DNA of 64,000 bases, from assembly GCF_018977255.1 (NCBI RefSeq), contig NW_024704743.1, positions 16,556,001 through 16,620,000 of the forward strand, in the 5' to 3' direction. This document shows, piece after piece, positions 1-64,000 of the stretch. The stretch's first letter is position 1; the number at the start of each line of letters is the position of its first letter. The notes below the pieces were generated by a model. The model did not search any database. It was given only the letters and a program-made list of their open reading frames with translations, and was not told the DNA's origin. Both the position numbers and the translations under genes were made by a program. This stretch comes from Callorhinchus milii. Taxonomy: Eukaryota.

Positions 1-220
1 TTTTAGGACAAACATCTAGAAGTACTTCCTTTACACAGAAGATTCTCAACAACTGGAACAGGTTACCAGGAAGAGTGGTTGAGGCCATGACACCAGACCC
101 TTTCAACAAATGGCTTGATGCTGTGATGGGGATAGAGGGATAATGGGACAGTGGTCTGGGTATATTAGAAGGATGAGATCAAAAGGGCTGAAGAGCCTTC
201 TTCATCCAAAACAATCTTGC
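1..220 (+). mobile_element. CR1 LINE 3' end fragment
   Basis: Translates to FTQ..LNNWNRLPGRVVEA, typical CR1 ORF2 C-terminus. Confidence 0.75.
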
Positions 221-625
221 AATGTGACAGTTGACACCATGAGCACTACGCCATTAAATAATGCTAATAATCCTTGCATTTGATTATAGAGCCATAGAAG
301 TGTATTCCACTGCTAACAGGCATATGAGAGCCAAGTATTTTTTTACATTGTACAGCTGCAGATAATTGCTTGACAAATATGGCAGATTAATATATAAGAG
401 ATGAGTTATCAGATCAGCCACATGTGAAATATAAATAATATCCCACAGCTCTTCATCATGTAACCATTATGTACTGGAAACTTGTAATGTTAAAGTATGG
501 CATGCACTGTTTCAGTAAAAGTTTCCTATGGATATTCACTTTTCTGCTCTTGAGTATTTCTGGGTTTAGCTATGAAACCATCTATTTTGGCCATTGCAAA
601 ATCTGAACTGTTCTTTACTTTCCAG

Positions 626-721
626 CACTCTGACTCACTATGGGCAGACTTCCATCAGAAGGTGGTGGATCAGTCTTTGTTAACCCTGGACACATATCTG
701 GGCCAATTTCCTGATATCAAG
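626..721 (+). CDS. AMPH: AMPH exon, BAR domain ([32 protein letters not shown])
   Basis: ttccag| ... AAG|gtattt; 96 nt, phase 0-0. Confidence 0.95.
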
Positions 722-3700
722 GTATTTTTTGACACATTGTTTTAAACCAATACTTATGGCTTAAGTATATATATATGCACATTAATTGTATATTTATTTG
801 CCTGTATGTTTACCTATATTCTGCTTAGTGTATATGTGCTATAGCTATGCATATTCAGTATATACCCCATTAAGTGTATACTTTTTTATCTTCAGTATAA
901 CTTGTTACATATACCTGGACTTCCAAAAGCGATTGAAAAAATACAACATGAAAGATTATTTCACAGACTGATGTCTCTGAGTATCCAGAGCAAGACATGG
1001 ATTCAAAATGTGCAGAAAGGAAGCAAGCAGAGGGTAATTGTTAGGAGAGAAATGTAAATATGAAACGGGCATTAAGCAGGGTGCCTCAGGGGGTCTGTAT
1101 TAGGTCCCCTCTTGTTCCTAGGATTCACAGACCCAGTGTAACATAGGTAAAACTGCCAGATGACACCAAGTCTTAATTGTTGAATCAGATGAGGCAGCAA
1201 AAGAGTTGCAAAGAGAGCTTGATAGGTATGTGTATCGGCTGATGACTTGTAAAAGAAGTTTAATATAGAGGCCCATGTACTCCATAGTTGCAGTAGAAAG
1301 AGATCTAGGCATGTTAGTTCACTCATCACCTCACCATATGTGAGATAGTTATAAACAAATAAAGTGGGTCATGATAAAGCTGTGTAGTGCTGTGGTCAGG
1401 CTACATCTAGAGTACTGCATACAGTTTTGATCGCAGCGACATAAGGTTGCTTTCCTGCCCTCTCAGGATTGCAGAGGAGTATGACAAAGATAACCAGTAT
1501 GGGAACTGTAGCTGATTTTACACTCCGTAACTTGGGAACATGAATTGAACTTGCTATTGACTCCTCTGCTTGACTTTGTGGACACTCTGTGAACTTTTAA
1601 AGTGTTCGTGTAAGTTCTTTAAACACTTCTCATTATAAGTTCTAAGTTATCTGCCAAGGCTTGAGAAGTTACTGACCAGTGGAAATAAAGATGCACTCAC
1701 GAGCCAAGCAACGTAATACTCACAAAATTGGGGTAGTAGAGGGTTTGAAATTTATAGTTGTGTTACACATAGCGCTATTGGCAATATCCAAAATAGAATT
1801 TCCCCATTATAATCACACATTGCCAAAGTTACCTCTAACATCAAATGAAATTTCAGACCATAAGTACTTATTATAGCTACAATACTTGTATAATTATAGC
1901 ATTAGTATCTCCCCATCCAATAGCAATGAAATTTATATGATACTAAATATATCCCTTGTGTTTGATTTTTTGATTCTGTAAGTTACTAAAATGTTATATT
2001 CACTGAAGAAATATTCGGTGTGTCTTAACACAATTGCTTAATAAGCAATCGGAGCAGTACAAAGGAGTACCCCTTCCTATAACCAAAATTCCATCACACT
2101 GACATCCGGAATATGGATCAATTGGAAACTGATGGGATTCCTTAATGTTAAATGCCCCAAATTAAACCCGATTGAATATTGTGGTCAGTAAATTGCACAT
2201 TTTTTCCAATTTGAAAGGTTCATTACAAAGTTTATTCTTGAAGTTTTCAAATTAGGAGGCATTTATTGTGAATTGTCTAGTACAATACAATGCAGAATTA
2301 CATTTGTATAGTACCTTTCACATCGGGAGGACGTCCTAAGGTGCTGGACAGTCAGGGATTTGGACCTGAGCTGTGGATCGGGGAGGGTGGAGGTTAGGAG
2401 GGTGGCTGAAGGCTCGGTCGAAGAGGAGGGTTTTGAGACGTGCCTTGAAGGAGGGCAAGGGAGGGAGCGAGGCGAAGGGAATGTGGGATGGCGTTCCATA
2501 GGGTGGGGGCAGAAAGGCTGAAGGCCCGATCGTTGATGGTGGGGCGGGCCAGGCGGGGGACAAGGAGCAGGTCACAGCCAGCTGAGCAGAGGGAGTGGAC
2601 AGGTTGAACTCTATCCTCTGGTGAATGAGAAGCCAGTGGAGCCGGGAGAGGGTGGGGGTGATGGCGTCACAGAGCCTGGTACGGGAGAGGACACGAGCAT
2701 AATAGCAATCCTTGCATTTGATATAGCGCCTTATCTGTCGTTCAGCCACTGTGTCTGAGCAGCTGCAGAACTGCATCTAACCTTTCTAGAGTTGCGAGTT
2801 CACATGAGTCTGACATCTGTCATTCAGGCTTCAAACTGATTTCTCGGAGACGCTGTGCTCAGTTCCTGCCAATCTGGTGCTCTCAGTCTTCTATCTGCTG
2901 TTCATTAATATCAGTAGACGACTTGCAAAAGGGAAAGAACTTATGTTCCTATGGAAACAGATATGATGAGATACTAATTCTACTGTTATTTCCTTTCTCA
3001 CCTCAAACAGACTCGCATTGCAAAGCGTAGCAGGAAGCTGGTGGACTATGACTGTGCGAGACATCACTTAGAATCTCTGCAGCACTCAAGACGAAAAGAT
3101 GACTCCAAGCTCACTAAGGTGGCTGCTGAGAGGATTTGTGCTTTCAGTGTTAATGGTTTGGACTTTCATTTATAGTATCTGACTGACAGATGCTCGTATA
3201 TTTTAGGCTTGATGTACAAACGGATTATGAAATTGCGTTTATTAAATGCTGTAAATAGGTTTCCAGTCAATATTTATCACCATGTTCAGCAAGTACCCCT
3301 GCCCCTGCTATGTGTGTTCGGGTCAGCCAAGGTAGGAATATGACTCAGTTGTCACAAAGGTTGTACATGCTGCTCACCCAGCAAAAGCTAATGCTACAGT
3401 TCTTGGTAATTGACCTTTTCTAATTTTCCACTCTCCTTTAGTGTGCTGGAAGTATCAGTGAGGGAGCAAATGAGATTCAGGAAAATACAAGATATAGTTT
3501 GGGACATGACATGTGCATGTGACTGCCAGGATGGTGGAAGGCGAACTGGATGGACCTTGGTCATCTTTCGTCTAGCAATTCTTATGTTCCTATGGAAATG
3601 ATGCCTGAGAGCATGGAAGGTCAGGAATAATCAGGATGGAGTCTAGCAAAGATGGGAAACTGATTTTCCACAGTTCTTTAAATACTTCCACTTCCAAGTT

Positions 3701-6700
3701 ATGACATAATTTAGGAACGGTTTAAAAATTTCTTAGGATCTTAAATTTTAATCCAGTAATTTTAAGCCTAAAAACATGAGAAATGTTGGCTCCTGAGCTG
3801 AAACGTTTGGATTTTGCTATCTCTCATTCCATTTAGATGTCCAGGTTCCTCACCTGTGATTGACTTTTAAATACAGGAACTCATTGTGACTGTGAAACAT
3901 TTTATCTTATAAAGATACTCCACCGTGCAGTACACAGCTTATCCCATTACTCATCAGTAAACAGGATCTGCTTAATTCAGCATGGCAAGATTTCCATCCA
4001 CTTCTGCCCTTCAAATGAATTTCTTTCTGAACAGGATCCTTTACAATGTCTTACCTCCTTACATGTCCTCTATAATATCTTATGCCCTTGCATTGATTTT
4101 CTGAACCCAGTGAATCACACTCTGAGGTCTGTTGTATGTTGATCGCTCAAAACAGTGATGCTTTCATCACTACTATTAGACCAATGTGTTAGGAGTATTT
4201 AAACTCATGAAAAACCCGGGATTCGCACATTGCTTCAGCAGCTGGTACACTGACGACTGACTGTATTAACAAGGGAAACTGCACAGTCTTGTGAGATTGT
4301 GTGACTCAAAAATAATGCAAAATGGATGAATCTCACTTTTGATATTTGCGGAATGATTAACATTGTTCACTGCTAGACTTTGATCTTGCTGTTAAAAATG
4401 CAGGTTCTCCCCTTGTGTTTTTATACGCCTGAATGATCACCAGGAGAGGCAAAGAACCTGGAACACCAAAGGGGCGATCATTGTGTATGTTTCCCAATGA
4501 CTGTATGTAGGCTGCTCAGTAGGTGTGGGTGGAGTGAACCCACAGAAAACGCAGCTAAAATGAAAGCTTTGCTCTTGCTCTTTTTTAGGCAGAAGAGGAG
4601 TTTCAAAAGGCACAGAAGGTCTTTGAAGATCTAAATAATGACCTACAAGATGAGCTGCCGGCATTGTGGACCAGGTATTGTACTCCACATTCTTATGATG
4701 CTCTGTTGTGATTCAGGAAACATACAACTTGTGGTTCAAAATCAACAAAATATTAGCTTCTTCCAGTTGTCCTGGATGGACAAGCAATGAGAAGCTTGCA
4801 AGCCAAAGCCTTAATAGTGAGGATCATCCTACTTGTTAGGGGCTTTGGCTTGCAGGGTTAACAGGTGCTTAGTGGGATGACTCCCTGCCCGCAGTGACTG
4901 GTCTGCCCATTCAGGTCCTGTCGATGTGCCAGGCTGGCTGTGCTGTCAGCAGCAGCACCCTGGAGAACTGCAGACCCGCCTGGCTCAGGAACTGGAATAC
5001 TGATATGGCCACAGAGGGTAGATTTGATTCTGAAATTCCTTCAGCAAATATGTCACTTTGGAGCCAGTTCATTTCCAGAGATCCTGTTTACTTTCCCCTC
5101 CAAGGAGGTGTTTGAGCCCTCTTGAGGTGGATGGCAACTACCAGCAACTCCCTATGAGCTTCCTAGTGGGCAATATAGATCAGCATGAAATCCATGGGAC
5201 TATTGCTACCATCTTTCTATCCACAGTTTGGGCACATGTCCCTTCCCATTGAGTGATGGTTCCACCAGTTGGAGGTGCAGAGCTTGAGCAGAAGCTTCTT
5301 ACCTCTCTGCAAATCAATCAAGGTGGATTCCAACCCCTGGATGTATGAATGTGTTCCTGAACCTGGACTCCTGTCACCTCATGCCTCAGAGCTTCCTTAT
5401 CAGTGTGGTGAGAGGACCTTTTACAGGATGCCTTGTGACGTGCCGCCAGATGTTCTCAAGGTCTAAGTCCAATGCCCTATACCAGGCTTACTCAGCACCA
5501 GCTGCTTAATCCAGGTCCTCATGCGAGGGGTCTTGGCAAATAGACATGCCTACTGTGAATCCGTTTCTGCCTCCAGGGTGCTCAGTGACAGGTCAGTGTA
5601 GGCCGGAGTCTTTCCTCCCTGCAGCCTCTTCCCATGTTTACCACAAGCCCACCTCACTGTATCTGCCTGAATGTCTGTGTTCTCTTTCCTAGCCGGGTCG
5701 GTTTCTATGTGAACACCTTCAAAAACATTTCGTGTATAGAGTCGAAATTTCACAAGGAGATTGCAGTGGTGAGTAGACATCTCAGGTTCAAGTACTATGG
5801 TGATGGCTTCTCAAAGGGCTACTGTTTGCTCCTTATCGTAGGTTTTAAATCAGTAGTCTGACAGTTTGCAGTCTATAAATACACATAAGTTCACGTACTG
5901 TCAATGGGTGGAGGGGATTTAGTTTTGCGCATTCTTAAGACTAAATTCACTAATATTGAGTCAGCTCAATTTTGCTCCGACAGATAAATTCTACAAAACT
6001 AATCCCTGGGCACTTCAGAGTAGCTGTAATGCAATTTTCGCTTATAAATAGCATTGCATTATGATTGTAAATTTTAATTATATATTTATAAAATAGCGTT
6101 AGTTCTTTCTAAAACTACAGAGCCAAATTTTCAAAACTTGCCAAACGCAGTTGATTAGGTGTTGTCTCATATTAATAAGTTTGCTTCACAGCTCTTCCAC
6201 AACACACTTAAGAAATGCTGCAAATTAGATACCATAATAACTCACATTATTATGCAAAATGGTTATTGAAAACAAAGTTTGACAAGCGCTTTCTTATGAG
6301 TATGATGCCCTTTTAATTTAGGCTTCTTACCAGTTGATGGAGCCAGGCTAGAAAAACAACAGATGTTCTGCAGGAGCATCAGAGGCTGAATTTTGCACCA
6401 TACCAAGTTGATGGCAACGTAGTATGGCCGTAATTCAGTCTGTGCCAACTGTGAGTGACTGTCTGCCATGAAGCCACATCCTCTACCAGTATGAGAGCGC
6501 CGTCTCTTGCACTGACTGCTGGGCATCTACTGCAGTGCCATCAGTACACAAAGCCAGTGAACAGCAGCAACAGCAGCACTTTAAAGCTAGCAGGAGATGC
6601 CATTGGCTGGAAGCAAAAAAATAAACTTCCAATAAAAAATTTTTTCATTCAAACTTGAATGAAAGTCAGTTCACTTTTTCAATGACATGAACTGATGTTT

Positions 6701-9700
6701 GTCGTTAAATAAAAACAGTGGCATTCCCACAAAGGTGTGAAGGATTCCTGGTTAACGTAAAAATAATAATAATAATCCTTGCATTTTGATATAGCGCTTT
6801 ATCACATCTTCGAGACGCCTCAACACTCGTCACAGAATACAATGTAAAGTGAATTGACTGTATATTTTGTGGGACTGTACATTTGCATGACTTAGATTCC
6901 TTATTGAGTAATTGAATTAATGAAGGACCGCAAATTAGGGCTTGTTGGGCATGGGCACACCACCAACAACAACAAAGTTACATTTGTATAGCGCCTTTCA
7001 CGTCAGGAGGACGTCCCAAGGCGCTGGACAGACAGAGGTTCGCCACCATTGTGACAAAAACTACACTCTTTTTCCTGTCTCAAGCAGAAGACGATTGCCA
7101 GTGTCTTTTTTTGATGTAAATGGTGCCCTTTCTAAACTACAAAGCGAGCTAGCCTTTGACACCTTCCACAGCACCTCGATAATATAATACAAGATTAAAT
7201 ATTCTCATTCCAACTGATCTGTGGGAGCTCCTGTTCTGGTGGGATAAGTTTTCGGAGCTCTGTTCCCACGGGTCGGAGTGACGTATTGCCAGTTACCAGA
7301 AAGAGTTCACGTTTGCGACTCGTGTTCTTTTTTAAAGCATCGCATCACCAATCGCTACAAGTTGGACCTTGATACACGCAGTACTGTGCCTAGGTGTGGA
7401 GGCCATTCTTGGAATAGATATGGGAGCATTTGAAAGGGTTACAAGAAGAGCAATGGAAATGAGTCCAGATTTTAGAAAAACGATAGGTAGAGGAGACCAT
7501 TGGAACGCAGGTGAGATTAGCTCCATTTAAGGAAATTTAACTCAGGGAATTCCCTGATCCCTAATATAACCGTGTTCCCGACTTACATGAAGAAACTGGC
7601 TCTTTAAAGGCTGTCTCCTGTGGGGGTGGTGGCACAGGTTATAAAAGAGCTGTATTTTTTCCTCTCTGCACACTCTGTGTACCAGAATCATTATTTTGGG
7701 CAAAGCAGTATGCTGCTTCCTCTCAACGTTTATCACATTTGCCCCCATTACACTTGTAAGCTAAGTAAAGAGGACAGATGAACACTCTTGTACAGTGATA
7801 CAGGTATACTTTGAAAATAGTCCAAATGAAAGGAAACAATGCTCTGACTCATTCATTCAGTTATTCAGTCTCGAGCATGGTATATTGATGAATTGACATT
7901 TGTTCTTGTTTTCTAGCTCTGCCATAAGCTGTATGAAATAATGAGTAAACTTGGAGAGCAGCACGCTGACAAGGCATTTACAATTCAAGGAGCACCCAGG
8001 TACTGTGCTACAACTGTAATTAATTGTGCAATGAAACTCACAATATTAACTGCTCATTTTACTTTAACGCACACCACTTGATTGTACAATATCCACTATT
8101 CTCATACAATGGCTGTCCCGTGTCTTGTGCTTTTTATTGGAAAACATAACACCGGAACAAGATGTTTTCTTAAGTTTTCACCCAGCGCATCATGCCTTGT
8201 CCATCAGCTTTATTCAGTCTTGGCTGATCTTTTAAACCAGTGCCTCTCCCTTTCTCTATACCTCTAAATGCAATACATCTTCATGTTTCGCCCACAAAAT
8301 ATAGTCAATTTACTTTACAGTAAATTCTGTGAATCGCTTTGAGACATCTCAATAACATTATAAGACTACGGTATATCAAATGCAAGGATTATTATTATAC
8401 ATATAATACCCAAGTATCTGTCTATGTCTCTTTTAAATGCCTATATTGATCTCACTGCTACAACTTTGTGAGGCAGAGAATTCCACATCTGCACAACCCT
8501 CTAGTGTGTGAAGGACTGCTCACTGACCCCAGCACTAAATTTAAGGCAATTCACGTTCTGTGAGGCTGTCTGCCTTTATATACCCCAGCATTGTCACCTT
8601 TTTGTTCTCATTTATTACAATGCAGGTTTTAATCAAGTCACTTATGCATATCATAATTACTCATAGGAAAACAATCAATATTTAATATTAGATTAATTGT
8701 ACAGTTAGTGCGCAATAGGAGTCTTGTTATTTGGTACATGTACAATCTCATCAGTTTGTGGATGAGATTCTACTGGGGTCTATCATTTGAGGAGCGCTAT
8801 AAATAATCTTTTCATGTTTGACGGAAAATCCCATTATATAGAGTCTGCACCAATAGATGGCTATTTTTAGCAGTCAGTCCACAATAGACCCCATTATCTG
8901 CCAGTGAAGGCAATTTCATTCTGCAACGTGCATGATTGCTCCCCAGTTAATGCCTGCACATGCACAGGATGTATTGCTACTGTTTATTATATAATGTGTA
9001 TGTTTCCAATCAAAGTGCAGGCATCATATCCTACCGCAACTTCCCTCCCCTTGCCCCTATCTCTCATCTAACTCAGCATCTCATTTGAGATATTCTCTCT
9101 ATAAAAAGTCAGAACTAATATAATAATATAAGTGCTATATAAATGCAAATTGTTGATAAATTCATATCCCCTCCCTTGCACAATCCAGTTCTTCATCCTG
9201 GAATTGGGTTAATGATGCCATGGGAAACATTCCACGGATGTTTATTCCCCACTTTTTTCAGCTCACTTGCAGTTCCTATCAGTGCAGCAGCACTGCACTA
9301 CTTTTGTATATTTGCTCCGCTTTTCTGATTCACAAGAAAAACTATTAACGGTACATCTTTTCAGAGAAGGGTTTTAAATCATGAGCTAATTTTAAGAAAA
9401 ACTCTCAGAAAATTGTATTGCAGCATGACAGATAGTGTTCTACAATTAAATATTCTATAAAAGATTAAGAACTGTAACATTTGAAATAGATCGCACTTGG
9501 ACACACAAAATATTGTTACAGACAAGATAATCTATGAATAAAATGTAACAATAAGTGTAGTAATAAAACATTAAAAGTTAAAATCTTCATTCAGAAGCTA
9601 CCAACAAATGATTTGTTGACTCTCGTTCACAATCCTCCTGGGTACTCAGCTTCAAAGTACTTTAGATCCTTTTAAGGTTGTAGTGAGGAAGATTGTTGTT

Positions 9701-12700
9701 TTAAGTTGTTAGTCGATGGATTTAATGAACTGTTTGCTACTGTCTCACACTGTTTGCTGCTACTGCTGACTAGAAGGCGAAGGTAAGATGGAATCTGTGC
9801 TTTAGAGCAGCTAGCACTTGTCATGATTAGCTTTTAGTCAGAGGCATGATTGTGGGAAGGACACCAAATCATGTCCTTTAGTCTTCCCAAAAACGCTTGG
9901 CCACAGACTTCTGTCGTAGATTGTTGACTATACAAATCTTAGATGAAACATATTTCAATGTCAGCTTGATAAATCTTATGAGTATTTAATAGCGCTACTG
10001 CAGACATTAATCTTGTTGTTTTAATTTGAAGTTGTGTGTTTAACTAAATAACCTCCATTATTATTGCTTTTTACTGAGAAGATAATTACATTCATATTAA
10101 TGGGGTCCATTATGTGTGTGTTTCCAAAGGGATTCTTTAATTATAGACACAATATTCTGACTCGTGGGATCTCCACTCTGCTTCAACAACTCTACTTTTG
10201 AAGCTGGGTTTCTGGGGTTGACATGATGTATATGTTGCACTTCCATTAGAAATCATCACATATTACACCCCAGTGTTTGGTTCAAAAGACAAGATTCACT
10301 TCCACCCCTCAGTTTGTGTGTTTCAAAATAGGAGATGTGTCACTTAAAAGATTGATGACATGACTGCCCTTCCTTGGTCTGTTCCATATTTTGTTCTTGT
10401 CACTGTCAATGGATGCAATATAATACAAAATTACATTTGTGAAGTGCCTTTCGCACCAGGAGGACATCCTAAGGTGCTGGGCAGTCAGGGATTTGGACTT
10501 TTTTGGACCCAAGCTGGGGGTCGGATTCAGGGAGGGTGGAGGGCAGGGAGGGTAGAAGGGTGACTGAAGTCTCAGTCGAAGAGGAGGGTTTTGAGACATG
10601 CCTTGAAGGAGGCAAGGGAGGGAACAAGGCGAAGGGAATGTGGAATGGAGTTCCATAGGATGGGAGCAGAAATGCTGAAGGTCTGTCCGCCGATGGCCGG
10701 CCGAGCGGGGAATGTAGGGCAGGCCAGAGCCTGCTGAGTAGAGGGAGCAGACTGGTTGATATGGGGTCAGCAGGTCGCAGAGGTAGGGCGGGCCAAGGCC
10801 ATGGCAGGCCGTGAAGGCAAGGACAAGGTTTTTGAATGCTATCCTCTGGTGGATGAGGAGCCAGTGGAGCCAGACGAGGGTGGGGGCGAAAACCACACAG
10901 TCAAAACCCCTTTATATACACATGACTACATGAATACCTCAACTCAATGTAAATACATCACCATGTAAAGTATATAATAATAATAATAATAATTCTTGCA
11001 TTTGATGTAGCATCTTATCAAGTCATTGAGATATCTCAAAGCGCTTCACAGAATATATTGTAAAGTGATTGAAGGTATTTTGTGGGCGATAGGCCTACGT
11101 GTAAGAACAGTTACTGGTGCTGGGTTGTCGTGTGTCCAGTAAGCTGCTACATCTGCGTGGATGGGACTTGTGATGCAACACTTAATGCCTTAATCTTTTG
11201 ACTACTTCATTCGATAATTCCATAAATCCCAGATGCTCCAGCCTGTGTGCTGTGTTGGCTTGTTGATCCTGGATCCCCTGCAAGGCTGATCACACTATCT
11301 GTGCATAATCCTCCCCTCATAACCACAGCTCCCATGTGACTGTACTGCCGTTCTCTTCTAGTGACTCGGGTCCACTTAGGATTTCCAAGACCCCGACCCC
11401 ACCAGAAGAGGCATCACCAATTGGTAGCCCCGAGGCCAGCCCTAACCACACGCTGGCGCCTGTAGCTGCATCACCAGCTCATAGTCCAGCTCGTCCCAAA
11501 TCCCCATCTCAGGTAAAGTAACCTTCTGTCTGTCAGCAATGCAGAGTCAACAGGATTTACTGTGACTGTCAGTTCCATACACATGTACAGCACAGGCAGC
11601 ATTTACATAGATTGCACAGCATATTTGAAGGAAGTGAAGAAAGAACATGCGGAACGTACTTTGCGCATGTTAAACTACCATCACCTATCTCAAACGTGCT
11701 GGTAACCATGGGCACAGTAACTTACTGAGTATTGCTTCTTACTGTGTCAGTTTCTACAAAGACTCCTTTTATAATTGTTTCCTTTGTTTCTCGTTTCTTT
11801 TCCTCGTTCTGCCCTGGATCCAGCTGAGAAAAGGACCTCCAGTTCCGCCACCTCCAAAACTCACCCCCACAAAGGAGCTGCACCAGGAGAACATTATCAA
11901 CTTTTTCGAGGACAATTTTGTTCCTGAGATCAGCGTAACCAGTCCATCACAGGTCAGCAAACGTCTGGTTACACCCTTTACTTCACTCTTATTGTCGGGT
12001 TCCTTCAACAGCTGATGTTCAGAATGAGGGCAGTCATTGTTTGCCAGCGGACAATTTCAATGATAGACAGTGTAGCCGTTTTCACCGATTTCAGTGTCAG
12101 CTTGGTTCAGTTGTTAGCATTATCGCTCTTAGTCAAAAGGTTGTGAGTTCAAGCCATCATGTCAGGACTTTAAACTCAGAGCCTAGGCTGACTCTCCAAT
12201 ACAATGCTGAGGAAATATCTTTTGGATGTGACTTTAAACCGAGGTCCTGTCTGCCTGATCAGGCAGATGTTAGCGATCCCATGACAGCGGGGGCATTGCT
12301 GTCTGCAAATTGGCCTGCATTTGCCTATAAATACACAGTCACTACTCTTTTGATGTGATCGGCTCTATACCAAATGCATGCATTATTAGTATTAATATAT
12401 GCTGTTTTCTAGTTTATTGCTGGATCTTTATTCATTATTCCTCCCTCAGCCTCTGATTTGAATTGAAGGCATTTTGATTTGTTTTTCATATAATTATTGT
12501 AAAATAGACTTTAGTCCTCCTTGGCTGGCTTTGCCAATTCTAATGATCACTATCTCTCTCGTACAATATACCATTTCCCATGCTGTAGAGTTAGGGCTTC
12601 CTTATGGTGTCTCAATGGAAGGTTGATGTTATGAGTTTTGACTGAAGAGATGAATTGCATTTATTAACACCCAATTATACCGGGTGTATTACCAGTTGTT

Positions 12701-15700
12701 AGCTTCCAGACTGTATGGCCTCAATAAAACATGAAAACATTTTTGACCATCACCATCATACAGGAATGAATACATACATCATTCGTTTGATAATGGTGTG
12801 ACTTTGTCAGTGTTGTAGTGTGACCGAGTTTATGCTGCAGATTTGAGAGATTAGCTGTGCTCGAACCAGCCCTCATGTAAACTGAAAACTACATGAAACT
12901 TCAGAGACTAGATATTGTTTCAAGGTATCAGGTTGTAGCAGAAAGCAGGGCCTAGGGCTTTGTTTTGAAATCTCTTTGAATGCACTTCTTTGAAGGGGAA
13001 TCTTTGCTTCGGAGTGTCATGCATTAATTAACTACTATAGCTGCTTGAGAACTGGCAGGACAAAGTCGTAATAAATCTGAGGCTGCTCGATCCTGGAATT
13101 GGCTTTTTGCTTCCAAAATATCTATTTTTTACTCATCGATTTTTCTTCTTCAATTTTTCCTTCCCTCCTGCTGATGTTTGACTCCTTTCTTCTTCTACTG
13201 GGGCACAGATCCACATTACAATGGTCTCACTCAAGTGCCCATTATTGAAGTGATGTGTGCCTGAACTCCACACAGGAAGATGGTGGCAATGCTCTCACGC
13301 AATACATGCTGAGATGTGTTGCCCACTGGGAAGCTCACAGGGTGTTCTTTGTGTCTACCATCCACCTAGTGAGGACTCAAACTCGTGCTTGTTGGATGTC
13401 GAACGACCAACTAGTGACTATCCTACATAGAGCGGAGGTAAGCAGGGTCGCCTTGGAGCTGAACTGGCTGCAAGGTGACATGCCTGGCAACGGAATGTCA
13501 GAATCGAGCCAGTCCTCAGTGGCAATCTCAGTAGTCCGGTTCCTGAGCCAAGCAGGTCCACAGTATTCCATGTCAATGACAAGCTATGCGGTTTTAGCTG
13601 GTTAGACTCCAGCAGTACCCCAACATACACTCTGGGGTCCACAAACCTTGGCTCTTGCCAATCTGCACCTAATTCTTTCTGGAATTAGGTAATCAGGATG
13701 TGTCCCTCCAGGGAGAGAGCGCCCATTCCATTCCAACAATCTATCTCCGGGATTTCCATGTGTAGGTGGGATGCATGGAAATCTCAGCTTGGTTTGGATA
13801 CTCTTAAGCATGGTGATGGGTTTCCACATGTGTCAGTCACCCGGCTGACCCCCCACAAAAATGTATGAACCTTATAGCAGGTCCCTCACTATGAGCAAGC
13901 CCTCTATTTTTGGGAGTTCTGGTGCTTTTAGATTGATATGGATCCTGAGGCAACTTCTATTGCAACATGGCCAGTTTCTTCAGCATCAAATTTGTGAGAA
14001 GTATACTAAGAATTGGATATAATAAATAATGTAATTATTCTTACATTTGATAGAGTGTCTGTAATGTAAAAAAAATTGCAAAGCACTTCACGGGTAGTTG
14101 CTGTCAAGTTTAGTGATGGTATTTTTAAAGGGAAAAATGGCAGGAAGTGTGTCCACAGAAAGATCCCATAACAGCCATGAGGTGAATGATTAATTTATTT
14201 GGATGATTGTTGGCCAGAACATCAGAGTCCTGTAGCTTGGGCAAGTTTCCTTACTCCACACGCCTGATAATAATCCCTCAAGAAAAAAAAAACAATAATA
14301 TATTGGTCACTTCAATTCACGACTGTTTGTGGGACACTGCTGTGTGCAATTGGCTGCTGCATTTCAAATACGCAGTCAATTCACTTCACAGTATATTCTG
14401 TGAAGCGCTTTGAGACATCTAGAAGACGTGAAAAGCGCTATATCAAATGCAAGGATTATTATTATTATTAGAACACTGGGAAAAACTTTATTCTGTCATC
14501 AAATAAACGTCTAACAATGTAGCACTGTCAATGTCTGGGTGTAGGGTTGAACCTATCGTTCAACTTCTGCTGCCAAGAATATTAAAGATCACAGAGAGCA
14601 GCTTCACCTGAGGAACTGTCCACGTGTTTCCACCAAGGAGATAAAAAAAGAGAAATTAATTGAAGCTCTGGTGCATATGTCTGATCTCAGCCTCCAACAG
14701 TGTGTGTGAGCACATTGGCTGCTTCTCCATACCTGAGCTGCCCTCTTCTCTATCTCCCATATCTGTTCTCATTTTTATTCTTTTTTCTTTTTCTTCCTTT
14801 CATTTTCTTTTTCCCCAATTGTTGAACTCATACTTGTGGGATGTTGCTGTGGTCCGCATTAGCTACTGCCATTCCCTACATAGCAACATTTCCCTACATA
14901 GAAACAATTCACGACTGTTTGTGGGATACTTCTGTGCGCAATTAACTGCTGCGTTTTGCCAACAAAATATTCAGTCACTACACTTTACAGTGTATATTAA
15001 AAGCGCTCTGGAATGCCATCCGGCATGGTGGGTGCTATGTAAACATATTTGTTGTTGTTACAGTATATTCTGTGAAGAGCTATAAAATGTCTTTTAACGG
15101 TGTGATAAGATGCTATATCAAATGCAAGGGTCATTATTATTCTATCTTAGACACAATTGTATTTATTTCCAGATTATCAGACAGTGTTAACACTTTGACA
15201 TTGTTAATAATTTTAGATTCTGTCTCCCTTATGGTTTAGGTGGATGTAAAGAGTCTTTCTCCTGGTTAACATGATTTATTTTATTATTGTTTTAAATTGT
15301 ATTTATCTTCCCCTCCGAATCCAAATTTACTCCCAAATTTCAACCCGATTGTCTGCTCATCTATTTGATGATTATGGAACGTGGAGTCCACAGATTAGTT
15401 GCCATGTTCGACTACAAAACAACATTCACTTCATTTGCAATCAATTATATTTCACTTCGAGACATTCATTTTGATATGAAAGGGACTGTGTGAGTGCGAG
15501 TTATTATTGTTATGGATTGTATCATAAATGCTAATGAATGCTAATTAGTTGGATAACTCTTTCAAAGAGCCGGCACAAATACAGTGGGCCGAATGGCCTC
15601 CTCCTGTGCTGTAAGATTCTATGGTTCTATGACAATTCCATTAAAGGCAGGACTTTTTTTTGTAGCAGACTGATGACTTGGCATATTTTTAAAAGTGGAT

Positions 15701-18700
15701 GTATTTATGTAGGGAAAGGCAGCTGCTTCAGAATCGGTTTTAAATGCATACATTAAATGGGCAAAATATGGTACAACTTGATTTGTAGACTTGGCTCGGA
15801 CATTGTCTCCCCTCCCCCATTACTAACTGCGCCAATGCAGCATGGCTATCCATTAACAGGATACTCTACTGTCAAATATGCTCCAGTGGTGCAGTGCAGT
15901 AATCTTGTCTAAGCAGTTGCAATAGCAAAAGAGGCCTTAATGTGAGTATATTTCTGCAAGGAGGACAGATTCACCCAGGATACGTGTTTAAAGCTTCAAA
16001 ATAGAAAAGATATTGAGTACGAGCTCCTGAGTTGTTAGCATTCTCAGGTGCCAGTGACGAGGCTGATTTCTCTATTGAATTAAAAGAAGCCGTGTTTTGA
16101 AGAGGAGTAATAATATAATCCCCCCCCAAATGAAATAATAATCATAATCTTTGCATTCAATATAGCACCTTTCACGTCAGGAGGACATCTCAAAGCTCTT
16201 TACAGATATATTGTGTATTTTGAGGGTGAACAAAACGCAGGTCTTCCCAGAAACCTCTCAATATTTCTGCACTCATTATGGACTGGTTTAACAGATGGTC
16301 ATCGACAATCTGATTACTTGCTCCTGGAGAATCCAGGGTCAGGAGGATGCCTTAATCTCGACATGTGTGATAGATAGGTGTCGTGATCTCCCTTCTCTCT
16401 GTCTTTATCAATTGGGAAAGGTGGGGGGAGTGAACTTACTCTGTTATATTTTTAGCTTTTAACCATGGTGCTATAGTATCTTTTGCTAATCTGTTTGCTT
16501 ACAGTACAGAAGGAGGCCATTGAACCATCCACTCTATCCTGGTACCAGCTTGTGTACCAGCTCCTTCACTGGAGGTGTATGCTTCAATCCCAAGTCCCAC
16601 GGGATTTCCCCACACCTTTAAATATGATTCCTTTTCGAATAATTTAACATGCAAACGGAAACAGCATGTGAGACGTACATCTGTTGTTGTAGTTCAGTCA
16701 CGGCGAATTTCATAATAAAGGTTGTTGTAAAGTGAAGGCTAACATTCCAGTGACTCCGCTCTGTAATTATATTTCTCTCATCCATTTTGCTGTAGTATTA
16801 GGAGATAGATAGTTTGGGGGGAATCCAAGGGGTAAGTAATAGATGATTCGAGCTAGATGGATTTTTGTCCTTTCAACCTTTCCAATTTCTTATTTGTGCT
16901 TTTACCTGGAATATATTGCATATTACTCAGCAGTGAGGTTGCTGTAAGGTTATTCATGAGCTAGATTTTTTGAAGCAGTGCCCTGCAACTGATCTATTAA
17001 AATCAATGAACTAAATATAAATCCTCTTTTCATTTCCCTAAACCCTCCTTAGTCAGCAGCACATCCTCCCTGTGTGACTCATCTATGCGTTTGCTGTATT
17101 CTAACACGCGCTCACTTTGAGAACCACTTTCACAAGTTTTCAAGGAGATTTGTTGTTTGTGTCAGGAGCAGCAAATCACAATTACAGTTTGCGCCCCCCC
17201 CCCCCCCCGCAGCTTCCAAGTGAGCTGCCAAATCCTTCCTAGTAAACTGCAACCTTTTATTGCTCGGTTAATGAATTATTCAAACCCAGTAAAAATGGCA
17301 AAGATGGGTTTGATTTTTTTTGGTCAGCCGGTTTCTAACACGTGGAAAAAGCCAACACCATGCTTAACAGCTTCCATACCAAGAGTTTCATGCATCCCAT
17401 CTACAGATAGAAATTTCCATGTATTGGATGGAATGTGCACTCTCCGGCTTACCTTCACTCTCTGTCACCTTCCTATCTCTCCGACCTCCTCACTCCCCAA
17501 TCCACCACCCAGCTCCTCCGCTCAACTAGCACCGGCCCTCTTCCTCGTCCCTCGAACCCTCCGCCTCACCATCGGAGGTCGCACTTTCAGCCACTACACC
17601 CCAAAACTCTGGAACACTATCCTTCAATCCCTCCGCCTTGCCCCCTCTCTTCCCTTTTTAGGTCCCACCTGAAAACCTTCCTCTTCGACCGTGCTTACGG
17701 CCGCCTTACCCCACCCCCAGCTCAGAGTCAGGCTCTGCCACTGTTAAGCGCTCTGAGATGCTGCCCTGCGTGGAGGGCGCTATAAAAGTGCAAGTTGTTG
17801 TTGGACCTATTTCCAGAGATTATTAAGCGCAGGTTGGCAAGAGCCAAGGCATCAGCACCCCACAGTGTGCAATGGGAAACTACCGGAATCTAACTAGCCC
17901 AAAACACATAATAATATGATAATAATCCTTGCATTTGATATAGCACCTTATCATATCTTCTAGACGTCTCAAAGCACTTCACAGAATATACTGTAAAATG
18001 AATTGACTGTATGTTTTGTGGGTGAAACACAGTAGCCAATTGCACGCAGCAGTGTTCCACAAACAGTCGTGGAATGAGTGCCCAAATTATTATTATTATT
18101 TATTTATTTAGCTTGCCATTGAGAGCACTGTCTGACAAGCTTTCCCACCCCTTGTCCAGCTAGGACTACTCTACCCATGAGAGCTTTGGCTTTCAGAGTT
18201 AAGAGAAGCTGAATTGGAAGAATCCCTGCCCCTAATCACTTCATACCAGGTTTACTCAGTACCAGTTGCTTAATCCAATGCCTCATGTGAGAGGCCTTGG
18301 CAAATAGATTTGCCGGCTGTTAAGCCGACTCTGTCTCCAGGGCGCTCAGCAACAGACCTGCAGCCGCTTCCTCTATTTACCACAAATCCACCTCACTGCT
18401 TTCACCCGCCAATTCTTTTCTCTTTCTTTTCTCTCCTGAAAACATTTTAATGTAGTGTGCTAGGATATGTTTCCTTGGGCTCCCTCACTTGTTTTACTCC
18501 ATGTGGCCACTATTTGTGGCAACTCATTTGCCAGCAAGTGTTGCCGGCTTATTGACATCACTACCAAGCCCATTCCTGACATGAAACCTCCAACATTGTA
18601 CTATCGACAGCAAATAGTAGAGGAATCCTGGCAGATTTCCGCTCTCTAAACCAGAGGCACTTATGATTGAATGTTTTCGCTCAGTTGCTTTTCTCTGATT

Positions 18701-19383
18701 TTGATTGAGAAGCTATAAATATATACAATTATCCCACCAGGCTCAATGGTGTGTAAAATACAAAGTTTTATAAGATTCTGTGATTATGCAATGTGCTCTG
18801 AAAGGTTCCCTTTTGCTATCTATTCTTAGACTTGCCGTAGGGTGTGAGCACAAACCCTCCCTCTTCCCGCCTCAACCAATTGGGCCTGATGACTTCAATT
18901 GCTGTCATTACAGTAGTGAGTGCAGAGACTTTTAAGCAGGGGGCTTAATACAGTAGAAGTGTTGAAGAGTATAATAATAATAATGCAGGCAAAACACGAC
19001 AGCCAATTGCACACAGCAGCGTCCCACAAACAGTCGTGGAATGAAGTGACCAATTTTTTTTTGAAGGAATTATTGTGGAGTCCTGTAGCTCAGTGGTTAG
19101 AGCACTCGCTTTGCAAGCGAGAGACCTGAGTTCAATTCCAGGCAGAGGGCGAAACCTTGGGCAAGTTTCCTTACTCCACACAGAGCCTAATAATAATCCC
19201 TCCAAAAAACAAAAACAATAATAAATTGGTCATTTTCAATCTACGACTGTTTGTGGGACATTGCTGTGCGCAATTGGCTGCCGCGTTCGCCCACAAATAT
19301 ACAGTCAATTCACTTTACAGTGTGTTCTGTGAAGCGCTTTGGGACGTCCTCCCGACGTGAAAAGCGCTATATCAAATGCAAGG

Positions 19384-19419
<36 letters not shown>

Positions 19420-22400
19420 CCTGGAGAAATGATCCGCCAATCGACTAACAACCGGTTTCCTACTTACTGCTAGGTAAACAGAGGCGTGTGGAGTAAGGAA
19501 ACTTGCCCAACGTTTCGCCCTGCCTGGGAATCGAATCCAGGTCTCTCACTTGCGAGGCAAATGCTCTAACCACTGCGCTACAGGACTCCACAGTATAAAA
19601 CAACAACAACTTGCATTTATATAGCGCCCTCCATTCAGGGCAGCATCACAGAGTGCTTAGGGTTTGATAAGATTAACATAAGAACTTCTCTACTGATTGG
19701 GGAGTCCAATTCCAGGGGGCACAAATATGACATAGTGACAAGGGAATCAAAAAAAGAATTTAGGAGGAACTACTTCATGTGGAGGGTAGTGAGATTGTGG
19801 AACCCGCTGCCTAAAGCAGTGGTTGAATCGGATAGTATAAATGCATTGAAGAGGAAGCTGGACCTCCACACGAGGGAGAGGAGAATAGAAGGATATGGGA
19901 GGGAGTAAGGAATGGGTGAAGACTCATGTAGAGTATAAACACTGACATGGACTGATTGGGCCGAGTGGCCTGTTTTCATGCTGTACATTCCTTGTAAATC
20001 TGTAAAGCTCCATGGTTTATCTGAATCAGTGTCCTGTGAAACAGCATTCGTACGTTGGCTGGCTTCAGGATCTGTAGCAAACATCCAAGGAATGGTTAGA
20101 AATTAACAAGTCAGGGGAAGAGTCATACTGCAGTCAGTGTTAACAAATGGGTTGAAAAATGTCTCGGTTCATAGCAGATTTGATAATCCAATTGATAAAT
20201 ATGGAATCTGTAAAGAAGAATTACATTTTATCATCCTGATTTTGTAGCAAGAATTTCTGTGTATAAGTAGGCAGCGGGATTCTGGAGAACTAAAGAGACA
20301 TACAGGTTTGGATATTGGAAAGGTAGAAGTGTTATGGAAGGTTTTAAGTGAAAATTAGATCTGAGAATGAGAAATATAAAATGGTGTAGGGAAAAGGCAG
20401 GAAAATGGGACTAAGGGATAGCTCTTTCAGAGAGTCAATTTAGACCCTATTATACCCTGATTCAGAAACAATGGACTTATGGATTGTCTTTATCATTTAG
20501 CAGCAGTTAGACAAATGTGAAGTAGGATATATATTAGTGTTATCTGTTTGAATACTGAAATTGATATACAAATCTGGTCACTGCATCATTCTTCATGACA
20601 GCCTCAGCAAAGATAAGATGCTCACAAAGTAAACAGTACCCAATAAGATTGCTTTGGATTCCAGAGGTTACGATCTAACACTTGTAACACACACCTTGGC
20701 AAAGCAAGCTCACTTTCTCTGTACCACAGGACTTCTCGTTCAACCCATAAGTTAACAGCTCCATAAAAGATTTTTATATCTTTATTTCCATCCCTTATGT
20801 GGGTATCTCAGAATGATAGAACTTACTGATGAGGCACTAGCACTGCAAATGGGGGTGGCTGATACCTGCGGTTGATCAGTTATATGGCACCCTTCACATA
20901 GGATAACATCTCAGCTTTACAAAGATGGAGATGGATGACAAGGAGGGCAGTGGGCAAGAGAGGAAGTGGGGTGACTATTGTGATTGAAGAACTGGGTTTT
21001 AAAAGAAAAATAAATTGTAAGAGGGAGAGGTATAGAACGTGCATTCCAGAGGTTAGAGACATAGATACTGAAGATTTGGCCACAGATGGTGGTGTGGATA
21101 GAGTGGGAGATGCTGGCGAGCCAGAGTTTCCCAAGTGGAGGGGTTAAGTAAAGGGGTGGCATGGGAGCAGATCAGAGAGTTAAGGAGGTGCTATGGCGTG
21201 AAGTGATTTACACATTAAAGTGAGGTCCTTGAAATTAATCCACTGAGTCAGGGAGACAGCTGTCTGGACATTAAAGATCCTATGGGGCTATTTGAAAAGA
21301 GAAGAAAGTTTCTCCCAGTGTCCTGGCCAACAATTCCCCAGAAAAAAATAGTTCTTCACTTCATGGCTCTTTGTGGGATTTTGCTGTGTGTAAATTTGGT
21401 GTCATGTTTTCCTACAAAATAGTCACTACACTTCAGTAAATCCTATGAAGCACTTTGAGATGTCCTCCTGAAGTGAAAGGTGCTGTGTCAAATACAAGGG
21501 ATATTATTAGTAATACTATTATACAATCTGTTTAATGGTTTCTCTTTTATCTTTCCTCTAGCCGGAGCAGCCTGCAGTTCAACCCATTGAGTCATTACTA
21601 GATCTGGACTTTGATCCTTTCAAACCAGATCATGTAACACCCATAGGAAGAAGTCAGTCACCCATCTCTCAGGTCTGTGATGCATTCATTTTATTTATTA
21701 ACTGGCTGTACCCATTGCAGCTCCGTTTGCAACCAAACGATTCAATATGGAATGTAGATTGACACACAGACAGATATTTCATACTCATTGGGATATTTTA
21801 TGCTGTTTTATATTTTATACTCCAATATTTTATACTCATCTGGGAGGACTCCTGTGGGAGAACTCCTTTTGGAGGACTGAGTGGGAGTATTCGGCACTTT
21901 AAATATTTAATTTTGTTGTTATTGCCGCAGCTTAGCTTCGTCTGTGTTCTCTATTTTTTCCTGCTGCTTGGCTATGTGTGTGCTCTGTGACGCAGGATGC
22001 CACAGCGTCAGAGTCAGCCGGCGTGGCCACCGGGTATAACTACAGCGTGTGCATACATACGTAGATGCATACATCGTGCTCTGTGACGCACGATGCTATA
22101 GGCCACGTTGACTCAGCGGCCACCAGGTATAACTGCAGTGAAAAATGCAATACTGAAAATAACTTATGAATGATAGATAGGAGATACCCAAAAACAAATA
22201 TGCCCATGTCACTCCCAGTTGCAAAACCTTTCTGATGAGGTATAAATCATGTCTCTACGTCAATCGGTTATTGAGATCCTTCTTGAACCGCAGACAGACA
22301 TTGTTGTTTCATTAGTATATATAGATAGAATAGATAGATTAATGAATGAATAATAGCTAACAAATATTTCATAACCTTACAGGGAGGCACTTCTAAATCA

Positions 22401-25400
22401 GCCCAGTGGTGTCTAATTTGCAACATTTTAATAAGAAATGTGTGATAATCTAATCCTAAAATATCATTTTATCTACCACATCAGATTTTAATTTTGAAAA
22501 CCTTTATTACATTCCTCCTTAATCTTCTTTGCTCCAGAAAAAAATGGTCCCAATTTTTCAAGTGTCACTTGAAGCCTGTAATTTCACTCACAAACTGACT
22601 TTGCTATTACCACAATAACTTCCAGTTTGAGAATATGGCAATCTCAACCTCTGTAAATTGCTCCATATGGTTTTCTCTATGTGTCTGTGTTTTAATGTTT
22701 CTGTTTCTCTTCCTTTTTATCGATTCTCAGACCCTGCCTTGGGATTTGTGGGAGGTAGGAATACTCTTATTTCTCATTTAGAATTCTGTTTATTTTCCAA
22801 TTTAATTTTGTGTTTTTTTTATGAAGTCAGAGATATTTAGCTTGTCAGAAGTGTTCTTCAGAAGAGTTTGTGATGTACTAATTTTGAATGTGACATGCCA
22901 TTATACTGCATTTATATTGGAGGTGTCAACTTGGCTGTCAGAGAAATCCGATTTTTCTAATACAGTAATACACTGAAGGACCCTTCAGACTTGTTGGAGA
23001 GCATTGTGGATTCTAAGCAGTCTGTGATAAATAGGGCCATTATGCAATATAGAGGATCATTTACTGCAGTTTCATTGGGTAGGCGGGGGTGTACATTAAT
23101 GAATTATATGAAGAACATATTAAAAAGTCAAACCAATCAACATGGGCGCAAGCCAGCACAGTAACAAAGTGCTGATCAGCGAGTATTATTAATGTGAAGT
23201 CTGCAGAAACTTTCATTCCTGCCACATTCCTGCTGATATCTAAGCCGGGCGAGCCATTACACCAATATAATGTCAGGTAAGTGACCTGCCTGCTCGCCTT
23301 ATCAGTGAGACTTGAAAAGATAGACCTGTCACTGGGCAACTGGATTCTTCCCGCTCTGATTCCATTAACACTAGAAGCCAATAAGTCCAGTTAGGGTGTT
23401 AGTTATTCAGTTATTCTCTAGACCAGGGAGGTCCAACCTTTTGGATTTCCTATTCGAGAAAGGTCCGCAGACCGCATCTAGCATGGACCAACTGGAGTCC
23501 TGCGGGCCGCATCCGGCCCGAGATCATTTCCAACAATCCAGCTTCCACTCGCTCCCTCCCTGGTGAACGTCCTCTCAGGGCAACGGCAGGAGCCGGCGGT
23601 TGGGAGGATGCAGCGCGGAGAATGGAAATAATACCGTCCGTTACTGCAATCTGTGAGGAAGCCAGAACGTCTCTTTCCAACTGTGTCCTTAGCAACCACC
23701 GGCTCCTGAGGGGGGAGAGAGGGGGGGAGAGAGGTTTGGGGGGGGAGGTGGAGCTTGGAGGTAAGGAGAAGGGTGGAGATGGGGTCGAGGGAGCAGGTGG
23801 TGGGCTTCATTTTTGAAATGATGGAGGTGAGGGAAGAGGAGGAGACAGGTGCGTAGGGAGGAAAGGGTAGGGACCGGGTGTGAAAGGAGGTGGGGAGAGG
23901 GTAGCGGTAGACGGGGAAGAGGTAGCTGAGTGAATCCCCTCGATTTTGGACTTGAGGAAGCCCAACATCTACTCCCAAGCCCCATGGCAGAACTTTGAGC
24001 TCACACTCCAGTGCATTGCTCGAGGAGCACTGCATTGTCGGAGGTGTTGTCCTTTGGATCAGGTGTGAACCTGAAGCCCCATCTGCCTATCCAAGTAAAT
24101 ATGAAAGATTCTATGACACTGTTAGAGGAGAGAAGGGAGAGCTTCCCAGATTGTTGGCCACTAATCCACCAGATAAAATTGGTCATTAACTCTATGGTTG
24201 TTTGTGGGACATTGCTGTGTGAAAATTGGCTGCCTTGTTTGCCTATAAAATAAACATTCACTGCAGTTTACAGTAATTGCCTATGAATTTAGTACCACAT
24301 TAACATTTAAACCTCCACATGCATAGTTTAAAATCGTGTGACTCTTTCACATCCACAAGGGTGTATATTTGACATCCAATTCCTGGTGTGACAATATCAT
24401 TGGCTTCTGTCCTCTTTCCTTGCTATATTTTTTATGATATATTCAAATTCTGAACAATTACGTGTTGGCTGTGAAACAAAAGATATAAAGTGAAAAAACT
24501 ACCTTGCTAAAAACAGAGGGCCCAAAGCCATGCCATACCAATGGGACTGATCCCATCGTGCATATGAAAACAGCGTGGATTTCATGTCGTCACACAAACC
24601 TCAGTGTGCAGCCTTAACCAAAAGCATCTTCCATCAGGAATTATACTGTCACTATAGCACCATGCTATGCTAGCCCTTCTTTCTGTGTGTTTGTATGTGT
24701 GTGACTCTAGCTATTTTACTTTTATCGCTCTTTCTATCTTAGTTTCATTGTGTATCCCTATCGCTTTTTCTCTCTGCTTCTCTGTAACTATTTCAGATTG
24801 CTGAGCAAACTCAATAAATTCCCTGTCAGTAGCACATACATTTGTAAAAATATCCCACCGCTAGTTAAAAGGCCCATTTGCTGAGTATCTGCACAAGCAC
24901 AATTTACGATTCTCTAGGCAAAACCTCAGCACAATGCTATATCTCAATTACATTGGATTTGAACGGATACACAGACATTTAGCTTGTGGATATGGAGCAT
25001 TCATCTGTATTTGTCCAAGGCTAGAGGTTAAATTGCAGGACTGTGAATGCATTTCAAAGCACAGGGAGTTCATGCAAAATTCAATTTCAATTTATTTTCA
25101 AATTTGTTGCAAATTCACTTTAACATCTTGCTGATGGAACACACTCACAGCTCTCTGGAACAGTGTTGGCCTTGGAAATGCTGCCTATACCACATTGCAA
25201 TCACAATCTGCAGGCTTCCAGCCAGCTGAATGGAAAATGGAAAAACAACACTGATAATAGCTTCCTTGTGAATTTTCGCAAGAAAGATATATTAGGAGTG
25301 TTTCAAAATCGCGTTCCAATAGGGGATATTTTATGTTCTGTTCATTATTGAAGGTAATGGACAGTTTTATACACTGTTGAATGCATAGTATATATCGGTT

Positions 25401-28400
25401 GCTAACTATTCAGAGTGCTAATGACTGCATTTTCTTTCACATTCAATTCTCTCTGTCTAAAGGCAAACACTGAACTGGTGCAACCTGTAAGTATATTGCC
25501 CTTGTTTCTTTTACTTTAATATGGTCCTAAATCTAAGGCCTCTTTCCTATGGGATAGAATGATGTATTCCTAGTGGTATAATCTTTCACTTGTACATCCA
25601 TATTTATATTGTATAATTTTATGTTTCTTTTTTGGGGGGCAATTTTCCTGACCCTGATCCTGTCATCCCAAGTGTATCTTCCAGGTGGGTTACAGGATAG
25701 GGATCAGGAGCAGGATGCTTGGCTGATTACCTTCTCCCCTCTACCAATGACTCCAAGGCTAGTTATGGTACTCCAAATTACTTTCCTGGCTGAGATCAGC
25801 ACACATCTGGAAACAAATCTGTAACTTTGCAATCTCTGTGGCTTAATGTTACACTTGTTAGTGCCATTACCACTGGGTCATTGGAGGAAGCTGCTTATAC
25901 GTCCATTTTTATGAGATTATTATTTAGTTCATTTAGATAAAGTTTACGTATGTTTGCTGTTTCTGATTTATTTAGTTCTTCGTTTAATTCATTTTCTACA
26001 GCTAGGATTTCCATAATCTATTTATAACATTAAGACATGTGGGATTTCTACCACGCATTTATTTCCTATAATTTACCTTGAGCTTCTATTTTATTTACCC
26101 TTGGGAAAAACTTGTGTTGATTTATTTTGCTTTTTTTCATCTCTGCTTCTGCTATCTTTTATATCTGTCTTCACTCATTTTCTATCTAAAGCCCGACTCT
26201 TCAAAAAGTCTCTCTCTGTGTAACCTGGCCATGGAGGACAGCGCAGATACTGGCACGGCAGGGGACATTACTAACCCAAACTCTGAAGTAGCTGCCAGCC
26301 AGAACTATACAACGCAGTGGGGGTTAACGGACACTGCCGCACACAGTAACAGCGAGGAAACCACTCTAGATGGTTTTTGCGATGGAGCCCAGCCGTGTGC
26401 TCAGGAACAACTGTCTGCAGGGAGCTGTACTGACCCTTCAGCTGATAGCTTTTCGAAACCTGCAGATGAGGCTGAGGAGGAGGCACAGGGCTCAGTCAAT
26501 GCAGAGAGTTGGCAGGAGAAGCCATTAGACAAACAGGTAGACACCGAAGAAGTTGAGTGCAGGAATCTGCAGATTGAACTGTGTGCAGAACAAGAGCACA
26601 ATCCTGTACTCTCTATTGATGAGAAGGTTTTGGTGGTCCCTAATGAACATGAGGATGAAGCTGTAGAATTAGTTGAAAGTGTTACTGAGTTAGGGCAGAT
26701 AGGAAATGAATGCAATTTCAATCCCCTTGATTCAATTTACCAATCAGTGCTTGAGGTAGTGGACAACACAGGTAAGGGTTGTGAAGCAGAATCCCAGCTA
26801 GTTGAGTGCTCTGGGGGAAATGGTGCAGAAATGGAGGACATGGTCCTTAGCGAGAGCCATCAGGACAGTGGAAGCTATCACAATGATGATACTGCTGATA
26901 GTCGTGAAAAGGATAGACTCCCGTTTCAAAGTAATGACATTTTTGATGGTCAGGAGGAGGTTCTGCAGGAGGCGGAGGAAATCCCTGTTATCCATGGCGA
27001 TGAGGAAAGTCCTGATCACCAAAAGAATGAGGACATTCCTGATTATTTTGGAAATGAGGAACTTCCTGGTAGACAAGAGAAAGAGGAGATTGCTGTCCGG
27101 TCTGAATGTGACAGAAGCCTTGTCAGTTCAGATGCTGAAGCTGATGTTATCCCTCAACACACTGAGGTATACATAGCACATCAGCCTCAGCAAGAGGAAG
27201 AGAAGGAGGAGGAGGAGAGGTGCTTTGAGCCAGTGAACATAGTCAACACAAACAACACTGAAACAGAGAGTAATGTTAACACAAATGATGAAAATAGCCA
27301 ACCCAATGAACCACAATCTGACAAACCCATTGTGGACCGATTACCCACGTTTCACAGAGAAAACTGTGACAGTATTAGATTTGCCCCTCAAAGCGTGGAG
27401 TCAGACCCCTGGAGTGGAGAAAAGATTGAGATATGGCCAGACAACTGGGAGCCTACAGTTAGCAATGATGATTGGGGATTCTCCAACCTACCTGATGGCC
27501 AGACAAATGGACTTGATTGTTGGCCACCATTGCAGGAAGGACAAGGAGAGAGCAGTGACCCTAAGGGAGGTGCAAAAGGAGATTTTTGGCAAGGTTTGGA
27601 GGAGAATGTTGGCTGTTGGCCTCCACAAGATTCCGATGAATTTGGTATTCCATGGGAAGGGACTGTGCTGAGCAAGTTTGGGCAGAATCAGGAAGTACAA
27701 TTAGACCTGCAGTTACGTGGGGAGAATGAAAGCATTAGTGAGACAGAGCAAATCAAAGAGATCAATAGTCCCCAAAGTCCCTATCCAATCGAGAACATAA
27801 GCAACTCTAGCAACGAGAGTGCAACCAGCCCTAAAGATAATGAAACAAACATCTCGGATCTGTCAGAAGATGAAATTGCTAACCGGAGATACGGACTGTT
27901 ATACCAGGAACTAGATGCTGAAAGAGAAGAGGTACCTCATAAAGTGCTTAGTGTAGAAAAAAGTTCTTAGGTATGACTAAATATTATCGTAAAATAACAG
28001 CTCTCGATTCAATCTTTTCCTTCAGCTGTCTGTCTTGTTTTGTTATTGCTCCAAAAGGATATGTTATAATACAATAGCAGAACGTAATGAATGTAGTCTG
28101 TATTCCGTCTGGAATCCTACAGTGTGTGATTGTAACTTGATATTTTACTTCTTTCCACTATTTCCAGATGACTAATGCTGCCTTTAATGGATTCACACAG
28201 GTAAGATATCTTTAACTTGTAATTCAGTCTCCTTAGGTACAGAAGCTACTCCACGCTGCCAGCATAAATTTGATATACTATTTGGATGCTTCACAATTCT
28301 TCTTCTGAATCTGATCAGTCAAATTGGAAGGCACACAATAAAGCACAGAACCCTGTGAAAAATGCTTTCCTCTTCCCCTATACCTGACCATTGTTTTCTA

Positions 28401-31400
28401 ATTGCCATGCTATCAGAGATAGATTTTTTTTTGATGAACTTCATTATAATACCAGTCAAGATATGGCGCAGGTGGACTATGTACCAGTATACTTGAAGTA
28501 TAGTAATGTCTGGCTTCTGCATTCACCCACAAAACACACAGTTGCTGCATTTTGCAGTGCATCCAATGCATCCTTTGGCACATCTTTCTGATATAAAAGA
28601 GGCACCATACCAAATGTAAAGATGATTATTATTATTATTATTGGCTGATCAGCTTCCTGCACATCCTACTGTGTAACGATGTCCATTGAAAATGCATATG
28701 AAAACGGTTTTGCCAGCATGGTAGTGGTCATCTTTTTCTGTCATCTTTTTCCTGCATGGCAGTGATGTCCATGGGAAATAATTATGGTGTATCCTGTTGC
28801 GGGGACTGTTTCTTATATATATATATATATACATATATAATATATATGGAGCCAAACCAAAGCATTATAATAGTATCCTTCCGTATTTCATGGTAACCTC
28901 TTAACAACTTGTGGGTGGAATCAGTCAAGGTGACAGGAAACTGGCTTGTTCCATGATGCTTCATGTGGTGCTCTCAATCTCAACAGAGCCACCTGAGGCA
29001 GCATCTTTTGGGATTGACAGCCAGCAAACAAGGAAGATATGATAAGGTGCTATATCAAATGCAAGGATTAATGCAAGGATAGAATTGTTGGCACTGTTGT
29101 AGAAATTGCTTTGTTCTCATCAGTTACAGCTTTTTGTTCTTTGAACAAATACAGATTTTGTTTTTGTTATGGGAATCACCACTCAGTTTTGCATCCAGCC
29201 AATGCCAGGACCAAGGAGCTTATTTTACTTCATGGGACTGAAAAACCACTCCTCAGGAAAGCGGGAGTGTTATTGCTGCCTTATTGTCAGAAAAACAGTC
29301 ACTTGCAGGCTAAAGTGCATTTCCTGCAGAAATCCCCTTTATATCACTCCAACTCATGAGACTTTGACTCAGAAGGAATGTTGAGTTGGAGCCGAGGTTT
29401 TACAAGTCATCTTGGCCTACAAGGATTTTCCTGCAGAAAACACTTTATGTCTTTAAGATGCTTTTTCCAAAGGTAAAGCATCATTAGTATTAATGCTTAC
29501 CTGAGAGGAGGTTTCCAACTCCATGGTGCCTGTTAACAATGGAGACTCTAAATTATTTTACTTTCTCAGTCTGTCAATGCTTGCCAAGTGTGTTCTTGCA
29601 ATGCAGCAGTTAAGCCGTTGAAATATTATGAAGTATTACAACATTAATTGCAGGCAGCCCTGAGAGGAGAGGGAGAATTAATAGCTTTTGCAGGAAGCAT
29701 CTGACAAGGTGCATCTCACTTGAGCACGAGTGATGGGTGTTTCATTAGCATTAATATTATGGCATAGTTAAGAGCAAGAGATAATAACATGAGTTTGCTG
29801 CACATCAGCAGATCTTATAGTCATGAGTTTTGAAATGGGGACAGAAAACTTGGAGTAGTTCCAAACAAAAAGTTATCTGTATTTGCACAGCTCTACATAG
29901 TCAGTCTGTCCTTCATCTTTTTATTGCCCGCAATGGAAACAGCCTTTGTGATGGGTTGTTTGCTCACTTTAGAGTTCTTTAATGAGAATAAACAATGCAC
30001 ATGGCAGAAGGATGCCTTTGTCATACTTTGAAAGCACGTTAGAGAGAATTACATCCAAGAGAATTAAAAATGAGAATCCCTAAAAGCAAATTGGGGAAAA
30101 ATTGAAAGGAGAGGCGATAAAAATGAGAGGAGATTAAAAAAAACAAATTTAGAAAGGCGTGTGTGTGGTATGTACTTTTCAAACAGTCTTAAAAAATAAG
30201 TGTTTTTAAAAGAAAGTGTGGTACTTTGCACTTCAGATACTTTGAGTCAGTAAAGCAGTCAAGCATCAAAATTCATGGAAATCACCAATTAATGGTATAA
30301 GAATTGGATGCTTGAATATTAATAAAGGCTTTGATGCTCCAGGCGTGAATGATGTTAACGTGCTGGAAACCCATACATCTCAACTTTCAGAAGGCACTTA
30401 GCTCATGGAAAGCTTGTGACTAAAGTGAATTCTCTTGAGATAAAGAATGAAACAGTAAATGGGATAATAAATCAGCTAAATAAATGGAAACAGAGAGTGA
30501 TTGAAAGGCCTTGCACTAGAAATGGCCCCACTTGGGTAGTTCTACAACTCTATTTACTGTTCTTTGGTCAACTAGACCAAAGTCTATTATGTACGGAAAC
30601 TGCAAATTGTCCTTGCAGTCCTTAAAAGTCTCCTTTTACAGCTACGAGGAACTGTCAGAAGTAAATTCTCAGTTCTCCCTCTCAGTGAATTGCATTTCTC
30701 TCCATCTCCTGGCCAGCAATCTCCCAGATAAAATTGGTCATTCATTTCATGACTGTTGGTGGGATAGTGCTGTTTGCAAATTGCCTGCCATGTTCATGTA
30801 CAAAAATATAGTCACTATTACAGTAAATCCTGCAAAACACTATGAGACTTATCTCATTGTGTCAATCACTCAGTGCAAAGTAATCACATTTGCAGCTGAC
30901 ACCAAGTTTGTAGGGACCATGAACACAGCATCTTACAAAGAGAGTGCTCAATGAGGTATACATTTGGGCTGATCACTGGCAACCTAAGTTTAATGCAAGT
31001 AAATGAAAGGTACTACATAAATGAAGTAAAATAGCAGTTATGTGTACTCTGTGGATGGGATAGAACTTGACAACGGGAAAGTTGAACTTGACCTGGCATG
31101 TTAGTTTATTCATTGCTCACCATGTCCAAACAGAATGAGGCAGCAAAACACAAAGCAAACAGGATGCTGGGATTTATTTCCAGACCTTTTGATTTTCATC
31201 ACGATAGTCTGCCGGTGACCATTTGGGTTTCAGAGTGTATCAACCAAATTGTGGAGTTCTCAGCATTGTGTTATAAAAATGAAATGATTCCCTTAATATG
31301 CGGCAGCACAACGTTAGACCACTGACCGTTAGCATTGGTACAATCTAAGTGGTACAATCTTAAAGGGATTGAAGGAACAGTGAGACCTTCATGAACAATG

Positions 31401-34400
31401 CCAGAGTCCTTGACAGTGTGATATTGCAATTTCAGTGAGATGTTGACCACCTCCGATGCTCAGCTGCTAAACTGCACAGATGAGGACACAAACGCAAATG
31501 TTATCCGAGTTTCTATTAGGTGTGGGCCAACAGCGCTCACTGTACATAAATCCAGCACAAATGGGCATTAAATTGGCAACAAAAACAGAAGTTGCTGGGA
31601 ACCCTCAGCAAGTCAGGCAGCATTTATGGAGAAACAAAAGTGAGTCAACATTTCAGGTCCACAAATCTTCATCAGAACCGGATTCATTAAATTGGCAATC
31701 TCACATGCAGGTCGTAAGGATGAGTGGGGTGGGAAGTGGAAATATTTACCCTCGCACAATGATGGAAAGGGGAGAGAGGAGGCAGGTGGGGGAAATATAC
31801 TTCTGAGGACAGGACTAAGTTTCATTATTGGCTGCAGCAAACTTGACTTTGGTGCTATAGCTTATCATATTAATCCTGTATTTTAACACTGATATGGATG
31901 AGAACAATGGAAACATGTTCCAGAACTGGAATCGCATCAACTTCATAAGCAGTTCAACAACGCCCATTGAGACCGATTGACAATGACAGTGCTATCCAGC
32001 TCTTTAAGGGCTGAAATTCCTTTCATTCAAATAATAAGGTTGGCAGAACAGACTTGGTCGTCAGTTCCACAATCTCACTACCCTCTGAGTGAAGTAATTC
32101 CTCCTAGATCTCCTTTTACATCCCCTAGTCGCTATCGTATACTTATGTCCCCTGGTTACAGACTCCCCAACCAGTAGGAACAGCTTATTTATGCTAAACC
32201 TACCAAACCGTGAATGGCCTTGTAAGTGAGGATGAGGATCTTGAATTCGATCCTCTGGGGGATGGGGAGCCAGTGGAGGCGAGCGAGGGTGGGAGTGATG
32301 TGGTCCCGAAGCCTGGTGCGGGACAGTACACAAGCTGCAGAGTTCTGAATGACCTGCAGCTTGTGGAGGGAGGTGCTGGGAAGGCCGATGAGGAGAGAGT
32401 TCCCGTAGAAAGGTTGATGGATAGAATTTTAGCAATTGCAAGACTGTTTTTTTTTGCTGATGTGCAAACAGAACAGGATGGGTGCCAGACTCCACTGAGA
32501 TAAAGATCTTATTTAAACCTCAGGGAACTCCCAGCTTCCTATGTGAGCAGCACCAGCCTGATCTCACTAGCAACTGAAGACCTTGAATAGCCTCTAGCAA
32601 GCATTAATCAGCTGTATCTTTGCAGTAAAATTACAATGACTGTCACCATGGGCTGGGCTTGAGCAAACTAATATTACAGATATAAACCTATTACCTTGTC
32701 TGCAAGTTGACCTGGTATTTAAAAGAGAATGTAGGAGGAACTAGTTCTGTTCAACTTTCCATTCTTTGGAATACCTTTATTAGCACTGTGTCTATAGAAC
32801 TGAACAGACCTTATAGACTGCAAATAGGTGTATATAGACTGTGGCAGGGTGGGTATTTCTGGAGATCAAATGGAACGAAGGGCCCTGTTCAACCAAATCA
32901 GTCTTATGATCTTATATTCTTGTGATCTTGTCTTTGAGCCAACCAGTTTCAGATGTTTTCAGCTCATGTATTGTGGCACTGAATAAAATGACCGATATTA
33001 ACTGTAATAACACCGTAAAACGAATATCTCCTCCAAACTATGTCTGACATCAAAACCCAGGAATGTTTTGACAAGGATCCAAATGGGCTTTTCCCCTGGT
33101 AACCAGAAATATTGTAGATTTAAGTGTTGTGGAACTTGAACTCACATAGTCTAAGCTGACACTCTAATGCAGAGGTTAAACCAAGGTCTCATCTACTTAT
33201 TCAGGATGTTAAAGATCCCATGGCACTACTTGAAAAGAGAAGGGAGTTTCTCCTAGTGTCCTGGTCCTGGTCCTGTCCTGGTCATCAATCCCCCAAATAG
33301 AATTGGTCATTCCTTTCTTGGCTGTTTTTGGGTCATTATTGTGCACAATTGGGCTGTCGCGTTTGCTTACGAAATACAATCACTCCACTTTAATAATAAT
33401 AATAATAATCCTTGTATTTTGATATAGCGCTTTTCACCTCGGGAGGACGTCCCAAAGCGCTTCACAGAACACACTGTAAAGTGAATTGACTGTATATTTG
33501 TGGGCGAACGCGGCAGCCAATTGTGCACAGCAATGTCCCACAAACAGTCGTAGATTGAAAATGACCAATTTATTATTGTTTTTTGTTTTTGAAGGGATTA
33601 TTATTAGGCTCTGTGTGGAGTAAGGAAACTTGCCCAAGCTTTCGTCCTGCCTGGAATTGAACTCAGGTCTCTCGCTCGCAAAGCGAGTGCTCTAACCACT
33701 GAGCTACAGGACTCCACTTTAGAGTAAAACCTGTGAAGCACTTTGACACGTCCTCCTGATGTTAAAGGTGCTATAGCATGTGTAAGGATTATAATTATTA
33801 TAAGTACATCACAAAGACCTGAACAGACTCCTCTCTGAAAATAGATTACATCGGAGTAGGCTCCTCGCTAATTGGCGTGATGCACTCCTTATTCCCTTTT
33901 TAAAGAATCTCATTAGGAATCGTCCTGTTTTACACTGTTGACTTGTGAAATTTATAAATATTTTATGGGAGTGGCTTATAGTTATAGTGTGACTGCCCGA
34001 GAAACAATGTCTGATCTCTGCATCTCTGACAAGTTGTGTATTAAAGATTTTTTCTTCTTAGTCCTTCTCACTGACATGGGAGTCAGCTTGGGAAGTTCTG
34101 ACTGTCTAGCGCCTTGAGGCATCCTCCTGACGTGAAAGGCACGCTATCAATGTCATTTTGCTTTTGTTGTTGTTGAACCATCCTCACAATGTGAAAGGCG
34201 CTATATGACTCCAAAGCGCAGCTTGTTCAACTGAATATTAATGTGCTGCCTGACAGATGGGTTCTCAAAATCCTCCAGCTATGTACACAATGTGATTAAT
34301 TTTACTGGTGATTGCATGGATTTCTTTGACAGAATTATGGCTGTAGTGTCTCAGGTCAAATTGGAGGGCTGTTTTCTCCTGCATTTCTATCTCATTCTGT

Positions 34401-37400
34401 CTCTGATTTGTCCTTTCTCTCATTAAAGCTGGATGCTGCCACCACTGAGGTAACCCCCGAGGTGTCTAACCAGAGTGTGTTTGATACAGTGGTGAGTCAC
34501 CTTTCCTCTTCCTGCATCGCTTTTGTCTGCCTCTAATCCCACAATCCCATTGTAACACAGCTGCCTTCTCAGACTGGAAACTGCTCAGGAGCTTCAGTGC
34601 TGAGCTCTAACATAGATCAGAATATTATTTTTAATGTAGAACATCCTGTAAAAATTATATTTCTATCCTAATTCATTGCGTGCCCTACATACAGGTCATT
34701 TTACCAATATCAATGTTCTGATGTGCAACGTTATGTTATACAAAGAATTTTCTGAGTGTATAATGTTAAGAATAAGTGATGGACTAATAGACTTAATTTG
34801 ACAGAGAATGAAGAGTGTGAGCCATGTGCTACATCTCGCCTTATGCTGTATTTCTGGTAACTATAATTTATTCCTCAGTTGCATTAGATACAAGTCAGTT
34901 GTTTCCGCTTGGACACCATTACTTTAGCCACTGACCTGAAGGGAGATCACATAAAAATGTTGTGTCTTGCTGGTGTTTCTCTATTGCAAGCGTGTCAGTT
35001 CCCAGTGTACTTCAATGGCCCTATGCACACATTGTAAGTGGGGTAGTTGGGTGAGATGTTATAACGGGGTTACCCTGTATTAAGTGCTATGAAGAGGATT
35101 GATGTATAAAGACAAACCATGCAAAACTATATGATTCTCCGAGCTCCCTCTTTTTTCCATTGTGCTGGTTCACTCCACATAGCTATGTATCTATAAGCAA
35201 GACAGTCAAAAGTGAATGAGATGGGAATTGAGTACAGAGGATCCCTGCTGTAGACTGTAGTGTAGACTGGGAGCAGAACTAATATGAGGGCAATTACTCT
35301 GCACATCTTCAGAGTGGATCGTTGTGAAACATGCTATTTGCTCATATCCTCCCGGGTATCCTTTTCCTTTCTATAAATTCCATCCCAAACTAGACGAGGT
35401 GTAGCACAATAATGAACTATGGGAATTAGAGGTTTCATTGTTTCAAGCTCATATGCTTCCTTGTAGAGGATTGATGTCTTCCTTTAATGGAGTTTCCACC
35501 AGAACTTAGGAAATGTTACAGGTTTGTAATAATGAGGTTCCACTGCACTTATTTTGTGTCCCTGTGTTGGGTCCCTATTATTGGTTTAAAAGGGAAAAAA
35601 ATTATAGAATTTTGCAGCACAGAAGGAGGCTCTTCGAACCTGTGCCAGCTCTTTGAAAGAGTTATCCAACTAGTCCCACTCCCCCGCTCTTTTCCCATAG
35701 CCTTGCAAATTTTTCCTTTTAAATTAAATTTTAACTTAAATACATTAATAAATACCAGACGGGTTTCTGTACAATAATGAACATTGACAGAGATCCTGAG
35801 ATTTTACAGGGAAAGATCAGCATTCTATAACTACCCCCTCAACTCGTCCCTTATGTCTGCTCTTGATAGATAAGATACCGATTTGGTCACTAAGTAACAG
35901 CGAAAAACTGGTACTGAATGTATTCTTTAATGAAAGGCTTCTCTCTGCTGGCCTCATAGAACTGATCTTCACTCAATATCTGCTGTCAAAAAATAACCTG
36001 CAGACAATCTGGGTTCAGTGTGTTCTAATTCAGCAAACATTGGCCTGCTTCACATCCCTCGCCCGCTCTGCTCCACTATAGGTGGGCAAGCATTCAGCCA
36101 CTCTGCCCCCACTCTCTGAGTCCTGTAGCTCAGTGGTTAGAGCACTCGCTTTGCAAGTGAGAGACCTGAGTTCAATTCCAGGCAGAGGGCGAAACCTTGG
36201 GCAAGTTTCCTTACTCCACACGCCTAATAATAATCCCTCCAAAAAAACAAAACAATAATAAATTGGTCATTTTCAATCCATATGACTGTTTGTGGGACAT
36301 TGCTGTGCGCAATTGGCTGCCGCGTTCGCCCACAAATATACAGTCAATTCACTTTACAGTGTGTTCTGTGAAGCGCTTTGGGACGTCCTCCCGACGTGAA
36401 AAGCGTTATATCAAATGCAAGGATTATTATTATTATATTATTAATATCTCCACCTTACCCCCTTCCTCTTTCAAAACCTGCCTTCAGACCGATCTGTGTG
36501 TTTGGTCACCTATCCCCTTGCTTCCTCCACCACCATCAACAGCTCAAGCTCCCAATCAGTGTGTGAAGCATTTTGAGATACCCTCTTGATGTGAAAGCCG
36601 CTATATAAATTGCTCTGCTGTTGTTGAACATAAATTTAGTGGAGACAAAATAAACTTGCTGTAATAGAGTGAATGAGTGAACTGGGGGCAGTATCACTAC
36701 TATTCCCCCACCACAACCACCCACATTGGCTTCAACTTTTATTGTCGCTAACTAGACTACCATACCATGCATAAAGTGCTAACATGATTACCTTCCCTCC
36801 CACTCTCAAAAGATCAACCCAGAGCCCACTCCTGCAGAAGAACCCAAGGCCCCCGAGCCACATCCAGAGAAGCCGCAGGATGTTCTTCCTGCTGAGCCCA
36901 GTGTACCAGCGGAGGAAGTGGTGGTTGTGGTGAGTCCTGTTATACTATGCACACTCATTCACCCTTCACAGCTCACTAGCATCATTGAGGGGTCGCTTTT
37001 CTGGGGGTAATAATTCCTTCAAACAAATATAATAAGAAGAATTTGGTCACTCAATCAATGACTGTTTGTGGGACACTACGGTGTGCAATTAGCTGCCGTG
37101 TTTCGGCCACAAAATATACAGTCAATTCACTTTACAGTGTATTCTGTGAAGTGCTTTGAGACATCTCAAAGACTTGATAAGGCGCTATATCAAATGCGAA
37201 GATTATTATTGTTATAATTACCTACCATCTATACACTTCATCCCTCGACTGTTAGCAGCTTATAGTTCCAGTCAATCTTAGAGACCAGTTTTCTGTTCTT
37301 TCTATTCTATTTTTTTACACTCATTTGAGTTTCTGACACATGTGGAAAGCCATCACCATTCTCAAGAGTATCTAAACCAAACTGAGAATTCCATGCATCC

Positions 37401-40400
37401 CACCTACATATGGAAATTCCAGAAATATTGGAATTAGATTTCTCCACATTTCCTCCCCTAGCCCCCACTGTGGTGCTGACTGTTAAGATTTTATTTGTCC
37501 TTGTAACTATATATTCACCATCTTTGTTCAGACTTTCTTCAAATAATAATATACTAGCATTTGATGTAGCGCATTATCACGTTGTTGAGACGTCTCAAAG
37601 AGCTTCACAGAATATACTGTAAAGTGAATTGACTGTATATTTTCTGGGCGAAACGCAGCAGCCAATTGCATACAGCAATGTCCCACAAACAATTGTGGAT
37701 TGAGTGACCAGATTATTATTTCTTTTTTTTTGAACAACCGGAAAAAAATGATGGCGGGCTTGGAAGAGGGGAGGGGAATGTGGGAGGAGAGGGAGATCAG
37801 GAAGTGGTCTGAGATGGCCTTGTCCATGATAGACAGGTCGGAAATGCCAAGGCCATGTGATGGCGAAGTAGAGGGAGTGGCCACGGTTATGGGCCGGCGA
37901 GTTGATGTGGAGGATGAGGTTTAAGGAGGAGAGGAGGGCAGTGAAATCCGAAGAGGTGGTGCAAGGGCAATTTAGGTGGAGGTTGAAATCATCCATTATG
38001 AGCAGGTGTTCAGTGCAGAGGCACAGGGATGAGAGGAGATATCGGTGAGGATGTAGCAGGAGGTTTGGGGGGGCGGTAAATTAGGAGGATTTTGAGGGAG
38101 AGAGAGGAGAGATGGTAGAGGGTGAGGTGCTCAAAAGAGGAGAAACAGCCAGAGGAATAAGGGGATAGACTAAGGGAAGCTTGGAAGATGAGGGCCACCC
38201 TGTCACCATGTTGGTTGGGGCGGGTGGTGTGGTAAAAAGTGTAGCCAGGATGGGAGGCTTCAACGAGGGGGATGGGGTTACTGGGGGAGAGCCAGGTTTC
38301 TGTTCGATCAAGAATATCAATGAGCTCATCCAGGATGAGGTCATGGATAGTCAGGGCTTTGTTGGAGAGAGCGGACATTTTGGAGGGAAATGTGGCTAGG
38401 TATACTGGTAAGCGGCGGTGATGGGGAGAGTGGTATAGAGAGGATTTGGGATTGTGGGATAGAATTGACCATGGAGTTTGAGGAGTAGGGAGAGTAGGAG
38501 AGGATATGGATGAGGGAGAGGGAAGGGGTGTTTGCCTTTCAGAGGCGGTTGCTGCAAAAAGAGTGAGCTATGCGACAGTTGGGGTGGCTGCTCTGGGACA
38601 ATCAATGCCGGGAGCCAGGATGGGCCTGGCGGAGGATACACAGGGTGGAGCACAGGGAGGTAATGGTGGGATCCAGGAGAGAGAGAAGGAGAGGAGGGCG
38701 GTGGGAGAGAAGGACAACAACAACAACAACAAGATTGCATTTATAGAGCGCCTTTCATGTCAGGAGGACGTCCCAAGGCGCTGGACAGTTGTGTCGGGAC
38801 CCCAGCAGAGGGGAAATGGTCAGGGTGAGGGGAGGGAAGGGAGGGAGCGAGGAGAGGGTAGACAGTCGAAAGGGGAGGTGAAGACACGGTTGAAGAGAAA
38901 GGTCTTGAGAACGGCCTTGAAGGAGGAAAGGGAGGAGGCGGCGAAGGCACTGGGAGATAGAGTTCCAGAACCTCGGGGCTGAGAGGCTGAAGGCCCGGCC
39001 ACCGATGGTAGGGCGGTTGGGGCGGGGGATGTGGAGCAGACCGGAGCCAGAGGAACGGAGGGTACGGGCAGGTAGGTAGGGGGATAGTAGGTCGGAGAGG
39101 TAGGAGGGTGCAAGGCCGTGAATGGCCTTGTAGGTGAGGATGAGGATCTTGAATTCGATCCTCTGGGGGATGGGGAGCCAGTGGAGGCGAGCGAGGGTGG
39201 GAGTGATGTGGTCCCGAAGCCTGGTGCGGGACAGTACACGAGCTGCAGAGTTCTGAATGACCTGCAGCTTGTGGAGGGAGGTGCCGGGAAGGCCGGCGAG
39301 GAGAGAGTTCCTGTAGTCCAGCCTTGAGGTGATAAAGGCGTGGACCAGAGTTTCAGCAGCGTGAGGGGTGAGGTAGTGCCGTAGTCACTGGTGCCGTAGT
39401 GCCGTACTCCGGCGATGTTCCGGAGGTGATGGAAGGCAGTGCCAGCTGTGGCGCGGATGTGGGGAAGAAAGGACAGCTCAGGGTCGAACAGAACACCGAG
39501 GTTCCTGACTGGCTTTGAGAGGTGGAGAGTGCAGCCTTGGATGCTGATGCTGTCAGCGCCTGAGGTGCGGAGGCGCTGACGTGAGCCAATCAGGAGGGCC
39601 TCAGTTTTGTGCACGTTGAGCTGAAGAAAGTTGTCTCTCGTCCAGGACTCGATGTCGGACAGGCAGCTGTCAGGACATCGGTGGTCGTGGAGTTGAGGGT
39701 AGAGAAGGAAAGGTAGAGTTGGGTGTCATCCGCATACATGTGGAAGTTAACCCCATGTCTGTGGATGATGTCACCAAGGGGGAGCATATAGAGGGTGAAG
39801 AGGAGGGGACCGAGGACAGAGTCCTGAGGGACACCGCACGAGACAGTGCGGGGGCCGGAGGAAAAGCCGTTTGCAGAGACAAAATGAAGACAGTGGGAGA
39901 GGTAGGACCTAAACAGAGTGGGATTAGTGGAGTGTGGGCCTGGGAGCAGGAACATTTTCAGGGAGAATGGCTCAGGTCGGGGCGGTAGTCAAACCGCCCA
40001 AAGAGCGACTGGGAGCAAGCGATCAGCGGTGAAGCATCAGCCTGTGGGCTATGGGGGAAAGTGCGGGGGTGGAGAGGGGGGATGGTAGTCATGGCTTAGG
40101 TGCCAGAGATTGGGAAGGAAGGGAGGACAGGGTAGCAGAGGGCTACTAGAATATACACTATACTTACCCTACCCTGGCGGATTTGAAAAAGGCGCCAGGA
40201 ATTGGATGTGTAGAATCATTCAAGTAAATCTACATCCCAAGACCCCGGCTGTAATATGTGTGCCCCACCGTGTTGTTTTTAATAATCTTTCATATTAAAT
40301 TACATAATGCCATATATATTCTTTTGCATTGCATTTTGCACAAATAATGTACATAAGGGGGATGATCAAATTAAATAATCCTCTATTTTCCTCCCTATAA

Positions 40401-43400
40401 AGGAGAGTAAGGAGTCTGAGGTGCAGGAGTCAGCTGTGAGTGCTGTGACTGAGAGTACTGAGGCATGTAAATGCATTCCACTATATTGCCACATCAACCT
40501 GTCCGTTCCCTCCGCTCAGCAGGTTCTGGCCTGCTCCATATCCCCCACCCAGCCCAGCATCCCCCAACCACCCCCCCCACCATCGGCCGTCGGTCCTTCA
40601 GCCTCTCTGCCCCACCCTTTGGAACTCCATCCAACATTCCCTTCACCTCGCTCCCTCCCTTGCCTCCTTCAAGGCACATCTCAAGATCCTCCTCTTCGAC
40701 CGTAACTTTAGCCGCCCTCCTACCCCTACCCTCCCTGCCCTCCACCCCTCCTGATTCCAACTACTTGCCCGGGTCCAAATCCCTGACTGCCCAGTGCCTT
40801 GGAATGTCCTCACGACGTGAAATGCGCTATACAAATGTAATTTGTTGGTGTAAATGCAATTTGTTGTTGTTGTTCATTATATTGAACAACTTGGAGTCCT
40901 GTAGCTCAGTGGTTAGAGCACTCACCTTGCAAGCGAGACACCTGGGTTCAATTCCAGGCAGAGCGAAACCTTGGGCAAGTTTCCTTACTCCACACAGCTA
41001 ATAATAATCCCTCCAAAACAAAAACAATAATAAATTGGTCATTTTCAATCCACGACCGTTTGTGGGACACTGCTGTGCACAATTGGCTGCCACGTTTTGC
41101 CCATAAATATACAGTCAATTCACTCTACAGCATATTCTGTGAAGGGCTTTGAGACGTCTAGAAGATGTGAAAAGTGCTATATCAAATGCAAGGATCATTA
41201 TTATTATTATTACTATTATCAACTTCCAGTCTTCACTCTGTAATTGCTCTTGCGTAAAGTCCACTTTGTTACTATCAGCCTGGTTCGGTTAACAGCATTT
41301 TCGCTTCTGAGTCAGAAAGTTATGGATTTAAACTCCATGTCGGGACTTGAACTAGTAATAATAATAATCCTTGCCTTTGATATAGCGCCTTATCATGTCT
41401 TTGAGACGTCTCAAAGTACTTCACAGAATATATATAAAGTGAATTGACTGTATATTTTGTGGGCGAAACTCTGCAGCCGATTGTGCACAGCAATGTCCCA
41501 CAAACAGTCGTGGATTGAGTGACCAATTTTATTACAATTAAATTATTATTATTATTAAAGTAATGCAGTGTGAGGGGTGTGCTGTATTGTTTTGATGCTG
41601 TCCTTCAGATGAGACATTAAACTGAGGCCCCGTCTGCCTGTTCAGGTGGATGCCAACAATCGCCTAAATATAATTTTGTCAATTACTTTATGGCTGTTTG
41701 TTGGACAGTACTATGTGCAAATTCTCTGTTGGTTTGCCCTCAAATACACAGTAACTTCACATTAAATCCTGTGAAGCGCCTTGTGACGTCCTCCTGACAG
41801 GAAAGGTGCGATACCAAATGCAAGAATTATTATTATATTACCATTACTTTAGCCGGCCCAACATCCCTTAGCATATTATTATTCTTACCCACATTAACTC
41901 TGCCTTTAGCCCCATGACCACCATCCTCAGTTTTCACTGTCTCCTTTGGACAATTGTCTACAAAACCTCGACAAAGTTGAAAGTGAATTAAATAATTTGC
42001 CAAATTCTGGATGTTCTGAAAACACTACATAAATAGAGTAAATCTAGAATCAGGTTAAATTTCCCCCAATTTGTTTTTACTTGTGGTGCTAAAGCAGGGG
42101 TAATCACCCCCCCACATCTTATTGTGGGCATAGTAATAAGCTGGCCGATCCAGAAATGTCCTTTAAAGCCCTCCATTATCAAGTGACAGGCCTAACCTGC
42201 AGCTGTCAATAGAAACCTACACCCTGGCATCAATATATCCTAAGCTCACACAGCACCTTGGGACGTCCTCCCGACATGAAAGGCGCTATACAAATGTAAT
42301 CTTGTTGTTATTGTTACTGTGTCATTCTTTATGTGATCATTGATTTGTTGTTTGGCACTGTGTTTTTCACAGGATAATATTAATAAGAGGGATGATCAAA
42401 TAACACCCTATTTATTTTCCTTCCTATAAAGGAGAGTAAAGATGCAGAGGTGCAGGAGTTAGCTGTAAGCACTGTGACTGAGAGCGCTGGGGTATGTAAA
42501 CGCTGCCTGATGCCTGCATTATATTCAGTTTATCATCATACACACTTTGTTTCCTTTTTAGTTTTTGGTCAGACAGGTATCTATCTGACACTTGTAGAAA
42601 CCCATCTCTATACTTAAGAGAATCCAGACCAGACTGAGAGTACATATTGTATGCTAACTATACATGGAAATTTCCCTGTGGCATGAGATGTGCATTATTT
42701 CTCTCTCCCTTTTGAGGGACAACTCTGTTAGGTCAGTATTAGGCACAAATTGGTGAAAGCTAAGGCTTGGGGATCTCAGCGTAAGTGTAACCACCTAAAA
42801 CTGAGTAGCTTGCCATTGAGAGCACTGCTGACAAGCTTCCTGCTGCCTATCCAGCTGGGACCACCCTAACCCATTACGGCTGTTGTTTGCAGGGTTAATG
42901 GGAATAGAGTGGGTGACTCCCTGCCCACAATGACTGGTCTGCACATTCAAGTCCTCCCGATGTGCCAAGCTGGCTGGTCTGTCATCACTAGTGTCTTGGA
43001 CTATTACAGACCAGCTTGGCTTAGGAACCTTGACCACCACAAAAGATTGACTCGATTCTGACATTCTGTTGACATGCGTGCCACCTTGGAGCCAACTCAG
43101 ATCCAAAGAGATCCCATTTACCTCATCTACTAATGATGGTCACTAGGAGGATAGTCACTAGTTGGTCATTACAATAAAATAATTGTCAGTAACCTCAGCT
43201 ATACCACACGCTAATGATTAATGAATGGAACAGCTTCTTGTCTGTTACAGTACAATAGTTAGTTATGTTTCCAGATTGGTAGAGCGATCTGTAAAGGATA
43301 CAAGGGAATTAGAGTAATGATTTTCTGCTCATCCATCCAATTATAATTCCCATAATGCTACCTAGGTCTTTAAATTTGACCCACAATATACAACAACTCT

Positions 43401-46400
43401 GATTATAACTGAGAAAGGGGGGGTGAGAATAGATATGATGAAATAGTCTGAACATCTTTCAAACTTTATGACTCATTTGGTTGTGAAAGATCAATGCTTT
43501 ACAGAACTGATGAGGAACAGGAGAATCACAAACAAGGAAACTCACTGGAGACCTCCTGGAGATGTTTCTCCGAAAGCTGGAAACTGATCTTTATTAATAA
43601 TTACTAATAAAATCAAAACATAGTACCCCCTTTCCAATGTTTTCCTGCTGTTTTACACTATCCAGTTTCATAAAATATGCATATCTCGGCAATAATTTTT
43701 TTTTCATCTTGTGGTGTCCTTGTTAAATAAATCATAGAATCGCAGCTGTTGACTCAGGCATATTCTGGTATAGCACAAGGGAACAGTGCTGTACAATGGA
43801 AGACGTGTGCTTCAGTCTTAATAAAGGACATCATAAAATGTGGCAGAAAACATGTGCCGTGGTTTGAAAATATTTGCAGGCTGTGTCTGTAAGACCTTGT
43901 TGGCATTGTTCAGAGCATCAGTGGCTGTGGCCAGGGGCACCACACAAGCTGTGGCTGTGTTGCTCTGGGCGGGGATTGCTTTTGCATGAAAGGCTGACAA
44001 CGCTAACCAGAGGTGCAGTGCATGAAGTGCGCCAACGTTAAAGTGAGGTGCTGCACCGTACGCTCAGGATGTGCATTTGATAAACATAGTGGAAAATATG
44101 CTTCAGTGTGTTTCATGTAACCGATGTCCTTGATGCCTTGCTCTCAACATGTTACTGCCAGCAGCTAATGTCCTCTCAGTAAGTGTACGAATGATTGCAC
44201 TTTGTGGTCCAGCCTAATTATTTGTGAACAGATTCTTTCTTCCAGATGGTAGCCATGTATAGTCAGAGCACAGTACAAGCTGAGTGAGGTAAAGAGGTGC
44301 TTTCAATTCAATCTTGATCTTTACAGAATTTGGTGCCTGAGCCTGAGGCTGAAAAAGACAAGATACATGCTGAAGACTCAGAGGCATCACAGGTACTGGC
44401 CTAGTGTTTAATCCCTAATACATCCAGTTCATCCCTTAGATTTGTTTGTGGGACATTGCTGTGCTCAAATTGGCTTCCGTGTTTGCCTATGAAATACACA
44501 GTCATTCCATTTTACATTATATCCTATGAAGCTGTTCCAGATATCCTCCCAACATTAAACAACACAACTTTCATTTATATAACGTGAGGTAAGAACAACA
44601 AATTACATTTGTATAGCGCCTTTCAAGTCGAGAAGACGTTCCAAGGCGCTGGACAATCACGGGTTTGGACCCAAGCTGGTGGTTGGGATCAGGAGGAGTG
44701 GAGGATGGGGAGGGTAGGCATAGGAGGGTGACTGATGGCATAGTCGAAGAGGAGGGTCTTGAGACGGGTCTTGAAGGAGGCAAGGAAAAGGGTTAGGTGG
44801 TGGGACTGTGGGATGGAGTTCCAGAGGATGGGGGCAGAGAGGCTGAAGGCCCGCCCACCAATGGTGGAGGGTGTAAGGCAGTGGACATGAAGCAGGCTGG
44901 AGTTTGTCTATTGGAATTGAATCACTTCTTTGAGCGGATGAAGCAGAATACCCTCTTCCCCCAATCTACTGGACAACAATAATTTACAGTGATTTAGCAC
45001 CTTTCATGTCAGAGGACATCTCAAACGTTTGACATTGCTGACTGGTGAGTTGGATGGAGGGGGAAGCTGAGCAGGGTGGAGTGGGGCGGAGGGAAGGTGA
45101 CTGAAAGTATAGTTGAAAAGGTAGGTTTTAAGGCAGGTTCAAAGGTTGGAGGGCATGGGTGAGGTGGAAGGACTCCGGGATGGAGTTTCTGAGAGCGGGG
45201 CAGAATGACTGTATAGTCTGTAAGCATAGTCACCTGGGTGTCTGACACATGCAGAGAGCCATCACCATTGCTTGAGAGTATCCAAACCAAACTGAGCATT
45301 CCATGTATCTCACCTATTCATGGAAATTCCAGAGATATTTATTGGAATGGAATGTGTATTAGGCGCATGTTGGCAAGAGCTAAGGTTTAGGTCCCAAGCC
45401 TTGATTTTTCTCCCAATTTCCTTTTCCCCACTCCTTAAAAGCTTTGGGTGTACTGCTGGGGTCAAACCAGCTTGCTGTCGAAAGCACTTGTGGCAAGCAA
45501 GTAAGCAAATAGATACTGTAGTGGATAGAAAATAGATATTGCACTTCACGTTAAGGGGAAAAAGCAGCAACCTCCCGGGATGTTTCAAAATGCAAGAATG
45601 ATTCTGTCTGAGTATGATTCTTTACACAAAGGTGACATTGCTTTAGCAATTTGCTATTGATTCTCACAGTGTATGGGGCAACAGAGCTTACTCTATGTGA
45701 AGGGTGCTATATAAATGTAAGTTGTTGTTGTCAGGTTGTTTCTGATAGAGTTATTGTACATTGTCTGTAGTCGCAACACTTTGGCAGGATAATTAATGCA
45801 CTCATGCACTCAGGATCAGTAACTGAAAAACACAGTGAAAAACATGGTCCAGACAGGAATAACTTATAGTGGAATTTATTATCTCTCGGATTCTGGATGT
45901 CTCTTGCATATAATAGAAATATTTGCATTCTTTTTTCTGCTCAACATAACCTGAGAGAATCTAGGAACTGCTTGACAAGCATTTTAAAAGCAAATTGTGG
46001 AGCAATTGATTTTTCTCCCAATTTCCTCTCCTCCACCTCCAGAAAGGATGTTAAGTCTTTTTCATCCCACTAGGATATGTTTTTTCAGGCACTGGTTGTT
46101 CATGTGTTTCATGTTTCCTCAATATTATACCCAACAAGGACAAACCTTAATTTAGACAGTCTCTCCAAAATCCAGTCTGAGTGGTGTTAACACAGGGCAA
46201 TTGGAAATGCACAGCACTGTGCCCTTTAAGGAGCGTTTTATTCAAATTTATGTTTTTAATTTCTTTGTGTTCCCAGGAAAAGGTTGTGCTTCCTTCGGTG
46301 GTCATTGAGCCGGCATCAAACAGCGAGACTGAGGCTGAAGGTACTCTGAGCATTGTTGAGAATGAAACTCCAGAGTCACAAGAAGACCACACACAAGACA

Positions 46401-49400
46401 AGGATATGAAGTCAGATGTGGATCCCAGTGCACAGGAGATGAAACCAGTGGAGGAGGTGAAGCCAGAGCAGGAGGTCAAACCAACACAAGAGGTCAAGCC
46501 GGCCGGAGAAGAGGTCAAGCCGGCCGGAGAAGAGGTCAAGCCGGCCGGAGAAGAGGTCAAGCCGGCCGGAGAAGAGGTCAAGCCGGCCGGAGAAGAGGTC
46601 AAGCCGGCCGGAGAAGAAGTCAAGCCGGCCGGAGAAGAGGTCAAGCCGGCTGGAGAAGAGGTCAAGCAGGATGGACAAAAAGTCAGTGTAGGAGCCCCGA
46701 GCGCTCCTCAGCAGCAAAGTGAGCCTAAAACTGAAGTTGGAGGGGTGCAAGGCATGCCTGCTAATTTTCAGTTTAAGGTAAGTTTTTACCAGTTATCTAT
46801 TTTAGTAGTGTCAGAACACGACCAGAGAACAACCTGAGTTACATTTATGCAAGTCTGTCAAAAATATCACTAAAAACAAAAGGTACTTGGGTTTCCAGCA
46901 AGTTCTAGTTACTTTTTCTATTTTTGCTGCAGATTGAAAATACATGTGTTCACTTATGTTATGGTCCATGGATTAATATCACATTGACCATCACTGAGAG
47001 ATGTTATCTGGTGGCATTTTCTTTCAGGTTAAAGCACTCCATAATTTTGATGCTGCCAGTGAAGATGAGCTTAACATGGAGCCAGGAGACATTGTTCTGG
47101 TGATTCTATCAGACAAAGTAGAAGAGCAGGTAAGCAGAAAACAAGCTCTATTTTTAGGGGGTCAGCCAAGTGTTTGGCACATGCGGAAACCCATCACCAT
47201 GAGTATCCAATCCAAAATAAAAGCTCCATGTATCCCACCTACACATGGAAATTCCAGAGATAGATTGTTCGAATGGAATGGGCACTGGCTCCTTGGAGGA
47301 ATGCTTGCTGCTTACCTAATTCTGGAAAGTATTAGAGCATGCATTGGGGTACTGCCTGAATTTAACCAGCTAAAACCACATAGGTTGCCATTGATATCAC
47401 TATTGGCAAGCTTTCCTGCTGCTTGTCCAGCTAGGAACACCCGACCTTTAGGGCTTTGGCTTGCAGGGATAACAGGAGCTGTGTGGCAGGATTCCTTGCC
47501 CCCAGTGATTGGTCTACTCTTCCAAGTCCTGCCACTGAACCAGTATGTGCGGTTATCAACAGTACCCTGGAATACTGCGGACACAGTCGATCACGCCATC
47601 CTCCACCGCCTTTCCTCCGTCATTCACCTCAGTGGGACCGCACTCGCCTGGTTCGAGTCCTACCTCACAAACCGCCAGCAGTACATCTGCACAAACGACT
47701 TCTCCTCTCGCTCTCACCCGGTCACCTGTGGGGTACCCCAAGGATCCATCCTTGGCCCCCTCCTCTTTCTGATCTACATGCTCCCTCTTGGGGATGTCAT
47801 CCGGAGACATGGGGTACATTTCCACATGTATGCAGATGACACCCAACTCTATTTTTCCACTTCTCTTGATGTTCTGTCAGCCTGCCTGTCAGATCTCAGA
47901 TCTCACTTCTTTCAGCTGAACGTTGACAAGACAGAAGCCATACTCTTTGGCTCTCATCAACATCTAAAATCTCACGGCTCTCATCTTTTCCATCTATCTG
48001 ACCTCCCCCTAAAACTCTCCGAACCCGTACGCAACCTAGGGATCAGGTTCAACCCCCAATTATCCTTCCTCCCCTGCATCCAATTGCCTTTGTTCCTCCG
48101 AGTCTGGCCTCCTCATTATCCCCCGAATCCTCCACTCCACTCTCGGTGGCCATACCTTCAGCCACTATGCCCCGAGGCTCTGGAGCTGCCTTCCTCACTC
48201 CCTTCGTCTCGCTCGCTCCCTTCCCATTCTCATATCTCTGCTGAAGACATTTCTTTTTGACTGCGCTTTTGATCACCTTCCTCCCCATCCTCCTGGCTCG
48301 GCCCCGGGATCCGTTACTGTAAAGCTCTCTGAGATGCCGTCCGGTGTGGCGGGCGCTATATAAATCCAAGTTGTTGTTGTTGTTGACCCACCTGGCTCAA
48401 GATCTACTAAGACCGCCACAGAGCTTGATTCCCACATTCCGTTGCCATCTTACAGCCAGTTCACCTCCAAGTTTAGAGGCTTACCTCCCAACCCAACTTA
48501 CCTCCCAAAACAAGCACGAAACATACCCCTTTATCTTCTCACAGAAATGTTTCTTCACCAAAATCTTCTATCACATTTTCGGTCTTTCTTAAATATAATT
48601 TTCGGACTATATTGAGGATACGTGATTCAAAATCTACAGAATTTAGCGATATCCACTCAAGAGAATTCAGTAATTATACTGTCACAGTAAGGTGACAGTA
48701 TACAGTAAGGTACTGTATACAGTAAAGTCACAGAGGCAAAGTCCATTGTGGGGTTCAGATGGAATTGGACAGGTGTGGAATCCTCTAGCATAGTAGTTAG
48801 CACCCTCGACTCGCAAGCGAGAGAACTTGAGTTTAATTTCTGGGTGGGGCAAAATCTTGGGCAAGTTTCCTTATTCCACATGCCTCTGTTAACCTAGCAG
48901 TACATAGGAACCTGGTTATTAGTCTTTCTTAAATATTATTTTCAGACTATATTGAGAATATGTGATTCAAAATCAACAGAATTTCAAGATTATTATCATT
49001 ATATTATTATTAGTGATTGGTGGATCACTTTCCAGGGTAACAATCCCTTCAAAAAACAATAATAATAATGGTCACTCAATCCACGACTGTTTTTGGGACA
49101 CTGCTGTGCGCAATTGGTTGCTGTGTTTCACCCACAAAATACACTCAATTCATAATATATTCTGTGAAGTGCTTTGAGATGTCTCAATGACGTGATAAGG
49201 CGCTATATCAAATGCATAGGTTATTATTATTAAATAAAGATTAGAGGCTTGAAGGGGTGTGAGGAAATGGAGGGCAGTTGGATTGAAAGTGTAGCTTGCT
49301 CTGAGAGTCGGTGCAGACTCAGTCGGCCGATGGCCTCCTTCTGCCCTGTAAATTTCTAAGATTCTATCATTCCTGTGCACATTAGGAATCACGATTTCAG

Positions 49401-51197
49401 CAGGGAAGAAGGGAAAGGGAAATGTCTCCACCAAAAACTTAGTATAACAATATTTCCAAGGTATTCAACAGTGTTAAATAGTTTGTTGTTTGTTTGTTTG
49501 AACGTCTCCTGATAACACTATAAACATCTCTTGTCTAACAGTGTGAACTCTCTCCTACTCTCCACTGGGACAGTATGAACAATGACATCATTAGTCCAGC
49601 CATTGTGTGAAGTTGGGAGGAAGAGGTTCACAGCTACTGACCAGTAGATTTAATCACAACATGTGATAGATATCAAGTCACAGGTCACATTTTCACACCC
49701 ACTATTATTTGTTTTGAGGTTCTTAGAATCCTTGATCATACGTTTGGAATGAAGAAGGCCCTTCAGCCCATCTGACCTCATTCCTCCAAAATCTGTTCCC
49801 TGTTACCTTCAATCATAACATCAAGCTGTTTATTAAATTAGTTCCTTGTCCTACCTTTGAATCACCCTTGCTGGTATCCTGTGTATCATTAATTTCTTCT
49901 TGGTAAACAAATACTGTGTGGTGTCTGTCCTGAAATTGCCCATTGGAAGCCTGAGCCTGCTGTGCCTTCTTGTTTTTTGCTGTCTTGACGTATTTGAAAA
50001 TATTGTTCTGGGTTTATTGTCTGAATCCCATTTAAAATCTTATGCACCCCAATAAGCTCCTCTCTGAGATGTCTTTTCAATGCTGAAGAGCCTGAATTTA
50101 TCTTCTCTTTGCTCATTGCTCATTCCTCTAACACTGGGGACCATCCTCGTTGCTCTGCCTCTTGGCACCGGGCAACTCCTTATGTTTCAGTGACCACAAC
50201 GTACGCAGTAGTCTAGGTATGACCTGACCAGAATACTATACAGGTTAAGCATGTCTTCCAGGCATCTAAACTCAACTGATTTTCTAATATAGCACAGCAT
50301 TCCATTTCCTAGTATAAATAGTTCAGGTTAAGGTGTCTCACTGCCATAGTGTTTGTTGCACTGGCTATTAATGAACAGAACATTTAGGATAATGTCACTG
50401 TTGCTGCTTGAGTTCAAAGGGTGGCATCCTGGATTAATTTGAGTACTTAACTAGAGCTTCATTTAAGAGCTGCAGAGTCTGACTGACAGTCTTACAAAAA
50501 ATAAAACATATCAGGCAGAAAATAAACTTGTTTCTTGTAAATATACCTTCATCTGTCAGTTCAGTGACAGATGAAGGTATAGCTGGCCCCCACCTGTCTT
50601 TGGGGAGGTGGGGAAAAGATGAAGACACATCCCAACATTGCTACTTGGAGTTTACACTTTTGTTAGTTGCTCTTTAAGATGAGGATGATGCTTCAATGCC
50701 CTAAGGTTCAAACAGAAGCCACTTTTAGCAATCTCTCCTTTCAACATCGGGAACCTGATTTCAGTCCAGCCCCAACATCTGGAAATTAAGAGAAAAACAT
50801 TTGGTGACATCAATTCTGTTCCACACCGGTATCTGAGGACAAAGCACTGAACAGCTAGAATCCCCCAATAAGTGGTACTGATGAGTCCTAGCCCTGGACG
50901 TCCCAAGCCCTTCAGCGCCTTGGGATGACCTCCCGATGTGAAAGGCGCTATACAAATATAATTTTGTTGTTGAGATCAAACGTACAATCCACAGCGACCA
51001 TCAGCATTGTGTTTGGTTACCACTGAAGACACAATACAGCTGCTGAGAACTGTATTGGAGATTAGAAATTGTTTTTTTTCTTCTTGCAGGATGCTGGCTG
51101 GCTTTTGGGCATAAAGGAGTCTGACTGGTTACAATACGGTGATGCCAAGGGCCATAAGGGACTGTTTCCAGAGAATTTCACACAGCGACTGGAATAA
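626..51197 (+). CDS. AMPH: Amphiphysin (amphiphysin I), multi-exon gene, 5'-partial (first BAR exons upstream of window)
   Basis: Spliced exons with consistent phases encode BAR C-terminal part ([53 protein letters not shown]), [20 protein letters not shown] and an SH3 ending [12 protein letters not shown]. Residues such as KRSRK and LCHKLYE match AMPH rather than BIN1. Confidence 0.96.
990..1500 (+). mobile_element. Degenerate CR1 LINE RT fragment
   Basis: [36 protein letters not shown] remnants. Confidence 0.75.
2280..2700 (-). mobile_element. L2 LINE 3' fragment
   Basis: [31 protein letters not shown] and the conserved 3' tail. Confidence 0.85.
3011..3118 (+). CDS. AMPH: AMPH exon, BAR domain ([36 protein letters not shown])
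   Basis: aaacag| ... AAG|gtggct; 108 nt. Confidence 0.95.
4589..4674 (+). CDS. AMPH: AMPH exon, BAR domain ([28 protein letters not shown])
   Basis: ttttag| ... CCAG|gtattg; 86 nt, ends phase 2. Confidence 0.95.
4790..5660. repeat. Unclassified old dispersed repeat (other pieces at 13370-13856, 17320-18400, 37330-37440, 42760-43170, 45230-45500, 47157-47577)
   Basis: Shared blocks such as gggctttggcttgcagggtta, gcttggctcaggaac, accaggcttactcagcaccag recur among copies. Confidence 0.75.
5693..5768 (+). CDS. AMPH: AMPH exon, BAR domain ([25 protein letters not shown])
   Basis: ttcctag| ... GTG|gtgagt; 76 nt, restores frame. Confidence 0.95.
7917..7999 (+). CDS. AMPH: AMPH exon, end of BAR domain ([27 protein letters not shown])
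   Basis: ttctag| ... CCCAG|gtactg; 83 nt, ends phase 2. Confidence 0.95.
9774..9782 (+). CDS. AMPH: Candidate alternative 9-nt AMPH microexon (AAGGCGAAG), converts GAPSD to GAPRRRSD
   Basis: tgctgactag|AAGGCGAAG|gtaaga; frame-preserving; TGC motifs upstream and TAG cluster downstream. Confidence 0.7.
10420..10890 (-). mobile_element. L2 LINE 3' fragment
   Basis: [17 protein letters not shown]...[11 protein letters not shown]; same subfamily as 2280-2700. Confidence 0.85.
11362..11512 (+). CDS. AMPH: AMPH exon, proline-rich region ([50 protein letters not shown])
   Basis: ttctag| ... CAG|gtaaag; 151 nt, phase 2-0. Confidence 0.95.
11824..11952 (+). CDS. AMPH: AMPH exon with FxDxF AP-2 motif ([43 protein letters not shown])
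   Basis: atccag| ... CAG|gtcagc; 129 nt. Confidence 0.95.
12095..12395 (+). mobile_element. Old DeuSINE-like (SacSINE1/AmnSINE-type) element, internally deleted
   Basis: tRNA-like head, taaaccgaggtcctgtctgcc...gatcccatg core, aattggcctgcatttgcctata segment, (TTA) tail. Confidence 0.6.
14225..14470 (+). mobile_element. Young tRNA-derived SINE with deleted head, nested in an older DeuSINE-like copy (14030-14560, - strand)
   Basis: gagtcctgtagct fused to tgggcaagtttcc; body and (TTA)n tail as in 19077 copy. Confidence 0.8.
17446..17803 (+). mobile_element. L2 LINE 3' fragment
   Basis: [36 protein letters not shown], (TTG)n tail. Confidence 0.85.
19077..19417 (+). mobile_element. Young full-length tRNA-derived SINE with L2-like tail
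   Basis: A box TAGCTCAGTGG, B box GAGTTCAATTCC, TGC anticodon loop, tail gaagcgctttgggacgtcctcccgacgtgaaaagcgctat, (TTA)n. Confidence 0.92.
19418..19589 (-). mobile_element. 5' half of a longer SINE variant (3' half at 18970-19076), split by the 19077 SINE
   Basis: tRNA head plus internal gcctctgtttacctagcagtaagtagg segment. Confidence 0.8.
19660..20000 (+). mobile_element. CR1 LINE 3' end
   Basis: SRGHKY...[23 protein letters not shown]...KRKLD and tgggccgagtggcctgtttt tail. Confidence 0.82.
21562..21672 (+). CDS. AMPH: AMPH exon with clathrin box LLDLD and DPF motif ([37 protein letters not shown])
   Basis: ctctag| ... CAG|gtctgt; 111 nt. Confidence 0.94.
21915..22340 (+). mobile_element. 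Putative non-autonomous Helitron/HINE-like element
   Basis: CpG-rich body with internal direct repeat, aatcggttattgagat...cagacagac...tagtatatatagatag terminus; recognised by pattern only. Confidence 0.4.
22731..22754 (+). CDS. AMPH: AMPH 24-nt exon, clathrin W-box (TLPWDLWE)
   Basis: Long pyrimidine tract, tctcag| ... GAG|gtagga; PWDLW motif. Confidence 0.93.
23424..23530 (+). mobile_element. hAT/Charlie-like DNA transposon end fragment
   Basis: CAGGGAGGTCCAACC terminus and subterminal GCGGGCCGCATCCGGCCCG; no second end found. Confidence 0.5.
23990..24290 (+). mobile_element. DeuSINE-like element
   Basis: cacactccagtgca...ctgcattgtcggaggtgttgtcctttggat...gtgggacattgctgtgtgaaaattggctgcc. 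Confidence 0.7.
25463..25486 (+). CDS. AMPH: AMPH 24-nt exon (ANTELVQP)
   Basis: ctaaag| ... CCT|gtaagt; resembles mammalian TSTDLVQP that follows PWDLW. Confidence 0.88.
26192..27931 (+). CDS. AMPH: AMPH large alternative acidic exon, 1740 nt / 580 aa ([16 protein letters not shown]...[25 protein letters not shown])
   Basis: Core of the 630-aa ORF, bounded by ctaaag| and GAG|gtacct, phase 0-0, free of repeat insertions. Confidence 0.88.
28168..28200 (+). CDS. AMPH: AMPH 33-nt exon ([11 protein letters not shown])
   Basis: ttccag| ... CAG|gtaaga; matches AMPH FNGFTQ. Confidence 0.9.
30360..31330 (+). mobile_element. Degenerate CR1 RT fragment interrupted by a SINE piece (about 30700-30850)
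   Basis: [24 protein letters not shown] remnants. Confidence 0.65.
31580..31800 (-). mobile_element. Penelope-like element terminal repeat with degenerate minimal hammerhead
   Basis: Minus strand ttctgatgaagatttgtggacctgaaatgttgactc...atgctgcctgacttgctgag...ccagcaacttctgttttt. Confidence 0.65.
32045..32410 (-). mobile_element. CR1 3' fragment (32045-32205) joined to an internal L2 fragment (32208-32408)
   Basis: TRGHKY...[15 protein letters not shown]2 part nearly identical to 39118-39317. Confidence 0.82.
33391..33715 (-). mobile_element. Young full-length tRNA-derived SINE nested in an older DeuSINE-like copy (33130-33800)
   Basis: Near-identical to the 19077 copy; flanking direct repeat ACTCCACTTTA. 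Confidence 0.92.
34429..34491 (+). CDS. AMPH: Probable AMPH exon ([21 protein letters not shown])
   Basis: Pyrimidine tract, ttaaag| ... GTG|gtgagt; 63 nt, phase 0-0; low protein conservation. Confidence 0.72.
36118..36436 (+). mobile_element. Young full-length tRNA-derived SINE nested in an L2 3' fragment (36040-36625)
   Basis: Near-identical to the 19077 copy. Confidence 0.92.
36813..36929 (+). CDS. AMPH: Probable AMPH exon ([39 protein letters not shown])
   Basis: caaaag| ... GTG|gtgagt; 117 nt, P/E-rich like the AMPH central region. Confidence 0.8.
37740..38700 (-). mobile_element. L2 LINE ORF2 N-terminal APE endonuclease fragment
   Basis: [34 protein letters not shown] motifs with frameshifts. 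Confidence 0.85.
38714..39890 (-). mobile_element. Young 5'-truncated L2 LINE (RT C-terminal half and 3' tail)
   Basis: [47 protein letters not shown]; tail with (TTG)n. Confidence 0.92.
40403..40462 (+). CDS. AMPH: Probable AMPH exon, duplicate copy 1 ([11 protein letters not shown][VSAVTESTE])
   Basis: ataaag| acceptor; donors GCT|gtgagt (33 nt) or GAG|gcatgt (60 nt); paralogous to 42432. Confidence 0.6.
40490..40875 (+). mobile_element. L2 LINE 3' fragment
   Basis: [24 protein letters not shown], conserved tail. Confidence 0.85.
40893..41215 (+). mobile_element. tRNA-derived SINE, full length
   Basis: Same family as 19077. Confidence 0.9.
41356..41556 (-). mobile_element. 5'-truncated SINE nested in a DeuSINE-like element (41277-41837, + strand)
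   Basis: Host head at 41277-41355 resumes at about 41560 with ttcagatgagacattaaactgaggccccgtctgcc. Confidence 0.78.
42432..42491 (+). CDS. AMPH: Probable AMPH exon, duplicate copy 2 ([11 protein letters not shown][VSTVTESAG])
   Basis: ataaag| acceptor; donors GCT|gtaagc (33 nt) or GGG|gtatgt (60 nt). Confidence 0.62.
44327..44392 (+). CDS. AMPH: Probable AMPH exon ([22 protein letters not shown])
   Basis: ttacag| ... CAG|gtactg; 66 nt, phase 0-0, acidic. Confidence 0.72.
44595..44900 (-). mobile_element. L2 LINE 3' fragment
   Basis: Homologous to the other L2 tails in the window. Confidence 0.8.
46277..46777 (+). CDS. AMPH: AMPH exon ([15 protein letters not shown]...(EEVKPAG)n...MPANFQFK), leads into SH3
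   Basis: tcccag| ... AAG|gtaagt; 501 nt; [10 protein letters not shown] is characteristic of AMPH. Confidence 0.93.
46490..46666 (+). repeat. Coding 21-bp minisatellite GAGGTCAAGCCGGCCGGAGAA, 8 units plus a partial
   Basis: Directly visible tandem array encoding EVKPAGE. Confidence 0.95.
47028..47129 (+). CDS. AMPH: AMPH exon, SH3 N-terminal half ([34 protein letters not shown])
   Basis: tttcag| ... CAG|gtaagc; 102 nt. Confidence 0.95.
47577..48385 (+). mobile_element. L2 LINE RT fragment with internal deletions and 3' tail
   Basis: [40 protein letters not shown]; (TTG)n tail. Confidence 0.9.
48777..49232 (+). mobile_element. Long-variant tRNA-derived SINE containing an insertion of local sequence
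   Basis: Diverged tRNA head, cctctgttaacctagcagt segment, standard body and tail. Confidence 0.8.
49735..50300 (-). mobile_element. CR1 LINE 3' fragment
   Basis: [28 protein letters not shown] remnants; tail related to 1-220. Confidence 0.72.
51090..51197 (+). CDS. AMPH: AMPH last coding exon, SH3 C-terminal half ([35 protein letters not shown])
   Basis: ttgcag| acceptor; TAA at 51195-51197. Confidence 0.96.
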   Translation, partial: DAGWLLGIKESDWLQYGDAKGHKGLFPENFTQRLE

Positions 51198-52243
51198 GCA
51201 TCAGCTGCTGTCTATGGCTATGTGGAATTGTTCAATTATAGCAGGACTTCTCTGACCAAACCACGTGGTCCCCACAACACACACTTGTGTCCTTGGAAGT
51301 TTAATGGTTTACAAAACATTAATATCAGAGTCTAAAAGAGATATACAGCAACAAAAAGAGCACTCAGTGAATACAAGAGTGCAGGTGTCTATTAGCTGAA
51401 GGAAAAAAGCATGACAATGGCCCAAACGTAATTATTAATTTGAAAATAATTGTTTATCTAAATGCAATATGTAATTGTGCTTTAATGGAGTTCTGGTGAT
51501 CCTGTGTATGATCCCTTGCTATCACTTAATGCCAGTGTAACTGTTGGGCAACAAATTTATCTTTTTGCACTGAGCATAGCGTGTGAATTTGTTGCACTGC
51601 ATCAGAATTAAGGTAGTGTATCACGTAGTCAAATATCTATAAACTTATTAACCTTTGATATGTTACTGAAAATTGCTGCCGGTTGTTTTTATTTATATGA
51701 TGTTGCTGGAAAGTTTGCCTTTTCAGTGATGCGGTGTAGGTGACCCTGCTTTGAAATGTATCTCCTTTCGAGTCTCCTTGCCACGTGCATTTGTTGTTCC
51801 TTGTCACCAGCAGTCTGCTGTTGACTCTGTTTCCAAACAAATCGGTTTTGCTTCATTGCCAAAATAAACTTGAGAAATTGTACTTGTAATGTATTGTGCA
51901 TTAAAGTTTTAAAATTATACAATTTAAAGTGCAGTATGATCTTCTGGGGCAAGAGTTTGCCAGTTCCCCCAACTGGCTGGTAACCTGCTGCTTTTCACTC
52001 TCCTATATAACCAAACCACAAAATAACAAGACGTTTGCAGCTCCTTAAAAGGCTGAGTATAATCCAACCCTTTTATGTCAGTTATTTAACTATAAGCTCG
52101 GTTTATCTTTCAAGGAACAACTATAGCATTCTGAACAAATGTGACAAAATAAGTAAAATATTAATGATGTCCATGTCATTTAAGTACTGTATCAATGTGC
52201 TGTTCTGTGATCATTGCTATTCATATTTCATTACACTGACTGA

Positions 52244-52249
52244 AATAAA
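52244..52249 (+). terminator. Candidate AMPH polyadenylation signal AATAAA (a proximal one lies at 51863-51868)
   Basis: Ends about 1.05 kb of repeat-free AT-rich 3' UTR; repeats resume at about 52370. Confidence 0.55.
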
Positions 52250-52369
52250 AAATATTACCATTCTGAGTTGCATTATTTAAGTGTGGGGGAGGAATCTATT
52301 TTACATTTAAAAATTGATAATCGTGCAGCACTGAGCATGTCAATCTAACATCATCCTAGGTACATTTAC

Positions 52370-52688
52370 AATGATTGCCACTGATCCAGCGCCTTTCACA
52401 TCGAGAGTCTCAAAGCGCTTCACAAGATTTACAGTAAACCAAATAACTGTATTTGGTAGGCGTAAGCACCAGTCAATTGGCACACAGCAATGTCCCACCA
52501 ATAGCCAGTGAGTGAGTGACCAATTTTACCTGGGGGATTGTTGGCCAGGAAACGGGGAGAAATTCTTTCAGAGTGCCTCGGGCTCTTTGACATCCACCTG
52601 GATAGGCAGACATGACCTCGGTTTAACATCTCATCTGAGAAATGGCACTTCCAACAAAGTACCACACCCCCAATACTTCACTGGAATA
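52370..52688 (-). mobile_element. DeuSINE-like element
   Basis: cagatgagatgttaaaccgaggtcatgtctgcc...gtgggacattgctgtgtgccaattg on - strand. Confidence 0.7.
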
Positions 52689-52689
52689 T

Positions 52690-54100
52690 CAACAACAACT
52701 TGCATTTATATAGTGGCCTTCATGTGGGGGTAGCATCCCAGAGTGCTTGACAGTGGTGGAGTCTGACACTGAGCCAGCGGGAGAGGAGGGTGACCCGTAA
52801 CCATAATCAAAAAGTTCTTTAGGCAGGATTTTAAAGTGCGGAGGGAGGGAGGGGGCAAGGGGGAGGGATTGAGTTCCAGAGTTTCGGGGCATAGTGGCTG
52901 AAGGCGTGACCACTGATGGTGGAGCGGAGGGGATGAGGGACAAACAGGAGGCCAGAGCCCCTCAAGCAGAGGTAGTGGGTGGAGTTGGGGTAAGCAAATT
53001 GGATAGGTAGGGACGTGCAAGGCCATGAAGGAATTTGAAAACGAGTGATAGGATCTTAAAATTGATCTGTTCATTAATTGGGAGCCAGTGGAGCTTGGCA
53101 AGAACTGGTGTGATGGGTTACAGAGTTTTGTGCAGGTGAGTATCTGGGCAGCGGAGTTTTAAATTAGTTGAATTTTGCGTATGGTGGAGCTGGGGAGCCC
53201 AGCGAGGAGGGCATTGGAATAGTCCAGCCAGGAAATGATGAAGACATGTACGAGGGTTTCGGCTGCTATGGTTGTGAGGTACGAATGGAGGCGGACAATG
53301 TGATGGAGGTGGAAAAAAGCAGTCCTGGTCAAGGAACGGATATGGGGGAGAAAGTTGTGGATCGAACCTGATGCCTAAGTCGTGCATGGCTCTGGTGAGT
53401 TCTGAGGGAGAGCCAAGGGAGGTTGATGAGCTCAGATCTGCAGAAGGGAAGACATTGACAGGAGCCAGAGTTTGGCTTCTGTCTTATGGATATTACGGAA
53501 ATTTGTGGTTAACCAGGACTTGATGTCCGTCAACAAGCTGACAGGACATCAGTGGACTGGAGTTGCAGCTGGAGAAATAGACTTGGGTATCATTCGCATA
53601 CATATGGAAGTTCACTGCATGTCTGCAGATGACATTGTATGTCTGCAGATGACAGATAAGCATGTAAATAATGAAACGAAGGAGGCCAAGCATAAAGCTT
53701 TGGGGTACATCGCAGGTGACAGGGTGGGTTGGGAGGAAAAAATATTTGCCAAGATGTATTGTTGCCAGTTTGTTAAGTAGGACTCAAGCCATGCAAGTCC
53801 CAGTAAGGTGGATTTTTGTGTGAGTATCCGCGCAAGGAGTGGAGAAGCGGTGGGAGAGGATGGCCTGGTCGACTGTGTCGAACGCAGCGGAGAGGTCCAG
53901 GAGGCAGAGGGAGCCCTGATCACAGACAGAGAGGAAGTCATTCGTTACTTTCTAATGAGCACTGTCCCTGTACTGTGGGCCGGTTGAAAACCGGACTGAA
54001 GGGGTTCGAGTAGGGAGTGGAGGGAGAGATGTTAGCAATGTTCTTTTGTAACAATGCCTTCCAAAATTTTGGCCAGGAAGGGCAGGTTTGAAATGGTATC
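52690..54100 (-). mobile_element. Degenerate L2 LINE RT region to 3' tail
   Basis: ISNLPFL, DLSAAFDTVD, WLESYLTN, FHMYANDTQVY remnants; (TTG)n tail. Confidence 0.85.
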
Positions 54101-56954
54101 AGCCTAGATGTGCGAGTTCAAAGATTCAATGTGGGACTTGAACCTACAACCTTTTGACTCAGGTGAGAATGTTACCAACTAAGCCAGGATGACACCAGGT
54201 ATTAAGGCTTTAGCTCCAGGGTTTTGGGACATCTAAAACTCAAATGTTCAATGTGCCTGATCAACTATCAGAGACTTGATTCACTGGCCTAACCGACCTT
54301 GTCAGAGGGCCACCTATTGCCCTAGGCACAGCATGTTTAAAGCTTACTTTTATATAGAAACACCATAAATCACTTTACAAATAAGATTTAAAAATGAAGG
54401 CAAACACAACAGCTAATTTCCATCAGTAACATCCTAGAAAATAGGTTAGGTTTTAAGTATTGTACTTAATTTTATCAAGCTTTAAAGGATGAAGGTGAAA
54501 CAAACTGGAACTGAATCTAGATTGTCTGATCTCTGATCTGTTGCTCAACAGACTGAACGATTTATGATACTCATTTTACATATTTTTGTTAATTATAACG
54601 TGGTGAAATATTGCCTACAATGATCAAAATGCAATAAATTGAATGTTTAAAAACAAGCAAGATACCATTACCTCCTGCTTTAGTTATTTTATTCCTTACA
54701 TTAATTGGAATTTAGCAACAACAATTTTTACTTATGTAGTCACTCGCATAAGATTTATGGTTCAAAATACATGAAAGGGAGCACTGAACAGAGAAAAAAA
54801 GTAGAATTTAAAGATGTTGAGTGAAGGCATGGTCTGAGATAGTATCCTAGAAATGTTTTGAAAGCAGAGAGAGGGGCAAAGCAAAGGGATTTTGTAAGCG
54901 TTGGGAGAGAGCAGGAACATTGTGGGTGAAGGCTCGGCTATCAGTGATGAGGTGGAGGTTGTCAGGAAGGAGCAATAGTCAAAAGAGTGAAGGGCATCGA
55001 TGGAGGAAATTGCAAGGGAAGCCACAGACTTTGAAGGGATTTGAAGGTTAGAACCAGGATCTTAAAATCAATTAACTGAAGTACTAGAAGCCAGTGAAGA
55101 CTGGAGGATGGGGGGTGTGGGTGCACCCAGCCCAGTGCAGCAGAAGATATGGGCTACAGTTTTCAATGAATTGGAGCTTGTGAAGAGTGGAGGTAAAGGA
55201 AGCTGGTAAGAATTGATAGATTTAAAATATTTTTGCCCCAATATCATTTGGCTCCTTTGACAAGTGCACTCTGTGAGTTAAACTGACTTGTTCTATTATT
55301 TGTTCATATATTGTATGATCATTGAGATGATTTAAGCAGAAGTTAGTTCAACTCTCCAACACGTGGATCTCCATTTACACTGTAGGGTGTGATATCCAGC
55401 CAGTATCAGCAAACACATGGAAACACACTTATACAAGCACCTTGTGATACAGATGCCATGCAAGTGCTGCATTTTCAGTGAATAACTTCCCCAACAACCC
55501 AAGTTTTTTTTTTATTTTGATAGAAGGACATTTGCACCAAAACGTCAAGTTTGTTTTATCGTGCAACAGTGAAACTCGGGCCCCATCCGGTCTACAGCAA
55601 AACCACCTTAGAATAAGTAGTGCGTTTTACCAGCAATACTGCCTTACCAACTTGGTTCCATTGATGAGAAAAATTATAACTCATTCATACACTAGGGAGA
55701 AGGGAAATCGACTGCGTGGAGGCTCATGTGGAATATAAATATCATCATGGACTAGTAGGGCCAAAGGACCTATTTCAGTGCTGTGCAGTCTATGTAATTC
55801 GATATAGTCTGCAATGCTCACACTAATCCACACACTTGAAAGGGGTAATGCACCTTTTCATCCCAGGTACACTGTTAGACACCAAAACACATCACCAATC
55901 ACATCCCCAGAACATCGTAGTTTCCCAAAAGTAAAAGATTCATACAACGATATGGGTAAGATCTACTGCTTGCAATCTAACTCACTGCATAGACTCACAA
56001 AGAAGGCACATTACATGCATTTCACTATTATTGAGGTTGTGTGTGGGTATAACCTTTATACTATTTGGTGCAATCTGCTCTTTCATAGAAAGAAAATAGT
56101 ACATACAGTACTCGGAAAAATTCATATATATATCCAATTATTTGAGATAAATCTAAATAAACTAACATTTTTATTTTCCCACTCAGGCTCCAGTTGAAAT
56201 TCTAAGGACTCTAGCCAATAAAAAAAATGTTTGAAGGACATTTTGGGTTGAGAGATTGTTGCCATTATAAACTAAACCTGATCAGCCGTAAGACTTCAAA
56301 TTCATTTGTCCATTATTTTTGCAAGAATCTTGAATCAATATTTTAAAATTGTTCTAGCTGTTTCTTTCCCACTTTCCAGATCACCCCTCCTAGTCGGACA
56401 GCAGATCAGCTCAGTAACCCACCCCCCCCACACCACTACCCTCAAGTAGGGTGTAGAGTTCCAGCTCAACCTGTGTCTGTTAGTGATCATTGCTTGAGAA
56501 CTCGGTTAGCATCTCCATTCCTTCTCTCAGCTAGTTTCAGGTGTACAGTTTCTTTATGCCACTGAGCTCAATTTGACCAATCTAATGCATTTCATAATGA
56601 TATTAATCCCAGCTAGATAAGGATTCAAAAACACCAGACTCTCTCAAAAAGAAACATTTAAGTTGTTAAAATTGCGATGGAAATGATAAACCAACTCAAA
56701 AAATAAAGTAGTGGGATAGTAGAAAAGCTGCTGTAAAGTGGCCTTTGAGATCAATGTTGAACTTTTGCAATGCATACAGTAACAATATTAATATCCTTTT
56801 CAGTCTTGCAGTCTCTGATTTCAGCTCCAGATTAGTCAGACAATTAAATTCTCATTCATTTTGGCAAATACAATAACTGCAGTAATTATAATAAACTATA
56901 GAGCAGAAATTTAATCAGTTTCAAGTGGTCTTTGTGTTCCAATCCGAATATTCA

Positions 56955-56960
56955 TTTATT
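56955..56960 (-). terminator. Candidate C7orf25 polyadenylation signal AATAAA (alternative at 56170-56175)
   Basis: tttatt on + strand, 85 nt past the stop codon. Confidence 0.4.
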
Positions 56961-57044
56961 GTTATCAATGGCATGGGGTTCCCACTTTAGATTTGTGGTC
57001 TTTACATTTACAAATCAGATGAATGCACGTCTCCTGTTTCTATC

Positions 57045-58301
57045 TCATGAAGATGCGTCGTGCTTTGGTAAAGGAGCTGCAGTTGGTTCCTTGCTCTCTG
57101 TTAAAGCTCTTGGTTGATGGATAAACACACTGAATTTAACTCCTTGGTTACCTGCGGCTCTAACAAACCCACTGTTTGCAGTCATGGTTATTGCCTTTAA
57201 AGTGTCTCCAGTGCCAAAGATAGTAATAGAACGAGTGTTGATTTTTGCACTAGCTTCCAGCCTCAAGGCATATTCAGAAGGTTGGTCTGGTACAACTGAG
57301 ATTCTCTGGAGCAGTTTCTGTGCTCGGTCCCTCTCCCCCTGTCCACCCAATGTATCTAAAATGGCTTGAAAATCCTTCACTGCTGACTGACACGCAAATA
57401 GTTCCTTACCCTTCATAAAGGCCTGTAGTTTGGGTAACACACTCTCCTCCCTTTCCTGTGCAGCCTGTTCTGTCAACACTTTCTCTTTAAAAATGTAGTC
57501 GCAGCCCCCGTGACTGACAGCCGAAACAAAGGTGATTAAGGTTGTGATATCTAGGTTGACTCTATTACAGAAATCCACCTTAACGTCAGTCGGGAAAGCA
57601 ACGCTGGCGACGATTGTTGAGCGATCGACTTTAGTCACACACAGAGGCTCCTCTAGATCTTCCTCAGAGTCACTCAAATTCTCACCAGCTTCCTCCACCA
57701 GATCCATCATCGAATTCACCGCGACAATATCCCCTCGCACAGAGAGCCCCATTTCCTTCAGTCTGTCTGCCATGGGGCTCGAAACACTGTTGTAAAACGC
57801 AAACACAATGTGCGGATTGCTGTACTGCACCAGCTGCTGTTTGCTGGCCTCCAGGTAGTCTTCCGCTTGCTCTATGATGCTCTTGTCTCCGTACTGCCCT
57901 CTGCCCACCCAGATGCTGTGCAGCGCCTCGGCTTTTCGGCCAATTGCTTTGACCCACGTGTGACCGCTGTTGGCCACCACATCCACCACCAGGCATTGCT
58001 TCTCCCCGGCACGGTCCCGATAGTTGAAGACATGCAGCAAACTGACCACATCGCCCAGGCTCTCGGCAGACTCGATCACCGCCTTCAGGTGGGTGAGGTT
58101 CGTGCTCTGCAGGTGCGATTCCTTCACAGACACCTTACCCAGTTCCACTTTCTGCAGAAACTTGAGCTCTGCCTTCAGTTTGCTGCAGAGTTTGGGACCT
58201 CCCTGCACGCCGTCCTTCCGGGAACAGGCAAGTGCCTCCGCCCTCTCAAGCAGCTGCCGGGCTTCAGCCATTCTCTCCATAAGGATTCGGTGCACCGACA
58301 T
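57045..58301 (-). CDS. C7orf25: UPF0415 protein C7orf25 homologue, 418 aa, single coding exon
   Basis: [14 protein letters not shown]...[17 protein letters not shown]...[15 protein letters not shown]...[10 protein letters not shown]...[13 protein letters not shown] recognisable as C7orf25. ATG in ctcaccATG context; splice acceptor ttcttccag 15 nt upstream (exon starts 58316). Confidence 0.94.
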
Positions 58302-58359
58302 GGTGAGATCATCACCCTGGAAGAAGCTATGGGTTGGAAGGAAAGAGACAGCGAAAGTC

Positions 58360-58585
58360 ATCATTCTCACTCACTCTATCTGGTGCCTGTCTCACTCTCT
58401 CTCTGGTACGTATATCGCTCTCTTTCTCTCTGGGGCCTTTCTCACTCTGCATCTCTCTCACTCTTTCTCTGGTGCCCATTTCACTCTCTTTCTCTTGTGC
58501 CTGTGTCTCACCAACCTGAACCTCTGGTGCCTATTACACTCTGTCTCTTTCTCTGGAGCCTGTCCCACCCTCTCTGGCTCTGGGG

Positions 58586-58621
<36 letters not shown>

Positions 58622-59928
58622 GGGCCTGTCTCTCTCTCTCTCAAGGCCTGTCCAACTCTCTCTCTCTCTCTCTGGGGCCTGTCTCACTCTCTCTCTCTGG
58701 GGCCTGTCTCACTCTCTCTATCTCTGGGGCCTGTCTCACTCTCTCTCTCTCTGGGGCCTGTCTCACTCTCTCTCTCTCTGGGGCCTGTCTCACTCTCTCC
58801 TCTCTCTCTTCTGGGCCTGTCTCACTCTCTCTCTCTCTGGGGCCTGTCTCACTCTCTCTCTCTCTGGGGCCTGTCTCACTCTCTCTCTCTCTGGGGCCTG
58901 TCTCTCTCTCTCTCTCTCTCTGGGGCCTGTCTCTCTCTCTCTCTGGGGCCTGTCTCACTCTCTCTCTCTGGGGCTTCTCTCTCTCTCTCTCTCTCTCTGG
59001 GGTCTCTCTCTCCCTCTGGGGCCTCTCTCTCTCTCTGGGGCCTCTCTCTCTCTCTGGGGCCTCTCTCTCTCTCTCTCTCTGGGGCCTCTCTCTCTCTCTC
59101 TCTCTCTGGGGCCTGTCTCTCTCTCTCTCTCTCTCTCTGGGGCCTGTCTCTCTCTCTCTCTCTCTGGGGCCTGTCTCACTCTCTCTCTCTCTCTGGGGCC
59201 TCTCTCTCTCTCTCTCTCTGGGGCCTTTCTCGCTCTCTCTCTCTCTCTCTCTGGGGCCTGTCTCACTCTCTCTCTTTCTCTCTCTCTCTCTCTTTGGCCT
59301 CTCTCTCTCTCTCTCTGGGGCCTCTCTCTCTTTCTGGGGTCTCTCGCTCTCTCTGGGGCCTGTCTCACTCTCTCTCTCTCTCTTTGGCCTCTCTCTCTCT
59401 CTCTCTTTCTGGGGCTTCTCTCTCTCTCTCTGGGGTCTCTCTCTCTCTCTGGGGCCTGTTTCTCTCTCTCTCTCAGGGGCCTGTCTCTCTCTCTCTCTCT
59501 GGGGCCTGTCTCTCTCTCTCTCTCTGGGGCCTCTCTCTCTCTCTCTCTCTCTCTGGGGCCTCTCTCTCTCTCTCTCTCTCTGGGGTCTCTCTCTCCCTCT
59601 GGGACCTCTCTCTCTCTCTCTCTCTCTCTGGGGCCTGTCTCTCTCGCTCTCTCTGGAGCCTGTCTCTCTCTCTCTCTCTTTCTGGGGCCTCTCTCTCTCT
59701 CTCTCTGGGGCCTCTCTCTCTCTCTCTCTGGAGCCTGTCTCTCTCTCTCTCTCTTTCTGGGGCCTCTCTCTCTCTCTCTCTCTGGGGCCTCTCTCTCTCT
59801 CTCTCTCTCTCTCTGGGGCCTGTCTCTCTCTCTCTCTGGGGCCTGTCTCACTCTCTCTCTCTCTCTCTGGGGCCTCTCTCTCTCTCTCTGGGGCCTTTCT
59901 CACTCTCTCTCTCTCTCTCTCTCTGGGG

Positions 59929-59959
<31 letters not shown>

Positions 59960-62051
59960 GGGGCCTGTCTCACTCTCTCTGGGGCCTGTCTCACTCTCTC
60001 TCTCTTTGGCCTCTCTCTCTCTCTCTCTCTGGGGCCTGTCTCACTCTCTCTCTCTCTTTGGCCTCTCTCTCTCTCTCTCTCTGGGTCCTCTCTCTCTCTC
60101 TCCCTCTCTGGGGCCGCTCTCTCTCTCTCTCTCTCTGGGGCCTCCCTCTCTCTCCCTCTCTGGGGACTGTCTCTCTCTCTCTCTGGGGCCTGTCTCTCTC
60201 TCTCTCTGGGGTGCTCTCTCTCTCTCTCTCTCTCTGGGGCCTGTCTCTCTCTCTCTCTCTCTCTGGGGCCTCTCTCTCTCTCTCTCTCTCTCTGGGACCT
60301 CTCTCTCTCTCTCTGGGGCCTGTCTCACTCTCTCTCTCTGGGGCCTGTCTCACTCTCTCTCTCTCTCTGGGGCCTCTCCCTCTCTCTCCCTCTCTGGGGA
60401 CTGTCTCTCTCTCTCTCTCTCTGGGGCCTCTCTCTCTCTCTCTCTCTGGGGCCTCTCTCTCTCTCTCTCTCTCTCTGGGGCCTCTCTCTCTTTCTGGGGC
60501 CTGTCTCTCTCTCTCTCTGGGGCCTCTCTCTCTCTCTCCCTTTCTGGGGCCTGTCTCTCTCTCTCTCTCTGGGGCCTCCCTCTCTCTCCCTCTCTGGGGA
60601 CTGTCTCTCTCTCTCTCTCTCTGGGGCCTGTCTCTCTCTCTCTCTCTCTGGGGCCTCTCTCTCTGGGGCCTCTCTCTCTCTCTGGGGCCTGTCTCTCACT
60701 ATCTCTCTCTGGGGCCTCTCTCTCTCTCTCTGGGGCCTCTCTCTCTCTCTCTGGGGTCTCTCTCTCTCTGGGGCCTCTCTCTCTCTCTGGGGCCTCTCTC
60801 TCTCTCTCTGGGGCCTGTCTCTCTCTCTCTCTCTCTGGGGCCTCTCTCTCTCTCTCCCTTTCTGGGGACTGTCTCTCTCTCTCTCTCTCTGGGGCCTCTC
60901 TCTCTCTCTGGGGACTGTCTCTCTCTCTCTCTCTCTGGGGCCTCTCTCTCTCTCTCTGGGGACTGTCTCTCTCTCTCTCTCTCTGGGGCCTCTCTCTCTC
61001 TCTCTCCCTTTCTGGGGCCTGTTTCTCTCTCTCTCTGGGGCCTCTCTCTCTCTCTCCCTCTCTGGGGACTGTCTCTCTCTGGGGCCTGTCTCACTCTCTC
61101 TCTCTCTGGGGCCTGTCTCACTCTCTCTCTCTGGGGCCTCTCTCTCTCTCTCTCTGGGGCCTCTCTCTCTCTCTGGGGCCTGTCTCTCTCTCTCTCTCTC
61201 TCTGGGGCCTCTCTCTCTCTCCTTTTCTGGGGACTGTCTCTCTCTCTCTCTCTCTGGGGCCCCTCTCTCTCTCTCTGGGGACTGTCTCTCTCTCTCTCTC
61301 TCTGGGGCCTCTCTCTCTCTCTCTGGGGCCTGTCTCTCTCTCTCTCTCTCTGGGGCCTCTCTTCTCTCTCTGGGGCTCTTCCCTTTCTGGGGCCTGTCTT
61401 CTCTCTCTCTCTCTGGGGCCTCTCTCTCTCTCTCTCTTCCTCTGGGGCCTCTCCCTCCTCTCTCTCTCTCTGGGGCCTCTCCTCTCTCTTCTCTCTCTGG
61501 GGCCTCTCTCTCTCTCTCTGGGGCCTCTTCTCTCTCTCTCTCTCTCTCTGGGGCCTCTCTCTCTCTCTCCCTTTCTGGGGTCTCTCTCTCTCTCTCTCTC
61601 TCTCTGGGGCCTCTCCCTCTCTCTCTCTGCGCCGTCTCTCTCTCTCTCTCCTGGGGGCCTCTGTCTCTCTCTCTCTCTCTCTCTGGGCCTCTCCTCTCTC
61701 TCTCTCGGGGCCTCTCTCTCTCTCTCTCTGGGCCTCTCTCTCTCTCTCTCTCTGGGGCCTCTCCCTCTCTCTCTCTCTGGGGCCTCTCCCTCTCTCTCTG
61801 GGGCCTCTCTCTCTCTCTCTCTGGGGCCTCTCCCTCTCTCTCTCTCTGGGGCCTCTCCCTCTCTCTCTCTGGGGCTCTCTTCTCTCTCCTCTCTCTCTCC
61901 CTTTCTGGGGACTGTCTCTCTCTCTCCTCTCTGGGGCCTTCTCTCTCTCTCTCTCTGGGGCCTCTCTCTCTCTCTGGGGCCTGGGGCTCTCTCCTCTCTC
62001 TCTCTCTGGGCCTCCCTCTCTCTCTCTCTCCCTCTCTGGGGCTCTCTCTCT

Positions 62052-62090
<39 letters not shown>

Positions 62091-62157
62091 GCTCTCCCTC
62101 TCTCTCTCTCTCGGGCTCTCCCTCTCTCTCTCTCGGCCTCTCTCTCTCTCTCTCTGG
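58360..62157. repeat. Compound microsatellite: (CT)n tracts separated by GGGGCC(TGT) units, about 3.8 kb
   Basis: Directly visible; explains the spurious long LS/RE ORFs. Confidence 0.97.
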
Positions 62158-62187
62158 NNNNNNNNNNNNNNNNNNNNNNNNNNNNNN
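62158..62187. other. Assembly gap (30 N)
   Basis: Run of n. Confidence 0.99.
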
Positions 62188-62258
62188 GAGTATCATCCGT
62201 ATTAAGGAGCATCAACGTTAACTGAATATAGTGACGCAGCTATCGTAAGAGTACTAAG

Positions 62259-63183
62259 CCCTCCAGCACACACCCAGCACAGCCCCCCCCCACGCACACA
62301 CACCCAGGCACAGCCCCCAGCCACCACACCCCACACAGCCCCCAGCACTCACCAGCACACCCCCCAGCAAAACACCCAGCACAGCCCCACCAGCACACAC
62401 CCAGCACAGCCCCCCCCAGCACAGCACCCCCAGCACAGCCCCAGCACACACCCAGCACAGCCCCCAGCACCCCAGCACAGCCCCCCAGCACACACCCTAC
62501 ACAGCCCCCCAGCACACACCCAGCACAGCCCCCCAGCACACACCCAGCACAGCCCCAGCACAGCACCCCCAGCACACACCCAGCACAGCCCCAGCACAGC
62601 ACCCCCAGCACAGCCCCCCCCAGCACAGCCCCCCAGCACACACCCAGCACAGCCCCCCAGCACACACCCAGCACAGCCCCCCAGCACACACCCAGCACAG
62701 CCCCCCCAGCACACACCCAGCACAGCCCCCCCAGCCACACCACCCAGCACACCCCCCCCAGTACAGCCCACACCCCAGCACAGCCCCCCCCAGCACACAC
62801 CCAGCACACCCCCCACCACAGCCACAGCCCCCAGCACACCCCCAGCACAGCCCCCCAGCACACACCCAGCACAGCCCCCCCAGCACACACCCAGCACAGC
62901 CCCCCAGCACACACCCAGCACAGCCCCACCAGCACAGCCCCCCCCCAGCACAGCCCCCCCAGCACACACCCAGCACAGCCCCACCAGCACACACCCAGCA
63001 CACACAGCCCCCAGCACACCCAGCACAGCCCCCCCAGCACACACCCAGCACAGCCACACACACCCAGCACAACCCCCCCAGCACACACCCAGCACAGCCC
63101 CCCCAGCACACACCCAGCGTAGCCCCCCCAGCACACACCCAGCACCCTCCCAGCAACTCCAACACAGCCCCCCCCCCCCCCCC
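62259..63183. repeat. C/A-rich minisatellite, unit about CCCAGCACACACCCAGCACAGCCC
   Basis: Directly visible degenerate tandem array. Confidence 0.95.
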
Positions 63184-64000
63184 AACAACAACAAGATTAC
63201 CTTTGTATAGCACCTTTCACGTCAGGAGGACATCCCAAGGCGCTGGACACAGTACAGCATTTCAGACCCGAGCTGGGGTCAGGTGGGGGGAAGGGAGGGG
63301 AGGGGAAGGGGGGTGGCCGATGGCATGGTCGAAGAGGAGGGTCTTGAGGCGAGACTTGAAGGAGGCTAAGGAGGGGGTGAGGTGGAGTGACTGGGGGATG
63401 GAATACCAGATGTTGGGGGCAGAGTGGCTGCCGGCTCTCCCGCCAATGGTGGGGCGGGTGGGTCGGGGGACGTGGACCAGGCCAGAGCCGGCTGAGCGGA
63501 GGGAACAGGCGGGTCGGTAGAGGGTTAGGAGGTCGCAGAGGTAGGGTGGGGCGAGGCCATGGAGGGCTTTGTATGTGAGGACCAGTATCTTGAACTGGAT
63601 CCTCTGAAGGATAGGGAGCCAGTGGAGTCGGGCGAGAGTGGGGGAGATGGGGTCACGGAGTTTGGTGCGGGAGAGGACACGGGCTGCAACGTTCTGGATT
63701 ATCTGCAGTCTGTGGAGAGAGGAGTTGGGAAGGCCGTCAAGCAGAGTGTTTGCACAGTCGAGCCTGGAGGTGATGAAGACATGAACAAGAGTTTCAGCGG
63801 CCTGAGGGGTGAGGTAGTGGCGGAGTCGGGCGATGTTATGGAGGTGAGGGAAAGCAGAGCGGGTCATGGCTTGGATGTGGGGGAGAAAGACAGTTGAGGG
63901 TTGAACAAGACACCCAGGCTCCTGACTGGCGGTGAGTTGAAGTGTGCAACCATGGAGGTTGATGCTGCCAGAGCCTGAGGACCAGAGGCGCTGGCGTGAG
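63184..64000 (-). mobile_element. L2 LINE 3' portion, continues beyond window
   Basis: HLHNIARLRHYLTPQAAETLVHVFITSRLDCAN...LHWLPILQRIQFKILVL; tail with (TTG)n. Confidence 0.92.

Follow-up and report, generated by a model that had tools for sequence, protein, structure and literature searches.

The stretch of Callorhinchus milii (elephant shark) DNA analysed here, called the window below, is 64,000 nt long and carries the amphiphysin 1 gene (AMPH) on the + strand, the exons of which were mapped one by one. The exon at 11363–11512 is 100% identical to a C. milii amphiphysin database protein, which identifies AMPH as the host gene. The feature studied is a 9-nt microexon inside a phase-2 intron of 3362 nt (Table 1). 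The exon preceding this intron is 83 nt in elephant shark and mouse alike, and the exon following it is only 139 nt in mouse, a 12-nt difference due to a four-residue indel in the aligned proteins. Inclusion of the microexon keeps the reading frame and gives ...GAPRRRSDSG..., compared with ...GAPSDSG... for skipping, and its length falls within the 3–27 nt range of retina-enriched microexons (RetMICs). An earlier note on this DNA had described such an exon, preceded by AG, followed by GTAAGA and encoding GAP-RRR-SD in a phase-2 intron, and the mapping reproduces it exactly at 9774–9782; the TGC motifs it gave upstream, and the four TAG and one GCATG downstream, are all at their places. The same note put the insert directly after the BAR domain, which is right as to order and approximate as to distance, the domain ending at residue 232 by Pfam and at residue 243 in the solved human fragment, and the insert coming after Pro250.

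Table 1. Features of AMPH in the window, with positions counted from its first nucleotide
Feature	Position	Strand	Description
Upstream AMPH exon	7917..7999	+	83 nt; ends in phase 2 (Pro250 + AG); supported by RNA contigs
3′ splice region	9713..9773	+	59-nt AG-free zone; weak pyrimidine tract with 4 TGC; TAG acceptor
Microexon	9774..9782	+	9 nt, AAGGCGAAG; TAG acceptor before, GTAAGA donor after
5′ splice site	9783..9788	+	AAG/GTAAGA; strong, 6/7 scored consensus positions
Four-TAG cluster	9803..9837	+	TAG at 9803, 9812, 9828 and 9835; candidate Musashi sites
GCATG (RBFOX-like)	9844..9848	+	single copy; GGCATG, not TGCATG
Downstream AMPH exon	11362..11512	+	151 nt; completes Ser codon (Ser251 = rodent Ser250)
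Large acidic AMPH cassette exon	26192..27931	+	1740 nt, 580 aa, 24% D+E; predicted boundaries (DNA only)

Elsewhere in the window, a coding 21-nt tandem repeat at 46488–46667 (+; 8.6 copies, 98% match) encodes EEVKPAG repeats, the copy number of which varies between C. milii protein records. An ORF without introns at 57045–58370 (−) follows AMPH in the opposite orientation; it encodes DUF5614 and DUF1308 domains, and we take it to be a C7orf25-type gene. Long CT/GGGGC and CCAGCACAC satellite arrays occupy 58539–63173, with an N gap near 62190.

Splice signals and transcripts of the elephant shark intron

The four TGC motifs of the 3′ splice region start at 9735, 9755, 9758 and 9764, and the branch-like CTCAC with its A at 9747 is a putative branch point by consensus. 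With UGC between this putative branch point and the AG, a long AG-free zone and a strong donor, the site has the cis layout of SRRM3/4-type exons, and the UGC placement described in bioRxiv 10.1101/2024.09.17.613571 agrees with that upstream of 9774. Shortly downstream of the donor, the UAG cluster is that of Musashi-type exons; TAG is absent from the first 70 nt that follow the 7999 and the 11512 donor. Relative to the first 57 kb of the window, four TAG per 70 nt occur in 1.3% of windows, four TGC per 40 nt in 0.46% and one GCATG per 70 nt in 4.8%, and a 59-nt AG-free zone precedes 2.0% of AGs; these frequencies are descriptive only, because the test windows were picked after the motifs had been seen. 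The loose pattern YAG-(3n)-GTRAG has 42 occurrences on the + strand, and a donor score of at least 6/7 together with an AG-free zone of at least 20 nt leaves three candidates on the + and one on the − strand. Among those four short frame-preserving candidates, 9774 alone carries both the TGC and the TAG clusters. Because the pyrimidine tract is weak and the exon is only 9 nt, the elephant shark exon would be skipped by default.

Several other signals were considered around the exon. The GCATG was rejected as a splicing signal, given its frequency in the window and an orthologue that lacks brain inclusion, and it is probably incidental. A recursive splice site (AG/GTAAGA) was dropped, as the intron is short and the 9-nt exon is documented in orthologues. 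The RNA fold of 9700–9870 is no better than that of shuffled sequence (z 0.35), and therefore no structural mechanism is proposed. A tandem AAG acceptor 3 nt on could give a 6-nt form, 9777–9782 (P-RR-S).

Four of the 12 listed sequencing runs were mapped to 7800–12000, of which three are RNA-like and one is DNA-like; none is recorded as RNA and the tissue is unrecorded. Contig data drop rare forms, and contig stretches lacking coverage were left out of the evidence. The skip joint 7999/11362 (GT..AG) is present in the contigs of all three RNA-like runs and absent from the DNA-like run, and the next exon joint is likewise present in the three RNA-like runs. The inclusion joint is absent among the joints listed for these three runs, which are of unrecorded tissue and assembled into contigs that drop rare forms. 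Moreover, the three-residue insert is absent from all fetched C. milii AMPH proteins covering the junction. The nine letters of the microexon are unchanged in the DNA-like run X4 (piece 9130–10410) and in run X1 (piece 9770–10170).

In X1, the deepest of the RNA-like runs, the intronic contig starts 4 nt before the microexon, and the approximately 550 nt upstream have sparse cover. This is one contig and its start could be chance, or it might reflect splicing intermediates.

Retinal use in mammals and counterparts in other vertebrates

The supplement of PMC9303857 lists a 9-nt human AMPH exon, HsaEX1003606, with PSI 54.86 in retina, 0.13 in neural and 0.01 in other tissues, and a mouse exon, MmuEX0004822, with PSI 41.51, 0 and 0; in that file AMPH occurs twice, in a human and a mouse row, with no chicken or zebrafish row. 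Both exons lie in the same gene and the same intron as the elephant shark exon, are 9 nt long and frame-preserving, and encode an insert that begins with Arg. The mouse exon (chr13:19101902-19101910, upstream exon 83 nt; PMC4991804 supplement) has 10, 10, 10 and 5 inclusion reads in wild-type retina and 0, 0, 0 and 0 in the photoreceptor-less Aipl1-/- retina, with PSI of 0.115–0.175 in four wild-type and 0 in four photoreceptor-less retinas (PMC4991804). The PMC9509328 supplement lists it among the exons with reduced inclusion upon Msi1/Msi2 knockout: its inclusion reads fall from 47, 46, 49 and 54 to 1, 0, 0 and 0, and its PSI from 0.25–0.31 (about 0.27) to 0–0.004 (about 0.001); the list also contains the long Amph exon further downstream. 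Upon ectopic expression in HEK293, by comparison, dPSI of the human exon was 0 with MSI1, 0 with SRRM3 and 1.84 with SRRM4, one further SRRM4 line gave 0, and the remaining five SRRM experiments are given as NA (PMC9303857). In vivo the mammalian exon thus depends on Musashi and is confined to photoreceptors, but single factors are insufficient in cell lines.

Retinal and neural PSI, the loss with photoreceptors and the Msi1/Msi2 knockout together bear on the neural and photoreceptor splicing foreseen in the earlier note: the photoreceptor part and Musashi dependence therefore hold, and the neural part does not. Sufficiency of SRRM3/4 is not borne out in the three measured SRRM experiments. 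Synergy of MSI and SRRM3 is a hypothesis raised in PMC9303857 and PMC10987577. For the elephant shark exon, orthologues and motifs suggest that MSI1/2 would act on the downstream UAG cluster to give inclusion in part of the photoreceptor transcripts, and that SRRM3, acting via the upstream UGCs, is probably a co-factor, insufficient alone.

Among the fetched proteins, 298 AMPH junctions were resolved by pattern, 257 of them skipping, 40 with a three-residue insert and one odd; the odd junction, RHMRR in one protein, was kept out of the 40, and proteins that the pattern left unassigned lie outside the 298. Insert carriers are predicted isoforms and the second search used an insert-bearing query, so the fraction 40/298 carries no meaning, whereas the occurrence in both sharks and mammals does. 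The insert-bearing isoforms come from two shark and 12 mammal species, and read RSW-S in the small-spotted catshark (Scyliorhinus canicula, 11 junctions), RRW-S in the whitespotted bamboo shark (Chiloscyllium plagiosum, 6 junctions), RMR-C in six primates (11 junctions), RTR-C in three cats (9 junctions), RAR-C in rat and galago (2 junctions) and RRR-C in the jaguarundi (1 junction). The two sharks have the insert at the same junction and of the same length as the elephant shark, with Ser retained after it, but with Trp as the third residue where the elephant shark has Arg; elephant shark R-R-R is followed by Ser, whereas R-x-R in the mammalian database isoforms is followed by Cys. Because the inserts read in these different ways across species, the polybasic RRR is not conserved, contrary to what had been supposed. 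The insert is absent in every amphibian, reptile and teleost AMPH protein fetched, and the part of the zebrafish microexon supplement of PMC12626420 that was searched gave no match.

In human, mouse and elephant shark alike a 9-nt frame-preserving exon lies between homologous flanking exons, and the elephant shark exon shares the upstream UGC and downstream UAG layout typical of RetMICs. As a whole, these data are very probably best explained by 9774–9782 being the elephant shark orthologue of the amphiphysin 1 photoreceptor microexon. Because the elephant shark copy would be the counterpart of the human and mouse exon, the exon appears to be very old, and the proposal of a deeply conserved retinal microexon stands, with inserts in sharks and mammals and with retinal inclusion in human and mouse. 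Its apparent conservation across jawed vertebrates rests on protein isoforms. The human and mouse exons are already catalogued, and the elephant shark copy is a further species and no new kind of element.

The large acidic exon is equivalent to the long retinal AMPH insert. Like the Musashi-dependent long mouse exon it lies between exons of 24 and 33 nt; it has three TAG within 70 nt of its donor, and its product is 43–46% identical to long shark AMPH isoforms. The C-terminal end of this product matches peptides found in human retina (PMC11450717). Its translation has no Pfam match, and none of the three full-length C. milii isoforms examined contains the exon, whereas shark isoforms do. Amphiphysin Ir, the retina-specific amphiphysin I, reportedly has a tripeptide plus a long insert; the tripeptide comes after the BAR domain and the long acidic insert further on, and both are encoded in this window. 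Both inserts have diverged in sequence; a rat AMPH protein carries both the tripeptide and the long insert. According to the review PMC11536687, which cites amphiphysin Ir, fast endocytosis at ribbon synapses involves the retinal AMPH variant. The microexon likely accompanies the large acidic exon in the retinal isoform used at these synapses. Two very short AMPH exons in the CLAP region (+), at 25463–25486 (24 nt) and 22728–22754 (about 27 nt), are present in database isoforms.

The Ser250 codon and the effect on the protein

The Ser equivalent to rodent residue 250 has its codon interrupted by the intron. A rat AMPH phosphopeptide with pSer250 is present as one row, in the skip isoform, of a nerve-terminal data set (PMC6415872 supplement), and a second data set, the PMC7995663 supplement, holds no match for pSer250. 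In cartilaginous fishes inclusion places an Arg three residues before this Ser (R-x-x-S), and in mammals Cys takes the place of the Ser, while an Arg comes to lie three residues before the next Ser. An R-x-x-S context favours basophilic kinases. We tentatively suggest that the insert, by adding one to three Arg within the Ser250 codon, could be a local tuner of charge and phosphorylation in the linker beside the BAR domain and not a lipid-binding module. Such tuning would serve endocytosis at ribbon synapses.

The exon may instead be photoreceptor-specific but near-neutral in the protein, as three extra residues that a disordered linker tolerates. This rival has to be taken seriously, because mice can dispense with five other photoreceptor exons, the deletion of which gave no ERG or histology phenotype (PMC9509328). 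Moreover, the insert residues are variable, and inclusion is partial, with PSI of about 0.15–0.55 in whole retina. However, a 9-nt exon occupies one slot in chimaera, sharks and mammals, with splice signals intact in the elephant shark, which suggests selection, and we regard near-neutrality as somewhat unlikely.

Cryptic splicing and the relation to BIN1

A cryptic exon, arisen by chance or decayed and now left out of the transcript, or a 6-nt exon made via the second acceptor, would agree with the tandem TAG-AAG acceptor, with the inclusion joint missing among those listed for the RNA-like runs and with the fetched C. milii isoforms, none of which has the insert. Nevertheless, 9774 outscores every other short candidate in the 3.4-kb intron, its length is exactly orthologous, it encodes R-x-R like the mammalian inserts and both motif clusters are intact, and such an origin is improbable.

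The orthologous photoreceptor microexon also has a structural parallel in BIN1. AMPH GAP/SD and BIN1 AQP/SD align, and the tetrapod BIN1 PI exon enters at exactly the same point; the earlier note had put the BIN1 exon at the equivalent junction, and the intron position and phase of the two genes, once compared, are both identical. The homologous elephant shark exon ends in phase 2 in BIN1 (80 nt) and BIN2 (83 nt) as in AMPH, and therefore the intron predates the three paralogues. BIN1 exon 11 and the AMPH microexon are thus both cassettes that add basic residues, and they lie in homologous phase-2 introns downstream of the BAR domain. However, exon 11 is a muscle exon of 15 residues, with 7–9 K/R per 15-residue window in three tetrapod proteins, whereas the photoreceptor insert has three variable residues with one to three Arg, far from a conserved K/R-rich stretch of about 15 residues, and there is no alignable sequence. 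The first Arg is their one likeness, and it is shared because AG plus a purine at a phase-2 codon forces Arg.

The searches in cartilaginous fishes yielded no counterpart of BIN1 exon 11. Of 99 chondrichthyan BIN1 proteins (skip-isoform query, cluster representatives), none exceeds 4 K/R per 15 residues; tblastn searches with two PI-containing proteins, like the splice-site scans, gave no PI-like exon in the BIN1 intron (1.9 kb) of the elephant shark, and the scans turned up no PI-like or micro cassette at a donor score of at least 5. One 39-nt candidate in that intron was set aside, with a donor score of only 4 and a non-basic product. At the same junction, Heptranchias BIN1 has a 17-residue non-polybasic insert in four predicted isoforms, which may stem from an error of gene prediction or from a cassette that has diverged. 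In elephant shark BIN2 the exon after the homologous intron opens with S-K-R-R-S, a constitutive basic patch, with a possible second acceptor 6 nt on.

It had been proposed that the microexon is homologous to BIN1 exon 11, though much shortened, and acts as a polybasic phosphoinositide-binding patch. This is very unlikely: the identical insertion point and intron phase, the RRR of the elephant shark and one cat, and the binding of PI(4,5)P2 and PI4P by BIN1 exon 11 (PMC5039012) speak for it, but against it stand the forced Arg, the lack of a PI exon in the chondrichthyan BIN1 sequences searched, the one or two Arg of the other AMPH inserts, and the difference in tissue and regulators, muscle versus photoreceptor. 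The AMPH microexon and the BIN1 PI exon share an ancestral intron slot, and their common descent appears unsupported by the sequences compared. It is a speculative and rather improbable extension that one ancestral basic cassette from before the vertebrate genome duplications, or a reused slot, gave rise to the BIN1 muscle PI exon, the AMPH photoreceptor microexon and the constitutive KRRS of BIN2, with the AMPH copy becoming a splicing-encoded Ser250 phosphosite switch that would tune ribbon-synapse endocytosis.

The role suggested by the insert series and the Ser250 overlap was not found stated in the literature searched, and other papers or supplements could already state the Ser250 overlap or the conservation in sharks. 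Reading 9774–9782 as the orthologous photoreceptor microexon, one catalogued photoreceptor microexon with a Musashi-type cis code dates back to the jawed-vertebrate ancestor, and two exons are added that the fetched elephant shark AMPH models lack. Moreover, the insert series (RRR-S, RRW-S, RSW-S and RxR-C), together with the overlap with phospho-Ser250, gives a concrete and testable idea of what this exon may do.

Follow-up and report, generated by a model that had tools for sequence, protein, structure and literature searches.

The window analysed here is the whole stretch of 64,000 nt from Callorhinchus milii (contig NW_024704743.1). Shark amphiphysins place the exons for the BAR domain, the clathrin/AP-2 region and the SH3 domain of AMPH across positions 623-51194, in line with the gene assignment of the original prediction. 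The AMPH features considered in the following are listed by position, with splice sites indicated by a slash.

9774-9782, forward strand: candidate 9-nt microexon with a strong donor and four TAG within 55 nt; at the DNA level the counterpart of the mammalian retina microexon
11821-11952, forward strand: exon with a canonical AP-2 FxDxF motif (FEDNF)
21562-21672, forward strand: exon with a clathrin box and DPF (LLDLDFDPF)
22731-22754, forward strand: 24-nt exon with a clathrin W-box (PWDLW)
25463-25486, forward strand: 24-nt exon (ANTELVQP) upstream of the large exon, delimited by joints of sequencing run X1
26083-26191, forward strand: polypyrimidine tract and acceptor of the large exon, AG-free over 107 nt (34-97 nt in six neighbouring exons)
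26192-27931, forward strand: large cassette exon of 580 codons, phase 0-0, net charge -106, predicted to be disordered
26192-26230, forward strand: conserved exon start, 65% identical between shark and tetrapods; its DNA is 91% identical to the bird-like contig L001 over 53 nt
26534-26542, forward strand: candidate nested in-frame donor CAG/GTAGAC (26536/26537), giving a short form of 115 aa without the Trp cluster and the end helix
27401-27661, forward strand: Trp-motif cluster (aa 404-490), with W[DE]P[TSIM] as its best-kept unit
27854-27931, forward strand: near-invariant end block with a predicted helix (aa 559-579), matched by human retina peptides
27932-27970, forward strand: weak donor followed by UAG at +18, +23 and +37 (Musashi-type element)
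28168-28200, forward strand: 33-nt exon downstream of the large exon, delimited by X1 joints

The AMPH exon at 46271-46780 (+), which precedes the SH3 domain, contains a tandem EEVKPAG repeat with a 21-nt unit in about eight copies. Tail to tail with AMPH, positions 57045-58370 (-) carry a gene whose one exon encodes DUF5614 and DUF1308 domains and which we take to be C7orf25-like. A long GA/CT-rich simple repeat, a 30-base N gap and a C/A-rich repeat follow at approximately 58400-63200, and these repeats give rise to many spurious long ORFs. Degenerate LINE-like endonuclease/reverse-transcriptase pieces, as judged by the translations, and 3' fragments of them are found at 38000-40000 (-) and at many further places in the introns.

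The large exon is flanked by exons of 24 nt and 33 nt and lies downstream of the clathrin/AP-2 region. Its 1740 nt are stop-free in the coding frame, with 17-77 stops in each of the other five frames, and the probability of such an open frame at the exon's composition is approximately 6e-16. The acceptor reads ...ctaaag/CCC, and the donor (GAG/gtacct) is weak. Translation confirmed the coordinates, length and phase originally assigned to the exon, and the GT..AG joints of run X1 confirmed its two small neighbours. The exon matches no Pfam family above the cut-off. Within-window repeats cover 26% of the gene, and its longest interval without any (24288-28521, 4.2 kb) includes the exon together with its flanking introns, so that the claimed absence of insertions in a repeat-rich gene was borne out. 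The exon is also acidic as described, but acidity is not confined to its first two thirds: D+E account for 24.5% of aa 1-387 and for 21.8% of aa 388-580. The strongest donor inside the exon (26771) was rejected as it is out of frame.

Run X1 was taken to be RNA by guess, as it carries GT..AG joints. The joints 21672-22731, 22754-25463, 25486-28168, 28200-34429 and 34491-36813 were observed. The joint 25486-28168, with a contig depth of 383, skips the large exon in frame and thereby supports the view that the exon is an alternative cassette missing from the canonical AMPH form. No inclusion joint is present among the 15 joints listed of approximately 1,970 in X1, the contigs of which show presence and not absence; unspliced X1 contigs span both ends of the exon. 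In runs X3 and X8, coverage of the exon is almost zero. Among the listed exon variants from other individuals, six are non-synonymous and two synonymous, with no stop and no indel.

Homologues of the exon were found in sharks, skate, bichir, gar, sturgeon, teleosts, amphibians, sauropsids, platypus and rodents, in agreement with the ancient origin and the presence in other vertebrates that had been proposed for it. With aa 395-580 as query, 35 long proteins were obtained out of 300 candidates, every one of which has a BAR domain; they represent sharks, bichir, frog, squamates, turtle, birds and platypus. The last 48 aa yielded 30 matches against 1.84 billion representatives, 29 of which resemble AMPH inserts; these matches include named teleosts, gar, sturgeon, axolotl and gopher, with skate and rat as cluster members. 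A nematode protein among the 30 was rejected for want of a scoring stretch. BIN1, lamprey and invertebrate sequences were not recognised among the last-48-aa matches, a weak negative since the exon is often unannotated. In a tree of 12 inserts, with the frog row left out, the C. milii insert is sister to four sharks and a skate with starred support, a position that points to a holocephalan. Complete inserts of the homologues are approximately 460-610 aa long. An intact bird-like copy of 592 codons, accompanied by both small flanking exons, is located at 869-2644 (+) of L001, a metagenome contig that represents vertebrate DNA inside a metagenome assembly. In the Polypterus model P0006, a VPS41-like, an amphiphysin and a serpin-like part are joined, probably as a gene-prediction artefact of neighbouring genes.

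The retinal insert of mammalian amphiphysin has been known for two decades. A retina-specific amphiphysin I (amphiphysin Ir) was reportedly described in mammals by Terada in 2002 and Hosoya in 2004, and the large exon presumably corresponds to their 'insert B' (see also the review PMC11536687). A 2024 human retina atlas reports that no domain was found in the insert. Five novel mass-spectrometry peptides from human retina map to the AMPH exon elongation (PMC11450717), two of which match the end of the C. milii exon; homology of the insert extends further to rat (P0082) and gopher (P0055). If the supplement coordinates of PMC11450717 are read as introns, the human exon would comprise 1740 nt with short donors at 522 and 828 nt, arithmetic that is backed by its reproducing the 102 and 406 aa of that paper. 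The approximate size given for the mammalian insert in the original prediction is borne out by this value. The identical length in human and C. milii is probably due to chance because the rat insert has 484 aa and sauropsid inserts have 554-609 aa. Among the human isoforms listed in PMC11450717, full-length reads number 230 for the full exon, 35 and 171 for short forms and 182 for skipping; a further 21 read through to an intronic poly(A), 23 retain the intron and 221 fall into three uninformative isoforms.

In mouse, the Amph exon (chr13:19118424-19118912/19119875) has two donors, giving 489 and 1452 nt (PMC6952364), and its long form has the length of the rat insert (484 aa). The mouse exon is likewise flanked by exons of 24 nt and 33 nt, according to supplement coordinates of PMC4991804 and PMC9509328. 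Its inclusion amounts to 92.8% in rods and 0.55% in brain, with 8-12% in SST and PV interneurons and olfactory neurons and 0% in Atoh1+ cochlear hair cells, which are possibly immature (PMC6952364). The proposed 'ribbon-synapse isoform' is too broad, and 'retinal' fits better because of the hair cell value. Amphiphysin itself is present in photoreceptor terminals (PMC3934443, PMC3046965). The mammalian exon has already been published, including its use in the retina and its translation, and many non-mammalian models already carry the exon; no publication on its deep conservation or on the end helix was found in the literature searched, which covered few subscription journals and part of the supplements.

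The C. milii exon is almost certainly the chondrichthyan orthologue of the large retina-specific insert of amphiphysin I. The two share the gene, the slot, the end sequence and a downstream UAG cluster, together with a nested short donor and the 9-nt microexon, both candidates in C. milii. They differ in the short form, which would measure 115 aa in C. milii, compared with 163 aa in mouse and 174 aa in human, and in the Trp cluster, which is intact with DPW and W[DE]PT in C. milii but eroded in rat and gopher.

Conservation is distributed unevenly along the exon. Between catshark and 15 tetrapods, identity is 92% for the core of the end block, compared with 78% for the BAR domain and 63% for the SH3 domain, and drops within the exon to 65% at the start, 21% in the Trp cluster and 12% in the middle. 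The original prediction listed the end motif but centred on the Trp cluster; the end motif is the constant part. Because the exon end served as the query for retrieving homologues, the apparent conservation of the block is inflated (it is present in all of 125 isoforms, all fetched through it); the human peptides are independent of this. The residues S, E, D, E, N, G and Y of the block are invariant in 36/36 homologues, and the changes at other positions are mostly conservative (I/V, Y/F, R/K, D/E, L/I, L/M). Over the last 45 codons, C. milii and L001 differ by 13 synonymous changes that keep the residue. Synonymous sites of the block are over-conserved in this one pair (16/22 identical codons vs 8.4 expected, P=0.0006), and 9/13 are identical at the exon start, so that constraint at the RNA level (splicing) may contribute to the conservation of the block.

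With a 20-row alignment, AlphaFold2 assigned a pLDDT below 50 to 466/580 residues; the only confident helix spans aa 559-579, at approximately 95. The preceding L-S-E-D-E reads as a helix capping box. The end block resembles the beta2-appendage ligands of ARH, beta-arrestin and epsin in being a single, here predicted, helix in a disordered endocytic protein, and the spacing Y-x-x-[LIV]-x-x-x-[RK] occurs in 30/36 homologues and in C. milii. The strict consensus [DE]nX1-2FXX[FL]XXXR, in contrast, is found in 0/37 inserts: the helix has Tyr for Phe, no preceding acidic run and often Lys for Arg, and the invariant N, R, Y/F, G, L and Y of the block mostly precede the pattern. A sequence search of the PDB with the last 48 aa gave no match at E<=10, Foldseek with the low-confidence insert model gave none, and ESM Atlas gave no usable match for aa 530-580.

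All motifs named in the original prediction are present, namely SDPWS (aa 404), IWPDNWE (414), DDWGF (426), CWPP (443 and 475), DFWQG (464), IPWEG (486) and the end motif (556). Eight of the ten Trp of the exon lie within aa 407-488, and the occurrence of seven within 70 aa has P=0.0012 (200,000 random placements). Motifs were surveyed in 36 homologues from named records and in C. milii, with some fish and amphibian inserts partial. The AP-1/GGA gamma-ear ligand, for which the consensus is aromatic-G-[PDE]-hydrophobic, is absent from all 37 inserts. By the definitions of PMC5694535, where DP[FW] is an AP-2 alpha-appendage ligand, the C. milii insert contains a single DP[FW] (aa 405, P=0.11) and 0 copies each of FxDxF, Wxx[FW]x[DE], the clathrin box and the W-box (PWxxW). 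Across clades, DP[FW] is patchy: it is found in 4/5 elasmobranchs, 1/3 basal ray-finned fishes, 4/4 teleosts (39 copies) and 9/17 sauropsids, but in 0/4 amphibians, 0/1 monotreme (platypus) and 0/2 named therians, while Wxx[FW]x[DE] occurs in 3/5 elasmobranchs. Of the 'extra adaptor-binding sites' originally proposed, one DPW thus fits a consensus but is not above chance and has no counterpart in therians and amphibians. The teleost inserts (P0057, P0062, P0064, P0065) carry 7-15 DP[FW] each, above all 3000 shuffles. Amphiphysin's CLAP region and DP[FW] arrays of the Eps15/epsin type likewise place aromatic motifs in an acidic disordered chain, but true DPF arrays exist in the teleost orthologues and not in C. 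milii with its one DPW. Of the 30 homologues that are neither teleost nor therian, 29 keep the unit W[DE]P[TSIM]. It corresponds to no consensus that was tested, and the same is true of the longer conserved unit W[DE]P[TS]...WGF when compared with AP-2 appendage ligands. The four teleost inserts also share a conserved segment, PG(I/L)xFTNExGxE(I/V), which is not seen in C. milii.

The presence of TAG motifs behind the donor, as originally noted, was confirmed and fits the Musashi control known for the mouse exon. Windows of 50 nt that start with GT contain at least three TAG in 70/3197 cases (2.2%). In L001, UAGs are found at +18, +23, +29 and +43, the first two placed identically in C. milii. 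In mouse, knockout of Msi1/Msi2 lowers inclusion of the Amph short-donor event from 0.43-0.51 to 0.06-0.17 and that of the 9-nt microexon from 0.25-0.31 to approximately 0; several conserved photoreceptor exons are dispensable in mice (PMC9509328). Downstream UAG clusters of photoreceptor exons are defined with a spacing of 10-15 nt in PMC4991804, where inclusion of the mouse Amph exon in the photoreceptor-less Aipl1 retina falls from 0.62-0.69 to 0.49-0.58 (on-target-plus-junction count); the residual value shows that other retinal cells contribute. The C. milii exon thus shares with Musashi-activated photoreceptor exons of the Ttc8 exon 2A type a weak donor followed by three UAGs, and its mouse orthologue is in the Musashi-activated list. 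Unlike these, it is very long rather than micro, and its UAGs are spaced by 5 and 14 nt.

The candidate nested donor at 26536 was noticed post hoc, and its position is the basis for equating it with the mouse 489-nt donor. It shares 10 identical nt with an internal site of L001, and the pattern W-x8-/V[DE][TIA] is present in 14/23 sequences examined, with a related A-D-T form in bichir; the donor follows W-x8 in cartilaginous fishes, sauropsids and rodents. The microexon candidate would give GAP-RRRS-DSGP, and the same 3-aa insert is found in the models of catshark (RSWS), birds and a snake (RKRC) and rat (RARC); human AMPH has a microexon listed as retina-specific (PMC9303857). Read-through past donor 27931 adds 12 aa before an in-frame stop, which is the third UAG (+37), and many homologue models carry short read-through tails. 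A CaaX or PDZ reading of such tails (CSLV, CSVV) was rejected as others end in CSID, CSVD, CSLD and CSVE; their shared xS[VLI][VDE] pattern results from conserved TAG-N-TAG DNA. Two shark models have a 7-aa extension, compatible with another weak donor located at +21 (after 27952).

These observations can be combined into a model in which splicing control, arm length and a terminal helix act together. In photoreceptors, Musashi would bind the UAGs past the weak donor and switch the cassette on, as shown in mouse. The exon would place approximately 580 residues, acidic and disordered, after the clathrin/AP-2 region and ahead of the SH3 domain; the bulk of these may act through size and charge by roughly doubling the disordered arm (454 aa without and 1005 aa with the insert in the catshark model). 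When bulky disordered domains are attached to N-BAR, they drive fission irrespective of sequence, as seen with an unrelated fused domain (PMC6363457). By extension from this work on ordinary amphiphysin, a longer arm should favour fission; it would increase crowding on the BAR scaffold and extend the reach of the dynamin-binding SH3 domain. The end helix would fold on binding and dock a retinal partner, for which an endocytic coat component, AP-2 first, is our guess because of the context, the tandem YxxPhi, the relaxed beta2-type pattern and the teleost DPF arrays. The Trp and DPF motifs may add weak, lineage-variable coat avidity, and use of the nested donor may allow the cell to make a short form that lacks both the helix and the Trp cluster. 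We assign a probability of roughly 0.6 to this model being the best explanation as a whole, and regard the chances of its full mechanism being correct as even. A more novel proposal, put at slightly below even odds, sees in the end block a binding helix of photoreceptor terminals that has so far not been described, serves to dock amphiphysin on a retinal partner and has been kept since the jawed-vertebrate ancestor, together with an equally old three-way switch. The putative partner would be a non-canonical AP-2 site or a scaffold of the ribbon or periactive zone, e.g. RIBEYE/CtBP2, to which we take the DLS core of the block as a lead. The switch between skipping, the nested short donor and the full exon would dose helix and crowding arm, and teleosts and therians would later have remodelled the Trp region in opposite directions.

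The exon might instead be a pure spacer that acts by length and charge only, its ends being kept for the splicing signals that they carry next to a regulated acceptor and a weak donor. The middle is barely conserved, yet insert length stays within the range given above, the listed variants are near neutral, and synonymous sites are over-conserved at both ends. The conservative nature of the block's changes, its seven invariant residues, the synonymous changes that leave the residue intact and the confident predicted helix are at odds with this reading, which we consider unlikely. Still less probable is the view of the original prediction that additional AP-2/clathrin sites in the Trp cluster are the exon's main job. 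Trp clustering is real, and DP[FW] is frequent in elasmobranchs, sauropsids and above all teleosts; against this, C. milii has its one DPW without any other strict AP-2, clathrin or gamma-ear motif in the insert, and DP[FW] is lacking in amphibians, platypus and therians, the last being the lineage with proven retinal expression.

The main role of the exon might also be to produce an SH3-less amphiphysin, a curvature protein uncoupled from dynamin, through donor read-through to the stop and an intronic poly(A). Such a product exists in human as TRANSCRIPT6138 (PMC11450717), whose 415 aa (406 + 9) have a novel C-terminus and are not flagged as NMD, and the C. milii stop 12 codons past the donor and the tails of many homologue models are compatible with it. 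However, its 21 full-length reads make it minor in human retina next to the 230 with the spliced full exon, A[AT]TAAA is absent from the 236-nt downstream intron and first occurs at 28337, and the tail pattern is explained by the TAG-N-TAG DNA, many tails being single-exon predictions; this as the main role is very improbable. A relic exon whose splicing-in was lost in C. milii would account for the skip joint being the only one seen in X1, but it is scarcely credible given the intact 580-codon frame and splice sites, the listed variants free of stops and indels, the conserved UAGs, the 4.2-kb repeat-free island and the fact that mouse brain skips the exon too.

While the exon itself is no discovery, its C. 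milii copy shows that the retinal AMPH exon is as old as jawed vertebrates. It dates the AMPH retinal splice programme, comprising the large exon, the UAG element and, as candidates, the nested donor and the microexon, to a time before cartilaginous and bony fishes diverged. Comparison across jawed vertebrates narrows 580 residues to one predicted helix of 20 residues and argues against the Trp motifs as a starting point in mammals. The finding bears on how fast vesicle retrieval is sustained at photoreceptor terminals.
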